A stretch of DNA of 64,000 nt from IMG/VR virus record IMGVR_UViG_3300010365_001407, positions 49,463 to 113,462 of that record; one strand, given 5' to 3'. Numbering within the stretch: the first letter of the stretch is position 1; each line of letters opens with the position of its first letter. The notes beneath the pieces were generated by a model. That model did no database searches and was not told the origin of the DNA. It saw nothing but the letters and a program-made list of their open reading frames with translations. The position numbers and the translations under genes were made by a program. Origin of the DNA: a virus. Lineage: Duplodnaviria; Heunggongvirae; Uroviricota; Caudoviricetes. Shown one piece after another: positions 1 through 64,000 of this stretch.

Positions 1-237
1 GAATGATTGACAAGGTGATCCACCAAATAGTAAATCTATCTTAGGTAATTGAGAACTTTGTAATTCTGTTATACTACCCATCTGAATTGTGTTTGGATAA
101 TTATGTTGAGTTACTGACATTGCAGGTTCATCAATTTCTGATGCATAATAATTATCATATTTAATACCTAACTTGTTTAAAGCAATTTGTCCACAAGACA
201 TACCATCAAATAAACTTAATACATTTTCTATCTTCAT
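1..237 (-). CDS. DNA (cytosine-5)-methyltransferase, N-terminal part; gene runs off the window edge
   Basis: Minus-strand translation from the ATG at 237: MKIENVLSLFDGMSCGQIALNKLG...DLLFGGSPCQSF. It shows the C5-MTase motif I (F-x-G-x-x-x-G) and the motif IV Pro-Cys-Gln catalytic dipeptide. Confidence 0.7.
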   Translation of the reverse strand, partial: MKIENVLSLFDGMSCGQIALNKLGIKYDNYYASEIDEPAMSVTQHNYPNTIQMGSITELQSSQLPKIDLLFGGSPCQSF

Positions 238-287
238 TTATAAATAAATAATTTTAATATATATAGTACAAAATATAGTCTAAGTTT

Positions 288-977
288 ATGATTAGTAGTT
301 TTACTAAGTTCAATGAAAGTTTAACAAATGATATTGAAAAATTGAAAAGTGATATTGATGATGTATTTGCATATATTTCTGATGATAATAAAGTATCAAC
401 TTATATAAGAGAAAGTGAAGTTTATGTGGATATTCTTTCTATTCTACCAAATAATATAGTATATGATAATATAGAAGAATATATTAATAAACATGAGATA
501 TGGCATGAAGTACTTTTAGATATTAATGTTGCTATAGAACAATTAACCGCTAAGGGTAATGTTGGAGTTGTATTAAATATAAATACAGTAGGCAATGTAA
601 AGATTAAATTTCATTTAATACATAATAAAATAATTAAAAGTGATAATACTTTAATAGTAATTAGTGCTACTAATTTAAGTAAGGCACTTAAAGAAGCTGG
701 ATTAGAAGCTGGATCTGGAACTGATAATTATAGTACAAGAGAAAGAGATAGATATAGTATTCAATTATATTTTAAAAATGTAGAACTAAAAGAAATTGAA
801 GATAAAATTACTAAAATCTTTGTTGATGAAGGATTATCATATATTCAAGTTAAAAGTGAACGTGATTTCTACAATAATGGTGTGATAACCACTAATGTAT
901 TTTTTTCTGAACCTAAAATAAATATTAGTGGTAAATCTACTGGATTTAAAAGAATAAAATTAAAAAGACAAATATAA
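288..977 (+). CDS. hypothetical protein
   Basis: 229-aa ORF preceded by a TTTTAATATATATAG motif at 253-269; no recognisable domain. Confidence 0.55.
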   Translation: MISSFTKFNESLTNDIEKLKSDIDDVFAYISDDNKVSTYIRESEVYVDILSILPNNIVYDNIEEYINKHEIWHEVLLDINVAIEQLTAKGNVGVVLNINTVGNVKIKFHLIHNKIIKSDNTLIVISATNLSKALKEAGLEAGSGTDNYSTRERDRYSIQLYFKNVELKEIEDKITKIFVDEGLSYIQVKSERDFYNNGVITTNVFFSEPKINISGKSTGFKRIKLKRQI

Positions 978-1336
978 TGAATAGACCAGAAGTAAGAATT
1001 ATTAGTCAACAAGAAGAAACTAATAGTAGAGAAGTATCAGGATGGGAAGCAGAACAACTACTTAGAAAATATGGTCAAGATCAAAGTTTTTCTAATAGAC
1101 CTCAAGTTCAACAACCACAACAACCGGGATTAACTTTTGACCAAATGGTTGCTCAAGAAGAAGCTAAAATAAAACAAGAACAGCTTAGGAGACAACAACA
1201 AATGATGGGTCCTAAGCCAGTTACGTTTAATGGTCAAAATGGTTATGATTCAGAGATAAGATATGGTTCTGATTCAGATAGTGGATTTGGTTTCAAAATT
1301 GAAATCACCACTGATATGAATTTACCTAGATATTAA
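977..1336 (+). CDS. hypothetical Q-rich protein
   Basis: 119-aa ORF whose start overlaps the upstream stop (ATAATGA). Confidence 0.45.
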   Translation: MNRPEVRIISQQEETNSREVSGWEAEQLLRKYGQDQSFSNRPQVQQPQQPGLTFDQMVAQEEAKIKQEQLRRQQQMMGPKPVTFNGQNGYDSEIRYGSDSDSGFGFKIEITTDMNLPRY

Positions 1337-1629
1337 TTAAGAACTATTTTAGCTTTTAATCTAAGTTGATTGGATGGTTTTATAGGCCTTGGACATAATA
1401 CCATAAAAGGCTCAACAACATCTTTAGTAATAATAGGTAATTTTATAACATCACCTATCTTAAACCTTTTATCATCTGTTTTAAGTATCTTAACATTTGC
1501 AATTGCAGGAATTCTACTTGGACTCCATTCATAATCAACTAAAGTAGCAGTCAAGGTTACTACATTTTCACCTTCAATAAGTTCAATATTTAACTCTTTG
1601 TTATAATCTATTTTGTTCCAATCAATCAT
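1333..1629 (-). CDS. hypothetical protein
   Basis: 98-aa ORF. Confidence 0.45.
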   Translation of the reverse strand: MIDWNKIDYNKELNIELIEGENVVTLTATLVDYEWSPSRIPAIANVKILKTDDKRFKIGDVIKLPIITKDVVEPFMVLCPRPIKPSNQLRLKAKIVLN

Positions 1630-1671
1630 GACTTTTAGTTTATTTTTCTTCTACAAAGATACAAATTATTT

Positions 1672-2136
1672 TTAATTCCTAAAACTTTTCATTGCACTAT
1701 TTATAGCAAGATCCATTGCAATATCTTGATATTCATCCTCTGTAAGACCTGGTCCATATGCATCTTCTATCTTTTTAATCATTTCATATTTTCCTTTTTC
1801 AGATTCAGCTCTTCTTTTTTGAGATTGTATTTCTTCTTCAACACGTTCATCACTCCAAGTAGTTTCTCTTTCAAGTATCTCAATATCTTCTAGATTACAA
1901 ATACAACCTGCAACACCTGTTCCAGTAACTGCATTTGCTAATTCTTTAGGAACTGCTGCCCAAGTTCTACCACCATCAGAGAAATCATATACATATAAGT
2001 AACCAGATAATCTATATTCATTTGATGAATACTTACTTTTCTTTTCTCTTGTATCTCTGAAACAAGTTTTACCAACTTTTGTATTTTTCAACATATCTGT
2101 AGTAACTGCTTCATTAAACTTTCTCAAATGTTTCAT
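1672..2136 (-). CDS. hypothetical protein
   Basis: 154-aa ORF; TATATATAA motif just upstream on the minus strand (2140-2160). Confidence 0.5.
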   Translation of the reverse strand: MKHLRKFNEAVTTDMLKNTKVGKTCFRDTREKKSKYSSNEYRLSGYLYVYDFSDGGRTWAAVPKELANAVTGTGVAGCICNLEDIEILERETTWSDERVEEEIQSQKRRAESEKGKYEMIKKIEDAYGPGLTEDEYQDIAMDLAINSAMKSFRN

Positions 2137-2159
2137 AGATTATATATAAAAATAGTAAA

Positions 2160-2411
2160 CTAACTTTTAGTAATTAGATTGATTTTTGCTTCTCTTAGCA
2201 AGACTTTTATAAGTTCAAAGTCTTTTTCTGTTAATCCCCAACGGTCTTTAGGTTCAGTTAATAAATAAACAAGGTCTGTCATAGTAGAATCAGTTTTAAG
2301 ATACTCTAATTGTTTTTCACATTGTCTTATATGTGCAGCCAACATAAAGTGTTGTCTATTCATTGCTTCATCTTTCATGAAGTTTATTACATCTTGTATA
2401 TTATAATTCAT
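2160..2411 (-). CDS. hypothetical protein
   Basis: 83-aa ORF, first of four tightly packed or overlapping minus-strand ORFs. Confidence 0.45.
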   Translation of the reverse strand: MNYNIQDVINFMKDEAMNRQHFMLAAHIRQCEKQLEYLKTDSTMTDLVYLLTEPKDRWGLTEKDFELIKVLLREAKINLITKS

Positions 2412-2658
2412 CTAATAATAGTGTTAATTTTAAGTCTCTTAAACATTGACTTTGAGGATTGTATTTATTGAAATATTCTACCACTTTAGTAAGTTCAATT
2501 TTTAAGTTTTCTTGTGTAGGTTCAATATAGACTTTCCCATAATCACCATTAAAGGAATTTTCTATATCTCTTAGTTTACTTGCCATTTCATAGTCTTGAA
2601 CTTTAACTGTAAAAGATTTTAACTCATATACTTTATCAATTACTTCTTGACTAGACAT
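2401..2658 (-). CDS. hypothetical protein
   Basis: 85-aa ORF with start/stop overlap to its neighbours. Confidence 0.45.
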   Translation of the reverse strand: MSSQEVIDKVYELKSFTVKVQDYEMASKLRDIENSFNGDYGKVYIEPTQENLKIELTKVVEYFNKYNPQSQCLRDLKLTLLLDEL

Positions 2659-2890
2659 TTATAGATTTTAATTTATTGTATCTCCATTCACTTAATAAAC
2701 TAAAACTTTCTTTAATATAAGATTGTCTTTCAACACCATCATCATCCACAATTAATATTGTGTGTTTTGTAGAATCTAAAATAGTATATGATTTACCATA
2801 AGTTAATGATACTATTTTTGTATCTGAAAAATCAACTATACATATAACTACATCACCTTTATTCATTTTATTTTCTAACCAATATCCCAT
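2651..2890 (-). CDS. hypothetical protein
   Basis: 79-aa ORF in the same operon-like run. Confidence 0.45.
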   Translation of the reverse strand: MGYWLENKMNKGDVVICIVDFSDTKIVSLTYGKSYTILDSTKHTILIVDDDGVERQSYIKESFSLLSEWRYNKLKSINV

Positions 2891-3411
2891 TATTTAAGTA
2901 GTCTTTTTAATTTTATATCTCTAATTTCTTGTTCACTTCTTCTGAACCAAAGAGTTTGTTCATAAGCTAATCTCAATTCTTTATGAGTAGGTTTAACATC
3001 CCAAACACCATAAACATACATTGAATCATCCCAACAAATACAACTTCTTAATTCAGACCTTTCATCATCAGCCCAACTTTTATATGTCTGTCCATTACCT
3101 TCATACACATATTCATATTGAGTATTTCTCTCCCAGGTTCTTCTTACATCAACCCATTCAACTTCAATTGCCATATCAACCATATAATCATCAATATGTA
3201 ATCCAAGTTTAGGGTAATAAAGTCTTTCTTCATAATCTTCATCAATTCTTTTTATTGGTTCAGTAACTTCATATAAAAAGAACTTACCTGTATTTACTTT
3301 TGCTTTTAAGAAATCATATTTATCATTATGTTTTCTTAAAAAATCACCACTATAAGTAACTATTTTACTTATTTTCCTTTTCTCTGCTATTTCTTCCTTA
3401 GTTAAAATCAT
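2890..3411 (-). CDS. hypothetical protein
   Basis: 173-aa ORF; shares the divergent promoter region 3412-3464 with the fibre gene. Confidence 0.5.
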   Translation of the reverse strand: MILTKEEIAEKRKISKIVTYSGDFLRKHNDKYDFLKAKVNTGKFFLYEVTEPIKRIDEDYEERLYYPKLGLHIDDYMVDMAIEVEWVDVRRTWERNTQYEYVYEGNGQTYKSWADDERSELRSCICWDDSMYVYGVWDVKPTHKELRLAYEQTLWFRRSEQEIRDIKLKRLLK

Positions 3412-3428
3412 TTTACAAATATAAAAAA

Positions 3429-3440
3429 TTAATATATAAG
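3429..3440. promoter_or_regulatory. conserved near-palindromic TTAATATATAAG motif in a divergent intergenic region
   Basis: Same motif family recurs upstream of many genes (see findings); here it sits between divergent genes starting at 3411 (-) and 3465 (+). Confidence 0.35.
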
Positions 3441-3464
3441 ATACAAAATAATATAGAATTAATT

Positions 3465-6233
3465 ATGGCTTTAGTTGTCTTTAGTGAAAGAATAGATTTT
3501 AATTCAATTACTCCTCCAGAACAAGGTGGATATATAGTTGGATATAATATAGAGAATGATTTATTATCACAGATGGATTATCAAGGTATTGTTACTCCAA
3601 TAGGTGGTGTAGGAAGTGCAGGAACATTATTTAGTACATTATCACTAGGTAACACTACTGGTACATATTCTATAGTTTTAGATAGTTCTATAACAAAAGG
3701 AACTAATAAAATATCATTAGATAGTGGTATAGTTTCATTAACAACTGATAATGGTTCTTATGGAGAATCATACTTATATTTGAATTCAGGTAATGTAATT
3801 TTGGGTAATGGTTCCAGTAAAAGTTTTAGAATAGAAAATACAGGTATAACTACTAAATGGTCAGAGACTGATAGACAGATAATTAATACAAACTCATATG
3901 AGTTATTTTTAAATAATTTTGCAACATTACAATTTGGTCAATTATCATCAGGTGCTGGTAGTAAACTATCTGCTTTAATTTCTACCGATAACTCAACAAT
4001 TAGTAATAGTATTGTAAATACAGTTGTAATTGGTGGTCAAAATTTATCAGCAACACAATCTAATTCAGTTTATGTTCCTAACTTGTATATTCAAGATGGT
4101 AAAGTAATAAAAAGTACTAAGGGTACTGGTCAAATTAAAATTACTGAATTAGATATAATAACATCTAACTCTATTGGTAATTTTGCTTTAGTATCATCAA
4201 CTAGTTCAAATGTGTTCACTAAGAATGGTATTATCATAAAGGATAGTGCAACTGCATCAACAAGTCCTAATTTTGATTCTGGTATAACTTATATATCAAC
4301 TAAAAATTCAGGTGCAACTGCCAGTATAAAAAACTCTGTAATTATAGGTGGTAATGGTTTACAAGCCACTCAGGATAATACAGTATATCTTCCTAATGTT
4401 AATATAAATAATTTATATACATTACCATCAACTGATGGTACATCAGATCAGGTTATAAAAACAGATGGTTTAGGAAATTTATCTTGGACAACAGTAGGAG
4501 TTGGTGGAACAGGTGGAACAGGTTCAGGTATAACAAATACTATAACAAAGTGGACAAGTTCTTCAACTTTTGGTAATAGTAATATAACTGATGATGGTAC
4601 AACTATTAATATTAATGATTCATTAATAATAGGTACAAATTCTGTCTATACAAGTAATACATTGAATACAATAATTGGATATAGAACAAACGTATCTATG
4701 GCAGGTGGATTTAATACTGCTATTGGTGTTAATGCATTTAGGAATAATACAACAGGTGGAAATAATATTATTATGGGTAATAATTCACTCTATAATAATT
4801 CAACAGGTAATTTTAATCTTGCAATTGGTAATAACTCACTATATAATAACACAACCGCAGGTTTTAATATAGGAGTTGGACACAATACTTTATATGCAAC
4901 AACAACAGGTGTGGATAATGTTGCAATTGGTTATTTACCATTAAGTAGTAATACAACAGGTTCTAATAATATTTCAATTGGTAAAGCAGCAATGTTATTT
5001 AACACAACAGGTTCTGGTAATGTTGCAATTGGTTGGCAGTCATTACCAAGAAATACAAGTGCAGATAGTACAATTTCAATTGGTAGAAATGCAATGTTTT
5101 ATAGTAGAATAGGGGAACAAAATGTTGCAATTGGTGATGCCACAATGTATTACAATACCTTAGGAGGTTATAATGTTTCTGTTGGATATCAAGCAGCATT
5201 TGAAAATACAACAGGAATATTAACTTTAGGTACATTTTCTGAAGGAAGTGGATATACACCAGGAACACATTCAGGAGTTCAACTTAAATATAATGGTGGT
5301 GGTTTTTTAGATGTTGTTGCAAGTGATTATCCATTAGCAACAATAGTTGTTTCACCAGGAGGTACTGTGAGCTCAGTCACATTAGACACACCAGGACATG
5401 GATTTCAAAATACATCAACTATTCTTGGATGTACTGCAAGTCCAATTGGACCAGGGACTGGATTCACTGTAAGGATAAGTTCATTAATAAGCGGTGAATA
5501 TAATACAATTATTGGTAATGGTGCACTTCGTTATAATACAATAGGTAGTGATAATATAGCAATTGGTAAAAATGCTGGTAATAATACTATATTAGGAACA
5601 AATGTTATATCTAATAATTCTATATTTATAGGTAGTGATACTAGAGCACAGTCAACAGATGAAACTAATCAAATAGTAATAGGTTATAATACAACAGGAA
5701 ATGGATCTAACTCTACTACAATAGGTAATGATAATACATTAAAAACTATCATTAAAGGTAATGTTGGATTTGGATTAACTGGACCAAGTACAAAAGTTGA
5801 TATTTATGCAACTCAATCAGGTGGTGGTTTTAAACTACAAGATACATCAGAAGGACCAGGTTATGTTCTTATATCTGATGTGAATGGTGTTGCAAGTTGG
5901 ACATCTTCAGTTACATCAACCACAGCAATTGATGTTATAACATCAACATCAAGTATTACAACAAATACATTAACAGATGGTGGATATGATCAAAATGGTA
6001 GATGTGTTATTATAAATAATGGTACATATAGTATAAACCTTACTGTTAATTCTTATGACAGATTTACATCAACATATTTAAAACATGGAACTGCAAGTGT
6101 AACATTTGTACAAGGTTCAGGAAGAACACTAATTGATGTTGATGGTACATTTATATTAGATGGTTCTGTTGGTTCAACTGCAACAATAATAAGTTATGGT
6201 ACAACTGATTACTTAAGAGTAAGTAATGCATAA
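3465..6233 (+). CDS. tail-fibre-like structural protein with YadA-head / Hep_Hag-like tandem repeats
   Basis: 922 aa, N/S/T/G-rich. More than 12 tandem units of about 15 aa of the form NTTGxxNxAIGxxAL between aa 400 and 600. Confidence 0.65.
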   Translation: MALVVFSERIDFNSITPPEQGGYIVGYNIENDLLSQMDYQGIVTPIGGVGSAGTLFSTLSLGNTTGTYSIVLDSSITKGTNKISLDSGIVSLTTDNGSYGESYLYLNSGNVILGNGSSKSFRIENTGITTKWSETDRQIINTNSYELFLNNFATLQFGQLSSGAGSKLSALISTDNSTISNSIVNTVVIGGQNLSATQSNSVYVPNLYIQDGKVIKSTKGTGQIKITELDIITSNSIGNFALVSSTSSNVFTKNGIIIKDSATASTSPNFDSGITYISTKNSGATASIKNSVIIGGNGLQATQDNTVYLPNVNINNLYTLPSTDGTSDQVIKTDGLGNLSWTTVGVGGTGGTGSGITNTITKWTSSSTFGNSNITDDGTTININDSLIIGTNSVYTSNTLNTIIGYRTNVSMAGGFNTAIGVNAFRNNTTGGNNIIMGNNSLYNNSTGNFNLAIGNNSLYNNTTAGFNIGVGHNTLYATTTGVDNVAIGYLPLSSNTTGSNNISIGKAAMLFNTTGSGNVAIGWQSLPRNTSADSTISIGRNAMFYSRIGEQNVAIGDATMYYNTLGGYNVSVGYQAAFENTTGILTLGTFSEGSGYTPGTHSGVQLKYNGGGFLDVVASDYPLATIVVSPGGTVSSVTLDTPGHGFQNTSTILGCTASPIGPGTGFTVRISSLISGEYNTIIGNGALRYNTIGSDNIAIGKNAGNNTILGTNVISNNSIFIGSDTRAQSTDETNQIVIGYNTTGNGSNSTTIGNDNTLKTIIKGNVGFGLTGPSTKVDIYATQSGGGFKLQDTSEGPGYVLISDVNGVASWTSSVTSTTAIDVITSTSSITTNTLTDGGYDQNGRCVIINNGTYSINLTVNSYDRFTSTYLKHGTASVTFVQGSGRTLIDVDGTFILDGSVGSTATIISYGTTDYLRVSNA

Positions 6234-6247
6234 AAATAATAAATAAT

Positions 6248-7033
6248 ATGTTTAATAATACATTTTTTGAATTTGGATATAATGTTATATTTGAACCTGA
6301 ATATATTGCAATATTAGATTATGCAAAGTCTAATGGGTATCAATTACCTAAAAGAAATCAGAATTTTAAAAATAATAAAAAAATAAAAAAACTAAAGTCA
6401 GAAGGTATATTTACTGAATTAGATATATTATACAACTTTAAACAACATTCAGGATTAAGTGATTTCAGTAAGATAAATTGGGTAAATCCTGGTGTCTATA
6501 ATGCAACACAGAGTAATGTTATAAATCATCCTGTTTTAGAAAGTGATAAAGGATTTAAAGGTGGTACAAATAGTTATCTATTAACTGATTATATACCATC
6601 TATTAACTCTAATAAAGCACAATTAGAAGATGTTACTGTTTTCTTTAAAACATATGATGAGATACAAGGTGTTGTTGCAGGTACAAGAAATGGTTCAGGT
6701 AATAACTTTGTATTTAGAAAATTTAATCCATCAGGTAATAATGTTGCTAATTTTCATGGTAATAGTGGTGGGGATGGACTAAATGTATTTGCTGATAATA
6801 AGCATGTTATTCATTCAAAATTTGGATTAACACATAGTTATTATGTTGATGGAACTTTAACAACCACTGGTACATATTCCAGTACATTCTTCAGTACAGT
6901 TCCATTAACAATTTTTGCTTGGAATTTAAATGGTACAATATCACAAAATTTTGAAGGTGGTATTGAATACTTTGCACTTGGTAGTTCCTATATAGGAACA
7001 AAGGCATTAGAAATATCTGAGATATTTAAGTAG
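6248..7033 (+). CDS. hypothetical protein, possible lectin-like fibre-associated protein
   Basis: 261 aa directly downstream of the fibre gene; Gly/Asn-rich beta-like C-terminal half. Domain assignment is a guess. Confidence 0.45.
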   Translation: MFNNTFFEFGYNVIFEPEYIAILDYAKSNGYQLPKRNQNFKNNKKIKKLKSEGIFTELDILYNFKQHSGLSDFSKINWVNPGVYNATQSNVINHPVLESDKGFKGGTNSYLLTDYIPSINSNKAQLEDVTVFFKTYDEIQGVVAGTRNGSGNNFVFRKFNPSGNNVANFHGNSGGDGLNVFADNKHVIHSKFGLTHSYYVDGTLTTTGTYSSTFFSTVPLTIFAWNLNGTISQNFEGGIEYFALGSSYIGTKALEISEIFK

Positions 7034-7119
7034 AAGAGAGCAAGGGAATCGAACCCTAGCCAGTTTCCCGACCGTCACGCTTAGCAGGCGGACCCTATCA
7101 CCATCAAGGTTTACTCTCC
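7034..7119 (-). tRNA. tRNA-Ser (anticodon GCU), class II long variable arm
   Basis: Reverse complement has a 7/7 acceptor stem (GGAGAGT/GCTCTCT with G-U pairs), anticodon loop CUGCUAA, a long variable arm and T-arm GGGTTCGATTCCC. Confidence 0.6.
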
Positions 7120-7128
7120 ATTTTTTAG

Positions 7129-7214
7129 CAGTGAACAAGGGAATCGAACCCTAGCCAGTTTCCCGACCGAACTGCTTTCCAGGCAGACCCTATCACCATC
7201 AAGGTTTACTCACT
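7129..7214 (-). tRNA. tRNA-Ser (anticodon GGA), class II
   Basis: Near-identical scaffold to 7034-7119; anticodon loop CUGGAAA; acceptor AGTGAGT/GTTCACT. Confidence 0.6.
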
Positions 7215-7218
7215 ATTG

Positions 7219-7306
7219 CGGAAGAAGTGAGACTTGAACTCACACGGGTGTTACCCCCAACAGTTTTCAAGACTGCGACCCATAGACCAACTTGGCTTAT
7301 TCTTCC
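7219..7306 (-). tRNA. class II tRNA, anticodon read as UGA (Ser); assignment tentative
   Basis: Perfect 7-bp acceptor GGAAGAA/TTCTTCC, T-arm GTGAG-TTCAAGT-CTCAC, anticodon stem-loop GCAGT-CTTGAAA-ACTGT and a long variable arm. The D-arm is hard to place by eye. Confidence 0.5.
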
Positions 7307-7349
7307 ATATTTTTAATTATACCACTTATTGTACCTTTTGATACTTTTG

Positions 7350-7435
7350 TGGAGAAGTGAGGTATCGAACCCCATGCGAGTAAACGCACCCACAGTTTTC
7401 AAGACTGGGTTTAGCACCTGCTAAATTACTCCTCC
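7350..7435 (-). tRNA. class II tRNA, anticodon loop CTTGAAA (UGA-like); identity tentative
   Basis: Acceptor GGAGGAG/CTTCTCC, T-loop TTCGATA and a 17-nt variable arm. It has the same anticodon loop as 7219-7306, so one of the two may be mis-read. Confidence 0.45.
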
Positions 7436-7442
7436 ATATTTG

Positions 7443-7515
7443 TGATTCCAATAGGATTCGAACCTATATCTGATCGTTCGTAGCGACCTATCCTATCCAA
7501 TTGAACGATGGAACC
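7443..7515 (-). tRNA. tRNA-Arg (anticodon ACG)
   Basis: 73 nt; acceptor GGTTCCA/TGGAATC, anticodon stem GGTCG/CGATC with loop CTACGAA, T-arm TAGGTTCGAATCCTA. Confidence 0.6.
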
Positions 7516-7522
7516 AATAAAA

Positions 7523-7552
7523 AAACCCACAAACTTTGAGGTTTGTGGGTTT
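7523..7552. terminator. bidirectional rho-independent terminator hairpin
   Basis: AAACCCACAAAC-TTTGAG-GTTTGTGGGTTT is a perfect 12-bp stem flanked by A-run and T-run. Confidence 0.6.
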
Positions 7553-7727
7553 CAAATAACTTTTAACTTAAAATTATGAATACACAAGAACCTCACTCAA
7601 TTTACTTGAGCGACTTGAAGAACTTGACGATGTAGTGCTTTGCACTCTCACTATGTGAGTACTTATAATTGTTTTCATAACTTATATATTAAAAATTTAT
7701 TCTTTTGTTTTACTTTTTTACTTTTAG

Positions 7728-7820
7728 TAGTCTGAACAGGAATCGAACCTGTGATGCGCGGAAGATACCCCTACTATATATAGGATCGACTACATAATGT
7801 TACCACTACATTATCAGACT
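7728..7820 (-). tRNA. tRNA-like element with irregular core, possibly Ile(UAU)-like or a pseudo-tRNA
   Basis: Canonical acceptor AGTCTGA/TCAGACT and T-arm ACAGG-TTCGATT-CCTGT, but 93 nt long. About 10 extra nt sit between the D-arm and the only good anticodon-like hairpin (TCCTA-TATATAG-TAGGG), which has A at position 33. Confidence 0.35.
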
Positions 7821-7829
7821 ATTTTTTTG

Positions 7830-7901
7830 TGCGGACTGACGGAATCGAACCGACCTCTTATGGGCTTCAACCATACGCTAAACCGTCTCAGCTAAATCCG
7901 C
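7830..7901 (-). tRNA. tRNA-Phe (anticodon GAA)
   Basis: 72 nt; acceptor GCGGATT/AGTCCGC, anticodon stem TATGG/CCATA with loop TTGAAGC, T-loop TTCGATT. Confidence 0.6.
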
Positions 7902-8678
7902 ATTATATTTTTTTATCCATTTTCTTATAGTGTTATCACTAACACCATATTTTTTACCAGTTGAGACATAGTTTGTTTCTTTTATATCTTTTAATAGTTG
8001 GTATAATGAAGGTCTTTCAACCTTTCTTTGTTTAAATGAATCACATTTAGAACACATTTTAGAACGTTTATATATTTCTATACCACATTCACAATACTTT
8101 TTATTATCTAATAGTTCAAATGTTGGTTTGTTTTCTACTAATCCATTTATATAAAGTATTAAACTGTCAATAAAATACTTTTTAGAATCCTTGTTCAATA
8201 ATTGATACTCACTCCATTTTATTCTAATTATATCCCAACCTAAGTCTTCTAAATATTTATTTCTTCTTTTATCACTTTCAATAATTTTATTATCTAAATA
8301 GTGTTGACTACCATCAACCTCTATATCTATTTTCTTATCTAAAATACAAAAGTCTAATTCGTACAATCCAATTCTGTAGGATTTTGTTATATTAATATTT
8401 TTATCTAAAAAAACCTCAGTAAAATATTTCTCAGGATATGATTCATTTCTACTATGATTTAATAGGTAAGGAACTTTATCAGGATTATTTTTTAAATATT
8501 CTTTTCTACTATTTGATATTTTTTTTCTAGTTTCATCTGATAACTTTCTATTTTTACCAATTTCACTTAATTTACTACATCTAATTTTATAATTTGGATT
8601 TAATTTACAATTTGTAATATGTCCACCAAGTTTTAATCCATTTTCTGTTGTAAATCCACAATACTTACACTCCTTCAT
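7878..8678 (-). CDS. homing-endonuclease-like protein (N-terminal Zn finger, NUMOD3-like motifs, Vsr/DUF559-like PD-(D/E)xK domain)
   Basis: 266 aa; CKYCGF...HITNC, LSDETRKKISNSRKEY, and YELDFCILDKKIDIEVDGSQHY...RRNKYLEDLGWDIIRI. Confidence 0.6.
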   Translation of the reverse strand: MKECKYCGFTTENGLKLGGHITNCKLNPNYKIRCSKLSEIGKNRKLSDETRKKISNSRKEYLKNNPDKVPYLLNHSRNESYPEKYFTEVFLDKNINITKSYRIGLYELDFCILDKKIDIEVDGSQHYLDNKIIESDKRRNKYLEDLGWDIIRIKWSEYQLLNKDSKKYFIDSLILYINGLVENKPTFELLDNKKYCECGIEIYKRSKMCSKCDSFKQRKVERPSLYQLLKDIKETNYVSTGKKYGVSDNTIRKWIKKYNADLAETV

Positions 8679-8754
8679 AATTCAATTATCTTTTCTTTTA
8701 TATATAAATAATTGAACTCCCTCTCCTTAAAAAAGCTGAGTGCTTGTAAATTAG

Positions 8755-8833
8755 TTCCCCCGACTGGGTACGATCCAGTAGTCTGCATATTAAAAGTATG
8801 CGGCTTTCTCCATTTAAGCTACGGGAGAGAATT
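8755..8833. repeat. 79-bp direct repeat, copy 1 (contains tRNA-Lys)
   Basis: Identical to 9152-9231: GTTCCCCCGACTGGGTACGATCCAGTAGTCTGCATATTAAAAGTATGCGGCTTTCTCCATTTAAGCTACGGGAGAGAATT. Confidence 0.9.
8756..8828 (-). tRNA. tRNA-Lys (anticodon UUU) with A54:U58-swapped T-loop
   Basis: Acceptor TCTCCCG/CGGGGGA, D-stem GCTT/AAGC, anticodon stem GCATA/TATGC with loop CTTTTAA, T-arm ACTGG-ATCGTAC-CCAGT. Confidence 0.55.
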
Positions 8834-8838
8834 ATTTG

Positions 8839-8911
8839 GGTGAAAGACGGATCCCGAGACCGCATCTCCTCCTTCACAGGGAGGCATCCTAACCTTTAGA
8901 CGACAATCACC
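8839..8911 (-). tRNA. degenerate tRNA-His-like element (anticodon GUG, G-1/C73), possible pseudogene
   Basis: Perfect anticodon arm CCTCC-CTGTGAA-GGAGG with extra 5' G and discriminator C. Only 5/7 acceptor pairs and a non-canonical T-arm (GCGGT-CTCGGGA-TCCGT). Confidence 0.3.
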
Positions 8912-8920
8912 ATATATCAG

Positions 8921-8991
8921 CACGCCATACAGGACTCGAACCTGTAACACTGGTTTTGGAGACCAGGATGATACCATTTCACCAATGACGT
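8921..8991 (-). tRNA. tRNA-Trp (anticodon CCA)
   Basis: 71 nt; acceptor ACGTCAT/ATGGCGT, anticodon stem CTGGT/ACCAG with loop CTCCAAA, T-arm ACAGG-TTCGAGT-CCTGT. Confidence 0.6.
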
Positions 8992-8998
8992 ATTTTGG

Positions 8999-9072
8999 GT
9001 TGACAGACGGGACTTGAACCCGCAATCCCTTGGCTCACAACCAAGTGCTTTAACCAATTAAGCTACCATCAA
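8999..9072 (-). tRNA. tRNA-His (anticodon GUG)
   Basis: Acceptor TTGATGG/CTGTCAA (two G-U pairs), D-stem GCTT/AAGC, anticodon stem CTTGG/CCAAG with loop TTGTGAG, T-arm GCGGG-TTCAAGT-CCCGT, discriminator C. No encoded G-1. Confidence 0.5.
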
Positions 9073-9074
9073 AG

Positions 9075-9146
9075 TGGAGAGAGTGGGGATCGAACCCACG
9101 ACACCTGCGGCTTCAACACAGTGCTCTACCTCTGAGCTACCTCTCC
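9075..9146 (-). tRNA. tRNA-Phe (anticodon GAA), second copy
   Basis: 72 nt; acceptor GGAGAGG/TCTCTCC, D-stem GCTC/GAGC, anticodon stem CTGTG/CGCAG with loop TTGAAGC, T-arm GTGGG-TTCGATC-CCCAC. Confidence 0.6.
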
Positions 9147-9151
9147 TTTTT

Positions 9152-9231
9152 GTTCCCCCGACTGGGTACGATCCAGTAGTCTGCATATTAAAAGTATGCG
9201 GCTTTCTCCATTTAAGCTACGGGAGAGAATT
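9152..9231. repeat. 79-bp direct repeat, copy 2 (contains the second tRNA-Lys)
   Basis: Identical to 8755-8833. Confidence 0.9.
9153..9225 (-). tRNA. tRNA-Lys (anticodon UUU), duplicate
   Basis: Identical sequence to 8756-8828. Confidence 0.55.
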
Positions 9232-9237
9232 TATTTT

Positions 9238-9702
9238 TTAAATCTTAATATTCATATTATTAATAAATTGTAACATGCCCCAATTTTGTTGTTTTGAGGT
9301 TCTTATTCTATGACAATTGGCACACCTAACATCACATTTATTTATCTCATTTTTTATTTTAACTAAATCAACACCTTCACTAATCATATCACATAAATTA
9401 CCAATCTTTTCAACATTATCTTTGTGATCAAATTCTAATACTATTGGATTATTTTCACCACAATCAACACAAGGATTTTCCAAAAGATAATTATAAATAT
9501 ATTCAATTCTTTCAATTTTTCTTTTTCTTTTTCTTTCATTTATCATAGGTTTCATTATTTCTTTATTGACTTTATAATAATTATGTGAATTATTCTTACT
9601 ACAAACTCTACATATAGAATTCAAACCATCTTTTCTAACTTTATTTTTATTAAACTCTGTTTTATTTTTAACTTCTTTACATGTACCACAATACTTTTTC
9701 AT
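9238..9702 (-). CDS. HNH homing endonuclease
   Basis: 154 aa; CGTC...CRVC zinc knuckle and C-terminal EFDHKDN...CANCH HNH motif. Confidence 0.7.
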   Translation of the reverse strand: MKKYCGTCKEVKNKTEFNKNKVRKDGLNSICRVCSKNNSHNYYKVNKEIMKPMINERKRKRKIERIEYIYNYLLENPCVDCGENNPIVLEFDHKDNVEKIGNLCDMISEGVDLVKIKNEINKCDVRCANCHRIRTSKQQNWGMLQFINNMNIKI

Positions 9703-9706
9703 AATT

Positions 9707-9737
9707 GACTTTTAATTTATTATATATATTAAAAGTC
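9707..9737. promoter_or_regulatory. perfect 10-bp inverted repeat flanking a TATATATA core
   Basis: GACTTTTAAT-TTATTATATAT-ATTAAAAGTC lies immediately upstream (minus strand) of the HNH gene start and overlaps a promoter-like motif. Possible operator, or a terminator for the tRNA array. Confidence 0.35.
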
Positions 9738-9765
9738 AGTGAGTTCCTTCAAATAAAAAACCCAA

Positions 9766-9795
9766 ACTTTTTGTAAAGTTCGGGTTTCTGTCTAT
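9766..9795. terminator. terminator-like hairpin
   Basis: AACCCAAACTTT-TTGT-AAAGTTCGGGTT, an imperfect 12-bp stem. Confidence 0.4.
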
Positions 9796-10032
9796 GTTTT
9801 ATTATTCTCTTATCTATATAACTAACTATTTAAAGTTACATCTGAGAATGACATACTCATACATCCGAACTTGTGGCTAAACCACTTGAACGACTTACTA
9901 AAGCTTGTATGTTTGAAATTTGTTCTCATTATTGTATATATTAATTTATTATTGTTCCTTTTTGTTATTTTGTTATTTTTATAGTACAAATATATAAAAA
10001 GTTTATATATCTACCTAATTTTTATGCTATTT

Positions 10033-10293
10033 TTATTCAAATTTTAAACTATGTTTCATAAAGTCACTTACATTAAACAATTTAACTTGCTTATTTCTTG
10101 TAGTTGTGTATTTAATCTCATTATATTCATATACATTAATATATCTAATACCACGTTCAAATTGGTATTCTGCTATACCATATGCTAAAGTTACTTTACC
10201 ATGTGGTCCATTATATCCTTTTAAAAATACCATCATATTTTCAATATCTTTACTTGAAGATAATTCAACTTGTATGTATGTCTGTTTTTTCAT
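10033..10293 (-). CDS. hypothetical protein
   Basis: 86-aa ORF with the promoter-like motif AAATATATAAAAAGTTTTACTTTCTACCTAATTT immediately upstream at 10296-10335. Confidence 0.5.
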   Translation of the reverse strand: MKKQTYIQVELSSSKDIENMMVFLKGYNGPHGKVTLAYGIAEYQFERGIRYINVYEYNEIKYTTTRNKQVKLFNVSDFMKHSLKFE

Positions 10294-10446
10294 AGTGTAA
10301 ATATATAAAAAGTTTTACTTTCTACCTAATTTAATGTTATTTTTATCTACAAAAAATGATTATCGGTTAACCAATTTTCACTCATAATTTTTAAATTTTA
10401 AGCTTTAGTCCCCATATTAAATATCCTACAAATATTCCTAATAAAA

Positions 10447-10665
10447 ATGATCCCATTTTTGTTTTTAATTTTTTATATATACTTTATGCCAGTACGCTCA
10501 AAATCACAACTTAAATACATCTTTGCAATGCGTAAGAAGTACAAATCAAAAAAGAATGCACCCAAAGATAAAAAATGGGTATTCAATGATGAATGGACTA
10601 AAGGTGTTGATACAGGTGGTATGCCAACTAAAGTAAAAGATTTTAAATCATTTAATGTTGATTAA
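10447..10665 (+). CDS. hypothetical small basic protein
   Basis: 72-aa ORF with a hydrophobic N-terminus; weak support. Confidence 0.3.
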   Translation: MIPFLFLIFYIYFMPVRSKSQLKYIFAMRKKYKSKKNAPKDKKWVFNDEWTKGVDTGGMPTKVKDFKSFNVD

Positions 10666-11066
10666 GCTAATGCTTCTTTAATTACTTCTGATACTACTTT
10701 TCTGTCAACTTGTAAAGTTGCAAACTCTTTCATAATACCACCAACATTAGTTACACCAGATGCTACAAGTTCATTTACTTTAGTAACAATATCCTCTCTT
10801 GTTAAAGCAGCTGGAAGTAAAGCTTCTACAATAGTTAATTGTAATTTAGACTCTTCATCACCACTTGTTGCAATAACCTCATTCAAAGATTTTGCAGTTT
10901 TGTTAAGGATTTTGATTACTTCTGCATCAGAAAGACAATCAACTCCTGTATTTTTTTCAATAGTTTGGATCTCTCCTTTTACTACAGAAAGTAAATTTTT
11001 TGCTACTGCATTTCTTTCTTTGAAAGCAGTCATGTAGTCTTTGCTAATTTTTTCTTTTAAACTCAT
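10662..11066 (-). CDS. GatB/YqeY-domain protein
   Basis: 134 aa; MSLKEKISKDYMTAFKERNAVAKNLLSVVKGEIQ...LLPAALTREDIVTKV...ASGVTNVGGIMKEF matches the YqeY / GatB C-terminal-domain family end to end. Confidence 0.7.
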   Translation of the reverse strand: MSLKEKISKDYMTAFKERNAVAKNLLSVVKGEIQTIEKNTGVDCLSDAEVIKILNKTAKSLNEVIATSGDEESKLQLTIVEALLPAALTREDIVTKVNELVASGVTNVGGIMKEFATLQVDRKVVSEVIKEALA

Positions 11067-11580
11067 AATTTCTAATTTTTAGTTCTGCAAATGTAGAACA
11101 ATTATTTTAATCTACCTAATTTATTTTAAAAAATATGAAGAGGGTGGAACGCCTGTTAAGTATGGCCGGAATCCGAGAGCCTAACCTTAACTTTTATGAT
11201 CTAATCACTTGGGATTACCTTTTAATGGATTTGTGTCCTTGGTTTCGTAGTGTTACCATTCTACGCATTTAATTTCTTCATAGTGTTGGATTTAGTTTCA
11301 GTAAGTTATTTTCTTATTTATAACCTACTATCATCTGTTTAGATTTTGAGTATTTATTACCATCACAATTTCAATACTACACCTTTACATTTTATCATAT
11401 ATTTAAGTACAAGGTAGTTCACTAATTTTATCAAAGGTGTTAACTTATTTGTTAGCTACTTACTACCATAAACATTATTAAAGTTATGTGACCTTTGTTC
11501 ATTATTTATAACAGTCAACCTTAATAACTTCTTATTATTATACAAATATATAACAAAAGTTTTAATTTGAAAAATTTATT

Positions 11581-11594
11581 TTAATATATAAGTA
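11581..11594 (+). promoter_or_regulatory. TTAATATATAAGTA promoter-like motif directly upstream of the ATG at 11595
   Basis: Conserved motif family. Confidence 0.35.
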
Positions 11595-13220
11595 ATGAAA
11601 TACATTAAATTATATGAAGCCTTTGAATCACAAGTGATTACTAATACACTTAAATTCTTAACTAAAAAAATAGGACAAGATACTGCAAACTATTTCTCTA
11701 ATGATATTAAAAGATTAATGAGTCAATATAATATTCCTATCTCAAGGATAAAAGAAGATGATTTACAATATCTTAGAACATCTAAAGCGATTAAAGTTAA
11801 AAGCAATGAACCTGTAAATAATAATTATGATATTTATTGTATTAAGTATTGGTTCTCTTTAGAAAAAGGATTTTTGGGTAAAACTGCTACAGGTAATTTA
11901 ACTACACCATATGTTAGACTTGAAAATGATTATTCTGATAAAAATAAAAAATTCAGTGAGGATCAATTTAATTATATTAAAGATGACTTAGGAATAACAA
12001 AAGGTAAATTATCATCGGTATTAAATTATAGAGATTTAAAAACTGGTGATGATGTTCTTGCTATATTTGGAGATAACAATTCTAACTCAACTAAAGTAAG
12101 TGTAGGTAAAGTATTTATAGATACTCAGAATTATAATACAATCTTTGTTTATAATAATGATAGAAATGATGGTGTTAATGTTTATGGTGATCAACCAACT
12201 TTTGCACAAGATTATCAATATACTTGGAGATTAGGTCGTGATAATGAAAATAATGGTGATATTATAACAGATGGTGACCATTTTAGATTACATCTTTATA
12301 TTAAAGATAACAGACAATTAAGATATGAAAATAAAACTATCAAAAGTAAACATAAAGCAAATTTGGCAGACTTTAATAAACCATTAAATGATAGTGGTTA
12401 TATTATAGATTGGACTATACACAATCAAAATATTATTGAAAATGCTATAGAAAAATCAGACTTTGCTATTATTGTTTATATGGATAAATTACTTTCATTA
12501 CCAAGTAGAAATGTTATACAAAGTAATAGAAGAGATGCTAGAAAAGGTGCCACTGCTCTTATGTCAGATTATGATATAAAACAAATAAATATTAATAACT
12601 ATACTACTAAATTAGTTACTAAGTATGGATTACATAAAGATGCAGAAGATTTTTCTAAATTAAATAAAGTTGTTAATAGTATAATGTGTAATAAGTTTAT
12701 TATGTTTAATCTTTATTTAGACAAAACTATGGGATCATTAAATAATCTTATTAATCAATTATATAATTTAGTAAATGAAGATGAAAGTGATAAAGAGTAT
12801 TATTTTAATAATGTTTTATCTGTATTTAAAAATAGTAGAGATAGAAGTACAGATATTAATCAATTATATAAATCTAACTTAAATATTATTTTTACCTCTG
12901 GTGATGAAAATCTTATTACTATAATAAAAAGACTTTTAAATTTAGGAGAAAAGATAAATAAATATATTGAGTCTGTTGATATTGAGAATATACATGATAT
13001 AATAATGATTAAATATAAGTTAAAAACTATAGAAAGTTTTATATTAGATGGTAAACATAAATTATCAACACCTTATAATGATGTTTTAAATTCATTTGAT
13101 GAATCAAATAAAAGTATGAATAGATATGTTGGATATTGTGATGGTGCAACAGATGAATTTGTTTACTCAATGGAAAGATTAGATATAATTGAGAAGTTTG
13201 TTAATAGTTTATTAAAGTAA
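11595..13220 (+). CDS. hypothetical protein
   Basis: 541-aa ORF; no recognisable domain. Confidence 0.55.
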   Translation: MKYIKLYEAFESQVITNTLKFLTKKIGQDTANYFSNDIKRLMSQYNIPISRIKEDDLQYLRTSKAIKVKSNEPVNNNYDIYCIKYWFSLEKGFLGKTATGNLTTPYVRLENDYSDKNKKFSEDQFNYIKDDLGITKGKLSSVLNYRDLKTGDDVLAIFGDNNSNSTKVSVGKVFIDTQNYNTIFVYNNDRNDGVNVYGDQPTFAQDYQYTWRLGRDNENNGDIITDGDHFRLHLYIKDNRQLRYENKTIKSKHKANLADFNKPLNDSGYIIDWTIHNQNIIENAIEKSDFAIIVYMDKLLSLPSRNVIQSNRRDARKGATALMSDYDIKQININNYTTKLVTKYGLHKDAEDFSKLNKVVNSIMCNKFIMFNLYLDKTMGSLNNLINQLYNLVNEDESDKEYYFNNVLSVFKNSRDRSTDINQLYKSNLNIIFTSGDENLITIIKRLLNLGEKINKYIESVDIENIHDIIMIKYKLKTIESFILDGKHKLSTPYNDVLNSFDESNKSMNRYVGYCDGATDEFVYSMERLDIIEKFVNSLLK

Positions 13221-13562
13221 AATCAAATCATTGATTCGATCATTTATTTCATATAATAAACCCATACATTCTCTTTTCAAATCCTTTAGTCTATTAAAAT
13301 CACTGACACTAATTGGTTTATTTAGAGCATCATCTATACCTCTTATTTCTAATTCAATATTGTCTCTGATTAAACCAATCTCAAATAGAATATCTCCTTT
13401 GATTTCATTTATTAATAAACTAAAATAAGGATTACTCATAAGTCTTTCTTTGTATGTAGATACATTAAAACTTTTGATAATCCTTTTTAAGTTTTTTATT
13501 ACTTCTTCTTCACTACCTGAACTATGGAGTTTTTCAAAGAAGTCTTCTATGTTATGTTTCAT
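13212..13562 (-). CDS. hypothetical protein
   Basis: 116-aa ORF overlapping the start of the downstream homing-endonuclease gene. Confidence 0.45.
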   Translation of the reverse strand: MKHNIEDFFEKLHSSGSEEEVIKNLKRIIKSFNVSTYKERLMSNPYFSLLINEIKGDILFEIGLIRDNIELEIRGIDDALNKPISVSDFNRLKDLKRECMGLLYEINDRINDLILL

Positions 13563-14428
13563 GTTTTTAAATCTCTTTTAACTTTATAAATAAGTGATTG
13601 GCTAAATCCAGTATTTTCTTTTATCTTTTTAATATCTTGTCCCTCAATAAGTAGATTTTGTATAATGTTATATTTATCACATTTTAATGTTCTATCAACC
13701 ACTCTATCCCATTTTCTTTTCATTATAGGTAAATTTAGAGACAATGCTCTATTCTTAATTTTAAGAACTACTTTATTTTTAGTTATACATATTTTTGAAC
13801 ATCCATCAGGTGATATATAAAAATTCTTTTTTGATGATGTTAGTATATAATATGCTTCTTCTAAAAAATATCCCCATGAAGAATCACATTTAAGATATAA
13901 TAAACCCTTTTTACTTATACAACCATCACCATCTATAAATCCAATCATCATGCTAAATAGTTGGTCATTGGTTATGTTATAAGGTATTTTTACTGGATTC
14001 TTGGTTTTATTAGACAACCAATTAAAGTCATTAGATAATTTACTCACACTTTTTCTATCTGAAATTACAAGTCTTATATCATTTTTATACTCATATTTGC
14101 ATACTTTTCCTATATGTTCTTCAATTTTTAAAATATATTCTTTATCTTTTATTGATAAGTTTATCTGAATGTTGGATTTTTTGTATATATGACCATCAGC
14201 AAGTATAAAACCTATCCAATAACAAGTTATATTATCAGTGTAATCAATTATTTTTGAATATTTTGAGTTATTTTTTGATTCATTAGAACCTTTTTTTATT
14301 TTATTTAAACAAGCAATTTTTTGTATATAGTTCCAAGAAAGATTTGTATCTTTAATTATTTCATCTTTAGATTTTTTATTATAATTTGATTTCAAATAAT
14401 CAATCAATTTTATTTTAGATGGTTTCAT
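13559..14428 (-). CDS. LAGLIDADG homing endonuclease, two-motif single chain
   Basis: 289 aa; YWIGFILADGHI and MMIGFIDGDGCI LAGLIDADG motifs, HTH-like tail; promoter-like motif at 14430-14458. Confidence 0.75.
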   Translation of the reverse strand: MKPSKIKLIDYLKSNYNKKSKDEIIKDTNLSWNYIQKIACLNKIKKGSNESKNNSKYSKIIDYTDNITCYWIGFILADGHIYKKSNIQINLSIKDKEYILKIEEHIGKVCKYEYKNDIRLVISDRKSVSKLSNDFNWLSNKTKNPVKIPYNITNDQLFSMMIGFIDGDGCISKKGLLYLKCDSSWGYFLEEAYYILTSSKKNFYISPDGCSKICITKNKVVLKIKNRALSLNLPIMKRKWDRVVDRTLKCDKYNIIQNLLIEGQDIKKIKENTGFSQSLIYKVKRDLKT

Positions 14429-14458
14429 ATTACATATTATTTTTTACTATATATAAAA

Positions 14459-14893
14459 TTAAACCATACCTCTTTTCATTTCCCTTTCTATATCTTTCTT
14501 TTTAATATCTTCTCTTTTATTCCATAATTTTTTACCAGTTGCCACACCAATCTTAATCTTAATTCTGTTTCTTTTTATAAAAACACTTAATGGTATAGCT
14601 GTTGTTCCTTTATCTTGTAGTTTTCTTTCAATTCTATTGATTTCTTTTCTGCTTAAAAGTAACTTCTTATCCCTGTTCTCTTCATGTTTTGTTAATGGAT
14701 GTGATGATTTATATCTTGCCACATTCATATTTTTGAGCCATACTTCACCATCTTTTAAGTAAATAAAAGAATCTGCTAAAGTAACATTACCCATCCTGAT
14801 TGACTTTACTTCACTTCCAACCAATACAACACCTGCTTCAAATTCCTCATGTATGTGGAATTCATAATATGCTTTTCTATTATTTACTATCAT
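14459..14893 (-). CDS. smpB: SsrA-binding protein SmpB
   Basis: 144 aa; NRKAYYEFHIHEEFEAGVVLVGSEVKSIRMGNVTLADSFIYLKDGEVWL...HPLTKHE...KLLLSRKEINRIERKLQDKG matches bacterial SmpB along its whole length. Confidence 0.8.
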   Translation of the reverse strand: MIVNNRKAYYEFHIHEEFEAGVVLVGSEVKSIRMGNVTLADSFIYLKDGEVWLKNMNVARYKSSHPLTKHEENRDKKLLLSRKEINRIERKLQDKGTTAIPLSVFIKRNRIKIKIGVATGKKLWNKREDIKKKDIEREMKRGMV

Positions 14894-15386
14894 ATTTTAT
14901 ATCTATTTGTGATCCACCTTCACGGTTTTTCATTACTCTTACTCTATCTTCTCTGATTATACCTACAAAGTCAGCCATGTACAATCCTGTGTTACCACCA
15001 CTGAAATTATATTCATCATTACCTGTAGTAGTATATATTGGACAAGTGATTAATAGTTTGAAATTACTATCTACTAATTCATTTGCTATTCTTTGAAGAG
15101 AATTTTTTATTACATTATACCTACTTGTTTCACCTCTACCCATCATAAAATTATTTATGTCTAATAAGAAGTGACTTGGTGTTTCAGTTTTATCATTCAA
15201 TACTGAATCAATTTTAGAATCTCTAATATAAGAAAGCATAGAAAAAGATGAATTTATTTCTGGTAACTCAATATGAGAAACTTTAGAAATAATTTCATCT
15301 TTAATTCTTTCTTCTTTGAAAGTGTAACCTAATAGAGAAATATTTGATTTATTAATTAATTCAAATAAATATTCTGTGGGTTCCAT
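14880..15386 (-). CDS. hypothetical protein
   Basis: 168-aa ORF between smpB and the thioredoxin gene. Confidence 0.5.
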   Translation of the reverse strand: MEPTEYLFELINKSNISLLGYTFKEERIKDEIISKVSHIELPEINSSFSMLSYIRDSKIDSVLNDKTETPSHFLLDINNFMMGRGETSRYNVIKNSLQRIANELVDSNFKLLITCPIYTTTGNDEYNFSGGNTGLYMADFVGIIREDRVRVMKNREGGSQIDIKYDSK

Positions 15387-15390
15387 TAAA

Positions 15391-15711
15391 TTAGTTTAAG
15401 TGAGTGTTAATCAATTCCGCTAATTTTTCTTTAGTTGTCATTCCTGTACTTCTTTCAACAATCTCTCCATTTTTGAAAAGAATTAATGTAGGAATATTTC
15501 TAACTCCTAATTCAACAAGAATGTCTCTATTCTCATCAGCATTTAATTTACCAACTTGTAATTGCTCCATAAACTCTAAAGAGATTTGATCCACAATTGG
15601 TGAAATTTGAAGGCACGGCGCACACCATTTTGCCCAAACATCTATCAAAACCAAATCATTTTTAATAAAACTTTCATAGGTTGAGGGTGTTAAATCTACT
15701 GCATTTGTCAT
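15391..15711 (-). CDS. trxA: thioredoxin
   Basis: 106 aa; WAKWCAPCLQISP contains the CxxC active site (WCAPC here, canonical WCGPC), and the overall length and layout fit thioredoxin. Confidence 0.75.
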   Translation of the reverse strand: MTNAVDLTPSTYESFIKNDLVLIDVWAKWCAPCLQISPIVDQISLEFMEQLQVGKLNADENRDILVELGVRNIPTLILFKNGEIVERSTGMTTKEKLAELINTHLN

Positions 15712-15783
15712 AATTTTATATTTGTTTTATAATTATATAAAAGATGTATAAAAAGTTTATTTTTATACAGGGTGAACACCACT

Positions 15784-15799
15784 TTTTTATATATACTAT
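15784..15799 (+). promoter_or_regulatory. TTTTTTATATATACTAT promoter-like motif abutting the ATG at 15800
   Basis: Conserved motif family. Confidence 0.35.
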
Positions 15800-16522
15800 A
15801 TGGAAAATAATAATACAGAAATAGCATACATATATGCCTTATTAGATCCAAGAGATAATGAGGTTAGATATATAGGAAAAACAACACAACCAAAGAATAG
15901 ATTATCAGGTCACATAAGAGAATGTAAAAATATAAAATCTCTACATTATAGAGCAAAATGGATTAGATCTCTCTTAAAGAAAGAACTATTACCTATAATA
16001 AAATTTCTAAAGATATGTCCTTTATCTGATTTTGTTAAATATGAAACAGAGTATATACAAATATATAAAAATGATAAATTAACCAATTCTGATGAAACTG
16101 GTAGTGGTAATACAGGTAGAAAAAAAGAAGTATTGGATAGACAATCAAAATCTAGTGGTAGAATAGTTTATCAATACAATTTAGATGGTAAATTTATTAA
16201 AGAATATCAATCTGTTAGATTTGCTGCAGATTGTCTAAATTTATCACATTCAAATATATCAAGGTCTTGTAATGGAATATCTAAACATGCAGGTGGATTT
16301 ATATTTAGATATGAAAAAGTAAATGTTGAAAAATTAGAAAATCCAAATGCAGTAAAGAAATCAGTCATAGAAATAGATACTTTAGGTAAAGAAATAGGAA
16401 GATGGAACTCACTTATGGATTGTAGTAGAGATACTGGCTTAAGAAATGAGGCAATTAGCAAACTTTGTAATAAAAGATATGGATCCAAATCAGTAGGTGG
16501 TAGATATTTTAAGTTTGAATGA
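15800..16522 (+). CDS. GIY-YIG homing endonuclease
   Basis: 240 aa; IAYIYALLDPRDNEVRYIGKTTQPKNRLSGHIRE GIY-YIG motif at the N-terminus; basic C-terminal DNA-binding region. Confidence 0.7.
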   Translation: MENNNTEIAYIYALLDPRDNEVRYIGKTTQPKNRLSGHIRECKNIKSLHYRAKWIRSLLKKELLPIIKFLKICPLSDFVKYETEYIQIYKNDKLTNSDETGSGNTGRKKEVLDRQSKSSGRIVYQYNLDGKFIKEYQSVRFAADCLNLSHSNISRSCNGISKHAGGFIFRYEKVNVEKLENPNAVKKSVIEIDTLGKEIGRWNSLMDCSRDTGLRNEAISKLCNKRYGSKSVGGRYFKFE

Positions 16523-16523
16523 A

Positions 16524-16550
16524 AAAACCCACATCTTTGAGGGTTTTTAA
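16524..16550. terminator. terminator-like hairpin between convergent genes
   Basis: AAAAACCCACATCTTTGAGGGTTTTTAA. Confidence 0.4.
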
Positions 16551-16783
16551 TTCAAATCTAAGTATTTTTTGAAATTTGTAATAAATTCACTTTCATCTAC
16601 AATATCACTTGCTATAAGATTTTTATCAATGAAAAAGGAATACATAAACTTATCATCTAAATCATCTAGATCATCTAGTATTAGTATTTTATTTTCACTA
16701 AATAATAAAGTTATTTTATTCTTTTCAATAAAATAATCTATTGGTTTAAACTCACTAATTATATTCTCAGTATTCATATTCAT
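16547..16783 (-). CDS. hypothetical acidic protein
   Basis: 78-aa ORF. Confidence 0.4.
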   Translation of the reverse strand: MNMNTENIISEFKPIDYFIEKNKITLLFSENKILILDDLDDLDDKFMYSFFIDKNLIASDIVDESEFITNFKKYLDLN

Positions 16784-18039
16784 TATATTGTGAAAAGTTT
16801 ATCTATAACTTCTTTATCATCTGTTTCAGATATTTCTTCTAGTATTCTACTTACTTTACCTTTTGTATCATTGACAATTTCTTTTCTAACAGATAATTCA
16901 AGTAGTAATTTAGTTTGTTCATCTAACTCAATATCTTTATCTAACTTATTCTTTTCTAATACAGATATTGCAATTATAGGGTCATCCTTATACACTTCAA
17001 GAAGTTTCTTTATAAGATTAATCTGTTCTGATAACTTTAGACCTTTTAGATTAGATATTGCATTAGGTGCATTGTAAACAAATCTTGAAAGAAGTTTAAT
17101 ATCTTCTTCACTTACTTCTTTATCAACATAATCTGGTGTATCATAAAAATAATGTAAGTGTTCCCAAATTAATTGTAGATTTTGATTTTTATTACTATAA
17201 ATATTTCTAATATAGAATAAATAGTTATCAGCTTTTAAATCTGATAGGTTTTTATCTTCAAATACTCTTTGATTACTAGATACTAACTTCCAAAGTTTAA
17301 CATCTTTGTTTTGTGAAACTCTGAGCCATTCAATACATTGAACATCTTTCTGTAAATAAAAGAACTCACTTAATCTATCAATGTATTTAGCAAATACCTC
17401 TAAATATCTTTCTTGAAATCTAACTTTATATGGACTTAAATGAACATTTTCACTTAAAGCATATTGTAAGATATTTAATTCAAAGTCAGTAAGAGTAGCA
17501 TTTAATTCATCTGCTTTTTTGATTATTCTTAATACTGTATGAGAAGGTGTCTTAACATTAGTAATTCTTAATATTCCTGTCTCTAAGAATTTTTCAAATT
17601 CATCAGTCCAGTAATATTCATCATTATCAATTGAATATCCAATTGCTGTACAATTAATATCAAAAGAATCAATTACCACTCTTGGTTCTGGTGAATTAGA
17701 TTGATACTTTATATAATTGAATATACCATCTTTAGTAGATTCAGTTATACAATAAAAATCTTTTTCTTTAGTCATAAATGCAATACCATTATAATCTTCA
17801 TACCAAATATCTTCTTTGGTAGAGTGTTCATAAAGTGTTTGAGATTTATCTTGTATTAATTTTTCTAATATACCATCAAATAAAAAAACATCAATATCAT
17901 TGATGATGGCTTTGTTACCTGATACTTCTTCCCAGATTAGGTTTGCAATAGATCCACCAGCAATAAAACCACTTTGAGGAAGACCCCAAGTGGTTTTAAT
18001 TCTATCAATTGCTTTTTCTGCTAATTGTTTTACATTCAT
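16783..18039 (-). CDS. pol-beta-superfamily nucleotidyltransferase (class-I-CCA-like or CD-NTase-like head), function unknown
   Basis: 418 aa; N-terminal GFIAGGSIANLIWEEVSGNKAIINDIDVFLF fits the hG[GS]...[DE]h[DE]h nucleotidyltransferase signature. Confidence 0.5.
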   Translation of the reverse strand: MNVKQLAEKAIDRIKTTWGLPQSGFIAGGSIANLIWEEVSGNKAIINDIDVFLFDGILEKLIQDKSQTLYEHSTKEDIWYEDYNGIAFMTKEKDFYCITESTKDGIFNYIKYQSNSPEPRVVIDSFDINCTAIGYSIDNDEYYWTDEFEKFLETGILRITNVKTPSHTVLRIIKKADELNATLTDFELNILQYALSENVHLSPYKVRFQERYLEVFAKYIDRLSEFFYLQKDVQCIEWLRVSQNKDVKLWKLVSSNQRVFEDKNLSDLKADNYLFYIRNIYSNKNQNLQLIWEHLHYFYDTPDYVDKEVSEEDIKLLSRFVYNAPNAISNLKGLKLSEQINLIKKLLEVYKDDPIIAISVLEKNKLDKDIELDEQTKLLLELSVRKEIVNDTKGKVSRILEEISETDDKEVIDKLFTI

Positions 18040-18227
18040 TATTTTTTCTTTTTAATGTTCATTATCTCTGCCATATGGTCATTGATAACTCTTCTTGTTG
18101 TGTTTTCCTTATAAGTTTCCTTTACCTCTTTATTTTCAGGTGTATCATCTTTCTTTATTAAGATTTTATATACAGCACCAGTTATTAGTACTGCTATGAA
18201 TAAACTTGGTATAATGTATTTTGCCAT
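18039..18227 (-). CDS. small single-pass membrane protein
   Basis: 62 aa; hydrophobic N-terminal helix IIPSLFIAVLITGAVYKILI; start overlaps the stop of the upstream ORF. Confidence 0.4.
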   Translation of the reverse strand: MAKYIIPSLFIAVLITGAVYKILIKKDDTPENKEVKETYKENTTRRVINDHMAEIMNIKKKK

Positions 18228-18243
18228 AGTTTTTTATTATTAT

Positions 18244-18888
18244 CTATAAAAACATTTCATCTATCTCTGAAAACTCTTTCTTAGATTGTTCCATTAGAAT
18301 ATGACGACCATTTCTAATTTGAGATTTTATAGTAGATAAGTTTTTATCTAATTTATCTGCTATGTCTTTATATGACATTCTGTCAATCTCTCTCATTTCA
18401 ATAACTGTCTTATAAGGTTCTTTCAATTCTGAGATATGTTTCTTCAAAACATCTGCTTTTTTACTATACACATCATAAACTGCTTCATTACTTTCAGTTT
18501 CTTGTATAAAGTCTTTTAGAGTAGTTCCTTCATCATCAAATTCAATGTCTAATGAAATACTTCTGTTTTCTATTTTTAAGTCTTGTAATGCAAGATTTCT
18601 TGCTATTGTAAATAACCAAGTTGAAAATTGAGCTTTCTCTTTATCATACTTGTCTATTTTTTCCAGTGCTACTATGAAAGAGTCTGTAGAAATATCCTCT
18701 GCTTTTTGCACATCCTTACATATCTTAGATATGAAGTAAATTAATTTTGGGTAGTATTTTGAGTAAAGTGTTGAAAAGTCTTTACCAGTTCTTTCTTTAA
18801 AAATTACTTCTTGTTCACTGAACAAGCTCATTGGGGCTGCTGTTGATACCATTAATTGCTTTTTAGTTTTTTGTTGACTTGCTGTCAA
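18244..18888 (-). CDS. sigma-70-family (ECF-like) RNA polymerase sigma factor
   Basis: 214 aa; region-2-like FSTWLFTIARNLALQDLK and region-4 HTH MSYKDIADKLDKNLSTIKSQIRNGRHIL. Confidence 0.65.
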   Translation of the reverse strand: MTASQQKTKKQLMVSTAAPMSLFSEQEVIFKERTGKDFSTLYSKYYPKLIYFISKICKDVQKAEDISTDSFIVALEKIDKYDKEKAQFSTWLFTIARNLALQDLKIENRSISLDIEFDDEGTTLKDFIQETESNEAVYDVYSKKADVLKKHISELKEPYKTVIEMREIDRMSYKDIADKLDKNLSTIKSQIRNGRHILMEQSKKEFSEIDEMFL

Positions 18889-18983
18889 TTGCTTTTGATT
18901 TATTTGATTGCTTTATATTGTAACAATTTATATTACAAAGTATATATAAAGTTTGATTAGTCCTCTATGTTTTTTTATACTTT

Positions 18984-19397
18984 TTAATTGTCAAAAAAGA
19001 ATAAACACCTAACCTTCTCTGGGTCAGTATCTAATTGTTTCATCTTTTCAATTGTTTCAAAAAATTCTGAAATATATTCTGTCTCATACTTTGACCAGTC
19101 AACATCTAATAATTCTTTTAATGTGAAGTAAGATTTTGAATGTGCATCTCCTTCCCATTGTCTTAACTGTTCTTTATAAGCATCTGAAATATCATCAGGA
19201 ACACCTCTTGGTTCACTAATAGATTCATCACCACCTCTTACACCAGCTAAGATACCAAATAAATAGTAATTTCTACCAGCATAGAATCTTTTATCTCTTA
19301 CTACTGACCAGTAAGCATATTCATCGTCTTCATCTGCAAATCCTAAAATACCAAATATTAATCCACCTACTAATAATCCTACTATAAATGCCCACAT
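18984..19397 (-). CDS. membrane-anchored hypothetical protein
   Basis: 137 aa; N-terminal TM helix MWAFIVGLLVGGLIFGILGF. Confidence 0.45.
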   Translation of the reverse strand: MWAFIVGLLVGGLIFGILGFADEDDEYAYWSVVRDKRFYAGRNYYLFGILAGVRGGDESISEPRGVPDDISDAYKEQLRQWEGDAHSKSYFTLKELLDVDWSKYETEYISEFFETIEKMKQLDTDPEKVRCLFFFDN

Positions 19398-19401
19398 AAT
19401 T

Positions 19402-19704
19402 TTAATCTATTAATTGATTTAACTTTTTTTCTCTAATTCTTCTTGTTACCTCACTTCTGAGTAATTCTTTATCAGTATTAAACTCTCTATAATATCTGAA
19501 CTTATATGCAGTCATTATAGTATTAAACTGTTTTTCATCTGCATTAATCATGTTATCTAAGATACCATCTTCAACATCTTTATAAAATCTGACTGCACCA
19601 AAATCTTCACCTCTATGATTATCATTATACCTTTTAAGAACATCAGTCATTTCTTTCATGTTTTGAATCATATTATCTAAATGTAATTCTAATTCTTCAT
19701 TCAT
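19402..19704 (-). CDS. hypothetical protein
   Basis: 100-aa ORF. Confidence 0.45.
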   Translation of the reverse strand: MNEELELHLDNMIQNMKEMTDVLKRYNDNHRGEDFGAVRFYKDVEDGILDNMINADEKQFNTIMTAYKFRYYREFNTDKELLRSEVTRRIREKKLNQLID

Positions 19705-19705
19705 A

Positions 19706-20050
19706 CTAAATATTTTCTAAAATTGATTTCCATGTTTTTTCACCTAATTCTGGTTCAATCTTTTTTGTAACTACAAATATAGATGTTGAAAATATTTCAC
19801 CAGAGAATTTTTCATTTGGTAAAACTTCCATAATTTCAATTGGATATGATGATAAAATAGTTCTTTGGTCATATACATATAAAACTACACAATGATGATA
19901 AGTTATATCATTACCAATGATACTTTTGAAACACATAACATCACCTTTATTGGGTATTCTATCAGTTTCAAAGTCTGTTGGTAAATCAATTTCTTTATCA
20001 ATATCAACAAATATTATACCATTGTAAAATGCACTTTTCTGCTTATTCAT
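19706..20050 (-). CDS. hypothetical protein
   Basis: 114-aa ORF. Confidence 0.45.
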   Translation of the reverse strand: MNKQKSAFYNGIIFVDIDKEIDLPTDFETDRIPNKGDVMCFKSIIGNDITYHHCVVLYVYDQRTILSSYPIEIMEVLPNEKFSGEIFSTSIFVVTKKIEPELGEKTWKSILENI

Positions 20051-20268
20051 TATTTCTTTCTTATAAAATATCCACTAACCCATTCTTCTTTATCAGAAAC
20101 ATTAGATTTTACTAAGTACTCTGTATAAGAATATACTTCAAACTCTGTCTGATTTTTAGTTCTTTTATCTAAAACTAAACTTTCTTCTAAAGGTTTACCA
20201 TCATGTTCTACAAAAGTAACAATTACTTTATCATCAATTTCTGCATTATCATTATACATTATATACAT
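20050..20268 (-). CDS. hypothetical protein
   Basis: 72-aa ORF. Confidence 0.4.
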   Translation of the reverse strand: MYIMYNDNAEIDDKVIVTFVEHDGKPLEESLVLDKRTKNQTEFEVYSYTEYLVKSNVSDKEEWVSGYFIRKK

Positions 20269-22088
20269 TATTTCAACATATTTTCTAATTCATCAACAGT
20301 AAGGATTTTAACTCCTAAACTAATTGCTTTTGTTTCTTTACTTGATCCTGAACCTTTAGCTTTCATTACAAGGTGAGAAGTAGTTTTTGATACAGATGAA
20401 CCAATTTTACCACCTCTTGATGTAATAGTTTCTTCTAAATCAGCTCTTCTTACTCCAGTAAATACAAATGATGTACCAGCTAAATCATCACCAACTTGAA
20501 CAGCTTCCACTTTTTGTGCAATTGTTATTGGAAGGTCTTTAACAAATGTATAGAATTTATCATAACTATCCAAATAAGACTTGGCTGAAATCTCAGCAAA
20601 TCCTTCTATTGACATAACTTGTTCTAATGTAGGCTTTTCTGAAAACTCTAATAGAGCTAATTTTTTACTACCTAATCCTTTAAATAATCCTGTTGCATGT
20701 TGTAATTTAGATAATTCAACATTCTCAGTACATTTTCTAATTGAATCAAATACAATAGCAGCTTTTCTCTTACCAAATCGATCGATTGATTCAAAATCTT
20801 TTTTAGTTGCATTTAAAACAGCTTCAACTGTTTGGTAACCTGCATCCCATAATTGATTAATAACACCTTCTCCAACATTATCGGCTTCTAAAATTTCAAA
20901 GAAAGAAACAATTTGTTTTGTTTTTTGTGTATCAGTTTCAGTTAGAGTAATCAATTCAATTCCTGCTTCATTCCATCCAAGTTCAACACCTTCAATTGTT
21001 GGTAGAACAAACTCAACAGTTTTAGTAACTTCAACGATTTTAGGAATAACCATACCACTGCGGATTACTCTAATTTTTGAACCAATACCCAATCCATTAT
21101 CCTTAACAAATTTTGCATTATTTCCAGTTACATTAGAAACAGTTACTCCATCTAAATTAATTGGTTCCACCTGTATAACAGGTTTCAATAAACCCTGTTT
21201 AGAAATATTCCAAGTTATTCCAGTTACTGTTGTTATTTTATTTTCAACAAAAGAAATGTGTTTAAAAGCTCTTGAAAAACAAGGATTTGATGTTGAAGTT
21301 TCTCTACCTAATTCTTCTTGTAATTTTAGATTATTTATCTCAATAATAAGACCATCAATTTCATAATCAATAGACCACTCTTTGAATAAATCAATTAATA
21401 AGTTTTCTGATAAATCAGATATTTTAGAGATATGATAAGAAACTTTAATATCTTGATTATTATTTAGTTCATCAATAAGTTCTTTTTTTGTAGATAATCC
21501 ATCAATAACACCACCATATTTAATATAATCAATATCTTCTAATATATCATGTAAAGTTTTAGAATTCAACATTCCAGCTACTAAGTTTCTAGGATTTGCA
21601 AATTCTTTTGAGTATTTATCTAAAAATACTTTTTTAGACATTATGACTTCTCCATAAGTTATGGAAAAGTTTGTATTTTTATTAAGTTTATTGTTTATTA
21701 ATTTATAATGTTCATTAGAATTTTGTCCAATAAACCCATCACCTCTAGTAGTTGCAGTATCTTTTATTTCATCAACACATAAAGATAATCCATCAAACTT
21801 AGGAGTAATAATCACCTCTTCATTTTTAGATATTCCTTTTAACCTACACCAATCAGATATTTCCTCCATAGTTTTAATCTTATTCATACTAAACATAGGA
21901 ATAGGTAATTTAACCTTTCTAGAATCATCCAATACTTCAATTCCTACTTTATTAAAGTATTCATTTTCTGGATCATACTCTAAAAGAGTTTCTAGTAATT
22001 GATCATAATCATAATCAGACATTATAGGATTTCCTTGTCTGTATTTATCATTAGCTTCTTCTAATTTTTCTACTATTCTATCTATCAT
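20268..22088 (-). CDS. ligA: NAD-dependent DNA ligase (LigA-like)
   Basis: 606 aa; N-terminal Ia-like YDYDQLLETL, adenylation motif TPKFDGLSL (KxDG) and a C-terminal BRCT-like FVFTGVRRADLEETITSRGGKIGSSVSKTTSHLVM. Confidence 0.75.
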   Translation of the reverse strand: MIDRIVEKLEEANDKYRQGNPIMSDYDYDQLLETLLEYDPENEYFNKVGIEVLDDSRKVKLPIPMFSMNKIKTMEEISDWCRLKGISKNEEVIITPKFDGLSLCVDEIKDTATTRGDGFIGQNSNEHYKLINNKLNKNTNFSITYGEVIMSKKVFLDKYSKEFANPRNLVAGMLNSKTLHDILEDIDYIKYGGVIDGLSTKKELIDELNNNQDIKVSYHISKISDLSENLLIDLFKEWSIDYEIDGLIIEINNLKLQEELGRETSTSNPCFSRAFKHISFVENKITTVTGITWNISKQGLLKPVIQVEPINLDGVTVSNVTGNNAKFVKDNGLGIGSKIRVIRSGMVIPKIVEVTKTVEFVLPTIEGVELGWNEAGIELITLTETDTQKTKQIVSFFEILEADNVGEGVINQLWDAGYQTVEAVLNATKKDFESIDRFGKRKAAIVFDSIRKCTENVELSKLQHATGLFKGLGSKKLALLEFSEKPTLEQVMSIEGFAEISAKSYLDSYDKFYTFVKDLPITIAQKVEAVQVGDDLAGTSFVFTGVRRADLEETITSRGGKIGSSVSKTTSHLVMKAKGSGSSKETKAISLGVKILTVDELENMLK

Positions 22089-22089
22089 A

Positions 22090-22275
22090 TTAAAATTCTT
22101 TTTCTATATTTTTACCTCTTTTTTCCATATCTTCTCTAATCAACTTCTCAATATATCTTGACCTCTTGGGTATTTCATTTTTATCCAAAAAATCATCTAA
22201 TTTATCTAATAGTTTTTCATTAACAGAAAATGATATTTTTCTTTTCTTTTTATCCTCAGATTTCTTATTTGCCAT
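22090..22275 (-). CDS. ribbon-helix-helix (CopG/Arc-like) DNA-binding protein
   Basis: 61 aa; KISFSVNEKLLDKLDDFLDKNEIPKRSRYIEKLIRED is a typical RHH beta-strand plus two helices. Confidence 0.55.
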   Translation of the reverse strand: MANKKSEDKKKRKISFSVNEKLLDKLDDFLDKNEIPKRSRYIEKLIREDMEKRGKNIEKEF

Positions 22276-22360
22276 TGTATATTTTTTATTTTACAAATAT
22301 ATATAAAATATTTCAATTTATTACAAAAAAAGTATAAAATTATTACTTTTTGAGTTTTGA

Positions 22361-22380
22361 AACTTAATATATACTATAAC
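22361..22380 (+). promoter_or_regulatory. AACTTAATATATACTATAAC promoter-like motif
   Basis: Upstream of the small ORF at 22400; a mirror motif at 22290-22320 serves the divergent RHH gene. Confidence 0.35.
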
Positions 22381-22399
22381 AAAAATAAGTAATTAAATT

Positions 22400-22567
22400 A
22401 TGAAAACAAAGAGTAAAAAGGAAAAAGTGATAGTATCATTATCAATTGACCAAAAATTAGATGATTATATGAATGAAATGTTTGATAATAAATCTCAATA
22501 TATTGAGTGGTTGGTAGAACAGGATTTATTAAAAAATGGAATAGATTTAGAAAAAATTATACTATAA
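22400..22567 (+). CDS. small RHH-like protein, 55 aa, not in the supplied ORF track
   Basis: Manual translation: MKTKSKKEKVIVSLSIDQKLDDYMNEMFDNKSQYIEWLVEQDLLKNGIDLEKIIL. Its stop overlaps the ATG of the next gene (TAATATG). Confidence 0.4.
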   Translation: MKTKSKKEKVIVSLSIDQKLDDYMNEMFDNKSQYIEWLVEQDLLKNGIDLEKIIL

Positions 22568-22568
22568 T

Positions 22569-23312
22569 ATGAAAAGGAAAGGTAATGGATATTGGACATA
22601 TGAAAGATGTAGAGAAGAAGCTTTAAAATATATTAGTTCATCTGAATTACAAAGAAATTGTAGTAGTGTATATAATAAAATCTATATTAATGGTTGGAAT
22701 GAACTTACTCAACATTTTATTAAAATTGGGAATAGATATAAAAGATTGGTATATGTTTATGAATTTAGTGATAATTTTTTCTATGTAGGTCTTACAGGTA
22801 ATATCAATAGAAGAAGAAAACAACATATTAATGATATTGATAGTTCTGTCTATAAACATTCAAAATTAACAAAGTTAAATCCAAATTTATTGATAGTATC
22901 TGATTATATTGATGTTGATAATTCAGTAGAATTGGAAAAAATCTATTTTGATAAATATATTAAAAATGGTTGGATTTCACTTAATAAAGTAAAAACTGGT
23001 AATATTGGTTCATGTAATATAAAATGGAACAAAGAAGAATGTATTAAAGAGAGTTTGAAATATTCAAAGATAATAGATTATCAGAGAAATTCTAAAAGTT
23101 CATATAACTCAGCACTTAAAAATGGTTGGGTTGATGAAATATGTTCTCATATGATAAGAAGAAAGTGTAAAAATGGTGAATATAATGATAAAAACAAATG
23201 TTTTATTGAAGCAAGTAAATACAAAAGTAAGTCAGAGTTTCATAAAAATAATTGGAGTGCCTGGAATTACTCAAAAAAGAATGGTTGGTTGTATGATTTT
23301 TATGATAACTAA
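22569..23312 (+). CDS. GIY-YIG domain (homing-endonuclease-like) protein
   Basis: 247 aa; RLVYVYEFSDNFFYVGLTGNINRRRKQH GIY-YIG core with repeated W-containing modules either side. Confidence 0.55.
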   Translation: MKRKGNGYWTYERCREEALKYISSSELQRNCSSVYNKIYINGWNELTQHFIKIGNRYKRLVYVYEFSDNFFYVGLTGNINRRRKQHINDIDSSVYKHSKLTKLNPNLLIVSDYIDVDNSVELEKIYFDKYIKNGWISLNKVKTGNIGSCNIKWNKEECIKESLKYSKIIDYQRNSKSSYNSALKNGWVDEICSHMIRRKCKNGEYNDKNKCFIEASKYKSKSEFHKNNWSAWNYSKKNGWLYDFYDN

Positions 23313-23361
23313 CTTTTAATAATAATACTATATAATATAGATAAAAATAAAATAAATAATA

Positions 23362-24528
23362 ATGGATTTTACAAATAAATATAATGATAAAGAGAAAAAG
23401 AAAAATGGAGTTTTTTACACTCCAAAAGACATAGCTGAGTTTATGGCTAGTAAAAGTAAGTTTGATGATGGTAAAGGTATATGGTTGGATCCTTGTTGTG
23501 GATTAGGTATATTAGCCATATCACTGGCATCAATTCAAGATGATCCTATTGATTTTATAGAAAATAGACTCATAATCAATGATATGGATAAATTTCAATT
23601 AGATATAGCCTTAAATAATTTTAAAGAAAAATTTGGTGTTATTCCTAAAAGTTTCAATGAGGATTTTTTATCTTATGATTTTAAGTGTGATTATGTTATA
23701 ATGAATCCACCTTACTTCAAATATAAAGATAGTGATATATATGCATATTTTATAGAAAAGGTTTGTAATATATCAAATGGATTTATTAGTATAAATCCCA
23801 TTTCATTTACTAATGGTTCAAAATTTAAAAAGATTAGAAAATCTATTTTAGATTTTAGTTCTATAAATTTGTATCATTTTGACAATATACCAGGTCATAT
23901 TTTTGATGATGCTGATGTTAGAGTTTCTATAATTGTATCAAGTAATGTAGAAAATAATAGAAAGACAACTACTCAAATTAGATGGCAATCAAAGAAGAGG
24001 GAAGAAATGATTAAAAATTTGGATAGTAATTTAGATGAAGCTATTTTTACAGAAGATATTTTTTATAAAACATCACCAAATACAACACATCTTATACATG
24101 ATAATACATTATCAAATTATGTGGTTAATAAATCAGATTATCCAATTTATATCACTAGTCTTACAAGATATTTTATAACAGGATCAACTAAAAAATTAGA
24201 TAGAAATGGTCAGATAGAGATTTTTCTAAAAGATGAAGATTCATATAATAAAGCTTTAATTATGATAAATAGTTCATATCTTTATTGGTGGTGGAGAACA
24301 TCAGATAGTTCAATGTCTTTAACTAAAAGAACTTTATTATCTTTACCATGGATAGATTTCAAATATGAAAATGATATAATATCTGAGGTATTGGAAAGTG
24401 AGAATATAAATAAGGTGTATAAAATGAATGCTGGGAAATCACAGGAAAATATTAAACATAGTAAAGAATTGGTTGCCAAATTAAATTCATTATTTATACC
24501 AGGGGACTTTATTAAACTTCAAGATTAA
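23362..24528 (+). CDS. N6-adenine DNA methyltransferase, gamma class (TaqI/Eco57I-like)
   Basis: 388 aa; motif X GVFYTPKDIAEFMA, motif I LDPCCGLGILAISLA, motif IV VIMNPPYF, then a variable TRD-like C-terminal half. Confidence 0.75.
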   Translation: MDFTNKYNDKEKKKNGVFYTPKDIAEFMASKSKFDDGKGIWLDPCCGLGILAISLASIQDDPIDFIENRLIINDMDKFQLDIALNNFKEKFGVIPKSFNEDFLSYDFKCDYVIMNPPYFKYKDSDIYAYFIEKVCNISNGFISINPISFTNGSKFKKIRKSILDFSSINLYHFDNIPGHIFDDADVRVSIIVSSNVENNRKTTTQIRWQSKKREEMIKNLDSNLDEAIFTEDIFYKTSPNTTHLIHDNTLSNYVVNKSDYPIYITSLTRYFITGSTKKLDRNGQIEIFLKDEDSYNKALIMINSSYLYWWWRTSDSSMSLTKRTLLSLPWIDFKYENDIISEVLESENINKVYKMNAGKSQENIKHSKELVAKLNSLFIPGDFIKLQD

Positions 24529-24531
24529 AAA

Positions 24532-24561
24532 TAAAAAATTCCCTTAAAGGGAATTTTTTAT
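24532..24561. terminator. bidirectional terminator hairpin
   Basis: AAAATTCCC-TTAAA-GGGAATTTT between the convergent gene ends. Confidence 0.6.
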
Positions 24562-25487
24562 TTTGTGTTTAGAAAATGTTGTATAGATACTTCACCAACA
24601 TGTTGTTTAATTTTACCAAAATCTATATATGTTCTACCATCATTATCTTCTTTAAGATCAGTCTTTTTGAAAGAAAAAGTTGCATTTTTGTGTATATATT
24701 TATATCTACTTGAAGTTCTTCCACCTCTTTGTATAATATCTTCAATATCATTCTTATTAACATAATGTTTATTATCAACTAAGGATAATTTGTTTTCAGT
24801 AAAAACTTTTCTAGTATTTCTACCACAACTTCTAACCTCTATCTTAAATGAAAACTTACTTTTATATTCATCAATTGTCATTATACTTATTATACCATTA
24901 TTATCATAACTAATAATGTGATCAAAGTTATTTGTAATAATATCTTCAATATTAAAAATTTTATTATGTCCTTGGTTTTCTAAAATATTGTAGTTTTCTA
25001 ATTCACCACCAGTTTCAAATAAAGATTTTACATATTCCTTATATTTTTCATTTTTTGATGTAAAATCAATTGGTTTACCATTATCATCATATGTAAATCC
25101 ACAAGATTTACCATATGCAACAGGTTCTTTTATTTCAAAGATTTTAATTTTATTTTCAATCTTATCAGTTATTACCAAATCTGACATTCCTGAACCACCA
25201 TCTTGTTTAATAGAATATCTTTCATTTTCATAAATACCATTCCCAATATAAACACATCCTAAATGATTTGCTATTGTTTGTATTATCATGGTTTCAACTA
25301 TTCTACCAGGTTGGAATAAAATTAAATTATTTATTCTATTATTTATATCATTTCTTAGGAATGGTAAATTTTCTAAAATATCAGATACTTCATCAATTCT
25401 TTCAAAATTATCTCTCACTGCATTTTTAATTTTATTTAGTGATGCTAAATTTATTCTTAACTCTTTATTTTTTAACTCTTCTATCAT
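24558..25487 (-). CDS. hypothetical protein, candidate PD-(D/E)xK restriction endonuclease partner of the adjacent methyltransferase
   Basis: 309 aa; central GMSDLVITDKIENKIKIFEIKEP resembles a D...(D/E)xK catalytic core. It is convergent and terminator-sharing with the MTase. Confidence 0.4.
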   Translation of the reverse strand: MIEELKNKELRINLASLNKIKNAVRDNFERIDEVSDILENLPFLRNDINNRINNLILFQPGRIVETMIIQTIANHLGCVYIGNGIYENERYSIKQDGGSGMSDLVITDKIENKIKIFEIKEPVAYGKSCGFTYDDNGKPIDFTSKNEKYKEYVKSLFETGGELENYNILENQGHNKIFNIEDIITNNFDHIISYDNNGIISIMTIDEYKSKFSFKIEVRSCGRNTRKVFTENKLSLVDNKHYVNKNDIEDIIQRGGRTSSRYKYIHKNATFSFKKTDLKEDNDGRTYIDFGKIKQHVGEVSIQHFLNTK

Positions 25488-25518
25488 ATTACTATTATTT
25501 TTTTACAAAGATAAGGTA

Positions 25519-25770
25519 TTAAACTAATTTATCCAAATTTTTATTTCTATTATATGTTTTTTCATCATAGACTTCTATGACATATCCTTCTATCTTAAAC
25601 TCAGTTGCCCATTTGTCATAACCTGTCTTATAGGAAGGATGTTTTTCTAATACCTTATCAATTGCTTCTTGTTTGTTTTCAGCTACTACTTGAAAACTTG
25701 GCATTGGTCCACTTCTCCAACCACCATCATTAAATGTTACATCATATATTTTCATGACACAAATATACAA
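25519..25770 (-). CDS. hypothetical protein
   Basis: 83-aa ORF. Confidence 0.45.
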   Translation of the reverse strand: MYICVMKIYDVTFNDGGWRSGPMPSFQVVAENKQEAIDKVLEKHPSYKTGYDKWATEFKIEGYVIEVYDEKTYNRNKNLDKLV

Positions 25771-25792
25771 AATAAAACTTAAAGAATAAACA

Positions 25793-25810
25793 AAAATTAA
25801 TATATACTAA
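25793..25810 (+). promoter_or_regulatory. AAAATTAATATATACTAA promoter-like motif
   Basis: 17 nt upstream of the ATG at 25828. Confidence 0.35.
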
Positions 25811-25827
25811 AAAATCATTTTAGAATA

Positions 25828-28800
25828 ATGGCAATTCAAAGTTCATTTCCAAAGGTAGCAGACCAAATAATATCTTATAATAAAAATATTGTTGAAATAC
25901 TATCTAAAATTAGTTCATTAACAACAACAACTGAATCATCAGTAAACCTTCAAATATATGATGCAAATGGAGTATTAAGAAACTTCACAATGCCATCCTT
26001 TACATCTTTAAAAGGTGAGATTGATAGACTAAATAATAATATAAATTCATTATATGGTATTGATGGTGCTGGTTCTTTAATACAAACAACTACACAAAAC
26101 AAATATAAAAAATTGGTTACTGTAGATTTGAATAGAGATCCTACTCCTATTAGTAGTGTTGGTTTTATATCTACTTTTAAATCAAGTCCTAACTGGTTCT
26201 TTGATTCATTAATGGATCCAATGATTTCTATTGAACTGGATTTATCTAATAAAATTGAAGATAATGTAAGAAAATGTTTAGTAAGAAGATATATGGTTGA
26301 TTTTGAAAAAAATGCAGATGGTTCATTAACTACTAATGGTCAATCAGCATTAAATTCTTATAACCAATTATTTAGAGGAAATGCAAATATTATTATTTCA
26401 GAATTTGAAAATTGGCACAAAACTACTACAGGTGTTTTAAATGCTATTAATCCTAAGTTTGATGAACAGATTTTTGATTTAGAACCAAATAACTTATTAT
26501 ATGATGGTCAATTTAGTGTATTAAGAATACAAGAAGATAGATTAAATAAAAAACTTTGGTATGTATTAGATACACTTGAGTATTTAGTAGTTGATGCAGG
26601 TCAAACTAAACAATTGGCAGTTGGTGATGAGTTAATTATTAATACTGCAAAATCATCTACTAAGTATAAAATTATAGAAGTTTCTACAGTTGAAAGTAAT
26701 CCAAGAGTTAGAGTTGAGAGATTAGAAGGTATTGAACCAATTCCAGTTGGTATTGGGACATTAAAAGTTTATTCTGATGTTATCTATACTAAAAAATGTA
26801 GAGTAAGTGTTGGTTACAATGAGAGAAATGTTCTTTTCATTAAACCAATTAATACTGATAATCACTTAGTTGCTAAGAAATGGAGTTTAGGTACAGGTTA
26901 CTATACTAATGATTTAAGATTGGATTCTTCATCTACTGCAAATGGTTTATCAATGGAACAATTCTATATTGATTATGTTTATGACTATGGTGTTGTTTTA
27001 CAAGATTTAGTTGCTAAGAAAACTCCTAATATATTAGGTGGTACTCCTGTTGCACCGGCTTTAAGTGTTGATAACTTTAAAGTTGTACAAATCAATAAAC
27101 ACCTTACAGACTCACCAGATTCTAATTTGGTTAAACAAAAACACAATTATCAATTATCTCTTAAATCTGAGATACAGCAAATACAAGAAGCAATTTCATC
27201 AAGAAATAAAACAGCTAAATTTACTAAATATAAATCTGACTCAGCAAAAAAACAAGCAGACTTAGAGATTGAAGGATTAGTATCTAAAAAAGATAGTAAG
27301 AGTAAATTACTTGCATCAGTAACTCAAGAGATTATTGATCTTTCTAAAGATCCTAAAACTAAAGTTGAACCTCAATTTAATGTAAGAGGTTTCTGGACTA
27401 TTCCTGCTGCAGTTATTACAACTGGAACTAGACCACAAGAAATTGTACAATTCAGAGTTCAATATAGAAAAGTAAGTAAAGATGGTAAAGAATCTCCTGT
27501 TGAAACTTATTCAATAACAGATTCTCAAAGTAAGGCAGCTTTCTCTAACTGGTCTGAATATAAAACAGATGCAAGAAAAAGAGTTTATAATAGTACAACT
27601 GGTGAATACACTTGGCAAATTGAAGATGTTACATCAGCAGATACACCAAATATAAATCAATTTGATTTACCTATTTTACCAAATGAAAGAATTGAATTTA
27701 GAATTAAATCAATTTCAGAGGTAGGTTGGCCAGAAGCAGCAGTTGAATCAGATTGGTCTGATATATTGACTGTGGACTTCCCAGATGACTTAAATACGGT
27801 TCTTAATGAAACTGACTTTATATTAAGAGAAGCTACTAAGGAAGACTTAAAAACAAGTATGAATGCTGAGCTATCTGCTAAAGGTTTAGATGAACACTTA
27901 TCAGATACAGTAACAGTTAATAATGTTACTTATCATCATGAAGCTAAGAAAGTTCTTTCAGGATTCCAAGATGAAAATGGAGTTTCATTAGATTTATATA
28001 CTTATATTAAAGCTTTAACTGATAGAATTACCTCATTAGAAGAAAAAATCAAAAGAGCTAAAGGTGAACTTGAAATCATTATTCTTAGAAATAATCAAGA
28101 GTTTATTATATCAAATGGTTCTGAAACAACATTTAATGTTGAGTGTGAAGATTACTTAGATTCTTATACTGCAACAGGTGCACCAACAGGTAGAGTTTAC
28201 CAAAACAATATCTATGTGATTAAAGACTTTGTTGTTAAGTTTAGAAATAAAGCTACAGAATCTGTACTTGGATTATTATCTAATAGAAATTATGTTGATG
28301 GTAGTGGAACTGTTTATAACTCAACTGCACCTCAAACCTTCTGGGTAAATAATCAAGATGAATTAAAAACAGTTGATGTTAGTGGTCAAACAAGAACACA
28401 ACTTGATAATCAATATATCTGGATGGTTAATTATGATTCAATTACTCAAACAACAGTTTCTAAATTATCAGAAAATGTTGGTAATGCATTTAATACAGAT
28501 AATTCAAACTCAGTAACAAGTGTACTTTCATCAACTGAATATAACCTTGGATATAATGAGTCATCAATATTAGCATTTATTGGTAATAATAAATCATTAC
28601 TAGATCCAACAAAATGGAATGATAGTACTATTTCAGTTGCATCAACTACTAAATTCTTGACTACAATTCATCCAGTTGTTAAAGACCTTGAAAGTATTCA
28701 AGAAGTAAATAGTGATAAGATTCATACAGTTGCTGCAGGAGATAAAAACTCTATAATAGTTCCATTGAATATTTATTTCAAAATGAACTCATTGGATAGT

Positions 28801-29028
28801 AGTCAAAATGGATTAAACTATCAATATATTGATTTGAATAATTCAACTCAAACAGTTAAACATGTTAAAAAGTTAAAATTCTTTGTAGAAAATGAATCTG
28901 AAAATAGACCATTTACATTCACTCTTAAATTTAACTTAAACAGAAATAAAGTTGCAGTTAGAAAATTCAATAATATAGGTGGTGGACCTGCATATATTGA
29001 TGATTATTCAACAACAAGTAAAAAATAA
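25828..29028 (+). CDS. large virion structural protein (putative)
   Basis: 1066 aa; heads the structural block, gene order and size only. Confidence 0.55.
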   Translation: MAIQSSFPKVADQIISYNKNIVEILSKISSLTTTTESSVNLQIYDANGVLRNFTMPSFTSLKGEIDRLNNNINSLYGIDGAGSLIQTTTQNKYKKLVTVDLNRDPTPISSVGFISTFKSSPNWFFDSLMDPMISIELDLSNKIEDNVRKCLVRRYMVDFEKNADGSLTTNGQSALNSYNQLFRGNANIIISEFENWHKTTTGVLNAINPKFDEQIFDLEPNNLLYDGQFSVLRIQEDRLNKKLWYVLDTLEYLVVDAGQTKQLAVGDELIINTAKSSTKYKIIEVSTVESNPRVRVERLEGIEPIPVGIGTLKVYSDVIYTKKCRVSVGYNERNVLFIKPINTDNHLVAKKWSLGTGYYTNDLRLDSSSTANGLSMEQFYIDYVYDYGVVLQDLVAKKTPNILGGTPVAPALSVDNFKVVQINKHLTDSPDSNLVKQKHNYQLSLKSEIQQIQEAISSRNKTAKFTKYKSDSAKKQADLEIEGLVSKKDSKSKLLASVTQEIIDLSKDPKTKVEPQFNVRGFWTIPAAVITTGTRPQEIVQFRVQYRKVSKDGKESPVETYSITDSQSKAAFSNWSEYKTDARKRVYNSTTGEYTWQIEDVTSADTPNINQFDLPILPNERIEFRIKSISEVGWPEAAVESDWSDILTVDFPDDLNTVLNETDFILREATKEDLKTSMNAELSAKGLDEHLSDTVTVNNVTYHHEAKKVLSGFQDENGVSLDLYTYIKALTDRITSLEEKIKRAKGELEIIILRNNQEFIISNGSETTFNVECEDYLDSYTATGAPTGRVYQNNIYVIKDFVVKFRNKATESVLGLLSNRNYVDGSGTVYNSTAPQTFWVNNQDELKTVDVSGQTRTQLDNQYIWMVNYDSITQTTVSKLSENVGNAFNTDNSNSVTSVLSSTEYNLGYNESSILAFIGNNKSLLDPTKWNDSTISVASTTKFLTTIHPVVKDLESIQEVNSDKIHTVAAGDKNSIIVPLNIYFKMNSLDSSQNGLNYQYIDLNNSTQTVKHVKKLKFFVENESENRPFTFTLKFNLNRNKVAVRKFNNIGGGPAYIDDYSTTSKK

Positions 29029-29037
29029 TAAGTCATA

Positions 29038-32000
29038 TTGAAATCATTTGCAATATTAAGAACCAATGTTGGTTTAACAACTAATATAAAAATAATGATT
29101 GATACTAACTATAAATTAAGTTTAGATAGTATTGAATCAAATATGAATTTGTCTTTTGATAAGTTCAAAAAGGTCTCATTTAATAAGAGTAATTATTATG
29201 ATGAACTAATTCCTTATTTTTATAAAGATTTACCTGCAGAAACAGCATATAGTATAAAATATGAGAGTGATGCAGAAACAATGTCAAATGATTTTGCTTA
29301 TCAGTATGATGAGTTATATAACTATGGTGCAAGAAATATTATAGATAATAAAAATTACTCAGAAGAGTATGAATACTTTGCACCTCTTTATATTACTAAA
29401 ACAGGACTTCCTAAAAAGTTTATTGTATTTAGAGTAGATGAACCAGGTATTGGAACATTAACAACTGCAAATTTTAAAACAGAAATAATTAATAAATTAA
29501 AAACTGTTAAGTTATTTGACTTGACAAAAGAAAGTATATTTGGAGAATGGTTACACACTAACTTTATTGATAATAAATATTTTCCAGATTCACCATTAGA
29601 AATAGACTTTAGAAGTCTTGAGTTTTGTAGATGGAATGGTATTGATTATCAAAATGGTGGTTATACATCTAAGTCATTATTTATTGATGATATTTTAGAT
29701 GAAGAAAAAGAGATATTTGAACTTGAAAAGTTTGTATTTGACTCTTATAAAAACAATAAAGTTGTTTTTCCTAACATATTAAACTTATCATTTTTATTTG
29801 ATGATACACCTTCTACGCCAGAACAAAAAAGAAGATGGTCTATAAATAGATATTATGGATTTTATTTAGATGATTTAAAGTTGGTAACAACAATGTCATC
29901 TTATATACCTGTACCTTTAAAAAATGATATTATTGTTTTATCAGGTACTGATAGAAATATATTATCGTCACCAAGTGGTTATCCATTTGAAGAAGTTTGG
30001 ACTGATAAAAAGCCTTTTTATGTAGAGTATAGTGGTAAATATTATAAAGTAGAACAATATACTGAAACTATAACAAATCAACTAATTAAGATTAAAAATA
30101 CTACAGGTAATACATCAGTTGATAGAATGGAAAGAGACTTAGGATTTAGTTCATCTAAAAAACAAGCATCTACTGTTAAAATGGTTAATACTAAAAACCT
30201 AACAACAAATACAAAATCTGCAGTTGAGAATTATGGTGAGGTAATTGTAACTAAATATAGAATAATATCTGATTTAGATTTTGGTGGAATGACTTATTCA
30301 AGTTTCAATCAAAACTTTGGTGAAATTAAAAACAATCAATTGATTGATATGAGTAAAAATCCAATTTTAATAGATGGATTTGATAGTGCTGATATTTGGT
30401 TAATTAATATAGATGGTGTTTACCATAATTTAATTAATAGTGGTACTAATTCAATTAGTGTTAATAGTGATTACTCATTCCAATTTAATGAGAATAGTTA
30501 TACTTATAAAGTAAATGGTGTTGAAAAAACAATCAATACAATAGTTGACTTTAATAATCCACCTACAATATTTGATATTTACAAATTAAAACTTACAGAT
30601 ATTAAAGACTTTGATGATAGATTAGTTGATACTGAGTATTCTAAATATGAATATGAGAAGTCAACTGAATTAACAAATACTGATGAGACTAAGATGTATT
30701 TTGAAGATTTGACAAGTAAAACTGATCCAAGAGATTTAGATGACTTTGTTTATAAGAATGAAGTGGTTAAAATTCCTGTATCATCTGAGTACACTGCAAA
30801 TTATGAAACTTTTAAAGTTGATGATACAACTGGTAATTTATCAGAGTTATGGAGAAAGAACTCAGTTTATTGTAGATTTGGATTTCAAAACTCAATATCA
30901 GGAAATGACGTACCTTACTTATTAAATAATTCATTAATATTTGAAGATTATAATAGGACTGTAAATGTTTCTGATATTCATCCTAAAAGAATTGAAAGAA
31001 ATTTAGATTACTTTTATACAATAAACTCAGCAACATCATCATATTTACATCATACATTACATGTTGAGGGATTTACCTATAGTAGTATTGATAACACATT
31101 TAAGTTTGAGTTAGATAAATATTTGAACTTACAATATGATATGGTTTTAGGTACTTATTCTTATGATTACTTTAGTTATTTCTTTAGCAAACAAACACAA
31201 TTTTTAAATGGTGATATTAAGAAGAATACTAGAAAATACTCTTATTTTAATGTAGGTGATGACTCTGTACCTAATCATAGTTTATTTAGAGGTATTAGAT
31301 TTGATGTTTATAAAGTAGAAGGTGTTAACTTAAACTCTAATAATCAGATTGATAAAATTAACATATCAACAAATAATGATTTTGTAGATTATAAAATGTC
31401 TGTTTTATTATCTGATAATGATTATCAACCAATATTTTTAGATAATAATTCAAATCAAATTATTGGGTTGACATATTCTCCTAATCAATTAGAATGGAGT
31501 ATAATTGATGAGTGGAAAATGGATAAAGTTTATGCAACTGGTTCAGTTGTTATATTTGATGATATTTTATTTACTAATCCTAATGGTACTTTAGGACCTT
31601 GTGGACCTACAATTAACTTAAATGGTAATAATGTTATATCAAATCCAAGTAATCAAGGTTGGAATATTTATAGTGATGGAGTAAATAATGATAATAGAAT
31701 ATTTTGGTCACCAAGACAAAATGATACATTTATTTATAATTCTGGTGAGTATTGGCAAAAAAACTTTACAACAGAAACAGGAAGTGATTATATAAATTTT
31801 TGGATTCCACCAGATACACAATCTAGTTCTAATTATGGAACAGGAAGTATTGTAATGTATAACAATAAGGTTTATATATCTAATACATATAATAATAACT
31901 TTCATCCAAATCAAAAACAATGGATAGATATATCAACTATTAGTAAGTTTGATTCTAGTATAACATATTCTAAGTCAGATATAGTAATAAGTACTGATTC

Positions 32001-33339
32001 ATATTATATTTCATTAGTTGATAAAAACAAAGGAAATAATATTGAAAATAGCCTTGTATGGGAAAGAACTGTAAATAAACCAACTGCTGATTTATTTTAT
32101 TGGAAATTAATAGAGATTTGGAATCCAACTAAGAGATATGAACAACAAGCTTATGTTGTTCATAATAATGTATTATATAGAAATTTTAGACGTCAAGTAA
32201 CTCAAATGCAAGTACAGCAACTTTTTAGACCTCAAAATCCTTATTTAGAGATGTTACCTGGTTTTGAACCAGGAGTTGATGTTGATTGGGCTAGACAATA
32301 TAGTTTAGTTCCAGATACAGATTATACTTATAGCATATATAGTAATCCAATTATTTTATTAAATGATAGATATTATATGGCAACTAATAAAACAGAAGAT
32401 TCAACTCTGGATAATGGTATTGTAATCTATATCAATAAAAAGTGGGAAAATATATTGGTTAATATAAATATATCAGATAATACATATACTAATGTTTCAT
32501 CAACTAATAGAGATGATCTTTATAATGAGTTATATAAGAAATTAACTGCTACTAATTTTATGACTGCTATAAATGATATAACTAATAAATATGGATTTAC
32601 AGATTATGTATCTTATATAGTTATTGATAATGATAATACAATTAGTAAGTATAGTTATACTAATAATATTACTAGTCTACCTTATATAATTAAATGTGAA
32701 GGACCTGATAGTTTAGATGTTAAAATACAATCTTTGTTAAAAAGACCTATTTACTTACCTAATCCATTAAATCCAATTAAAAAGTTAGAAAAGGGTAAGA
32801 TATTAAATATTAATCAATTAAACTACTATAATGGTAATCCAGTTGGTGTAAATATAATTGAAAATAGATTTGCTCCTAAAGTAACTGAGAATTATCATGG
32901 TGCTACAAATTATATAAAAGATACTATTTATAGATTCAGTGGTTATTATATGCCATTATTTTATGATATAGAATTATTTAAAAGAGATTATGAGTACAAA
33001 GAAGTAGGTAATTATTTATTTGATACTTCATTAACAAATTTTGGTATTATTAAAGAAAGAAAAGTTAGAAAGATAAATAGAAAAGGAAGTATTCTAAAAT
33101 TAAAAGATAGTCCAGATGAGAAATCTATCTATCCAATGTTAGATGAATTTGGTTACTCTATCTATGACTTTTTCATATTCTCATCAACTTGGGATTTAAA
33201 GTATTACTTAGAAACATCTACATTAACTAAGGCAAATAAAGATTATTTAGAGAAATATACAATAGATGAAAATATTGTAAATAACAATAATATAGTAATA
33301 CCTATTACAATACCAACAAATATTGGACCATCAAATTAA
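29038..33339 (+). CDS. very large virion structural protein (putative)
   Basis: 1433 aa, N/Y/T-rich; follows the previous gene after a 9-nt gap. Confidence 0.55.
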   Translation: MKSFAILRTNVGLTTNIKIMIDTNYKLSLDSIESNMNLSFDKFKKVSFNKSNYYDELIPYFYKDLPAETAYSIKYESDAETMSNDFAYQYDELYNYGARNIIDNKNYSEEYEYFAPLYITKTGLPKKFIVFRVDEPGIGTLTTANFKTEIINKLKTVKLFDLTKESIFGEWLHTNFIDNKYFPDSPLEIDFRSLEFCRWNGIDYQNGGYTSKSLFIDDILDEEKEIFELEKFVFDSYKNNKVVFPNILNLSFLFDDTPSTPEQKRRWSINRYYGFYLDDLKLVTTMSSYIPVPLKNDIIVLSGTDRNILSSPSGYPFEEVWTDKKPFYVEYSGKYYKVEQYTETITNQLIKIKNTTGNTSVDRMERDLGFSSSKKQASTVKMVNTKNLTTNTKSAVENYGEVIVTKYRIISDLDFGGMTYSSFNQNFGEIKNNQLIDMSKNPILIDGFDSADIWLINIDGVYHNLINSGTNSISVNSDYSFQFNENSYTYKVNGVEKTINTIVDFNNPPTIFDIYKLKLTDIKDFDDRLVDTEYSKYEYEKSTELTNTDETKMYFEDLTSKTDPRDLDDFVYKNEVVKIPVSSEYTANYETFKVDDTTGNLSELWRKNSVYCRFGFQNSISGNDVPYLLNNSLIFEDYNRTVNVSDIHPKRIERNLDYFYTINSATSSYLHHTLHVEGFTYSSIDNTFKFELDKYLNLQYDMVLGTYSYDYFSYFFSKQTQFLNGDIKKNTRKYSYFNVGDDSVPNHSLFRGIRFDVYKVEGVNLNSNNQIDKINISTNNDFVDYKMSVLLSDNDYQPIFLDNNSNQIIGLTYSPNQLEWSIIDEWKMDKVYATGSVVIFDDILFTNPNGTLGPCGPTINLNGNNVISNPSNQGWNIYSDGVNNDNRIFWSPRQNDTFIYNSGEYWQKNFTTETGSDYINFWIPPDTQSSSNYGTGSIVMYNNKVYISNTYNNNFHPNQKQWIDISTISKFDSSITYSKSDIVISTDSYYISLVDKNKGNNIENSLVWERTVNKPTADLFYWKLIEIWNPTKRYEQQAYVVHNNVLYRNFRRQVTQMQVQQLFRPQNPYLEMLPGFEPGVDVDWARQYSLVPDTDYTYSIYSNPIILLNDRYYMATNKTEDSTLDNGIVIYINKKWENILVNINISDNTYTNVSSTNRDDLYNELYKKLTATNFMTAINDITNKYGFTDYVSYIVIDNDNTISKYSYTNNITSLPYIIKCEGPDSLDVKIQSLLKRPIYLPNPLNPIKKLEKGKILNINQLNYYNGNPVGVNIIENRFAPKVTENYHGATNYIKDTIYRFSGYYMPLFYDIELFKRDYEYKEVGNYLFDTSLTNFGIIKERKVRKINRKGSILKLKDSPDEKSIYPMLDEFGYSIYDFFIFSSTWDLKYYLETSTLTKANKDYLEKYTIDENIVNNNNIVIPITIPTNIGPSN

Positions 33340-33347
33340 TAATAAAA

Positions 33348-34037
33348 ATGAGAAGAAGTTATATATCACCAGAGTATCAAACTAAAGCAGTATATGGAAC
33401 ATTAAACATGCTTGAAGAAAGTACATTTTTTGGTGCAAAAATGTTAGAAATAGAAGATAGTATAAGTATAGATACTTTAGATATAATCTACTATCAAAAT
33501 CAAAATGGTGAACAATTAGACCTTTCAATTGAATCATCATTGGCTTCTATTGTTTACTCTTCATCTTTAGATAAAAAAGGTAATCATACTTTAATTTTGG
33601 ATCCTTCTCAACCAAAATATCAGTTAGATAATAATACAAGATGGATATTAACAATAGATTTAAAAACTATAATAACTGACTATTTATTTGCTACACTTAA
33701 AAAGTATAGAACCTTTGAAGGTATCAAAAATGATATGAATATTTATGCAAATACAGATACTGCAATTAAGAGTTATATAAACTATAATATTCTTAATAGA
33801 TATAAATACAAAGGTATTCAATTATATGTAAACTATATAGATTTAAGAAACCAAACAGCATTAAGATATAGTAATGAATGGAATAAAAATGTTATTACCA
33901 ATTCTAACATTTTAACTAAGTTACAAACTGAAACTGAGTTTGATGAGTCTTCAATTAAGGTTACTTTTAATCAGGAGAAACCAAGTTCAACTTATAGATT
34001 TGATTATTATTTCAATATTTTATTTGAAAAAATATAA
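33348..34037 (+). CDS. hypothetical protein
   Basis: 229-aa ORF. Confidence 0.5.
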   Translation: MRRSYISPEYQTKAVYGTLNMLEESTFFGAKMLEIEDSISIDTLDIIYYQNQNGEQLDLSIESSLASIVYSSSLDKKGNHTLILDPSQPKYQLDNNTRWILTIDLKTIITDYLFATLKKYRTFEGIKNDMNIYANTDTAIKSYINYNILNRYKYKGIQLYVNYIDLRNQTALRYSNEWNKNVITNSNILTKLQTETEFDESSIKVTFNQEKPSSTYRFDYYFNILFEKI

Positions 34038-34067
34038 ACTTACTTAATGTAAACTCATAAAAAACTT

Positions 34068-34415
34068 ATGAATGAAGAGTTTCAAAACAATCTTGTAAAT
34101 TTTCTAAAACTATTTAAAAATAGACCTTATCATCTAGCTAAGTATCTAATGGATAACTCTGCTCTAACAAAAGACTTTTATAATAAAATATCAAAATCTG
34201 ATAAATTGGAAAACAATAAATACTTTACTGATATAACAGAAATGAATGAGTTCTATAATTCAATATTAGATATTAAGAAATCTAAAAAGTCTATAGAAGA
34301 GATTACTAAGACTGCAAATGAAAAAATGGATGAACTTATTAAAAGTGAAAATTTTGAACAAGCAGCAAGGCTTAGAGATTATATGACAAAGAATAAAATA
34401 AAAAGATTGAAGTAA
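34068..34415 (+). CDS. UVR-motif-containing small protein
   Basis: 115 aa; C-terminal ENFEQAARLRDYM resembles the UvrB/UvrC (UVR) interaction motif. Confidence 0.4.
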   Translation: MNEEFQNNLVNFLKLFKNRPYHLAKYLMDNSALTKDFYNKISKSDKLENNKYFTDITEMNEFYNSILDIKKSKKSIEEITKTANEKMDELIKSENFEQAARLRDYMTKNKIKRLK

Positions 34416-34467
34416 CTAAACTTTTTCAATTTTACTAATAAAACTAAAACACTTAAATTAAATAAAT

Positions 34468-35556
34468 ATGACACAAGAAATTTTAAACCCAGAATTAGGT
34501 AATCCAGACTTTGATCTTTTATATGCAGATGATATATATAAAAGAGGACAAAAGTTACAAGATAAATACCTTGATTCACTTTATGACTCTATTCAAATAG
34601 AGACCCCATCTGCTGGTTCAGTAGTAAGATCTACTTATTTGGGTATGATGTCCAATCAATATGTGTTCAGTGTTGTTGGTTACAAAGATGATGTTCGTAT
34701 TGAGAACAAACCAGGTGAGGCAAAATACCTTAACTCCATTGAAGTTGGAGAACAAGTTGATTTGTTAATCACTGAGGTAGTACAAAGTACTTACTTCATC
34801 AAAGGAAGTATTGCTTCTTTATATGAATCTAGAGCTCATGAAAATATGAAGTCTTTAGAGGAAGGAGAATCAGTAACTGCTTATATTAGAGCTTTAAACC
34901 CTGCAGGTTACGATGTAGAGTTGACAAATGGAGGAGTTACTCTTCCTGCGTTTATGCCTAATACCTTGGCAGGTATCAACAAGCTTTATGACCCAAGTTC
35001 TATTATTGGAGACACTTTCCAAGTAATGGTTGAGTCATTCTCTGAACATGAAGGAACTTACATAGTAAGTCGTAGAAAGTATCTACAAAGCTTGATTCCT
35101 GATGAAATCAGTAATCTTGAGTTCAATACTCTATATTCAGGTAGAGTTACTGGTACTACACCATTTGGTATCTTTGTTGAGTTTAATGAATGTCTAACAG
35201 GTATGATCCACAAAGCTAATGTAATAGAAGAGTGGCAAAACAGAATCTCTGAAATCAAACCAGGACAAGAAATTGAATTCTATATCAAGGAGATTATCAA
35301 AGATAAGATTATCCTTACACAAGTTTTGAGAGAAACTTTATGGGACACTATCAAAAATGGTCAATTGATTGAAGGTAGAGTAAAAGATGTTAAACAATTT
35401 GGTACTTTGGTTATCTTAGATGATGAAACAGTTGGATTAATCCACACATCAGAAATGGAGAAACTTGGTAAGAAGTTCACATCTGGACAAGATATTAGAG
35501 TGAAAGTTCTATCAGTAGATAGAAGTTCACGTAAAATCTTCTTAACTTTAGGATAA
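34468..35556 (+). CDS. ribosomal protein S1-like protein (four S1 RNA-binding repeats)
   Basis: 362 aa; four S1 repeats of about 70 aa, e.g. GRVTGTTPFGIFVEFNECLTGMIHKANV and GRVKDVKQFGTLVILDDETVGLIHTSEM; ends VDRSSRKIFLTL. Confidence 0.7.
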   Translation: MTQEILNPELGNPDFDLLYADDIYKRGQKLQDKYLDSLYDSIQIETPSAGSVVRSTYLGMMSNQYVFSVVGYKDDVRIENKPGEAKYLNSIEVGEQVDLLITEVVQSTYFIKGSIASLYESRAHENMKSLEEGESVTAYIRALNPAGYDVELTNGGVTLPAFMPNTLAGINKLYDPSSIIGDTFQVMVESFSEHEGTYIVSRRKYLQSLIPDEISNLEFNTLYSGRVTGTTPFGIFVEFNECLTGMIHKANVIEEWQNRISEIKPGQEIEFYIKEIIKDKIILTQVLRETLWDTIKNGQLIEGRVKDVKQFGTLVILDDETVGLIHTSEMEKLGKKFTSGQDIRVKVLSVDRSSRKIFLTLG

Positions 35557-35571
35557 TACCTAATTCAAATA

Positions 35572-35604
35572 AAAAACCTCATATTTTCATATGAGGTTTT
35601 TTTT
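35572..35604. terminator. bidirectional terminator hairpin
   Basis: AAAAACCTCATAT-TTTC-ATATGAGGTTTTTTTT. Confidence 0.6.
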
Positions 35605-36022
35605 ATACTTCTACTACCCATTGTCCTATTGCAGTTCTAAAATGTTCTACTCTCATTACAGTTATCACAGTTAATGTAAACTGATTTTCACCAGGTCTTA
35701 GTTCACAAACTACATTTAATTTTGTTTCTTTATCTCTGATGATGAATCTATTTGGTTTACCATTTTCATCTTTAATATCATATCTATCTTGCATTAATGC
35801 AATTGTTATTTCCTCAATTGCTCTTTCAACTAAATCTTTAATTTCACTATCTTCAATTTTCCCACTTAATTTATTGAAACCATGTCTATATTGTTGAATT
35901 GATGCATGTTGTATTTTTTCAAGGTCTATTCTAATTTCAACCTCTTTTTGTAAATTACCTAATTCAGTCTTACCACTTCTAAAACCAATAGGTCTAAAGT
36001 TTTCAAATTTTTTAATTATCAT
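35603..36022 (-). CDS. hypothetical protein
   Basis: 139-aa ORF. Confidence 0.45.
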   Translation of the reverse strand: MIIKKFENFRPIGFRSGKTELGNLQKEVEIRIDLEKIQHASIQQYRHGFNKLSGKIEDSEIKDLVERAIEEITIALMQDRYDIKDENGKPNRFIIRDKETKLNVVCELRPGENQFTLTVITVMRVEHFRTAIGQWVVEV

Positions 36023-36411
36023 ATTATATGAATTCCTTTTTCATTATTTGAAACCATATTATCAAATGCTCTTCCTATTTTCCACCAACCTTTATCATTA
36101 CTTTCACCTACAGGTTCATGTCTTGATATATTCTCTCTGGATAAACAAATTAATATGGGAAAGTCAAAATGACTTTCAATATATTCAGCAGTTCTTCTTG
36201 CCATATCTAAATCATCTGTATTCAAAATAGATTGATATGCCAAACCTAAATGTGATGCGCCTTGTGGTTTAACCCACCAATCAACATCTAAATTATCAAA
36301 AACTTTTATAGATTCTAACCATTTAGGATCACCATGTTCTACTAAAAAAATTAATATAAGAACTTTATTTTCTTTTTCTTCTATTGACTCAAAGTATTTA
36401 AGATATTTCAT
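36019..36411 (-). CDS. hypothetical protein
   Basis: 130-aa ORF; promoter-like ATAATTTTATATATAGTTA directly upstream on the minus strand. Confidence 0.45.
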   Translation of the reverse strand: MKYLKYFESIEEKENKVLILIFLVEHGDPKWLESIKVFDNLDVDWWVKPQGASHLGLAYQSILNTDDLDMARRTAEYIESHFDFPILICLSRENISRHEPVGESNDKGWWKIGRAFDNMVSNNEKGIHII

Positions 36412-36441
36412 TAACTATATATAAAATTATCAGACATAAAA

Positions 36442-36469
36442 AAACCTCTATTAATTAAAATAGAGGTTT
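36442..36469. terminator. terminator hairpin
   Basis: AAACCTCTATT-AATTAA-AATAGAGGTTT. Confidence 0.55.
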
Positions 36470-36488
36470 AGTTTAATAAAAGGTTTTA

Positions 36489-37913
36489 TTATTTTTTACC
36501 TTTTTTGTCAGTAGTTTCATCAACTACTGGAATGTCAATAACATTACTATTATTTGCAGGTTTCATACCTTTACCCATCATTTCCATGATTTGCATTCCA
36601 AGTAATCCATCTAATGAACCATTACCTTGTCCACCACCATTGATTAATAAGTCAGGCATAATTTTCACTTTACCTTTACCAATCTCTTCTGTTACTTTGA
36701 ATGTAGTAAAGTTATCTTTACCCATTGCATTAACTGCCAATTCATATGCTTTAGCAGTAGAAGTACCTACAGCTAATATTGCATCTGCATCTGCTTCACC
36801 AATAAGTTTTTTCTTTGTTGCTTCTGCTTCAGCATTTAATTTAGTTGCCTCTGCATTAGCTTCTGCTGCAATTTTTACTGAACTAGCAGCACCTGTTGCT
36901 TTTTTAACTTCTGCATCTGCAATTTTCTCTGAAATCTCAACACCTTGATTTGCTTTTACAACTTCACCTTGCATATCTGCAATTGCAGTTTGTTTTTCAA
37001 CACCTTGTCTTCTTACTTGAGCTTTTTCTTGAGTTTCATAAGTAACTTGTTGTTCTTCTGCAATTTTACGATCAGTTAATGTTTTCATTAATGATTCTGG
37101 TGGTGTAATATCACCAATCAATGTATCAACTGCATGAACATTCAATATTCTTCAAGAACAGAAGATATTGATTTTTTTGCAGCATCTTGTCTTGATTGAC
37201 GAGTAGATAAGAATGCAATAACATCTGAATCTTGTGCAGAGTTTCTAAAATAGTTACCAATTGTAGGCTCTAATACTTGTGATACAAGGTTTTGCATAGA
37301 ACCAAAACGTGCAATTACTTTTGGTGCTTCTGTCATTGGAATGTGAATAATCTGAGATACATCTAAGTTAAATGGGAAACCATCTTTAGAACGAACAGTA
37401 ATTAAAATCAGTTCTTGTAACTTTATCAGGTGTATCATAAAGAACTTGTTCAAGTGCCATTTCTCTTGCATCATCAGTAGGTAGTTTTTTAAATCTCCAA
37501 GAACTAAACATTAGTTTTCTTGATACTCCTTCAAATCTAACATAGTTATCAATATGTGTATAAGTACCTCCACTCCAATTTTTCATTTGTTTGCTAACAC
37601 TTGATAATTCATTTATCTTATACATACCACCTTTAACCAAAGTTTTGTAACTATCACTCTTACAGATAAGAATATCTCCTTTTGATAATTGTGAAAACTC
37701 TAATGGTTCTTCAACATTCTCTATTTTCCTAGCTATGTCAATTTTTGGCAAAGGTTTACCATCAGTAGTTTCAAAGTTATTGACTGTATACCAACCTATA
37801 TCTTTAATCCAAGCTCTACCAATTCTATCTTTCTTACTATTCTCTAATGCAACTACTTGATATGGTAAACCCTTTACCAATTTTATAGTTGCTTTTTTAC
37901 AAATTACTACCAT
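36489..37913 (-). pseudogene. SPFH/band-7 (flotillin-like) gene split over three reading frames
   Basis: ORFs 37386-37913, 37142-37474 and 36489-37145 read together: ...KLPTDDAREMALEQVLYDTPDKVTRTDFNY / VRSKDGFPFNLDVSQIIHIPM...AAKKSISSVLEEY / NVHAVDTLIGDIT...AEANAEATKLNAEAEATKK. That is an SPFH domain plus an Ala/Glu/Lys coiled-coil tail. Both frame changes sit in A/T homopolymer runs. Confidence 0.5.
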
Positions 37914-38311
37914 TAGTCTAACATTGTTTTTTTAACATTACCTTTTTCTTTTAATTTCTTAAATGAAGATGGACAATCCTTAATACCATTTTGCATCCAA
38001 TCTTGGAAATCCATATGTTCAAGATAATCTTGTGCAGTTGGAATAAATCTCATTCCAAAATCTTCAAGAATATGAATTTCACAAATATCTTTCACAGATA
38101 CTTCTTTACCATCAGAGTTAGTAATGGTATAACCAAAAATAGGTATCATTACCTCATGGATCCAAAAGGCATTATGAGTTAATGCTCTATGTCTGTTATC
38201 TGAAATATAAGCCTTAGAACAATCCATTTTAACATGAATTTCTAAATAATCTTCTAATTGTCCTCCAAATCTTCTTACTGATGATTTAGAGTGAATGTGT
38301 GCATTTGCCAT
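37913..38311 (-). CDS. hypothetical protein
   Basis: 132-aa ORF. Confidence 0.45.
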   Translation of the reverse strand: MANAHIHSKSSVRRFGGQLEDYLEIHVKMDCSKAYISDNRHRALTHNAFWIHEVMIPIFGYTITNSDGKEVSVKDICEIHILEDFGMRFIPTAQDYLEHMDFQDWMQNGIKDCPSSFKKLKEKGNVKKTMLD

Positions 38312-38312
38312 A

Positions 38313-38729
38313 CTATTTGTTATAATCTAATTTTTTTGTTAATTCTATTAGGTCTTCCTTAGTTAATTTACTAAGTATAAATTTAATTGTATCTTCTTGA
38401 TTAGTGAAGTAATTTAAGTTATCTGATATAAAGTCAATATAATCTTCTTGTTCTCCTAATCCCAATGTTAATAATTTGTATTCTCTTTCAAATTCAAGAC
38501 CACCATTTACTAAATACTGACCACCTACATCTTTCAAGTCTTTTCTAAATTGTTCAATACTTTTATCTCTTGATATTTCAAACTCAACTATCCTATTAAT
38601 ATCATAATCAAAAGTATCTACAATATCTTTGGATTCTTTCAATCCAAGACCACTTACTTCCTTTATAAGTTTTACAAATGCTAATTTACTTGGTGTTTTT
38701 TGAACACACTTCATTCTTATCTTTTTCAT
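38313..38729 (-). CDS. hypothetical protein
   Basis: 138-aa ORF. Confidence 0.45.
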   Translation of the reverse strand: MKKIRMKCVQKTPSKLAFVKLIKEVSGLGLKESKDIVDTFDYDINRIVEFEISRDKSIEQFRKDLKDVGGQYLVNGGLEFEREYKLLTLGLGEQEDYIDFISDNLNYFTNQEDTIKFILSKLTKEDLIELTKKLDYNK

Positions 38730-38730
38730 A

Positions 38731-39345
38731 TTACATTACTCTTTTAGTGGCTTCATTAAATAAATAGGAGTCAATAATCTTTTGGTCAACTTTACATACT
38801 TGATTAAAAGTATCACCAAAAGCGGATGTTTCATCATTATAATTGTGTATAGTGAAGTCAGATAGTCTATTTTTTTCAAGTTGATCCATTTCAGTCTTTG
38901 ATAAATCATTGATTTGTAATAATCCCATTTTAGTAAGATTTTTACATCTACTAATTCTATCTGTATGTGAGGCAAATATACTAATACTTTTATCCATATT
39001 TTTATCCCAACCTGTTTCAAACAAGATTGATGAATGGAAAATAGTGTATATTGAAGTTTGTTTTTTGTTGAACCTTTCATAAGCTCTGAAAATATCAGGT
39101 TCAACCATATTTAGTATGTTGTTGAATACTTCTGGGTTTTTAATTTCTCTGAAATTTAAGTAGTCACCTTGGAAAATTTCACTTCCTAATTCATCTTTAA
39201 TCTCACCTAATAATTCCCAATTGTAGTTTAATATAAAACGTAGTACAGTATCTGCATCAAATACAGGAATACCTATTTGTTTAAATAAATTAGCCACTCT
39301 AGTTTTACCAGAGTATCTACTACCACTTAATCCGATCTTAATCAT
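38731..39345 (-). CDS. P-loop kinase, dephospho-CoA kinase (CoaE)-like
   Basis: 204 aa; MIKIGLSGSRYSGKTRVANLFKQIGIPVFDADTV parallels the CoaE N-terminus (IGLTGGIGSGKS...V.DAD). Confidence 0.55.
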   Translation of the reverse strand: MIKIGLSGSRYSGKTRVANLFKQIGIPVFDADTVLRFILNYNWELLGEIKDELGSEIFQGDYLNFREIKNPEVFNNILNMVEPDIFRAYERFNKKQTSIYTIFHSSILFETGWDKNMDKSISIFASHTDRISRCKNLTKMGLLQINDLSKTEMDQLEKNRLSDFTIHNYNDETSAFGDTFNQVCKVDQKIIDSYLFNEATKRVM

Positions 39346-39440
39346 ACTATGTTTATATTTTTTACAAAGATATAACTTTATTTATTATTTATCTATTATT
39401 TATCTATTTTTTTTTATAATAATAGTAGGAGAGTGTGGTA

Positions 39441-39458
39441 AAATTAATATATAAAAAT
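39441..39458 (+). promoter_or_regulatory. AAATTAATATATAAAAAT promoter-like motif
   Basis: Upstream of the ATG at 39470. Confidence 0.35.
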
Positions 39459-39469
39459 AAAGATTATTT

Positions 39470-40117
39470 ATGACATATATTTACTCACTTGAACATCCTC
39501 TCACTGGAGAGATAAGATACATTGGGAAAACAAGAAGTCTTAAACAAAGATATTATTCACATACAGAAAATTATTCAAATAAAAGAAATAAATCTCATAG
39601 AACTAATTGGATCAATGGTCTCAAAAAAGATGGATTAAAACCAATTATAAAAATACTTGATGTAGTTGATGATAATGAATGGAAATTTTGGGAAATATAT
39701 TGGATTTCTCAATTTATAACTTGGGGATTTAATTTAGTTAATCATACTTATGGTGGTGAAGGTTCACAATTTGGTAATATAACATCTTTTAAAAAAGGTA
39801 ATATACCTTGGAATAATGGTACTGCTAAACCAAAAGAAATTAAAGAAACTAGAGGAAAATCTGAAAATAGTATAAAAACACAATTTAAAAAAAATCATAT
39901 CTCTTGGAATAAGAATAAAAAAGGTTATAAATTAACAGGTAATAAAAAAGCCAGACCTGTTTTGCAATATGATATAGAAGGTAATTTTATAAAGGAATAT
40001 GATAGTTGTTTAGATGCTGCAAATGAATTTGGATGTATTCTAGAAAATATAAGAAAAGTATGTGTTGGTAAGGGAAATACTGCAAAAGGCTTTATATGGA
40101 AATATAAATTTATATGA
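39470..40117 (+). CDS. GIY-YIG homing endonuclease
   Basis: 215 aa; YIYSLEHPLTGEIRYIGKTRSLKQRYYSHTE GIY-YIG motif; basic C-terminal half with NUMOD-like KxGxxxW repeats. Confidence 0.7.
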   Translation: MTYIYSLEHPLTGEIRYIGKTRSLKQRYYSHTENYSNKRNKSHRTNWINGLKKDGLKPIIKILDVVDDNEWKFWEIYWISQFITWGFNLVNHTYGGEGSQFGNITSFKKGNIPWNNGTAKPKEIKETRGKSENSIKTQFKKNHISWNKNKKGYKLTGNKKARPVLQYDIEGNFIKEYDSCLDAANEFGCILENIRKVCVGKGNTAKGFIWKYKFI

Positions 40118-40279
40118 AATACCATTTTTCTGTACATTTTTTACCTGATGCATTATCAGTAGTAAAATAATTAAATAATTCTTTTCTCATATTATATATA
40201 TTAAAAATTATGTTCTTTCCTATGAGAAATACCAAACATTTTAGTTTTTATTAATATAATTTACTAAAACAATCTTAAT

Positions 40280-41389
40280 ATGATAATAAATTTAAAAAGT
40301 CAAACTGACCTTTCGGGGTTCTATGTAGTTTATGAAGGTTCAACAAACTTAGAAAAACCAGGATGGTATGGAATATCACACTTAATGGAACACTTGGTTT
40401 GTAAATCATTTGATCACTTACAAGAAGATTTTGACAAAGATGGTATTGATTGGAATGCCTATACTTCTTCCAATGAAATTGTTTTCTATTTAACTGGTCT
40501 TGATGAAAAAGTTAATAAATGGAAAAAGAAATTTGTAGATTTATTAACAACTTTTAATATTACTAAAGAACAATTTGAAAATGAAAGAAAAATTGTATTA
40601 GAAGAGTATATGGATTCATTTAATGACCAAACCCAATCTCATATGTTAAATCTTTCAAGAAAATTATTTAATGATTATTCACCAATTGGTTTAAGAAAAG
40701 ATTTAGAGAACCTTAAATTTATGGATTGTCTTAACTTCTTTGAATTACAATATGCAAAACCAACAAAAATTATCAATGTGTCTAAACATAAAGACTTCAA
40801 AGATAAAAGTATTGAGTTTCAAGAAAGGGTTATTGTAAGTGATGTTAATTTTGGAAATCATGAAACTACAATGGAATTAAACAATGAGTTTAAAGATAAA
40901 ACATCTATTGCAATTCTATCTCCTGTAATTGAAGAAGATTTTGCTTATGTTCACTTTATTAATGCAATGTTATCTTTAGGATTAAAATCTCCTTTATACC
41001 AAGAAGTTAGAGAGAAAAAAGGATTAGTTTACTATGTTCATTGTTACCAGTCAAGAGTTAATGATAAAGGTATAAATACTATCTCAACACTAACTTCAAA
41101 TAAAAACTTTAAAGAAGTTGTTGAAGCTGTAAAAACAGTAATCACTAACCCTGACAAGTATTTAACTAAAGAAAGATTTAATCTTGTTAAAGAATACTAC
41201 GGTGTTAGAAAACAGAAAGATGATATTAATAGATATGGTTCTGTTAATCAATGGATTAATCCAAAAGGTTGGTCTGTATATGACATCTTAGATGAAGTGA
41301 CTTTGAAAAAAGTTAGAGAGGTTTATGATAAGTATTATGACTTTGATAAATTTTATATATCATCTGACAAAAAAGAATTCAAAAAATAA
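40280..41389 (+). CDS. M16-family (pitrilysin-like) metallopeptidase homologue
   Basis: 369 aa; inverted zinc-binding motif HxxEH in GISHLMEHLVCKS near the N-terminus. Confidence 0.5.
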   Translation: MIINLKSQTDLSGFYVVYEGSTNLEKPGWYGISHLMEHLVCKSFDHLQEDFDKDGIDWNAYTSSNEIVFYLTGLDEKVNKWKKKFVDLLTTFNITKEQFENERKIVLEEYMDSFNDQTQSHMLNLSRKLFNDYSPIGLRKDLENLKFMDCLNFFELQYAKPTKIINVSKHKDFKDKSIEFQERVIVSDVNFGNHETTMELNNEFKDKTSIAILSPVIEEDFAYVHFINAMLSLGLKSPLYQEVREKKGLVYYVHCYQSRVNDKGINTISTLTSNKNFKEVVEAVKTVITNPDKYLTKERFNLVKEYYGVRKQKDDINRYGSVNQWINPKGWSVYDILDEVTLKKVREVYDKYYDFDKFYISSDKKEFKK

Positions 41390-41392
41390 TAT

Positions 41393-42118
41393 ATGTTAAT
41401 TCCATATATTGGTGAGAAGACAAAGTTTTCACAATTTATAACACCCAATATACCAACAGATATATCTACTTATGTAGAACCATTTGGAGGCATGTTTGGT
41501 GTTTTCTTTTCTTTAGACTATGACAAATATGCTCATGTTGACTTTATCTATAATGATATTAATAATCTAAACTATAATCTATTCAATCAATTACAGAGTA
41601 ATAAAGATTTTATTGACTTAGTTAAATCAACTAAAGTAGATGAAGAATTTTATAGATTTTCATTGAAGGGAATTATTACTACAAAAGATGATGCTTTATT
41701 GGCATTACAATGGTTGGTAGTTTTAACTTGTTCTAACCCTTATCAAATTGGTCAAGATAGTTGGAGAAGTGATAAAGAGTTTGAAATATTCAAAATGAAA
41801 TATAGAGCTTATAAACCAAAGATAGATAGAATTACAAGTATTTATAGTACTGATTATAAGGATATTATTGATAAATATGATTCTCCTGAAACATTTTTCT
41901 ATGTTGATCCACCATACAAAAATAGAGAACACTACTACATAAATAACACATTCAAGAATAAATCACATGTAGAACTATCAAATATTCTAAATAATATAAA
42001 GGGTAGATTCATACTAAGTTATTACATGTTTGATGGATTGAGAGAATTATATCCTAATTGTAGATTTGACTCTAAGAAGACTATAATGGGAACAGAATGG
42101 ATAATTATGAATTATTAA
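41393..42118 (+). CDS. dam: Dam-family (D12 class) N6-adenine DNA methyltransferase
   Basis: 241 aa; LIPYIGEKTKF, VEPFGGMFGVFF and YVDPPYKN motifs. Confidence 0.75.
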   Translation: MLIPYIGEKTKFSQFITPNIPTDISTYVEPFGGMFGVFFSLDYDKYAHVDFIYNDINNLNYNLFNQLQSNKDFIDLVKSTKVDEEFYRFSLKGIITTKDDALLALQWLVVLTCSNPYQIGQDSWRSDKEFEIFKMKYRAYKPKIDRITSIYSTDYKDIIDKYDSPETFFYVDPPYKNREHYYINNTFKNKSHVELSNILNNIKGRFILSYYMFDGLRELYPNCRFDSKKTIMGTEWIIMNY

Positions 42119-42154
42119 TTTTTGTAAAAAAGAAATTATAGATAGACCCATTAA

Positions 42155-42170
42155 TTTTATATATAATAAT
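42155..42170 (+). promoter_or_regulatory. TTTTATATATAATAAT promoter-like motif
   Basis: Upstream of the ATG at 42185. Confidence 0.3.
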
Positions 42171-42184
42171 AAAAAAATCTGTTT

Positions 42185-42994
42185 ATGAAAATATCAAATA
42201 TAATTAGAGAGTCTATTAAAAATGATACATTATTTTTGGAACCAATTGAAATTTCAAAAAAATATAAAATTTGCCTATCAACAGTATATAATATTAAAAA
42301 GTCTGAAAATATAGAATCTAAAATACCAAATAAAAAATATAATCTGAATGATGAATATTTTGAAAATATTGATACTGAGGAAAAGGCTTATTGGTTAGGA
42401 TTTTTATATGCAGATGGATATGTAAGGATAAAGGATGGTAGATCTGGAGAGTTAAGATTAAAATTAAAGACTGGTGATAGGAAGCATATTGAATTGTTTA
42501 ATAAACACATAGGTTCTGATTATAATATTAAAGATATTACAACAAATGTAAAAGGAGTAGATAGTTTTGCATCATTTGTATCAATTTATAACACAAAATT
42601 AGTCAATGATTTAATTAAACATGGATGTGTTAGTAAAAAATCATTTATAGTAGAATTTCCAAATATTGATAAATCATTAGAAAGACACTTCATAAGAGGA
42701 TTTTTTGATGGAGATGGATGGTTTTTTATTAGAAAAATAAAAAATGGTATATATCCAAATTTTGGTATATGTTCAGCATCCAAAATAATAATAGATCAAA
42801 TTTATAAAATATTAGAAAATAATAATATAATATGTAGGTTTGAAAGGTCTGGTGTTACATATAGAGTGTGTAACACATGTAATGACTATATGGAAAAAAT
42901 ACACAACTATCTATATTCCAATTCAAGTGTTTATCTAGATAGGAAATTTAATATATTTTCAGATTATCTATCTGACAAAAAACCACTCATTTGA
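42185..42994 (+). CDS. LAGLIDADG homing endonuclease
   Basis: 269 aa; YWLGFLYADGYV and IRGFFDGDGWF motifs. Confidence 0.75.
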   Translation: MKISNIIRESIKNDTLFLEPIEISKKYKICLSTVYNIKKSENIESKIPNKKYNLNDEYFENIDTEEKAYWLGFLYADGYVRIKDGRSGELRLKLKTGDRKHIELFNKHIGSDYNIKDITTNVKGVDSFASFVSIYNTKLVNDLIKHGCVSKKSFIVEFPNIDKSLERHFIRGFFDGDGWFFIRKIKNGIYPNFGICSASKIIIDQIYKILENNNIICRFERSGVTYRVCNTCNDYMEKIHNYLYSNSSVYLDRKFNIFSDYLSDKKPLI

Positions 42995-43003
42995 GTGGTT
43001 TTA
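42979..43003. terminator. terminator hairpin overlapping the stop codon
   Basis: AACCACTC-ATTT-GAGTGGTT flanked by A-run and T-run. Confidence 0.55.
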
Positions 43004-43005
43004 TT

Positions 43006-43572
43006 TTAGTAATTAGTTTTTACATATTCTATTAAATCAGAAAGATTATCTGAATTATAAATATAAGGATGTTTGTCTAATAAAGATTCTAAAAACTTAA
43101 CTCTACCTTCTTTATAGGCATCATTACCATAAGATTTATATTCTTCATGAATTCCTTTTTCCCAATCAAGTAACTGGTCATAGTTTCCATTAGTAATAAC
43201 ATTCATATCAAATTGAATAAAATTACTTGATAGTCTGTTACTTGGTTCATGAGTTTTAGTATCTAAAATCATTTGATTAATATCTTGAATATCTTTATTC
43301 AATTCTTGACAACATTCTAAAAAGAATTGTGCTGATTTTTCTTCATTGTCCTGTTTCATTGGATCATAAACACAATCATGAAAAAGTGCAGTGATTAATA
43401 ACTTTTCATATTCTTTTTCAGAGAAAGCATGAGTGTTTTCATTTATTTGGTCAATCAAATCATTTAAGTGATTAAGTGTATGATAAGAACGATGTGATTC
43501 ATTCCACATTGCTAAAACTGTGTTAACATCACATTTAATGTTCCATTTGTTTAATAATTCTTGTAAATTCAT
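43006..43572 (-). CDS. HD-domain phosphohydrolase
   Basis: 188 aa; HTLNHLNDL...LLITALFHDCVYDP carries the H...HD metal-binding motif. Confidence 0.6.
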   Translation of the reverse strand: MNLQELLNKWNIKCDVNTVLAMWNESHRSYHTLNHLNDLIDQINENTHAFSEKEYEKLLITALFHDCVYDPMKQDNEEKSAQFFLECCQELNKDIQDINQMILDTKTHEPSNRLSSNFIQFDMNVITNGNYDQLLDWEKGIHEEYKSYGNDAYKEGRVKFLESLLDKHPYIYNSDNLSDLIEYVKTNY

Positions 43573-43737
43573 ATTATTTATTATTTTTATAAAAGTATAT
43601 ATTAATATATTGATGGTTTAATATCTATACTAGATAATAACTTTACTATTTTAGTTTTTCTCTTATTTGCTTTTGCTGCAATATTAAGATGTTTGTTGAA
43701 GTTCTTCCAGACAAAATCAAAATCTATATTTCTCATA

Positions 43738-43989
43738 TTACTTCTTTAATATTAAATCAATTTTAGCTTCTCTTGCTGATGCCTTTTCTCTTAGTAGTCT
43801 TGCTTCTCTTTCTTGAGGTGTTTCTTCTCTTTTAGTTTTATAAGTATTCCAATAACTATTCTTCATATAATCACCTAAGAGATCATCAATACTATAAGAA
43901 GATCCTAATTCCTTTAATAATTTATCATAGGAAGAGTACTTGTCTGTTTTGTAATAATTTTTATCAAAAATATCCCACTTTTCATTCAT
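43738..43989 (-). CDS. hypothetical protein
   Basis: 83-aa ORF. Confidence 0.4.
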   Translation of the reverse strand: MNEKWDIFDKNYYKTDKYSSYDKLLKELGSSYSIDDLLGDYMKNSYWNTYKTKREETPQEREARLLREKASAREAKIDLILKK

Positions 43990-43992
43990 AAT

Positions 43993-44862
43993 TTATAGTT
44001 GTTTAGTTAATTCATTGTATAATTTTTCAAATACATCATATGATTTATCTGTTATCATAATATATGTATATCCTTCTTTAATTGTATATTCTTTTTTAAG
44101 AATGTTTTTATTTTTATGTAAATTATAGTAGTATGTTGATTTAATTTCTATTATTAAATTAATACTTTCAATATAAAAATCAGGTAAGTATTTTCTTTTT
44201 TTACCATCTTCATAATAATCTATTGTAAATTTTGGTTTTGATATAGGTATATTACTATTTTTACAGAAATGTAAAAAATTCAACTCATATTTACCTTGAT
44301 ACTTAATACTTTCAAAATCATTTATTAAAAATGATGATTTTATTCTTTTATCATTTATTTCATTAGACTGCATAGGATTTTCAACTCCATATTTCTCAAT
44401 CATACTTTGTTTATATGTAATTGAGTTTACATAATTACTAGAATTATATTTAATCATACAAGTCTTTCTTGTCTTATCTTTTACTAACTCTGATTTATTT
44501 GGATTATCAAATCCATATCTATTAATACAAGTACTTTTAATCTTATCTAAAATTATTGGATTTTGTAATTGATGTTGAAAACCTGTTCTTTTAAAATATG
44601 TTTTTTCTCTCTTTTCTTTTGAGCATTTTGATGAACAAGAATAATAACCACCATTTTTTATATTTTTAATATATTTTTTATAACTTAATTTTTTTTCATT
44701 GTCACATAAATCACATTTGACTAATAATGGTATTGTAACACCAATTGGTAAATCACTTATATTTACTAATATAAAATCATTGACCTTACAATTATACTTC
44801 TCTTTGTAGAAGCGTATATTGGCTCTATGTATTTTAACTTCTATTTCTTTATCTATTATCAT
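43993..44862 (-). CDS. homing-endonuclease-like protein with C-terminal PD-(D/E)xK fold
   Basis: 289 aa; Cys-rich N-terminus (CDLCDN...CSSKC), repeated ~33-residue modules (NPNKSELVKDKTRKTCMIKYNSS... / NPMQSNEINDKRIKSS...) and C-terminal YLPDFYIESINLIIEIKS. Confidence 0.5.
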   Translation of the reverse strand: MIIDKEIEVKIHRANIRFYKEKYNCKVNDFILVNISDLPIGVTIPLLVKCDLCDNEKKLSYKKYIKNIKNGGYYSCSSKCSKEKREKTYFKRTGFQHQLQNPIILDKIKSTCINRYGFDNPNKSELVKDKTRKTCMIKYNSSNYVNSITYKQSMIEKYGVENPMQSNEINDKRIKSSFLINDFESIKYQGKYELNFLHFCKNSNIPISKPKFTIDYYEDGKKRKYLPDFYIESINLIIEIKSTYYYNLHKNKNILKKEYTIKEGYTYIMITDKSYDVFEKLYNELTKQL

Positions 44863-44940
44863 AATGTATATATAAAATATATACTTCTCCCATACTATAT
44901 AAGGTCTAAATTAATAAAAATAGTTTAGACTATTAATTTT

Positions 44941-44958
44941 TTTATATATACTAAAAAG
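44941..44958 (+). promoter_or_regulatory. TTTATATATACTAAAAAG promoter-like motif
   Basis: Upstream of the ATG at 44973. Confidence 0.35.
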
Positions 44959-44972
44959 TCAATCATAGTTAA

Positions 44973-47900
44973 ATGAGTACATTTTCATCAGCAAATATAA
45001 TACAAAAAAACATAATCACCAAACCTTATCTTCTAACAACAGAAGAATTAAATCAAATAGGTTCTGGTATTAATTTAGTAGGTTATGACTTTCTAAAAAC
45101 ATTACCTACACCAATAGATGAAACTATTGTAAACTTTAGATATGGTAACCCAAGTAGTCCAAGACTATTGAACTGGGTTGAAGATTATACCATTGCAGGA
45201 GTTAAATATACTTTATTTTACACAGAAGTAAATTCAGGTTTAAAAGTAGGTGATAAGGTGTTTATTATTAATGGTGCCTATGATAGTAATTTATTAATTC
45301 AACAGGATAAATATAAGAAAGGTAGAGATGGTTACAAAGTTCTTTTTGTAGATGAATGTATAATTGTATTAGATATAGAATTTATTGGATGGTTGCCTTC
45401 AAGTGAGACATCTGAAAATCAAGATGTTTTTGATGATTTTATTAAAGTTTATTATATTAATGACCAAAATGATTTTATTCATGTAAATAGACAAATTACT
45501 ACAAGAAATTATAATTTTGATTTTAAATTTAATCCATATCAAAATAATCTTATATTTACTGATGTAAATACTTTTGAAAGTGTTGATGGTTGGGGTGAAA
45601 ATGCAGGTTTAACTGGTGGTCCAGGTTTCTTTATAAAAAATGGAACTTATAGTTGGATAAATATAACTACTGATTTTATGTCAGGTTCATATTCTTTGGT
45701 AGATACATATTCAAATAATAAAATACTTATATTAAATGGTGGATTTGCAATTAATGGATTTGAATTTAAAGAAGACTCTGTTTATAAATGGGATTCTACC
45801 TTATTAACTTGGGTAGTTAATGTTAAACATGAGAATAACAATCCACCAATAATTACTAAGTCTAATTTTAGAAGAGGTAAATTTGATGGTCAATGGAATG
45901 GTGGACTTTATGGAACAAGTGATGAAAGAATAATTTGGAATAGTTCAACTGCAACATGGAATTCAGGAACTTTATTAAATACAATATGGCAGACTGGTAT
46001 AATGAATTCATTTTATAGTCAACCAGATAGTTACTTTGCAGAGTTTGATTACTCTTTTGCAACTTCTTCCGCACCTTATGGTTTACCTTATCAAAAAGTT
46101 AATAACCCTGATAATAATGGTTATGGTTATAACTTTGTTATTAATTCAGATATTCAAAATGCTGTTATAAATAATGGTAATGTAACCAATTCAAAATTAG
46201 GTGCAAGTGCAAGTTCATATCTTGTTGTTGAAAAATATTTAGATGGTACATTTGATATTAATAATTTTGGTACAGCAAGTGGACTTACTGTAAATAAAGC
46301 TCTTTTTGATAATTGTAAATTTATAAATGCAAATATTGAAAATACAGAGATTAGAAATTCAAGAGCTGTAAATTCAAGATTTAATAAAGTTAAATCAGTT
46401 AACTCACATTATAAATCTTCATTATTTTTAAATTCAAATTATATTAGTGATAATATAATTAAAGTTCTTGATTATGATGAGTTTACATATAGTAGTTTTA
46501 ATAATGCAACAGAAACTCATAAAGTTTATAAGTTTTATATAAATAAGAGAAGTTATGAAAAGTTTAAATTAAAAGATAGTTTTTATATTAAAGGAATTAA
46601 AATAAATGATAATACTAGTAATTTAATAAACTTCTTTGATACTAAGTTTAAAGTAGGTCCTTGGAAAGAGTATTATGATTATAACTTAGTAGATGCTAAT
46701 GAATATGGATTTCAAAAATTTTCACTTACATATAATGCATTTGTTTCCACACCTAAAGAAAATGAGTATAGATATTCAGTTAATGGTGGAAATTTTTTAC
46801 AAGATATAAAAGGTAAAGATTATTACTCAGTTGATATTTTTGTAAAAAAAGATTTTGATTTGTTACCACTTATAAATATTAATGACAAACCAGCAAAGGA
46901 TTTTAATGATACTTTTATGGGAACTGGTATACTAGATTTTTCAGAAGCTTATATTGTTAACTCTGATTTTGAAAGTGGGGTATTTGAAAACTCAAACTGG
47001 AATAGTGGTAATCATATAAATTATAGTAATGATAATAACATAACTAAAGGTTTAATAAGTGGTGGAGGTTTATATAACTTTACATTATCAAGTTCTGCTA
47101 CAAATAGTTTATTTATAGAAAATACAATATCTAATTTAGGTGTTGATAGTGAAGTTGAATTGGATTACTTTGAAGATGATAGTATTGTATTTTTAAATGC
47201 AGTAGATTATGATACAAGAGGTAAGGTTACTGGTTTCACAATAGTAAATCAAGGTGCTGGTTATACAAGTTCTATATTAACAACATCAGGAGGTTCTGGA
47301 ACAGGATTAACTATTGATGTACAAGCATCAACAATTGGTTCTGTTAATGGAATTCTGTTTGTTCCAGATAATAATAATAATTATTATGATGCTACCTTAG
47401 GTTATACTACAAGATTTACAAATGTTGTAACTCAGAATGGTCCAACTACTGGTGTAGGATTGGAAGTATTAATAACAGTTAGTAACTTAGCCCCATATTT
47501 TATAACATCTATATCAGTATCTAGTGCAGGTTATGGTTATAATATAGGAGATGAATTAGAAGTTCAACATGTTAATAGTAATGAACCACCTGGAACAACA
47601 AAATTTACAATTACTTCCATATTAAATGGTGGGGTTTTAAATACTTCTACACAATCATATCAAGGTTTAGGTTATCAAGTTGGTGACTTAGTTACATTGG
47701 TTGGTGGTGTTGTACCATCAATTATAGAAATAAATAGTGTTGAAGGAACATTAACAAGATTACCAGATGCATATAAAATTAAAAGAACTATAAATGGTAC
47801 AACACAACAACTTGAATTAATATCATTAACTGGTCTACCTACATTATTAGATAATGGATTATTTTTAACAACAAATGCTGAGAATAAGTATGGTTATTTA

Positions 47901-50399
47901 CATAAAACTAAATTCAATAGATCTAGATTAATTACAGGTATATTTAAAAGAGCTTATATTACTAATTCATTATTGAGAGATGAATCTTTTGATGTTAGTG
48001 ATAAAGACTTTAATAATATTAAAAAGTTAAAAAATTTAATATTTATAGATACTATATTCTCAAATAACTCTAATATTTTATCTAAGGCAACTTATATGAA
48101 TTCATCTTTTGTAGGTGGTACTGATATATGGGATAATGGTATAGTTTATGATTCTATTTGGAATGGAGGAAACTTTAAAAATGGATTAGTAAAAGAATCA
48201 ATTTGGGTAGATGGTATATTTAGTGATGGTCTATTTTATAACTCAAGAAGTTTTAATAATGACTTATTAGGTGTTGACTATAATGAAAATGTAAAAACCA
48301 GATATTATAAAAGTGGTACTGAATCTAATGCAAGATTTTCATGGCAAAATGGTACATTTTTAAATGGTGAATTTTATAAAAGTGATTGGGAAAATGGAGT
48401 ATTTAATGGTGGTAAGTTTTACTATTCTAAATTTTATAATGGAATATTTAATAATGGTGTTATAGGTGATAGATCAATTCCTATAGATGATACTTGGTTC
48501 TATAATGGAACTATAAATTATGCAGTTGTGGAAAATTCCAAAATTGTTTCTCAGAAGTATAATGGTATTTCAAATTCTGTTATTACTTGGAACAATGGTA
48601 TATTTAATTCAGGTGTTTTTGGTACAAATGATACACAAATGGTGACTTTGACTAACCCAGGTGGAGGCACCACAACCAGTTTTGTAGTTAATACTGCTAC
48701 TTGGAGTTATGGTATATTTAATGGTGGTGAGTTTAGAAATAAAGCAAAATGGAAAGATGGTATATTTAATGGTGGTAAATTCTTATCTAACTATGGATTA
48801 AATTTACCTGACAATAGTTTACAACCTAAAGAAGACTATTCTTGGGAGTATGGTATATTTAATGGAGGTGAGTTTGGTAATGCAAACACTATAACTAACT
48901 CAAATTGGTTTGATGGTGAGTTTAATGGAGGGCAGTTTAAGGGAAGAGTTTGGAATAATGGTATATTCTCATTTGGAGAATTTTTAGGAAGTGGTGGTAT
49001 TGCAATTGGTGGAACATCATCAATTGTATTACAATCTAATCCAGGTAAATTTGTAAACTCATATAATTTCCCACCATTTGGATCTATAAGAAGATACTAT
49101 GGTCTATGGAGAAATGGTTATGTAACTGATATTAAAGATAAGTATATTACAGATAAAAAATTATATACTGATATTAAAAGGTCAAGTGATACTACTAAAG
49201 TTGTCAATAAAGCTATTTTAAAAAATATGCTTTGGGAAAAAGGTATATTTTCACACCCAGGTGGTGAGATGATTAACTCAGTTTGGTTGGATGGTACATT
49301 TGAAAGTGGTAGATTTTTATCAAGTTCATTTAATCCTTATGTAACAAGAAATGGTGTTAATAGATTTAATTTTAGTGATACTTGTTCTTGGAAGAATGGT
49401 ATATTTGATGGTGGTGAGTTTAATATTTCTACTTGGGAAAATGGAACATTTGTTTCAGGAACTGCAGTAGGTATGAATTGGAAAAATGGTATTGTTAATT
49501 ATATGAATGCATATAATGTATTCTGGGAAGATGGTTTATGGAGAAATGGTAACTGGAATGGTTCTTATTTTAACTTAACTAAAACAGGTTCAGTTATTGA
49601 TAATTATGCATTACAAGTTCTAAACAATGGCATGCCACTTGGTGTTACATCATCATCTTTACATGTTTGGAATATATTTCATAATGAATCATTAAGTGAT
49701 TATACACAATCTAATACAACAGGATTTGTATTTTCAGCCAATACTAATGATGATAGTCCACCTGCTTGGAGTTCAAATAGTAGTTTTGGAGAAGTTGGTA
49801 CAATACCTACAACTTCTTCAATTACTATAACTTGGGATCCTGCAGATCCTGAGTTTGATTTATTACCAGAACCACTTACTACTGAGAATAGAATTGGTTC
49901 AAATACTTCTATGAAAATTTTATTAACAAGTGTACTTAATAATTTAATAAATGCAGAATGGCAACTAAGTTCAGATGGTACAAATTGGTCTTCAAGTCCT
50001 GTAACTATTGCAGTTGAAAATATATTTACACAAATGCCTATAGGTGATAACTATTTCAGAATTGAGGATACAATAACCACTGGATTATCAATAAGTACAA
50101 TATATTCTAATGTTTTAAAATACACAAAACAATCATACTCATTTTTAGTTTCAGTAGGAGTCAAATCATGTCAGTATTCAAATTTTGTGGGTCAAACAGT
50201 ATTTTCAACTCAGTTTACAGAAACTTTATATTCTGATTCACCTACATTAACATATAATACAATCTTATATACAAATCCAAATCTTACAATACTTACAAAT
50301 GTAACAACAATAAAATTAGAGACAGGATTAATAATTTTTGAGTTGGTTTCAGGTGAAATTTTGAATTTGACTCCTGTAGGTGAGATTTGTTTTAACTAA
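44973..50399 (+). CDS. giant virion protein (tail fibre / appendage-like) with W-x-x-G-x-F-N-G-G-x-F repeats
   Basis: 1808 aa; central region has many degenerate repeats such as WENGVFNGGKFY, WKDGIFNGGKFL, YGIFNGGEFGN and WFDGEFNGGQFKG. Gly/Asn/Ser/Thr-rich. Confidence 0.6.
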   Translation: MSTFSSANIIQKNIITKPYLLTTEELNQIGSGINLVGYDFLKTLPTPIDETIVNFRYGNPSSPRLLNWVEDYTIAGVKYTLFYTEVNSGLKVGDKVFIINGAYDSNLLIQQDKYKKGRDGYKVLFVDECIIVLDIEFIGWLPSSETSENQDVFDDFIKVYYINDQNDFIHVNRQITTRNYNFDFKFNPYQNNLIFTDVNTFESVDGWGENAGLTGGPGFFIKNGTYSWINITTDFMSGSYSLVDTYSNNKILILNGGFAINGFEFKEDSVYKWDSTLLTWVVNVKHENNNPPIITKSNFRRGKFDGQWNGGLYGTSDERIIWNSSTATWNSGTLLNTIWQTGIMNSFYSQPDSYFAEFDYSFATSSAPYGLPYQKVNNPDNNGYGYNFVINSDIQNAVINNGNVTNSKLGASASSYLVVEKYLDGTFDINNFGTASGLTVNKALFDNCKFINANIENTEIRNSRAVNSRFNKVKSVNSHYKSSLFLNSNYISDNIIKVLDYDEFTYSSFNNATETHKVYKFYINKRSYEKFKLKDSFYIKGIKINDNTSNLINFFDTKFKVGPWKEYYDYNLVDANEYGFQKFSLTYNAFVSTPKENEYRYSVNGGNFLQDIKGKDYYSVDIFVKKDFDLLPLININDKPAKDFNDTFMGTGILDFSEAYIVNSDFESGVFENSNWNSGNHINYSNDNNITKGLISGGGLYNFTLSSSATNSLFIENTISNLGVDSEVELDYFEDDSIVFLNAVDYDTRGKVTGFTIVNQGAGYTSSILTTSGGSGTGLTIDVQASTIGSVNGILFVPDNNNNYYDATLGYTTRFTNVVTQNGPTTGVGLEVLITVSNLAPYFITSISVSSAGYGYNIGDELEVQHVNSNEPPGTTKFTITSILNGGVLNTSTQSYQGLGYQVGDLVTLVGGVVPSIIEINSVEGTLTRLPDAYKIKRTINGTTQQLELISLTGLPTLLDNGLFLTTNAENKYGYLHKTKFNRSRLITGIFKRAYITNSLLRDESFDVSDKDFNNIKKLKNLIFIDTIFSNNSNILSKATYMNSSFVGGTDIWDNGIVYDSIWNGGNFKNGLVKESIWVDGIFSDGLFYNSRSFNNDLLGVDYNENVKTRYYKSGTESNARFSWQNGTFLNGEFYKSDWENGVFNGGKFYYSKFYNGIFNNGVIGDRSIPIDDTWFYNGTINYAVVENSKIVSQKYNGISNSVITWNNGIFNSGVFGTNDTQMVTLTNPGGGTTTSFVVNTATWSYGIFNGGEFRNKAKWKDGIFNGGKFLSNYGLNLPDNSLQPKEDYSWEYGIFNGGEFGNANTITNSNWFDGEFNGGQFKGRVWNNGIFSFGEFLGSGGIAIGGTSSIVLQSNPGKFVNSYNFPPFGSIRRYYGLWRNGYVTDIKDKYITDKKLYTDIKRSSDTTKVVNKAILKNMLWEKGIFSHPGGEMINSVWLDGTFESGRFLSSSFNPYVTRNGVNRFNFSDTCSWKNGIFDGGEFNISTWENGTFVSGTAVGMNWKNGIVNYMNAYNVFWEDGLWRNGNWNGSYFNLTKTGSVIDNYALQVLNNGMPLGVTSSSLHVWNIFHNESLSDYTQSNTTGFVFSANTNDDSPPAWSSNSSFGEVGTIPTTSSITITWDPADPEFDLLPEPLTTENRIGSNTSMKILLTSVLNNLINAEWQLSSDGTNWSSSPVTIAVENIFTQMPIGDNYFRIEDTITTGLSISTIYSNVLKYTKQSYSFLVSVGVKSCQYSNFVGQTVFSTQFTETLYSDSPTLTYNTILYTNPNLTILTNVTTIKLETGLIIFELVSGEILNLTPVGEICFN

Positions 50400-50427
50400 A
50401 GTACATAAAAATAAAATAAAATATAAT

Positions 50428-51852
50428 ATGTCAAATATAATAAACTTAACTTGGAATGGTGCAACTGATGACAATGGTATATCAGGTTATCAAATCCAAT
50501 GGAGAACATTAACAACATCACCTTGGTCTCAACCTATTTTAGTTAATCATAATCCCAATTCACCAGGAAATACACCAACAAGTGGAGGTGGTAGTTATAG
50601 TCATACTATAACTCAATTACGTGACCATACATTTAGAATAAGAATAATAGATAGTGTAGGTCAATTTAGTGCATATAAAACAGTTGAAGTACCTGTTGAT
50701 ACTTCAACTATATTAATTTCAAGTCAAGGTGTTGCATTTGGAAACAATTTAGTATGTACTTCAAATACATTAAATCCTATAAATCCTATATTACTTAAAA
50801 ATAATAATGTAACTGCTAATACAATAGTAGATGATTTAACTTTTGTCAAAAATACTGATAATAGTACATTCAATGGACAAAGCCAGTTTTGGAGAATATT
50901 ATTTAATAACATAAGTTATAAATGTCTAATAAATACATTAGGTATGATTGAGTCACATGTAGAATGTTCTTCTAATGTTAAAACATTTAATATATCAAGT
51001 CAAGGTTATGATTCAAATATAACAAACGGTCCAATATGTGTAGCAGACTTAAATAACACAATATATTTTAATAATGAATTAGCAATTGGTACTATAATAT
51101 ATACTACTTTAAATGTGAATGGTACTTTATCAAATCTATTTATTGGTAATAATAGATACTATTTAATTAGTGATAATGATTTTTACTATATTATTCGAAT
51201 ACAGAGTAATGGTAGTGTATCATCTATTCAAGATTATACTGCTGTCTGTCAGTTAGATGATCCAAATAATGTTATTGTTATTTGTTGTTTTGTAAAAGGA
51301 ACTAAAATAACAATGTTTGATTATACAACTAAAAATATTGAAGATGTTAAAATTGGTGATATTGTAATAACTTATAATGAAGAAACTAAATTACAAGAAC
51401 CTGGTGAAGTAACAAATATTGCAAGTCCAGTAAAAAATAATATAGTTGAATATAAATTATCAAATGATGTAATAATTAAATCTACTACTTGTCATCCTTA
51501 TTGGGTTATTGGTAAAGGTTGGTCATCATTTGATAAGAAACTAACTAAGAAGTTATATGATTTTGATGTGGAACAAATATTAGAAAATGATATTTTACTT
51601 ACAATAGATAATAAAAAAGTTATAGTTGATAAAATAACTGAACTAATAACTAAAGAAGTTACTACATATAATTTAGAAATATTGGGTAATCATACATATT
51701 ATGCAAATGGTATTTTAGTACATAATAAAACTGCTATTCCTCCTGCACCAAACAGGTATGATGAATTTGGTAATCAAACTTCTGCTTGGACTACATGGAA
51801 TAACTTGTATAGTAGTGTACCAACTTGTACTATTGCTGCTCAAGAACCATAA
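50428..51852 (+). CDS. fibronectin-III-like protein with a C-terminal Hint (intein/hedgehog-type) autoprocessing domain
   Basis: Internal ATG at 50428 chosen; the track ORF starts at 50380 inside the previous gene. FN3-like LTWNGATDDNGISGYQIQWRT. Hint blocks CFVKGTKITMFDY...DVKIGDIV (A), TTCHPYW (B) and TYNLEILGNHTYYANGILVHN (F/G), followed by Lys, not Cys/Ser/Thr. Confidence 0.6.
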   Translation: MSNIINLTWNGATDDNGISGYQIQWRTLTTSPWSQPILVNHNPNSPGNTPTSGGGSYSHTITQLRDHTFRIRIIDSVGQFSAYKTVEVPVDTSTILISSQGVAFGNNLVCTSNTLNPINPILLKNNNVTANTIVDDLTFVKNTDNSTFNGQSQFWRILFNNISYKCLINTLGMIESHVECSSNVKTFNISSQGYDSNITNGPICVADLNNTIYFNNELAIGTIIYTTLNVNGTLSNLFIGNNRYYLISDNDFYYIIRIQSNGSVSSIQDYTAVCQLDDPNNVIVICCFVKGTKITMFDYTTKNIEDVKIGDIVITYNEETKLQEPGEVTNIASPVKNNIVEYKLSNDVIIKSTTCHPYWVIGKGWSSFDKKLTKKLYDFDVEQILENDILLTIDNKKVIVDKITELITKEVTTYNLEILGNHTYYANGILVHNKTAIPPAPNRYDEFGNQTSAWTTWNNLYSSVPTCTIAAQEP

Positions 51853-51895
51853 AGTTTCATCAACACTATAAAAAATAATCAAAGTGATAAACTTA

Positions 51896-51911
51896 AATTA
51901 ATATATAGTTT
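51896..51911 (+). promoter_or_regulatory. AATTAATATATAGTTT promoter-like motif
   Basis: Abuts the ATG at 51912. Confidence 0.35.
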
Positions 51912-54900
51912 ATGCAAAACTCATCAACATTTTATGATAGAAATTCTTTACAAAGTTGGGAATTTAATATATTAAATAATGGTATAACTAGAAAACTAAG
52001 AAATTCACCTATTCCATTGTATATAAATAGTGAATTTACAAATGCTAATTTATATAATCAAAAGAAGAATTATCAATTTTTAACTACTATTAAAGGTGGA
52101 TCTGCATCTACACTAGATATACAATTAAGTAATCCTTTTAAGGCAGGTTCTGTAAAAGAATTATCAATTTTGGAAAATAGTGAAGTACAATTTTATACTT
52201 ATGCAAGTCCAATTTCATCTGAAAGTTCTGTTAATATAATTAGATATGGTGCATTAGATACATTTACATCAAGTTATATAAAAGCATCATCAATTAGAGA
52301 GATAGACTTTTTAATAAATGGATATAGAGAGTTTAGATACTTAAATGTTTCTGAGAATGATGAAAGTCAACCAAATGGATGGTGTTATGAAATTAACTCC
52401 ACTTCTAATACTGGTTCATATAACTGGTATTTTTCATCAACATCAAGTGTTATTCCACCAACATACTCAACTTTTGGATCTGGATTAGAAGCAGTTTCAC
52501 CTAATAATGACTATATAGCAACTTTAATTGATTATGATTATTTCAATTTAGATTTTACTTTTAATTTCACTGGTGGTAATTCAAATGATAAAATGGAAGC
52601 ATTTTTGGTAAATAAAAATGACTTAAAATTGGGTAGAAATTCTTGGGGTAATCCAATTAACTTTGAAGTAAGTGGTTTATCTGGTGTGACTAGTTCACTT
52701 AATACAATTGCTACATTTAGTCAAATAAATTTAGCAGCTACAAATATTAATGGAACTAAAAGATATTTGGTTTTTAGACCAAGTATGTCAACTTTACCAA
52801 GAACTACAACATATGTTGCAAATATATCAATTGTAAGTTTAGTTGGTGGATATAATCCATTAAACAATCTACAAGTAGTACCTGCAACATCTTCTACAAC
52901 TAGCAATATAGATATTAATATAATAGATTCAGTATATAATTTTCAATCTGTTTCAAATGGTGTAACATTTAGTTTGGCATCAAAAATAGGAAATGGTTAT
53001 TTTAAAGCAGGTATTTGGGAAAATGGAGTTTGGAATAATGGTTGGAGAGATGATACAGTAGTGGCAGATTTTGATGATATTTACTCTGCATTTCTTTATG
53101 CATATGATGTATCTTGGAAAATAAAAATTAGTGGTTCAAAGGCTTCATGTAATTCATTTAAAGTTGGTGATAAAGTAGCAATTGGTAATATTATAGCAAT
53201 TGATATAAATGAAAATAGAAATCTATTAAGAGATTATTATAATATAACAGAGGTATATATAAATCCTGATAATTCTGGAACTAATTGGATTGAAGTTAGT
53301 TTAAATACTACATTTCCATATAGAAGAATTGAAAAAGATTCATCTAATCACAAAATTAAGATAACTAAAAACATTTGGTTATCAGGTGCATTTTTTAATG
53401 GTTATTTCTCAGGAGTTTGGAATAATGGGTTATTTAAAGGTTATCCTAAAATTACAGAAATGTTTGATACTCATTGGATTGATGGTTTTTTTAATGGAGG
53501 ACATTTTAACTCTACTTATCCAGATTTTTATTTTACTGATATAGAATCTACTGAAAATTGTCAAGTTAGTAATATTACTTTAGTATTTGGTACTGCAACA
53601 CCTCCAAGAACTTCTGGACATAATTTACTTCCAGGGGATTATATAATAATTGAAAAGGATATATCTTATATTCCTAATTCAAATAATACTACATCAACTG
53701 CTATATTATATAATCCAGAATATAATGGTATTGCTAAAGTTTTGGGAGTTAATGGAAATAATGTTGTTGTTGATAAGAAACAAAATCAGATATTAGCATT
53801 TCCAGAATCTGGTAAAGTTACTAGATATACTGCATCTAGTGTTATACAAAACTTTAAGTTTTATGATACTAATAGATCGTTATTAAAATCAAATGAAAGT
53901 TCAATTTCATCAAGTATATTTAGTTTTAATTCTTGGATAGATACTAATTATGATACTACAAGATCAGTTACATTAGGTAGAGATTTTAGGTCATATGAAC
54001 CACTAACTCGTAAATCTGTAAATAGAAATAATTTGTATGGTTACCCTACATATGATGTACTTTCAAGTGCATCACGTTTTAGAAATTCTTTTGACTTAAA
54101 TTATGGATTGTATAAGTTAGGAACTAAATATAAATTATTTACTGATTTTATTGGTGATGGTTCTGCATTTAATGAACCATTTGATCCAAAACTAGATAAT
54201 ATATCTAATTTTTATAATGCTGGTTGGACTTTTTCAACTAAACCAAATTGTTCTACTGATTTAACATTTAATAGATCTGAAGCAGTTATATCAGCAGATA
54301 GTGCTTCAATTATTTCTACTACAATACAAGATTATATAGATGCTGGTGTTACTGGAAATGAATTGTATTTAACTGCAACTAACTCAGGTGCAATATTAAA
54401 TAATGATAAAATTAATGTAGCAAAAACAAGATATAGTGTAGTAGAGTTTGATGTTGTTACATATAGCATTACCAATTCTAAATTTATACAAACTAATCAA
54501 AGGTTATATGATTCAGAAACTGAACTCAGTGGTCCACCTTTAAATCTTGCAACACAATCAAATATTTCAGTTGATAATTTAACACTTACTGCAAGTAATA
54601 TTTTCACATTTGATGTTGGTTCTCAAGGAACTTCAATGATTCCAGAAAATAACTTTTTTGATGGATTTGATGGTGAAGTTTGGTCTGTTGATAAACAATC
54701 AGATGGTAAGATTATAGTGGCTGGTAATTTTACTGAATATAATGGTTCACCAACACCAAAACCTAAAATTTGTAGAATAGATAATGGTGTATTAGATATG
54801 TCATTTAATCCTGATATTAATGATTTTAATCCTACATATATAGATTTTATAAAAGTGTTAGTTGTTAAAGATTATTTACCAATGTTTGATAAGATATTTT

Positions 54901-63694: not shown

Positions 63695-63924
63695 TATTCT
63701 TCTGCTTCTCCAAAGTAATAATCTAAATCTATTTCATCTAAAGTATTTATAATATCATTGTAAGGTACTAATCTTTCTACTATTTCTAAAACCAATTTAT
63801 TATAACCTTTCCACTTTTCAATATCACATCCAAGAATTTCTTCTAGTTTCTCATCTACTGTTAATGTTACAAATTGATTCTTATAATAAAAGGTTGATTC
63901 ATAGTATTCATCTTCATGATTCAA
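63694..63924 (-). CDS. hypothetical acidic protein
   Basis: 76-aa ORF. Confidence 0.4.
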   Translation of the reverse strand: MNHEDEYYESTFYYKNQFVTLTVDEKLEEILGCDIEKWKGYNKLVLEIVERLVPYNDIINTLDEIDLDYYFGEAEE

Positions 63925-64000
63925 TGATAGAATTACTAATACACCATCTTCAATTTTACCTAAGTATTCAATTATATCATTGAATCATGAAGATGAATAC

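Follow-up and report, generated by a model that had tools for sequence, protein, structure and literature searches.

Ribosomal proteins have long been seen as a dividing line between cells and viruses, and an S1-like gene in a megaphage genome raises the question of whether its product is a real ribosomal protein bS1 or a mere S1-domain RNA binder. This caveat was voiced in the 2020 huge-phage paper, which considered true rpS1 hard to confirm since the S1 domain is ubiquitous and gave no domain assignment (Al-Shayeb et al., 2020, PMC7162821). The gene studied here lies in a window of 64,000 nucleotides, the whole stretch of DNA that was analysed, which at 27% GC derives from a Lak/Mahaphage-type megaphage. 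An original prediction, made from the sequence alone, had read it as an S1-like protein of four repeats without a ribosome anchor; the open reading frame that it gave was confirmed exactly:

34468..35556, + strand: phage bS1 homologue gene, 362 aa, four OB domains (open reading frame with ATG start)

A divergent bS1 homologue with the domain architecture D1-D4

The Pfam S1 profile PF00575 matches the whole 362-aa protein with E 1.9e-21 and 76.7 bits (gathering threshold 22) in two stretches, aa 237-296 and aa 294-361, and the rpsA profile TIGR00717 matches with E 5.3e-31 and 107.7 bits, phage aa 37-361 corresponding to positions 6-342 of 516 in the profile alignment. A search of the PDB found E. 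coli bS1 with E 1.3e-24 in an alignment in which phage aa 43-360 are collinear with E. coli residues 15-345, that is, with D1-D4, and chains holding D1-D2 only (2mfl, 4r71, 4q7j) were significant matches as well. The AlphaFold2 (AF2) model consists of four successive OB barrels, each five-stranded and some 65 aa long, roughly at aa 52-114, 135-201, 223-286 and 300-361. When this model was searched with Foldseek, the best match was the ribosome-bound bS1 9gut_B (E 4.5e-22), and the D1-D2-only chains reached target TM-scores of 0.62-0.68. In single-sequence comparison E. coli bS1 scored higher than F. johnsoniae bS1 (90 and 51 bits).

The four predicted repeats are thus present as OB barrels in the model, while just the two C-terminal ones match PF00575; counting and delimiting the repeats with this profile, the check that had been proposed, likewise yields two and leaves the two N-terminal segments without a match. 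The supposed lack of the N-terminal ribosome-anchoring repeats is contradicted by the collinearity from E. coli residue 15, by the matches to D1-D2-only chains and by the domain profiles described below. Where a comparison with E. coli D3-D6 had been suggested, the architecture turned out to be that of D1-D4, and the two C-terminal repeats alone resemble D3-D6. With a D1-D2 pair followed by two RNA-binding domains, the protein is no longer implied to bind RNA freely but to dock on the ribosome.

The curated equivalog cut-offs for rpsA are missed by the phage protein (107.7 against 577 bits for TIGR00717, with all NF0049xx models far below), which on sequence grounds makes it a divergent bS1 homologue and not an equivalog, and these low scores are a point against a ribosome-docking reading. 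The six-OB plan of bS1 from Proteobacteria and Bacteroidia is absent, as the AF2 model gives four barrels, and there is no separate D5-D6 gene downstream, because a terminator and a convergent gene come after the S1 stop codon. A PHROGs search of the protein gave no meaningful match. Other S1-domain proteins (PNPase, RNase R/II, RNase E, Tex, GSP13/CvfD/YabR, Rrp5 and eIF2-alpha) were considered and rejected, all of their models scoring far below the cut-offs; the PNPase/RNase-type and similar models extend over no more than one or two S1 repeats at the C-terminal end, in most cases aa 290-361 and in some aa 214-257. No nuclease or KH domain was found in the phage protein, and the structural matches of those other S1-domain proteins were single-domain only. 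The ribosomal-S1-like identity given in the original prediction therefore holds against repeats of the PNPase, RNase E or cold-shock-domain (CSD) type, bS1 being the best match by sequence and by structure. A profile search of genome contigs with one of the family alignments (A2) yielded no informative cellular relative: apart from phage contigs assigned to the wrong bins, it retrieved just two distant matches (22-28% identity), in MAGs of Verrucomicrobia and Leptolyngbya. As judged from these comparisons, the phage gene is a true bS1 homologue with D1-D4 architecture, and the missing pair is the C-terminal D5-D6.

The N-terminal extension and the candidate anchor domains

The half of the protein that corresponds to the ribosome anchor of bS1 comprises three segments:

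34468..34605, + strand: N-terminal extension, aa 1-46, candidate uS2/uS8-docking segment (AF2 model, family conservation)
34606..34821, + strand: OB domain 1, aa 47-118, bS1 D1 homologue, no Pfam S1 match (family profile)
34858..35082, + strand: OB domain 2, aa 131-205, bS1 D2 homologue (family profile)

In the AF2 model, aa 1-28 of the extension are disordered and aromatic-rich (pLDDT <50) and are followed, directly ahead of D1, by a helix at aa 31-41 (QDKYLDSLYDS, pLDDT ~70), whose hydrophobic and aromatic stripe Y34/L35/L38/Y39 is kept across the family. In E. coli bS1 the aromatics F5 and F9 of the N-terminal helix stack on F32 of uS2 and are essential for ribosome binding; they are not alignable residue by residue with the phage stripe, which is spaced differently. 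In F. johnsoniae bS1 the N-terminal 42 aa bind uS2 and uS8 (PMC13000457), and it is this protein (9zcd_A) that the family profile of the N-terminus and D1 matches best, from residue 1 and with E 7.9e-8. Taken by itself, the extension scores 5.4 bits against the F. johnsoniae helix-loop-helix, and 31 of 2000 shuffles did as well (p ~0.016). Because the extension alone is marginal, conservation of the uS8-contact helix is not claimed and the likeness is just suggestive.

Pfam searches of D1 and D2 separately returned zero matches. The family D1 profile has its top score on E. coli D1 (25.2 bits against at most 18.7 on the other domains), and the family D2 profile is more specific still, with 48.0 bits on E. 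coli D2 against at most 11.9 on all other domains. K73 of the phage protein aligns with E. coli Lys43, the basic residue of the D1 beta2-beta3 loop that inserts into the Zn pocket of uS2 (PMC4288201, PMC10123108); this position is basic (K or R) in 103 of 119 diverse family members and invariant in alignments A2 and A3. Y109, the equivalent of E. coli F79, is aromatic in 72 of the 119 members, and the D2 aromatics are kept more widely, with Y148 (equivalent to F120) aromatic in 116/119 and F162 (equivalent to F130) in 115/119. Against a docking reading, E. coli Asp39 and Lys117 are not kept and are V69 and P145 in the phage protein. In the modelled D1, moreover, strands 3 and 4 are joined by a helix, in contrast to the loop at this place in E. 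coli D1.

Conservation within the protein is highest in D2 and D3; D2 carries the pattern AGY...FMP..LAG.NKL and has a dN/dS of 0.05-0.06. Evolution is fastest in D1 and the N-terminus (dN/dS 0.16-0.41), and the cause could be relaxed constraint and not co-evolution with uS2 of the host.

The RNA-binding domains

The C-terminal half consists of the two domains that Pfam recognises:

35116..35337, + strand: OB domain 3, aa 217-290, canonical RNA-binding S1 domain (PF00575, E 3.5e-10, 40.5 bits)
35347..35553, + strand: OB domain 4, aa 294-362, canonical RNA-binding S1 domain (PF00575, E 1.7e-10, 41.5 bits)

Phage D3 is nearest to E. coli D4 (44.8 bits), and phage D4 scores 60.0 bits on E. coli D4, 54.1 on D5 and 49.6 on D3. 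The set of S1-domain RNA-contact residues used for both domains reportedly goes back to Bycroft et al. in 1997. In D3, F233 is aromatic in 108/119 members, F236 is kept in 118/119, H248 in 94/119 and K280 is basic in 112/119, and in D4, F311 is aromatic in 99/119 and R355 basic in 105/119; by alignment, both domains keep the canonical aromatic, histidine and basic contact residues. D3 and D4 also rank with the best conserved parts of the protein, at a dN/dS of 0.03-0.15.

The S1 gene closes a conserved five-gene block

The S1 gene is the last of five co-oriented genes in a block that is conserved in relatives whose S1 proteins are 98, 90, 81, 60 and 58% identical to the present one. The gaps within the block are 9, 8, 30 and 52 nt, and it is flanked by a promoter-like element and a terminator:

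25797..25815, + strand: promoter-like element TTAATATATACTAAAAAA, 30 nt ahead of the block's first gene (identified by motif, putative function)
25828..34415, + strand: four upstream genes encoding proteins of 1066, 1433, 229 and 115 aa, the last with a UVR motif (co-orientation, short gaps)
35571..35602, unstranded: bidirectional intrinsic terminator, 14-bp stem between an A-run and a T-run, separating S1 from the convergent gene

For the giant 1066- and 1433-aa proteins, nothing was found in Pfam (in the annotation of the related locus L001) or in the PDB, and PHROGs gave only phrog_29329, a group of unknown function. No start codon of the block other than the first is preceded on the + strand by a motif like TTAATATATACTAAAAAA; a TATATATA string on the + strand also occurs inside the block, at 34533 within the S1 coding sequence. 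The element is conserved at -26 to -29 in four related loci (L001, L009, L010 and L003). Promoter-like motifs of the TATATATA type stand 13-35 nt ahead of many start codons of the phage. Two terminators were found against 0.3 expected from shuffles, and a hairpin with a T-run follows the S1 stop codon in 5/5 loci, the stem sequences differing among them. We infer that the block is transcribed as one unit from the TATATATA promoter-like element to the bidirectional terminator. The grouping of S1 with giant proteins of unknown function instead of translation genes speaks against a docking reading.

The window contains further genes related to translation:

7035..9226, - strand: cluster of ~13 tRNA genes, 25 kb from the S1 gene (tRNA searches)
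10662..11066, - strand: YqeY-like (GatB C-terminal-like) gene (PF09424, 47.2 bits)
14459..14893, - strand: SmpB gene, 20 kb from the S1 gene (PF01668, 177 bits)
38313..38729, - strand: bL12 C-terminal-domain protein, 138 aa, outside the S1 unit (PF00542, 34.5 bits, cut-off 25.9, aa 13-71)

Companion genes for SmpB, YqeY and tRNAs had been predicted and are present, the tRNAs numbering about 13 where 14 had been claimed, while the nucleotidyltransferase named with them is not borne out, its match staying under the Pfam threshold (24.1 against 25 bits). An Rfam 'tRNA-Sec' match, considered as a suppressor tRNA, is actually a long-arm tRNA-Ser (tga), and no tmRNA partner for the phage SmpB was found in the 64,000-nt window. 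The bL12-like gene, absent from the earlier list of translation genes, also occurs in L001 and L009. The tRNAs, YqeY and SmpB lie 20-27 kb from S1 on the opposite strand, and DNA ligase, sigma factor, methylase, homing endonuclease and giant-protein genes lie between. The translation-redirection module that had been proposed is not found as a contiguous unit: the translation genes are scattered over 30 kb and both strands.

Family, selection and host

The gene is under purifying selection (dN/dS 0.04-0.13) and belongs to a family with 136 representatives at 50% identity and E <1e-30, nearly all of them 350-400 aa long. Relatives sit on contigs that carry megaphage genes and measure 587-709 kb, the closest phage records being the 634-735 kb genomes of Al-Shayeb et al. 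(66, 60 and 42% identity), and viral S1 proteins with four OB domains, 360-385 aa long and at most 45% identical, are present in BFVD. The host is probably a Bacteroidia bacterium. Genomes of more than 634 kb, like Lak phages, are all predicted to infect Bacteroidetes, and SD sequences are rare in huge phages that encode rpS1 (Al-Shayeb et al., PMC7162821). In the window, an SD-like motif precedes 1 of 51 genes, and the leaders are A-rich, as in Bacteroidia. The Bacteroidetes-type -7 motif TAnnTTTG is not used as evidence for the host because it showed no clear enrichment upstream of genes (7/142 matches).

A proposed role on the host ribosome and its alternatives

We propose, with a probability of roughly 60%, that the four-domain bS1 of the megaphage docks on the host 30S subunit and helps initiation on phage mRNAs lacking SD sequences. 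The extension with its amphipathic aromatic helix would dock together with D1-D2 at the mRNA exit side of the 30S, D1-D2 being the pair by which bS1 is anchored to the 30S via uS2 without canonical RNA binding. Bacteroidia ribosomes disregard SD sequences and depend on bS1 and on unstructured, A-rich leaders; the phage S1 may replace host bS1, which exchanges readily, or share its site, whereupon D3-D4 would capture and unfold the extremely A/U-rich phage leaders, such that initiation would be sustained for, or biased toward, phage messages. The S1 gene would be transcribed at the end of the five-gene unit that runs from the phage-type TATATATA promoter-like element to the bidirectional terminator. 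E. coli S1 reduced to D1-D3 still binds the 30S subunit and still docks and melts mRNA (Duval et al. 2013, PMC3858243), and deletion of D5-D6 barely alters RNA binding, these domains being dispensable (PMC3858243). A bolder version, which we consider doubtful, makes the protein a dedicated specificity subunit, which a host-adapted N-terminus, D1 and D2 would dock on Bacteroidia ribosomes blind to SD sequences in place of the six-domain host bS1, while D3-D4 would read an A/U-rich leader signature specific to the phage; together with the bL12-like protein, SmpB and the tRNAs this might yield 'phage-specialised ribosomes', and the strictly conserved co-transcription with the two giant proteins might tie the switch to one infection stage.

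The protein might instead act off the ribosome, with D1-D2 as an adaptor for a phage partner, much as Q-beta replicase uses D1-D2 of host S1; a phage polymerase, a nuclease or a co-transcribed giant protein could be that partner, and D3-D4 could bring RNA to it or, unbound, work as an RNA chaperone or a factor for mRNA stability. Al-Shayeb et al. allow a role 'on or off the ribosome' (PMC7162821), the neighbouring genes of the conserved unit code for a UVR-motif protein and two giants of unknown function and have no link to translation, F5/F9 are not strictly kept, and D1 and the N-terminus evolve fast. Yet the Lys43 equivalent and the D2 aromatics facing uS2 and mRNA are kept across a very deep family, the profile of the N-terminus and D1 resembles a Bacteroidia bS1 that binds uS2/uS8, and no partner is identifiable; we regard such a role as unlikely. 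A decoy function is less probable again: here the phage S1 would fill the bS1 site on uS2 and displace the six-domain host bS1 without recruiting mRNA, which would lower translation of host mRNAs needing full-length bS1 and favour short-leader or leaderless phage mRNAs. This would agree with the retained anchoring half, with the absence of D5-D6 and with phage leaders many of which may be very short, since TATATATA-type motifs stand so close to many start codons. E. coli ribosomes without functional S1 are reported to favour leaderless mRNAs. One study also mentions S1-depleted ribosomes and leaderless mRNAs (PMC4288201). A pure decoy, however, would need none of the RNA-contact residues F233, F236, H248, K280, F311 and R355 that are kept in the strongly conserved D3 and D4, and E. 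coli S1 without D5-D6 is still functional (PMC3858243).

The reading from which the original prediction started, an anchor-less S1 whose four D3-D6-type repeats act as a free RNA binder within a contiguous translation-redirection module, can account for the four OB repeats, for the D3-D6 likeness of the C-terminal two and for the presence of translation genes in the window. It is very improbable, as the first two repeats are without a Pfam S1 match and are specific to D1 and D2, the bS1 alignment is collinear from residue 15, D1-D2-only PDB chains are matched, and the translation genes are spread over 30 kb and both strands; its architecture is refuted. That the gene is a fragment of cellular rpsA, through contamination, mis-assembly or recent capture of a now decaying host gene, might be thought from relatives in bins labelled as bacterial MAGs, but those MAG-labelled contigs carry the same phage gene block. 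Megaphage contigs of 587-709 kb, a deep family of uniform length under purifying selection, and a window full of phage-type genes and homing endonucleases effectively refute this explanation.

Relation to known systems and significance

Huge-phage S1 genes were already reported in 2020, and the rpS1 of the Mahaphage/Lak clade (Al-Shayeb et al., 2020, Nature 578:425, PMC7162821) is the same kind of gene in the same clade, with which the present gene shares genomes without SD sequences and a proposed redirection of initiation. The new detail is the ribosome-anchoring architecture: beyond that paper, the alignments and models demonstrate the D1-D2 pair, the Lys43 equivalent, the four-domain plan and a large, uniform family. 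Compared with bacterial bS1 (E. coli P0AG67, six OB domains; F. johnsoniae PDB 9zcd, 591 aa), the phage protein is collinear with D1-D4, shares the Lys43 equivalent, the D2 aromatics and the RNA-contact residues of the later domains and has a predicted pre-D1 helix, and the length and second helix of its N-terminal extension suggest a likeness to Bacteroidia bS1. It differs in having four domains and 362 aa instead of six domains and 557-591 aa, and in the Y/L stripe that replaces F5/F9. In domain content it equals the functional minimal S1 known from the E. coli truncations D1-D3 and delta-D5-D6 (PMC3858243); those are engineered forms of a cellular protein, whereas the phage form is natural and conserved, with D3 and D4 nearest to E. 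coli D4/D5 and not D3. The four-domain S1 of low-GC Gram-positive bacteria (NF005208, PRK06676) is similar in length, phage aa 43-360 corresponding to positions 12-346 of 391, but with 85.4 bits against a cut-off of 368 for NF005208 the phage protein is not a member of this Firmicute type.

Among viral proteins, the exchangeable, peripheral ribosomal proteins carried by phages under purifying selection (Mizuno et al. 2019, PMC6375957) resemble the phage S1, although bS21 and bL12 are the only viral ones that were shown to be built into ribosomes, and bS1 is not among them (Mizuno et al., PMC6375957). Unlike the megaphage S1, the bS1 of PhiMa05 groups with Vampirovibrio homologues and is part of a six-protein set (PMC13157829). 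A comparable viral S1 is the 373-aa '30S ribosomal protein S1' of an uncultured marine phage (BFVD A0A8D9CG03).

With D1-D2 and the uS2-pocket lysine kept and the dispensable D5-D6 dropped, a vague annotation becomes a testable hypothesis, and the name 'phage bS1, D1-D4 type' is supported for the family of 350-400 aa. The prediction is that the phage S1 binds the Bacteroidia 30S subunit and stimulates initiation on SD-less, A-rich leaders, and a test is feasible as F. johnsoniae ribosome structures and in vitro translation systems exist. If true, it would show how the largest known phages seize ribosomes that do not use Shine-Dalgarno pairing.

Identity and domain architecture

The S1 gene is a real feature and lies where the original prediction placed it (34468-35556, plus strand, ATG start, 362 aa). 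Its product matches the Pfam S1 family (PF00575) with 76.7 bits (E 1.9e-21), the NCBIfam/TIGRFAM rpsA models with E 5e-31 to 1e-31 and PDB chains of E. coli bS1 with E 1.3e-24, a likeness that, judged by sequence, is far beyond chance. An AlphaFold2 model from an input of 69 family sequences (mean pLDDT 76.7; pTM 0.46, as expected with a beads-on-a-string layout) contains four OB barrels of five strands each (about aa 52-114, 135-201, 223-286 and 300-361), in agreement with the predicted four repeats of about 70 aa each; residues 31-41 form a helix, and the first 28 residues are disordered. The first Foldseek match of this model in the PDB is ribosome-bound E. coli bS1 (9gut_B, E 4.5e-22, 356 columns), and ribosome-bound chains comprising D1-D2 only are matched with target TM-scores of 0.62-0.68. 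The protein is a bS1 homologue and not an equivalog; it scores below the curated rpsA cut-offs and has four domains against the six of E. coli bS1.

The prediction had also held that the N-terminal ribosome-anchoring repeats are missing, which is not so: D1 and D2 are present, collinear and domain-specific, and it is D5 and D6 that are missing. In all rpsA profiles, aa 37-361 fall on the N-terminal region (TIGR00717 positions 6-342 of 516), and phage residues 43-360 run collinearly with residues 15-345 of E. coli bS1, corresponding to D1-D4. PDB chains containing D1-D2 only are significant over phage aa 40-208 (2mfl, E 1.3e-5; 4r71, E 1.7e-4), as is 4q7j, which covers residues 1-281 (E 3e-9). 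When one profile per repeat, built from 119 diverse family members, was scored against the six separate E. coli domains, phage D2 reached 48.0 bits on E. coli D2 and at most 11.9 on every other domain, and phage D1 scored highest on E. coli D1 (25.2 bits; second 18.7). The D3 and D4 profiles reached 44.8 and 60.0 bits on E. coli D4, and such scores mark both as generic RNA-binding S1 domains whose nearest counterparts are D4 and D5 of E. coli. Retention of the anchoring pair and absence of D5-D6 thus follow from the rpsA and bS1 collinearity, the repeat profiles and the Foldseek matches. Counting repeats with PF00575 succeeds in part, since the third and fourth match separately (40.5 and 41.5 bits) whereas the first and second have no Pfam match even at E = 10; that D1 and D2 of bS1 escape Pfam S1 detection is known behaviour. 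No split D5-D6 gene follows the S1 stop codon, where a terminator and a convergent gene are located.

Ribosome-anchoring and RNA-contact residues

In E. coli, the N-terminal helix is the main hold of bS1 on uS2, with F5 and F9 stacking on uS2 F32 in an essential contact; the beta2-beta3 loop of D1 inserts Lys43 into the Zn pocket of uS2, F79 is stacked against His18 of uS2, and Lys117, Phe120 and Phe130 of D2 lie near the mRNA (PMC4288201, PMC10123108). Among the anchoring DETERMINANTS of the phage protein, K73 stands at the position of Lys43 (G-Y-K-D aligned with G-L-K-S); it is invariant in closer alignments and K or R in 103 of the 119 diverse members. Y148 and F162, the equivalents of F120 and F130, are aromatic in 116/119 and 115/119 members, Y109, the equivalent of F79, in 72/119, and Asp39 and Lys117 are replaced by V69 and P145. 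Hydrophobic and aromatic residues form a stripe in the helix preceding D1 (QDKYLDSLYDS). The version found in many relatives, (S/P)YAQ(D/E)LY(D/A)L(M/Y), recalls SFAQLFEESL of E. coli, but its aromatic residues are spaced differently, and the helix is a tentative counterpart. The best PDB match of a profile covering the N-terminus and D1 is 9zcd_A (aligned from residue 1, E 7.9e-8), identified as F. johnsoniae bS1 by FLANFNWHNF at residues 11-20, a protein that binds uS2 and uS8 through a helix-loop-helix made up of its first 42 residues (PMC13000457). The phage extension alone matches it marginally (5.4 bits; 31 of 2000 shuffles are equally good), and a Bacteroidia-like N-terminus is suggested rather than established.

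Conservation within the protein is highest in D2 and D3. In the alignments, the canonical S1-domain RNA-contact residues are retained in D3 (F233 aromatic in 108/119, F236 in 118/119, H248 in 94/119, K280 basic in 112/119) and D4 (F311 aromatic in 99/119, H326 in 57/119, R355 basic in 105/119), this residue set reportedly stemming from Bycroft et al. 1997.

Family and selection

The nearest phage records by tblastn are 'uncultured phage' genomes of 634-735 kb (LR745206, LR756501-504; 66, 60 and 42% identity) and Lak phages. These genomes make up the Mahaphage clade, for which Bacteroidetes are the predicted hosts of every genome above 634 kb, as they are of Lak phages (PMC7162821). Many metagenomes contain near-identical S1 proteins (98-99%), encoded by contigs of up to 656 kb and given the JGI name 'ribosomal protein S1'. 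An exhaustive 50%-identity library holds 136 representatives at E <1e-30, nearly all of 350-400 aa and aligned end to end, with long cellular-type S1 proteins appearing only from about 1e-29 to 1e-36, and the viral proteins named '30S ribosomal protein S1' in BFVD (360-385 aa) are at most 45% identical. Together, these matches indicate a large, old and architecturally uniform family already annotated as S1. Some contigs with the S1 block (L004, L005 and L006) were placed in MAGs that bear the labels Flavobacteriales, Candidatus Muiribacterium and Saccharofermentanales; they are most likely mis-binned megaphage fragments.

In comparisons with relatives whose proteins are 98, 90 and 81% identical, dN/dS amounts to 0.044, 0.093 and 0.133. 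It is lowest in D2 and D3 (0.03-0.07) and highest in the N-terminus and D1 (0.16-0.41), which fits either a docking surface co-evolving with the uS2 of different hosts or weaker constraint.

Gene block and leaders

The S1 gene is the last of five closely packed plus-strand genes, with gaps of 9, 8, 30 and 52 nt:

25828-29028, plus strand, block gene 1, 1066 aa
29038-33339, plus strand, block gene 2, 1433 aa
33348-34037, plus strand, block gene 3, 229 aa
34068-34415, plus strand, block gene 4, 115 aa, UVR motif
34468-35556, plus strand, block gene 5, S1, 362 aa

PHROGs and PDB searches yielded no functional identification of the 1066- and 1433-aa proteins. The UVR (UvrB/UvrC-type) motif of the 115-aa protein comes from Pfam annotation of its homologues in the relatives' loci L001 and L010; its gene adjoins that of S1 in every relative, and the protein could be an S1 partner.

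Block gene 1 has a TTAATATATACTAAAAAA element 30 nt before its start, the other four start codons have none, and one internal TATATATA string is found in the S1 coding sequence at 34533. Window-wide, this motif clusters 13-35 nt upstream of starts (30 of 49 matches lie within 80 nt before a same-strand start), which implies very short leaders for many genes. It reads TT(A/T)ATATATA followed by an A-run (examples at 25798, 3430, 42156, 44941 and 57326) and may be a phage-specific, perhaps late, promoter that the phage's sigma factor (18244-18888) recognises. Downstream of S1, a bidirectional terminator at 35571-35602 consists of a 14-bp hairpin with A- and T-run flanks (2 found against 0.3 expected). 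Block, upstream motif and post-S1 hairpin with T-run are common to relatives at 98, 90, 81 and 58% S1 identity, the hairpin stems differing in sequence with pairing kept, and the block also occurs on a contig at 60%. The region past the terminator is variable and includes a Band_7/SPFH remnant:

36489-37474, minus strand, Band_7/SPFH remnant, junction at 37403, frameshift near 37145

It corresponds to aa 326-626 only of the 632-aa protein of L001, the N-terminal half having been lost in a deletion of about 1.75 kb that joins L001 positions 12563 and 14318; the gene is intact in relatives (629-632 aa).

The window has 27% GC. An SD-like 4-mer at -20 to -4 precedes 1 of 51 window genes against a 7.3% background, and leaders are 60-76% A at many positions, with 2-8% G against 13% in the genome and A at -3 in 63% of genes. 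Such A-rich, SD-less leaders are the Bacteroidia style of initiation region, and SD sequences are rare in huge phages with putative rpS1 (Al-Shayeb et al., PMC7162821).

Other translation genes

S1 had been assigned to a translation-redirection module with tRNAs, YqeY, SmpB and a nucleotidyltransferase. The first three are real, whereas the last is sub-threshold (24.1 bits against 25) and the tRNA cluster holds about 13 genes rather than 14:

7035-9226, minus strand, tRNA cluster, about 13 genes
7727-7820, minus strand, tRNA-like gene of 94 nt, 4-nt anticodon (cgat) by ARAGORN, absent from Rfam matches
10662-11066, YqeY
14459-14893, minus strand, SmpB, full-length, 177 bits
38313-38729, minus strand, bL12 C-terminal-domain protein, 138 aa, PF00542 34.5 bits (cut-off 25.9)

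The cluster contains four long-arm tRNA-Ser (gct, gga and two tga), duplicated Phe-gaa and Lys-ttt, Arg-acg, Trp-cca, His-gtg and an Rfam-only tRNA at 8839-8910, with no suppressor tRNAs; an Rfam 'tRNA-Sec' at 7351-7435 is a tRNA-Ser (tga). An internal TATATATAG stretch suggests that the tRNA at 7727-7820 may contain an intron or be otherwise unusual. ARAGORN and Rfam detect no tmRNA within the 64-kb window, and SmpB may work with a tmRNA elsewhere in the phage genome or with that of the host. The bL12-like gene, absent from the original list, encodes the domain at aa 13-71 and an unrelated C-terminal tail without the bL12 N-terminal dimerisation domain; it lies beside DUF6915 and CoaE genes, an arrangement conserved in L001 and in a further relative's locus, L009.

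These genes are dispersed over 30 kb on both strands and interrupted by genes for a sigma-70-family factor, an NAD-dependent ligase, methylases, giant proteins and at least seven homing-endonuclease ORFs, which shows a translation-gene-rich genome, as described for huge phages (Al-Shayeb et al., PMC7162821), rather than an S1-containing module. Homing-endonuclease-type ORFs are unusually dense (HNH, three LAGLIDADG, three GIY-YIG, plus a Hint/intein-like domain):

9238-9702, 13559-14428, 15800-16522, 22569-23312, 39470-40117, 42185-42994, 50380-51852, 58702-59787, homing-endonuclease/Hint ORFs
44973-50399 and 51912-57320, plus strand, giant ORFs of 1808 and 1802 aa, weak pentapeptide, beta-propeller and P-domain matches
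57353-58006, Gp10-like baseplate C-terminal domain protein, following these giant ORFs

Several of the former occupy sites at which gene content varies among relatives, suggesting that mobile elements turn over actively; 44973-58006 is possibly a tail or baseplate region.

Proposed function

In E. coli, D1-D3 is a minimal S1, still able to bind the 30S subunit and to dock and unfold mRNA, and loss of D5-D6 barely changes RNA binding (PMC3858243). By analogy with these truncations, a natural D1-D4-type protein should be competent, and we infer that the phage protein would work like a minimal bS1. It would dock on the host 30S subunit at uS2, replacing or beside the exchangeable host bS1, D3-D4 would capture the A/U-rich phage leaders, and initiation on phage mRNAs would be sustained or favoured; we put this reading at roughly 60%.

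A role off the ribosome, with D1-D2 binding a phage partner, is clearly less probable; Q-beta replicase, which uses host S1 likewise, offers an analogy for it. Somewhat less probable still is a decoy that displaces host bS1; that the RNA-binding residues are strongly conserved weakens this reading. An S1 lacking its anchor, as originally proposed, is refuted on architecture and very improbable, and contamination is the least probable explanation for a gene whose block recurs in relatives.

Virome data had pointed to phage-encoded S1 before 2019 (PMC6375957); it was reported for huge phages in 2020, with the caveat that a 'true' rpS1 is hard to confirm (PMC7162821), and described in 2026 in the cultured jumbo cyanophage PhiMa05 (PMC13157829). 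The closest relatives of the present gene sit in genomes that the 2020 study itself presented, and no domain-level analysis of megaphage S1 was found in the searchable literature. New here, from alignments and profiles, is the retention across the family of D1-D2, the ribosome-anchoring pair, and of the lysine for the uS2 pocket, a finding that addresses this caveat. Its main value lies in a precise, testable hypothesis of how SD-blind ribosomes would be taken over by these phages.

Follow-up and report, generated by a model that had tools for sequence, protein, structure and literature searches.

Three consecutive open reading frames (ORFs) on the minus strand of a phage genome raise the question of whether a single SPFH/flotillin-like gene has decayed in nature, is rejoined by programmed frameshifting, or appears broken only through local sequence error. 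They occupy positions 36489 to 37913 of the window, by which we mean the whole stretch of 64,000 nucleotides analysed here, taken from the Caudoviricetes record IMGVR_UViG_3300010365_001407. The GC content of about 27% of the window, its ORFs of up to 1808 aa (open under code 11) and its tRNA gene array fit a huge phage. An initial annotation, made from the sequence alone, had read the three ORFs as pieces of one gene, split by two frameshifts in homopolymer runs, and had named a genuine pseudogene, programmed frameshifting and homopolymer error as the options. The ORFs were found exactly where it had placed them, in three separate frames and abutting or overlapping one another, and the sequences it quoted for the junctions (…GATTTTAATTACTG… and …GAATATTGAATG…) are present in the window. 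Their positions in the ORF listing, together with that of the element which follows them, are as follows.

37913-37386, minus strand: ORF A, 175 aa
37474-37142, minus strand: ORF B, 110 aa
37145-36489, minus strand: ORF C, 218 aa
36442-36469, minus strand: terminator-like hairpin, AAACCTCTATT-TTAATT-AATAGAGGTTT, followed by a T run

The hairpin begins 20 nt past the stop of ORF C and likely marks the 3' end of the transcription unit.

Profile searches were carried out with each ORF. ORF B matched Pfam Band_7 (PF01145) with 43.8 bits (E 3.7e-11, profile positions 49-133 of 176), above the gathering cut-off of 23.6 bits, which bears out the SPFH similarity proposed at the outset. ORF C aligned to positions 134-175 of the same profile (15.3 bits, E 0.021); the profile thus runs on from ORF B into ORF C, showing that the junction between them (junction 2) cuts one continuous domain. 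When an intact 631-aa orthologue was used as the tblastn query, its residues 328-417 were matched at 86% identity and its residues 418-628 at 65%, in two frames, and the tblastx/tblastn alignments placed these segments at 37414-37145 and 37142-36513 of the window, respectively. The tblastn match in both frames was far above chance.

The view that the three ORFs together rebuild an SPFH domain and a coiled coil therefore held for ORFs B and C, where Band_7 is followed by a helix, but not for ORF A, which is unrelated, and codons 1-328 of the 631 are absent. ORF A gave zero Pfam matches in the profile search. Its ATG (37913) overlaps the stop of a DUF6915 gene, and positions 37913-37434 align by tblastx/tblastn to a 238-aa gene of the uncultured phage LR756502.1, the homologue in a close relative (L012) having 241 aa. 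Normal members of the ORF A cluster have 239-241 aa, and the exact 175-aa form occurs on 4 JGI contigs; it consists of 170 native codons followed by five foreign ones (NYCSF) and a stop at 37388-37386. Judged by these homologues, ORF A is foreign to the SPFH gene and belongs to a separate upstream gene. Redrawn in this way, the region contains the following parts.

37403-37913, minus strand: 5' part of a conserved 239-241-aa gene, 170 codons plus 1 nt native
37402-37404, minus strand: deletion junction (junction 1), where the window equals L002[1..3990] + L002[5744..]
37145-37402, minus strand: SPFH remnant 1, codons 329-414 of the ancestral 631, ITVRSKDGFPFNLDVSQ … SSVLEEY
37143-37144, minus strand: 2-nt insertion TG (junction 2), GAA GAA TAT-TG-AAT GTT
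36489-37142, minus strand: SPFH remnant 2, codons 415-631 plus stop, NVHAVDTLIGDI…

Remnant 1 has neither a start codon of its own nor a membrane anchor, the apparent start of ORF B being an out-of-frame ATG within ORF A. Remnant 2 contains the last part of the Band_7 match, in its first ~43 residues, together with an Ala/Glu/Lys helix of ~125 residues and a Gly-rich C-terminal tail, and its 217 codons are free of additional stops and indels. With TTG 37145 taken as the start, it is open as the 218-aa ORF C, whereas the first ATG is codon 20. An AF2 model of ORF C gave one unbroken helix from residue 16 to residue 140, with a pLDDT of about 90, exceeding 90 over most of it. A Foldseek search of this model against the PDB returned nothing significant, the best match being the HflK/C 'hat' (E 7), and was uninformative, one long helix having no discriminating power.

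In order to see what the undisturbed locus looks like, orthologues were collected. The only match in the phage collection was LR756502.1, a 642-kb uncultured phage with 75% nucleotide identity, in which an intact 631-aa ORF is preceded by a 169-aa ORF and, further upstream, by the 238-aa homologue of ORF A. With a full-length query, 45 of 45 IMG/VR loci aligned in a single frame, with contig ends cutting into two of them (L041 and L042); with a C-terminal profile query, 76 of 80 loci were intact in a single frame and the other four were cut by contig ends. These two sets overlap and amount to 125 IMG/VR locus hits in total. All complete IMG/VR copies (121/121) were in one frame, and none had the TG insertion or a split. 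The orthologue comparison that the initial annotation had suggested thus revealed intact, single-frame copies in related phages and a disrupted one in the window lineage. The ancestral gene is a single one of 626-640 codons, and its layout comprises a hydrophobic N-terminal anchor, an N-terminal region of ~210 residues with a repeated 'IxPEGxIGL', Band_7 at residues 244-456, the long Ala/Glu/Lys helix and the Gly-rich tail. Upstream of it come genes for CoaE, a bL12-like protein, DUF6915, a protein of 240 aa and, in some relatives, one of 162 aa. In L012 the order is CoaE, bL12-like, DUF6915, the 241-aa gene, an intact 632-aa SPFH gene, a 148-aa gene and an S1-domain gene.

Contigs of the window's own lineage were located by exact-protein look-ups, and the lesion at junction 1 was measured against those that are 99.9% identical and come from other samples. 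What had been taken for a frameshift at 37403 is a deletion relative to one of them, L002: the window lacks 1753 bp (L002 positions 3991-5743) and is otherwise colinear. This length, 3 × 584 + 1, is not divisible by 3, and window base 37403 (A) is the sole base common to both alignments, that is, the microhomology is 1 nt. The deletion takes the last 70 codons (3' end) of the 240-aa gene, the entire 162-aa gene with the intergenic region, and codons 1-328 of the SPFH gene; with these go the start codon and the hydrophobic N-terminus with the membrane anchor, which is consequently missing from the window gene. The truncated upstream gene now runs, in a different frame, into SPFH codon 329. L002 and L004 retain the 240-aa and 162-aa genes and a 414-aa gene, and the hydrophobic N-terminus of the full-length allele can be read directly from the L002 sequence (ILAYWPWMLLVVAVLMYKFIFRVFFGLVIV).

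Repeat-mediated slippage was considered as the cause of the deletion and rejected. Each breakpoint does have a copy of a 10-nt direct repeat, CAAGAACTGA, close to it (at L002 3976 and 5703), but these copies are spaced 1727 nt apart and not 1753; the same 2 kb holds a further 17 families of repeats, 9-30 nt long, and the position of this one is probably coincidental.

The same deletion junction was found in two JGI contigs, L052, which is colinear with the window without gaps over 10.5 kb at 99.97% identity, and L053, also colinear; these two possibly derive from one shared sample. The deletion allele is therefore present in at least three contigs including the window, at least two of them being other JGI contigs. 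Furthermore, the right breakpoint (AATTACTG) is precisely where the Logan contig L006 starts, and the Logan contig L005 starts 7 nt further on with the deletion-allele bases TGATTTT. Contig ends at this point would follow from a coexistence of the two alleles, with a branch in the assembly graph.

Junction 2 proved to be an insertion of the dinucleotide TG, which creates a TGA stop (37144-37142) and an overlapping TTG (37145-37143) with zero residues lost. In the alignment A1 the sister contig L058 and the outgroups read GAAGAATAT--AATGTT, against GAAGAATATTGAATGTT in the window and L002; over a longer stretch L058, LR756502.1 and L007 read GAAGAATAT--AATGTTCAT, and the window lineage reads GAAGAATATTGAATGTTCAT. 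L058 has 91-92% nucleotide identity to the window and the same synteny, and keeps its frame across this site; the two inserted bases are likewise missing from the outgroups L001 and L007. The insertion is identical in at least eight lineage contigs, namely L002 to L006, L052 and L053 besides the window, all with 99.9-100% nucleotide identity to the window. Three of them (L002, L003 and L004) belong to three ENA assemblies, which supply full-length-but-split alleles of 414 + 218 aa, and L005 and L006 are Logan assemblies of two US wastewater runs. In L002 and L004 a 414-aa Band_7 ORF is followed by a 218-aa ORF, the two overlapping in TTGA. The initial annotation was thus right that reading is disrupted at both junctions, although the two supposed frameshifts are really one 2-nt insertion and one 1753-bp deletion, and neither is a change in the length of a homopolymer.

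Could either lesion have been made by sequencing or assembly, and not be present in the phage DNA? Chimeric joins can arise in metagenome assemblies. Exact searches with the two junction strings found neither in IMG/VR; that of the deletion junction had no match in the JGI metagenome collection scanned either. The lineage is not represented in those collections. Nevertheless, the TG identity in eight lineage contigs rules out a random sequencing error, and the insertion recurs across at least seven separate assemblies with differing styles of contig naming; to our knowledge, short-read errors do not typically take the form of a dinucleotide insertion. L052, L053 and the end of L005 all repeat the deletion junction, L006 breaks exactly there, and a microhomology of one base would not be long enough to make a de Bruijn graph collapse. 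An artefact is for these reasons highly improbable, and the homopolymer or sequencing error considered originally does not agree with a TG present in at least eight contigs from ENA, JGI and Logan/SRA or with a deletion present in at least two further JGI contigs.

We consider that the region is the remnant of an SPFH membrane-scaffold gene inactivated in nature in two steps, a real and recent pseudogene, and we give this reading a probability of about 75%. The pseudogene option is favoured by the intact orthologues and by the repetition of the lesions across contigs. In the first step, TG was inserted after codon 414, leaving ORFs of 414 and 218 aa that overlap in TTGA; in the second, an illegitimate deletion of 1753 bp with 1 nt of microhomology occurred in one sub-lineage, which includes the window. 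The presence of TG in both the full-length and the deleted alleles indicates that it came earlier or was spread by recombination. As a consequence, no functional SPFH scaffold should be producible from the window, the upstream gene would give a C-terminally truncated 175-aa chimera, and the SPFH fragments would be passively transcribed from the upstream operon down to the hairpin at 36469-36442.

An overlap between ORFs B and C might also be expected if a -1/+2 ribosomal frameshift or transcriptional slippage restored the SPFH protein across junction 2. An A7 run lies 37 nt upstream of the junction, and the RNA fold predicted downstream of it is weak to modestly stable (MFE -24.5 kcal/mol, z = -2.06), with 6 of 200 shuffled sequences as stable. 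However, the permissible window of ~9 nt (GA AGA ATA TTG A) contains no X_XXY_YYZ or CUU_UGA-type motif, and the frame of ORF C is shut by a TGA that precedes the TTG by 9 nt, so that slippage on the A7 run would meet a stop. The site is unbroken in the sister L058, in the outgroups and in every complete IMG/VR copy, and in the window the upstream frame lacks both a start codon and the N-terminal 328 codons. With no slippery site, relatives in frame and no upstream frame left to shift from, programmed frameshifting is extremely unlikely. Two related candidates were rejected. Reading TGA as a sense codon fails to restore homology, and with code 11 the window has open frames as long as 1808 aa; a 'tRNA-Sec' matched by Rfam at 7351-7435 of the window was considered as a TGA suppressor, but its anticodon, UGA, is of the Ser type.

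A different question is whether the TG insertion, instead of destroying the gene, made two coupled genes of 414 and 218 aa whose products reassemble, or released a 218-aa coil that acts alone, for instance by joining or poisoning host SPFH cages; its survival as an intact ORF in the deletion allele of the window would then be accounted for. The split is clean, with zero residues lost and a stop/start overlap, TTGA, which is a classic arrangement for translational coupling, and ORF C is intact and identical in all eight lineage contigs, under both alleles. Nevertheless, these contigs are ~99.9% identical, and the intactness of ORF C therefore carries nearly no evolutionary information. The break falls inside Band_7 (between profile positions 133 and 134 of 176) and not at a domain border, none of the IMG/VR copies examined was split (121 complete and intact, 6 cut by contig ends), and in the window a two-part complex is impossible, the N-terminal partner having been deleted. 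Taken together, these data make a functional split or a free C-terminal module unlikely.

A parallel for a stand-alone module comes from L055/L056, an independent but related huge-phage lineage that keeps only q409-611 (numbered on the query) as an intact 224-aa ORF. It starts at a TTG ('LDEYNVHAV') within 4 residues of the same point, and L055 has a dN/dS of 0.095 against its nearest relative L059, a value that cannot be dated relative to the loss of its N-terminal part. The model of ORF C also predicts a confident helix of 125 residues, of a kind typical of SPFH oligomerisation regions. Against this, TTG is a weak start, and neither a Shine-Dalgarno-like motif nor a promoter of the type TAnnTTTG, a Bacteroidota-type element, lies upstream of it; scans for this element and for the sigma-70 consensus upstream of ORF C gave nothing specific, neither motif being enriched over shuffled sequence. 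It is quite improbable that ORF C is functional on its own, translated from the TTG or from Met-20, and co-assembles with or disrupts host SPFH/flotillin cages in convergence with L055/L056.

A recurrent split at the site of junction 2 was also considered, since several homologues of 205-241 aa on long contigs start at '…EEYNV(H/N)AVDTL', and was rejected, the clustering of start points being an artefact of hit selection. The other short C-terminal ORFs, likewise from long contigs, either run off a contig end, as does that of L059, or are broken elsewhere: L054 at q164 and q397/398, L057 at q48 and q407, and L061 at q354-377. The copy in L060 has in-frame stops. Contigs with such other breaks are GC-richer (~34-35% where measured) and carry cellular-type neighbour genes.

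Returning to the two-step pseudogene, its age was approached through substitution rates. In the shared SPFH part, dN/dS between the window lineage and L058 was 0.20 (dS 0.19), and three conserved neighbour genes gave 0.02-0.27; a fourth, poorly conserved, gave 0.82. Inspection of the alignment, allowing for the mosaic relative L011, found few lineage-specific substitutions. A parsimony polarisation of the substitutions on the window branch was abandoned, because L011 shares the C-terminal states of the window and this mosaicism confounds it. An SPFH dN/dS similar to those of the three conserved neighbours, together with few unique substitutions, suggests that both lesions are recent, too recent for a signal of relaxed selection to be expected yet.

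With regard to the family, the repaired full-length allele matched Band_7 over profile positions 3-175 of 176 with 85.9 bits (E 4.6e-24), Band_7 being its only Pfam match, and searches of NCBIfam and of PDB sequences gave none. On sequence grounds, the repaired protein is a bona fide member of the SPFH/Band_7 superfamily, which includes stomatin, prohibitin, flotillin and HflK/HflC, and the full-length allele shares with these the anchor, the Band_7 domain and the long C-terminal helix. It differs from them in being encoded by a phage and in the additional N-terminal region of ~210 residues with 'PEGxIGL' repeats, and the window copy differs further as a remnant without codons 1-328. The closer assignment to flotillin or YqiK is only nominal. 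It derives from JGI automatic names: the 527 homologues of ORF C are called YqiK or HflC, mostly 'uncharacterized membrane protein YqiK'. The nearest named cellular homologues, with 57-60% identity to ORF C, carry names of Bacteroidota MAGs, and Sphingobacteriales, Flavobacteriales and Cyclobacteriaceae appear among such names. Bacterial flotillin-like proteins include Bacillus FloT and E. coli YqiK (COG2268). The phage protein resembles the latter in its Ala/Glu/Lys-rich coil and its length of ~600 aa, but BLASTP aligned it to the K-12 protein only in the low-complexity coil (E 8e-4, 26% identity), and the repaired protein matched no flotillin-specific Pfam model. A literature search combining 'SPFH' with 'huge phages' gave no result.

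The history proposed here resembles ordinary pseudogenisation by reductive genome decay, in which a lineage-wide frameshifting indel is followed in a sub-lineage by an illegitimate deletion with minimal microhomology, and intact and decayed alleles coexist in nature. It is unlike that process in that the genome concerned belongs to a huge phage, that every complete phage copy examined is intact, and that the first lesion leaves a clean TTGA stop/start overlap. The ~630-aa SPFH/flotillin-like gene is widespread and intact across huge phages, and the apparent double frameshift in this lineage would represent neither recoding nor bad sequence but a pseudogene seen in two successive states of decay, in natural phage populations of wastewater and sludge. 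The lineage supplies natural alleles for comparison, one full length but split and the other N-terminally deleted, and their occurrence suggests that the SPFH gene is dispensable to the phage in wastewater and sludge communities.

In a related huge-phage lineage, represented by two contigs with a GC content of 28.7 % (L055 and L056), we found that the SPFH gene was reduced to its C-terminal part, corresponding only to residues 409-611 of the intact 631-aa orthologue:

L055 4832-5675, also in L056 (Logan ERR7850081/ERR7850080): C-terminal SPFH fragment

This fragment is an intact 224-aa ORF, which starts with TTG ('LDEYNVHAV') and shares 8 nt at its beginning with an overlapping, unrelated 58-aa ORF. 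A remnant of the N-terminal SPFH part was not detectable in L055/L056. Comparison with L059, an SPFH homologue cut by the contig end, gave a dN/dS of 0.095. The same phage carries a 1407-aa gene homologous to window 29038-33339.

A further copy was found on a contig with cellular-type neighbouring genes:

L060 2725-4524 (JGI 3300062522): SPFH homologue

It aligned over q19-606 (positions on the intact orthologue) in one frame and was split by the gene calls into three genes of 269, 72 and 227 aa, implying in-frame stops and not frameshifts. Errors, pseudogene status or an alternative genetic code could account for these stops.

The window itself contains a tRNA array:

Window 7035-9226, minus strand: at least 11 tRNA-like genes

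At 7727-7820, ARAGORN reported an unusual 94-nt 'tRNA-???' whose anticodon has 4 bases; this call was not confirmed by Rfam. The Rfam tRNA-Sec model matched 7351-7435; a suppressor role was rejected for this tRNA because its anticodon, UGA, is of the Ser type, with a long variable arm.

The surroundings of the deletion that separates the window from its undeleted, 99.9 %-identical counterpart (L002) include the following features:

Window 39470-40117, plus strand: GIY-YIG/NUMOD1 homing-endonuclease-like gene, adjoined by an M16 peptidase gene
Window 38313-39345 and 37913-38311, minus strand: CoaE / bL12-like / DUF6915 operon, upstream of the SPFH remnant
L002 3976-3985 and 5703-5712: 10-nt direct repeat CAAGAACTGA

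Mobile-element-type genes were noted at the first of these positions and at about 41.5-43.9 kb, the latter from the gene calls of L052, a contig with the same deletion allele. A faint LAGLIDADG match and a D12-class methyltransferase lay within a few kb of the deletion, and none of these genes (GIY-YIG/NUMOD1, LAGLIDADG or methyltransferase) was located at the breakpoints. One copy of CAAGAACTGA lies 5 nt inside the first breakpoint and the other 31 nt inside the second; as these offsets differ by 26 nt, a simple slipped-strand deletion was ruled out, and the repeat is possibly coincidental.

Besides a dephospho-CoA kinase (CoaE) homologue and a DUF6915 protein, the operon encodes a 138-aa protein that contains the C-terminal domain of ribosomal L7/L12 (PF00542); to our knowledge, a phage-borne bL12-like gene is unusual.

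Close relatives differed in the genes flanking the SPFH gene (window 36019-36411 and L002 4232-4720, versus L012 and L058). The upstream 162/169-aa ORF was present in L002 and in the 642-kb phage LR756502.1; the syntenic relative L012 lacked both this ORF and the downstream 130-aa ORF, which in the sister contig L058 was replaced by a 171-aa ORF of only 39 % identity.

Finally, the SPFH protein of the window lineage was compared with that of one further virus:

L011/L062: IMGVR_UViG_3300020160_002689

Its C-terminal half was nearly identical to that of the window lineage, the figure over ORF C (the 218-aa C-terminal remnant) being 91 %, and the two had common SPFH states differing from those of L058, although L058 is the closer sister overall. 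This pattern indicates recombination (mosaicism) within the SPFH gene among huge-phage lineages.

Follow-up and report, generated by a model that had tools for sequence, protein, structure and literature searches.

The last 188 aa of a 474-aa phage protein most probably form a Hint (Hedgehog/intein) cassette with a short tail that resembles the type A bacterial intein-like (BIL) domains, removes itself from an accessory FN3/beta-sandwich protein and is carried in a passenger-like manner. This reading draws on the identity of the domain, on the conservation of its catalytic residues and on an allele series in which closely related phages carry the Hint intact, decayed, swapped or not at all.

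Gene and domain organization

The ORF is located on the plus strand at positions 50428-51852 of the window (the whole stretch of 64,000 nucleotides analysed here, from a huge, low-GC phage) and is translated into 474 aa; the coordinates and residue numbers given for it in the first-pass annotation are correct. An alternative GTG start at 50380 would yield 490 aa, yet ATG 50428 is the likely start codon, because approximately 25 orthologues begin at MSNIIN in the orthologue alignment. The features of the ORF are as follows:

50428..51852, + strand: whole ORF, 474 aa and stop, comprising FN3, two beta modules, linker, Hint and tail
50428..50703, + strand: FN3-like domain, aa 1-92, with the motif NLTWNGATDDNGISGYQIQWR; Pfam fn3 match below cut-off; predicted beta-sandwich
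50704..50970, + strand: beta module R1, aa 93-181, with invariant C110 and C180
50971..51255, + strand: beta module R2, aa 182-276, with invariant C204 and C274
51256..51282, + strand: disordered linker, aa 277-285, pLDDT <50 at 277-283; site of lesions in relatives
51286..51726, + strand: Hint domain, aa 287-433, 147 aa, of mini-intein size and without endonuclease
51727..51849, + strand: 41-aa tail KTAIPPAPNRYDEFGNQTSAWTTWNNLYSSVPTCTIAAQEP, starting with Lys434; weakly constrained, low pLDDT

The protein had been described as FN3-like upstream of the Hint, which applies to aa ~1-92 only and there by weak matches, the remainder being the R1 and R2 modules, the linker, the Hint and the tail. 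Pfam fn3 reaches an E of 0.036 and 14.7 bits (cut-off 25), and the region is a predicted beta-sandwich (pLDDT 85-93), whose fold matches are single-FN3 structures with a probability of 1.0 but an E of ~1e-2 (2ic2_B, TMt 0.61). A profile of R1 picks up R2 (iE 1.2e-4), and R1 and R2 therefore represent an internal duplication of a ~90-aa two-cysteine beta module, for which, searching with R1, no significant fold match was obtained in the PDB. Together, both modules are the fastest-evolving structured part of the protein (dN/dS 0.56-0.78 over aa 93-275). Within the 64-kb window, profiles of FN3, R1, R2 and the tail matched the target ORF only, no second Hint was found, and a scan for promoters and terminators gave no excess over the shuffled expectation.

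Identity of the Hint domain

The C-terminal domain is a member of the Hint superfamily. Block A (CCFVKGTKITMFDY...DVKIGDIV) is located at aa 286-312, and NCBIfam TIGR01443 (intein_Cterm), which matches the block G VHN, scores 20.4 against a cut-off of 15.6. Among the Pfam families, PT-HINT (PF07591) matches with an E of 2.5e-5 and 25.0 bits, under its gathering threshold of 27.7, Hom_end_hint with an E of 3.8e-4, and Intein_splicing, Vint and Hint_2 match as well, all below their cut-offs, while Hint PF01079 gave no match at E<=1. Hence, of the profiles put forward earlier as a check, PF07591 recognizes the domain below threshold and PF01079 does not.

The nearest solved relatives appear to be BIL-type domains, by sequence and by predicted fold, at an identity of 23-27%, followed by canonical mini-inteins. 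With phmmer against the PDB sequences, Tetrahymena BIL2 (5.5e-8) and the Clostridium thermocellum BIL (2.7e-4) were recovered, and both rank ahead of all canonical inteins here and in the Foldseek comparison. The latter used an AF2 model of the target protein (pLDDT 82) and returned 59 matches in the PDB at E<=1e-3, the best 50 of which are all BILs, inteins or Hedgehog. The first is BIL2 (E 6e-12, target-normalised TM 0.87, rmsd 1.8 Å, ~23% identity; PDB 6Y75/6TMM, from BUBL of Tetrahymena thermophila) and the second is 2LWY (E 2e-10), the C. thermocellum BIL, after which come mini-inteins (DnaB, gp41-1, RecA) and Hedgehog (1AT0, E 4e-5). Pfam AXH (PF08517) also matches (E 3e-11, 44.3 against a cut-off of 33). 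This is treated as a cross-hit between related folds, because the same match is present on every intein-like protein found and covers only aa 287-393, i.e., the N-terminal half of a complete Hint. Blocks A, B and F/G, TIGR01443, the Foldseek matches and the length of 147 aa thus bear out the original description of a mini-intein-size Hint without endonuclease.

Conservation of the catalytic residues

Residue conservation was counted over 31 Hint-bearing orthologues, on phage contigs of 90-633 kb and down to 34-37% identity. Most comparative DNA came from exact-protein look-ups, because scans of IMG/VR and of metagenomes for the locus gave only 2 and 4 loci. The relevant positions are:

51283..51285, + strand: Cys286 (-1 residue), Cys in 30/31 orthologues; its carbonyl would become the thioester
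51286..51288, + strand: Cys287, block A nucleophile, 31/31
51484..51495, + strand: block B TTCH, aa 353-356; T353 in 30/31, H356 His in every Hint-bearing alignment row
51664..51726, + strand: blocks F/G TYNLEILGNHTYYANGILVHN, aa 413-433; F:4 is Asn415 in 29/31, H432 and N433 in 31/31
51727..51729, + strand: Lys434 (+1 residue), Lys in 29/31 aligned rows and 34/35 tails
51826..51828, + strand: Cys467, the only cysteine of the tail; exactly one Cys in 35/35 orthologue tails

In class 1 inteins, block F position 4 is usually Asp. The residue after the terminal Asn is Lys, as noted from the start, and across the 31 orthologues it is Lys in 29, Val in one (P0014) and Leu in one (P0092), but never Cys, Ser or Thr; canonical splicing is accordingly impossible for this Hint, in agreement with the first-pass annotation. 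The +1 Lys is not incidental, judging from its retention in the tails and from its being a signature of the wider Hint subfamily (175/277 units). The tail itself varies from 12 to 68 aa among orthologues and has a dN/dS of ~0.6-3; a W..W motif is kept in most of the 35 tails. For the Hint, dN/dS is 0.17-0.52 (Nei-Gojobori), compared to 0.56-0.78 for the middle modules; these values are rough, being derived from few pairwise comparisons and 90 synonymous sites in an AT-rich genome.

Loss, decay and exchange among relatives

Some orthologues have the Hint, others have it in swapped or decayed form, and others lack it; the stop and frameshift lesions fall in the linker (L001, L003, L007, L011, L018-L025). 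In L003 the Hint is cleanly absent, and in L001 decayed remains of the Hint start and of the tail lie beyond a TAG stop. An extra C in GATCC(C)AATT leads to DPN-stop in both L007, where the Hint is intact in the +1 frame, and L011, where it is intact over 39 aa to the contig end. In L018-L021 the downstream Hint carries additional frameshifts, and in L023-L025 an internal deletion. The syntenic Hint-less alleles L003, L001 and L023, which end in the linker, are also without the tail. In the cluster defined by at least 90% identity of the N-domain, short forms (236-296 aa) make up 10 of the 14 members. Three short forms, P0262, P0270 and P0028, may be contig-end artefacts. DPN-stop terminates many short forms that are otherwise diverse, and the full length would be regained by a +1 slip on CCC-A. 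A programmed +1 frameshift at GATCCCAATT was therefore considered, and was rejected on account of the further frameshifts and deletions in the downstream Hint of L018-L025.

Exchange is seen as well. In P0014 the flanks are conserved but enclose a foreign Hint core, and between the window and L026 the dS of the Hint is 0.034, compared to 0.13-0.36 in the flanks, i.e., 4-10 times lower, so that the cassette behaves like one that is exchanged between alleles by recombination. The target gene as a whole is accessory, as it is absent from LR745206 and LR756502.

Proposed mechanism and alternative explanations

Homology and residue conservation lead us to infer that the cassette cleaves itself. Cys287 would attack the carbonyl of Cys286 in an N-to-S acyl shift, aided by T353 and H356 of block B, to give a thioester. 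As there is no Cys, Ser or Thr at +1, a branched intermediate would not form, and the thioester would be resolved by hydrolysis or by an amine, which would free the 286-aa N-terminal protein. H432-N433 could also cyclise and thereby sever the tail. Processing would thus leave an N-domain that ends at or close to residue 286 as the mature functional product, with Hint and tail removed and dispensable. Such a cassette would be an intein-type passenger that is selectively kept only while fused in frame; the need of an in-frame cassette to keep self-cleaving would explain both the purifying selection and the invariant catalytic residues, and the sole harmless route of loss would be an ORF that ends in the linker, which is the pattern observed in the relatives. 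Of the two behaviours originally offered, bacterial intein-like or Hedgehog-type, the first is favoured by the nearest relatives, and the chemistry would be type-A-BIL-like and not Hedgehog-like because the C-terminal His-Asn is invariant. The purifying selection could, however, reflect a positive function instead of mere harmlessness. Simple N-terminal cleavage would not require an invariant His-Asn, a near-invariant +1 Lys or a lone Cys in the tail; these features hint that ligation or conjugation is conceivable.

One form of ligation would be non-canonical splicing of the BIL type, where cyclisation of N433 frees the alpha-amine of K434, which then attacks the C286 thioester, such that the N-domain and the tail are joined and the Hint is excised. 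This mechanism is on record for type A BILs (PMC4031507) and would make use of the His-Asn invariant in the 31 orthologues and of the retained tail features (the one Cys in 35/35 tails and the W..W in most), but we consider it unlikely: cleavage products predominate in type A BILs (PMC4031507), the tail is variable in length and loosely constrained, many family members end directly after HNK, in which case ligation would amount to the addition of one Lys, and the tail seems unneeded for the function of the N-domain because the Hint-less alleles are without it too. Slightly less likely again is that the Hint acts as a single-use ligase, transferring the C-terminus of the N-domain via the thioester to the epsilon-amine of a lysine and thus giving an isopeptide cross-link within the virion, with Lys434 itself or a lysine on a partner, e.g., on a giant neighbour, as possible acceptor. 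The best solved match, BIL2, is reported to form an isopeptide with the Lys epsilon-NH2 (PMC8616854, section 2.4), and the prevalence of the +1 Lys in the orthologue tails and the wider subfamily and the membership of the gene in a conserved block that also encodes two proteins of 1300-1850 aa would fit. However, identity to BIL2 is ~23%, the candidate acceptors are putative, P0014 (+1 Val) and P0092 (+1 Leu) manage without the Lys, and covalent attachment cannot be essential because Hint-less alleles are common.

It is doubtful that the Hint was recruited, without processing, for a structural or binding role within a functional full-length protein of 474 aa, as the residues for thioester formation and Asn cyclisation are all invariant in the 31 orthologues, which a structural role would not demand, and as losses always cut exactly at the linker; Hint-fold domains without processing do exist, the AXH module of ataxin-1 matches aa 287-393, and Asn415 occupies F:4. 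By far the least probable is an ordinary class 1 mini-intein with normal splicing. The ~30% identity to phage helicase inteins and the fold matches to the DnaB, gp41-1 and RecA mini-inteins are in line with it, but every orthologue has Lys, Val or Leu at +1, the Hint lies at the protein end instead of interrupting a housekeeping protein at a conserved site, and the Hint-less alleles do not show a contiguous N-extein and C-extein, as the tail is gone too. Given the +1 residue and the alleles without a Hint, class 1 splicing is ruled out except with a distal nucleophile.

Genomic context

The target gene is flanked by two conserved syntenic neighbours, and its relatives keep it in a block with two proteins of 1300-1850 aa. 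The surrounding genes are:

44973..50399, + strand: upstream gene, 1808 aa, conserved syntenic neighbour
51912..57320, + strand: downstream gene, 1802 aa, with DUF5122 repeats and a P_proprotein domain, conserved syntenic neighbour
57353..58006, + strand: 217-aa ORF with a weak match to baseplate Gp10_C

The gene had been placed between two structural genes of about 1800 aa. The sizes agree, but the structural role is weakly backed, since the target and both giant neighbours gave no structural PHROG match and the neighbours no match to any PHROG or among the PDB sequences, while the match of the 217-aa ORF to Gp10_C (PF21939; E 1.5e-4, 23.1 bits) stays below the cut-off of 27. This match, which is found at the same weak level in L016, is the only direct hint of a tail or baseplate module in the block; the N-domain has weak BFVD fold matches to phage tail proteins. 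A virion-maturation step, which had been deemed plausible, is harder to uphold as an essential function, given that in many close relatives the Hint and the tail are lost and the N-domain alone is kept, and any virion role of the cassette would be putative. A fusion of the gene to the upstream giant was also considered, and discarded, as a 173-aa ORF of L001 is unlike the C-terminus of the 1808-aa protein and the P0012-type N-terminal extension.

The HN-K subfamily

The target belongs to an HN-K Hint subfamily that is very large (7301 cluster representatives at E<=1e-3) and occurs mostly in tandem arrays. A tentative proposal, which we hold with considerable reserve, is that HN-K Hints constitute a large undescribed class of phage-borne terminal cassettes, and/or a Lys-ligating thioester relay in virion assembly. 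At the 3' ends of genes, only N-terminal self-cleavage is needed for such Hints to be harmless; they could spread and be exchanged by recombination, stack in tandem and be gained, degraded and lost in a cycle, as inteins are. In addition to this, or instead of it, the +1 Lys, the -1 Cys and the tail Cys might form a thioester relay that passes the N-domain on to a lysine isopeptide, as in Tetrahymena BIL2. Literature searches on Hint or BIL domains at the C-termini of phage structural proteins or in tandem arrays returned canonical phage inteins only, and no description of C-terminal Hint cassettes on phage tail-module-like proteins was found in the searchable literature.

The locus provides a natural experiment, in which N-domains of at least 90% identity are combined with intact, frameshifted, decayed, swapped or missing Hints, and this allele series makes it testable whether such Hints are selfish passengers or devices for assembly or ligation. 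Small, endonuclease-free and cleavage-biased Hints would also be useful in protein engineering as self-cleaving tags and for thioester generation.

Comparison with known systems

Self-processing Hints without a +1 nucleophile are found in bacterial variable and secreted proteins, polymorphic toxins, ciliate polyubiquitin loci and Hedgehog. With Hedgehog, the target shares the C-terminal position, a short region after the Hint core, the expected release of the N-product via a thioester and the fold match to 1AT0. Hedgehog domains are not known to have a C-terminal His-Asn, whereas the target retains it. The Hedgehog junction is Gly-Cys (PMC5874633) and that of the target Cys-Cys, PF01079 is unmatched, and an adduct is only conjectural. 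By analogy, the target is also comparable to the S74 chaperone domain, a C-terminal module of phage tail spikes and fibres that removes itself after its job (PMC7824862, section 3.4.5); S74 has another fold, uses Ser-Lys dyad chemistry and shows no sequence match to the target.

Canonical mini-inteins, such as gp41-1, Ssp DnaB and those of Vibrio phage helicases, have the fold and blocks A, B, F and G in common with the target (~30% identity to the Vibrio ones), together with presence/absence polymorphism, decay and allele exchange, but the target lacks a +1 nucleophile, a conserved C-extein and a homing endonuclease, and its position is terminal. The nearest annotated phage match is a Vibrio phage helicase intein, with VVVHN followed by C at its C-terminal junction. 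An apparent similarity of the tail to the helicase extein, from a tblastn alignment that runs to residue 461, was dismissed as a chance extension, those inteins having +1 Cys.

PT-HINT domains lie towards the C-terminal end of large proteins that are secreted or variable, and are thought to release the part downstream; they are among the best Pfam Hint-type matches of the target, and related units in the RHS-like proteins P0109 and P0153 of Flavobacteriaceae resemble the PT-HINT architecture. The target differs in its sub-threshold score and in its 41-aa tail without domain match in place of a toxin, and many relatives end after HNK.

BUBL BIL2, which ranks first among the solved structures both in sequence and in predicted fold, processes its N-terminal flank with a lysine amine as acceptor and reportedly conjugates the flank to other proteins (PMC8616854). 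BIL2 is situated between ubiquitin-like domains of a eukaryotic polyprotein, in contrast to the target, in which the N-flank consists of FN3 and beta modules. Type A BIL domains reportedly go back to Amitai in 2003 and Dassa in 2004. Type B BILs have no similarity to intein block G (PMC4031507), whereas the target keeps the block G VHN. Type A BILs have a C-terminal His-Asn and no +1 nucleophile and yield predominantly cleavage products (PMC4031507; PMC5874633); ligation of their flanks in spite of the missing nucleophile has also been reported (PMC4031507). They sit in variable, non-conserved regions of non-housekeeping proteins (PMC5874633). The target differs from these in that it stems from a huge phage and not from a bacterium, in that the Hint is at the C-terminal end with a short tail, and in the near-invariant +1 Lys and the Asn at block F:4, but it resembles them in the mini-intein-size Hint, Cys1, the block B TxxH, the C-terminal His-Asn and a +1 residue other than Cys, Ser or Thr, as well as in its occurrence in a variable, non-housekeeping protein with a patchy distribution among orthologues.

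Identity of the Hint Domain

The protein under study comprises an N-domain, a linker, a Hint domain and a tail, and is encoded between two giant genes of 1808 aa (upstream) and 1802 aa (downstream).

50428-51852, + strand: Hint-protein ORF, 474 aa on translation

ATG 50428 is the likely start, as about 25 orthologues begin at MSNIIN, while a GTG at 50380 is an alternative that adds 16 residues. On the translated ORF, the motifs named in the first-pass annotation lie where it placed them, namely CC-FVKGTKITMFDY...DVKIGDIV at residues 286-312, TTCH at 353-356 and TYNLEILGNHTYYANGILVHN at 413-433, and Lys434 directly follows the terminal Asn of Hint, opening a 41-aa tail. The domain is 147 aa long and lacks an endonuclease.

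The evidence for a Hint domain lies far above chance level. The HMM check that had been suggested against PF01079 and PF07591 was borne out in part: PF01079 gave no match and PT-HINT matched below its cut-off, as did several Pfam Hint-type models, whereas NCBIfam intein_Cterm matched above its own. A phmmer search of PDB sequences recovered BIL2 (bacterial-intein-like domain, BIL) of Tetrahymena BUBL at 5.5e-8 and a Clostridium thermocellum BIL at 2.7e-4. With an AF2 model of Hint (pLDDT 82, from 35 sequences), the best Foldseek match in the PDB was again BIL2 (E 6e-12, TMt 0.87, rmsd 1.8 A), followed by the C. thermocellum BIL (2e-10) and then by DnaB, gp41-1 and RecA mini-inteins and Hedgehog. 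The overall interpretation offered earlier is essentially right and the finding real, and the domain is not a new mechanism.

Pfam AXH (PF08517) also matched window 51286-51600 at 3e-11, which exceeds the gathering threshold. We treat this match as a cross-hit, since every intein-like protein recovered carries it, and as an annotation trap for Hint domains. The JGI label of one orthologue, P0038, is 'Ataxin-1 and HBP1 module (AXH)'.

Conservation and Selection

Residue conservation in the 31 Hint-bearing rows of the orthologue alignment A1 (identity to the window protein 34-100%); -1 precedes the first Cys of Hint and +1 follows its last Asn
C287, H432, N433: 31/31
T353: 30/31
C286 (-1): 30/31
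N415 (block F:4): 29/31
K434 (+1): 29/31, otherwise Val or Leu

Pairwise Nei-Gojobori dN/dS by region of the Hint protein
Hint: 0.17-0.52
FN3: 0.23-0.59
Duplicated modules: 0.56-0.78
Tail: about 0.6-3, few sites

The dN/dS of Hint shows that purifying selection acts on the intact domain; constraint on the tail is minimal. In a set of tails wider than A1, Lys comes first in 34/35, and each tail has exactly one Cys, be it 12 aa or 68 aa long. This single Cys co-occurs with the -1 Cys, and one protein, P0092, lacks both.

Loss, Decay and Exchange of the Hint Domain

The most informative result of the analysis is that Hint is repeatedly lost, decayed or exchanged, which makes the locus a natural series of gain, decay and loss. 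Syntenic orthologues of about 280 aa terminate in the linker; at the related locus L003 Hint and tail are cleanly absent, and at L001 a TAG stop is followed by STCCFVKGTKITMFDYTTKNIEDIKIGDLVI out of frame, after which come an internally deleted stretch and what remains of the tail. Short forms of 236-296 aa, drawn from several sources and samples, make up 10 of the 14 members of the cluster whose N-domain is at least 90% identical to that of the window. In these forms the DNA has a single additional C (GATCCAATT -> GATCCCAATT), which yields DPN-stop. Past this stop, L007 keeps an intact Hint in the +1 frame, and at L011 the domain is intact over the 39 aa that the contig covers; L018-L021 have further frameshifts in it and L023-L025 an internal deletion. 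Decay in such steps excludes programmed frameshifting at the extra-C site. All observed Hint-removing lesions put the stop in the linker, and catalytic residues are lost in 0 of the 31 in-frame copies.

Exchange is seen in P0014. Up to Hint residue 19, N-domain included, it is 97% identical to P0006; the Hint core that follows is foreign (about 25% identity, with 38% to the best match elsewhere), +1 is Val, and the tail is again the shared one. Synonymous divergence between the window and its relative L026 is 0.034 in Hint, against 0.13-0.36 for the N-domain, the tail and the genes on either side, which indicates recent allelic exchange of the Hint cassette. Other genes yielded no near-identical Hint: beyond the orthologues, identity reaches at most 50-55%. 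Several free-standing homing-endonuclease-like genes lie in the window (GIY-YIG+NUMOD1, LAGLIDADG and phrog_4645 endonucleases). Some are near the Hint block, and these genes might promote recombination at the locus:

39470-40117, + strand: homing-endonuclease-like gene
42185-42994, + strand: homing-endonuclease-like gene
13559-14428, - strand: homing-endonuclease-like gene
58702-59787, - strand: homing-endonuclease-like gene

Proposed Mechanism

Hint has Cys1 and TxxH, which the first intein step requires, has the His-Asn that Asn cyclisation requires, and lacks a +1 nucleophile, the combination by which type A BILs are defined (PMC4031507, PMC5874633). Type A BILs mostly give cleavage products, and ligation is possible via aminolysis once C-terminal cleavage is done (PMC4031507, PMC5874633). 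The linker stops in all Hint-removing lesions, together with the catalytic residues kept in 31 copies, favour N-terminal autocleavage, and we consider it fairly likely that Hint acts in this way, with C-terminal cleavage optional, although we infer all of the chemistry. The useful product would be the N-domain, ending near residue 286; a fused Hint would have to keep removing itself by cleavage, and could be lost only via truncation exactly near residue 286.

Simple cleavage does not account for the +1 Lys, the invariance of His-Asn or the lone Cys of the tail, and these features keep two rivals in contention. One is BIL-type ligation, by which the N-domain would be joined to the tail; the other is isopeptide conjugation, which Hint might perform by analogy with BIL2, its closest solved relative, reported to move its N-flank onto a lysine epsilon-amine (PMC8616854). 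That +1 can be Val or Leu, and that Hint-less alleles are common, argues against an essential role for either reaction.

N-Domain and Genomic Setting

The FN3 module proposed earlier held up in part, as residues 1-92 show the signature of bacterial FN3 domains and are predicted to fold as a beta-sandwich, yet the evidence is sub-threshold (Pfam E 0.036; FN3 structures E of about 1e-2). Residues 93-181 and 182-276 are duplicated copies of one module (profile iE 1.2e-4), each with two cysteines that are invariant among the A1 orthologues; a PDB fold search returned no significant match for them. The linker (277-283) is predicted to be disordered. Against a viral structure library, the N-domain matched uncharacterised marine phage proteins at 1e-7, as well as proteins of virus NIOZ-UU157 and a Cellulophaga phage; its matches to T5 pb3 and assorted tail proteins were weak. 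Some orthologues (P0012, P0016, P0022, P0024, P0026; 582-625 aa) have an additional N-terminal module of about 110-145 aa ahead of FN3 (MPxFLxNSKxQIIF..., A1 columns 1-170), which is missing in the window protein.

The window phage is low in GC (about 26%) and encodes a 9-tRNA cluster, NAD ligase, an SbcC-like nuclease and two very large ORFs:

25828-29028, + strand: 1066 aa, match to phrog_29329 (unknown function) at 3e-87
29038-33339, + strand: 1433 aa, matches nothing

Within the tRNA cluster (7.2-9.2 kb), ARAGORN predicts a tRNA with a four-base anticodon (cgat) at 7727-7820 (-), which could be frameshift-suppressor-like, intron-containing or a prediction artefact. A/T-rich intergenic leaders ahead of genes in the Hint block, at window 50400-50427 and 51853-51911 and at L003 8847-8898, have a common motif, …GTGATAAACTTAAATTAATATATAGTTT-ATG, kept in the relatives L001 and L003, which might serve as a late promoter of the phage or in translation initiation.

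Relatives of the Hint protein lie on contigs of 90-633 kb. The order M16 peptidase, Dam methylase, ~1600-1800-aa protein, Hint protein, ~1300-1850-aa protein, ~200-aa protein, DnaJ and SbcC is conserved. Homologues of both giant neighbours also occur in 634-735-kb 'uncultured phage' records. In LR745206.1 (L017, 296000-308000) they abut with no intervening gene, and in LR756502.1 (about 326-333 kb) their matches are only about 240 bp apart; the Hint-protein gene is entirely missing from these 634-kb and 642-kb genomes, and the whole gene is therefore accessory. Neither giant neighbour matched PHROG or PDB sequences, and the PHROG virion-protein matches in the window lie away from the Hint block. 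A structural nature of the block is only hinted at, on the one hand by the weak fold matches of the N-domain to tail proteins, on the other by a 217-aa ORF with a weak, below-cut-off match to the baseplate model Gp10_C (E 1.5e-4), and a virion-maturation role is speculative.

The Wider HN-K Subfamily

A full scan with the Hint domain recovered 7301 cluster representatives at E<=1e-3 and 1250 at E<=1e-10. Among the 138 nearest, 94 have 2-8 Hint units; His-Asn closes 253 of the 273 units whose C-terminus is complete, and the +1 residue over 277 units is Lys in 175, Arg in 17 and Cys/Ser/Thr in only 27. Members of this HN-K subfamily are mostly tandem arrays at protein C-termini (P0037, P0042-P0114, P0121-P0258), whose inner units end in HNK or HNR with the Cys of the next unit directly after, and many terminate right at HNK. 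Among the latter are tandem-Hint proteins of ~734-765 aa in T4-like marine phage contexts (L012/L013 6001-8205), alongside genes for 2OG-Fe oxygenases and thymidylate synthase, and RHS-like secreted proteins of Flavobacteriaceae; in the RHS-like P0109 and P0153, a 50-55% identical Hint stands at the end, with 3-10 residues past HNK and no toxin domain. P0109 is from Flavobacteriaceae according to its source, and the N-terminus of P0153 is signal-peptide-like. The RHS-like Flavobacteriaceae Hint, the absence of a Shine-Dalgarno-like sequence upstream of ATG 50428 and the fold matches to Cellulophaga phage and NIOZ-UU157 hint at a Bacteroidota host. Our literature search, on Hint and BIL domains in tandem arrays or at the C-termini of phage structural proteins, found no paper describing the subfamily, which is large and unexplored.

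Comparison With Known Hint Families

In every respect that could be tested, Hint agrees with a type A BIL, and it would work like one, as the bacterial intein-like reading of the first-pass annotation had it. Canonical splicing, already discounted there, is excluded by the +1 residue, and the Hint-less alleles also lack the tail, in contrast to canonical inteins. Block G is present, unlike in type B BILs; PT-HINT domains differ in that Hint scores below their cut-off and has no toxin domain. The hedgehog-type option falls away, since PF01079 is unmatched and His-Asn is retained. From the BILs described so far, the window Hint is set apart by its phage host, its terminal position and its HN-K signature.
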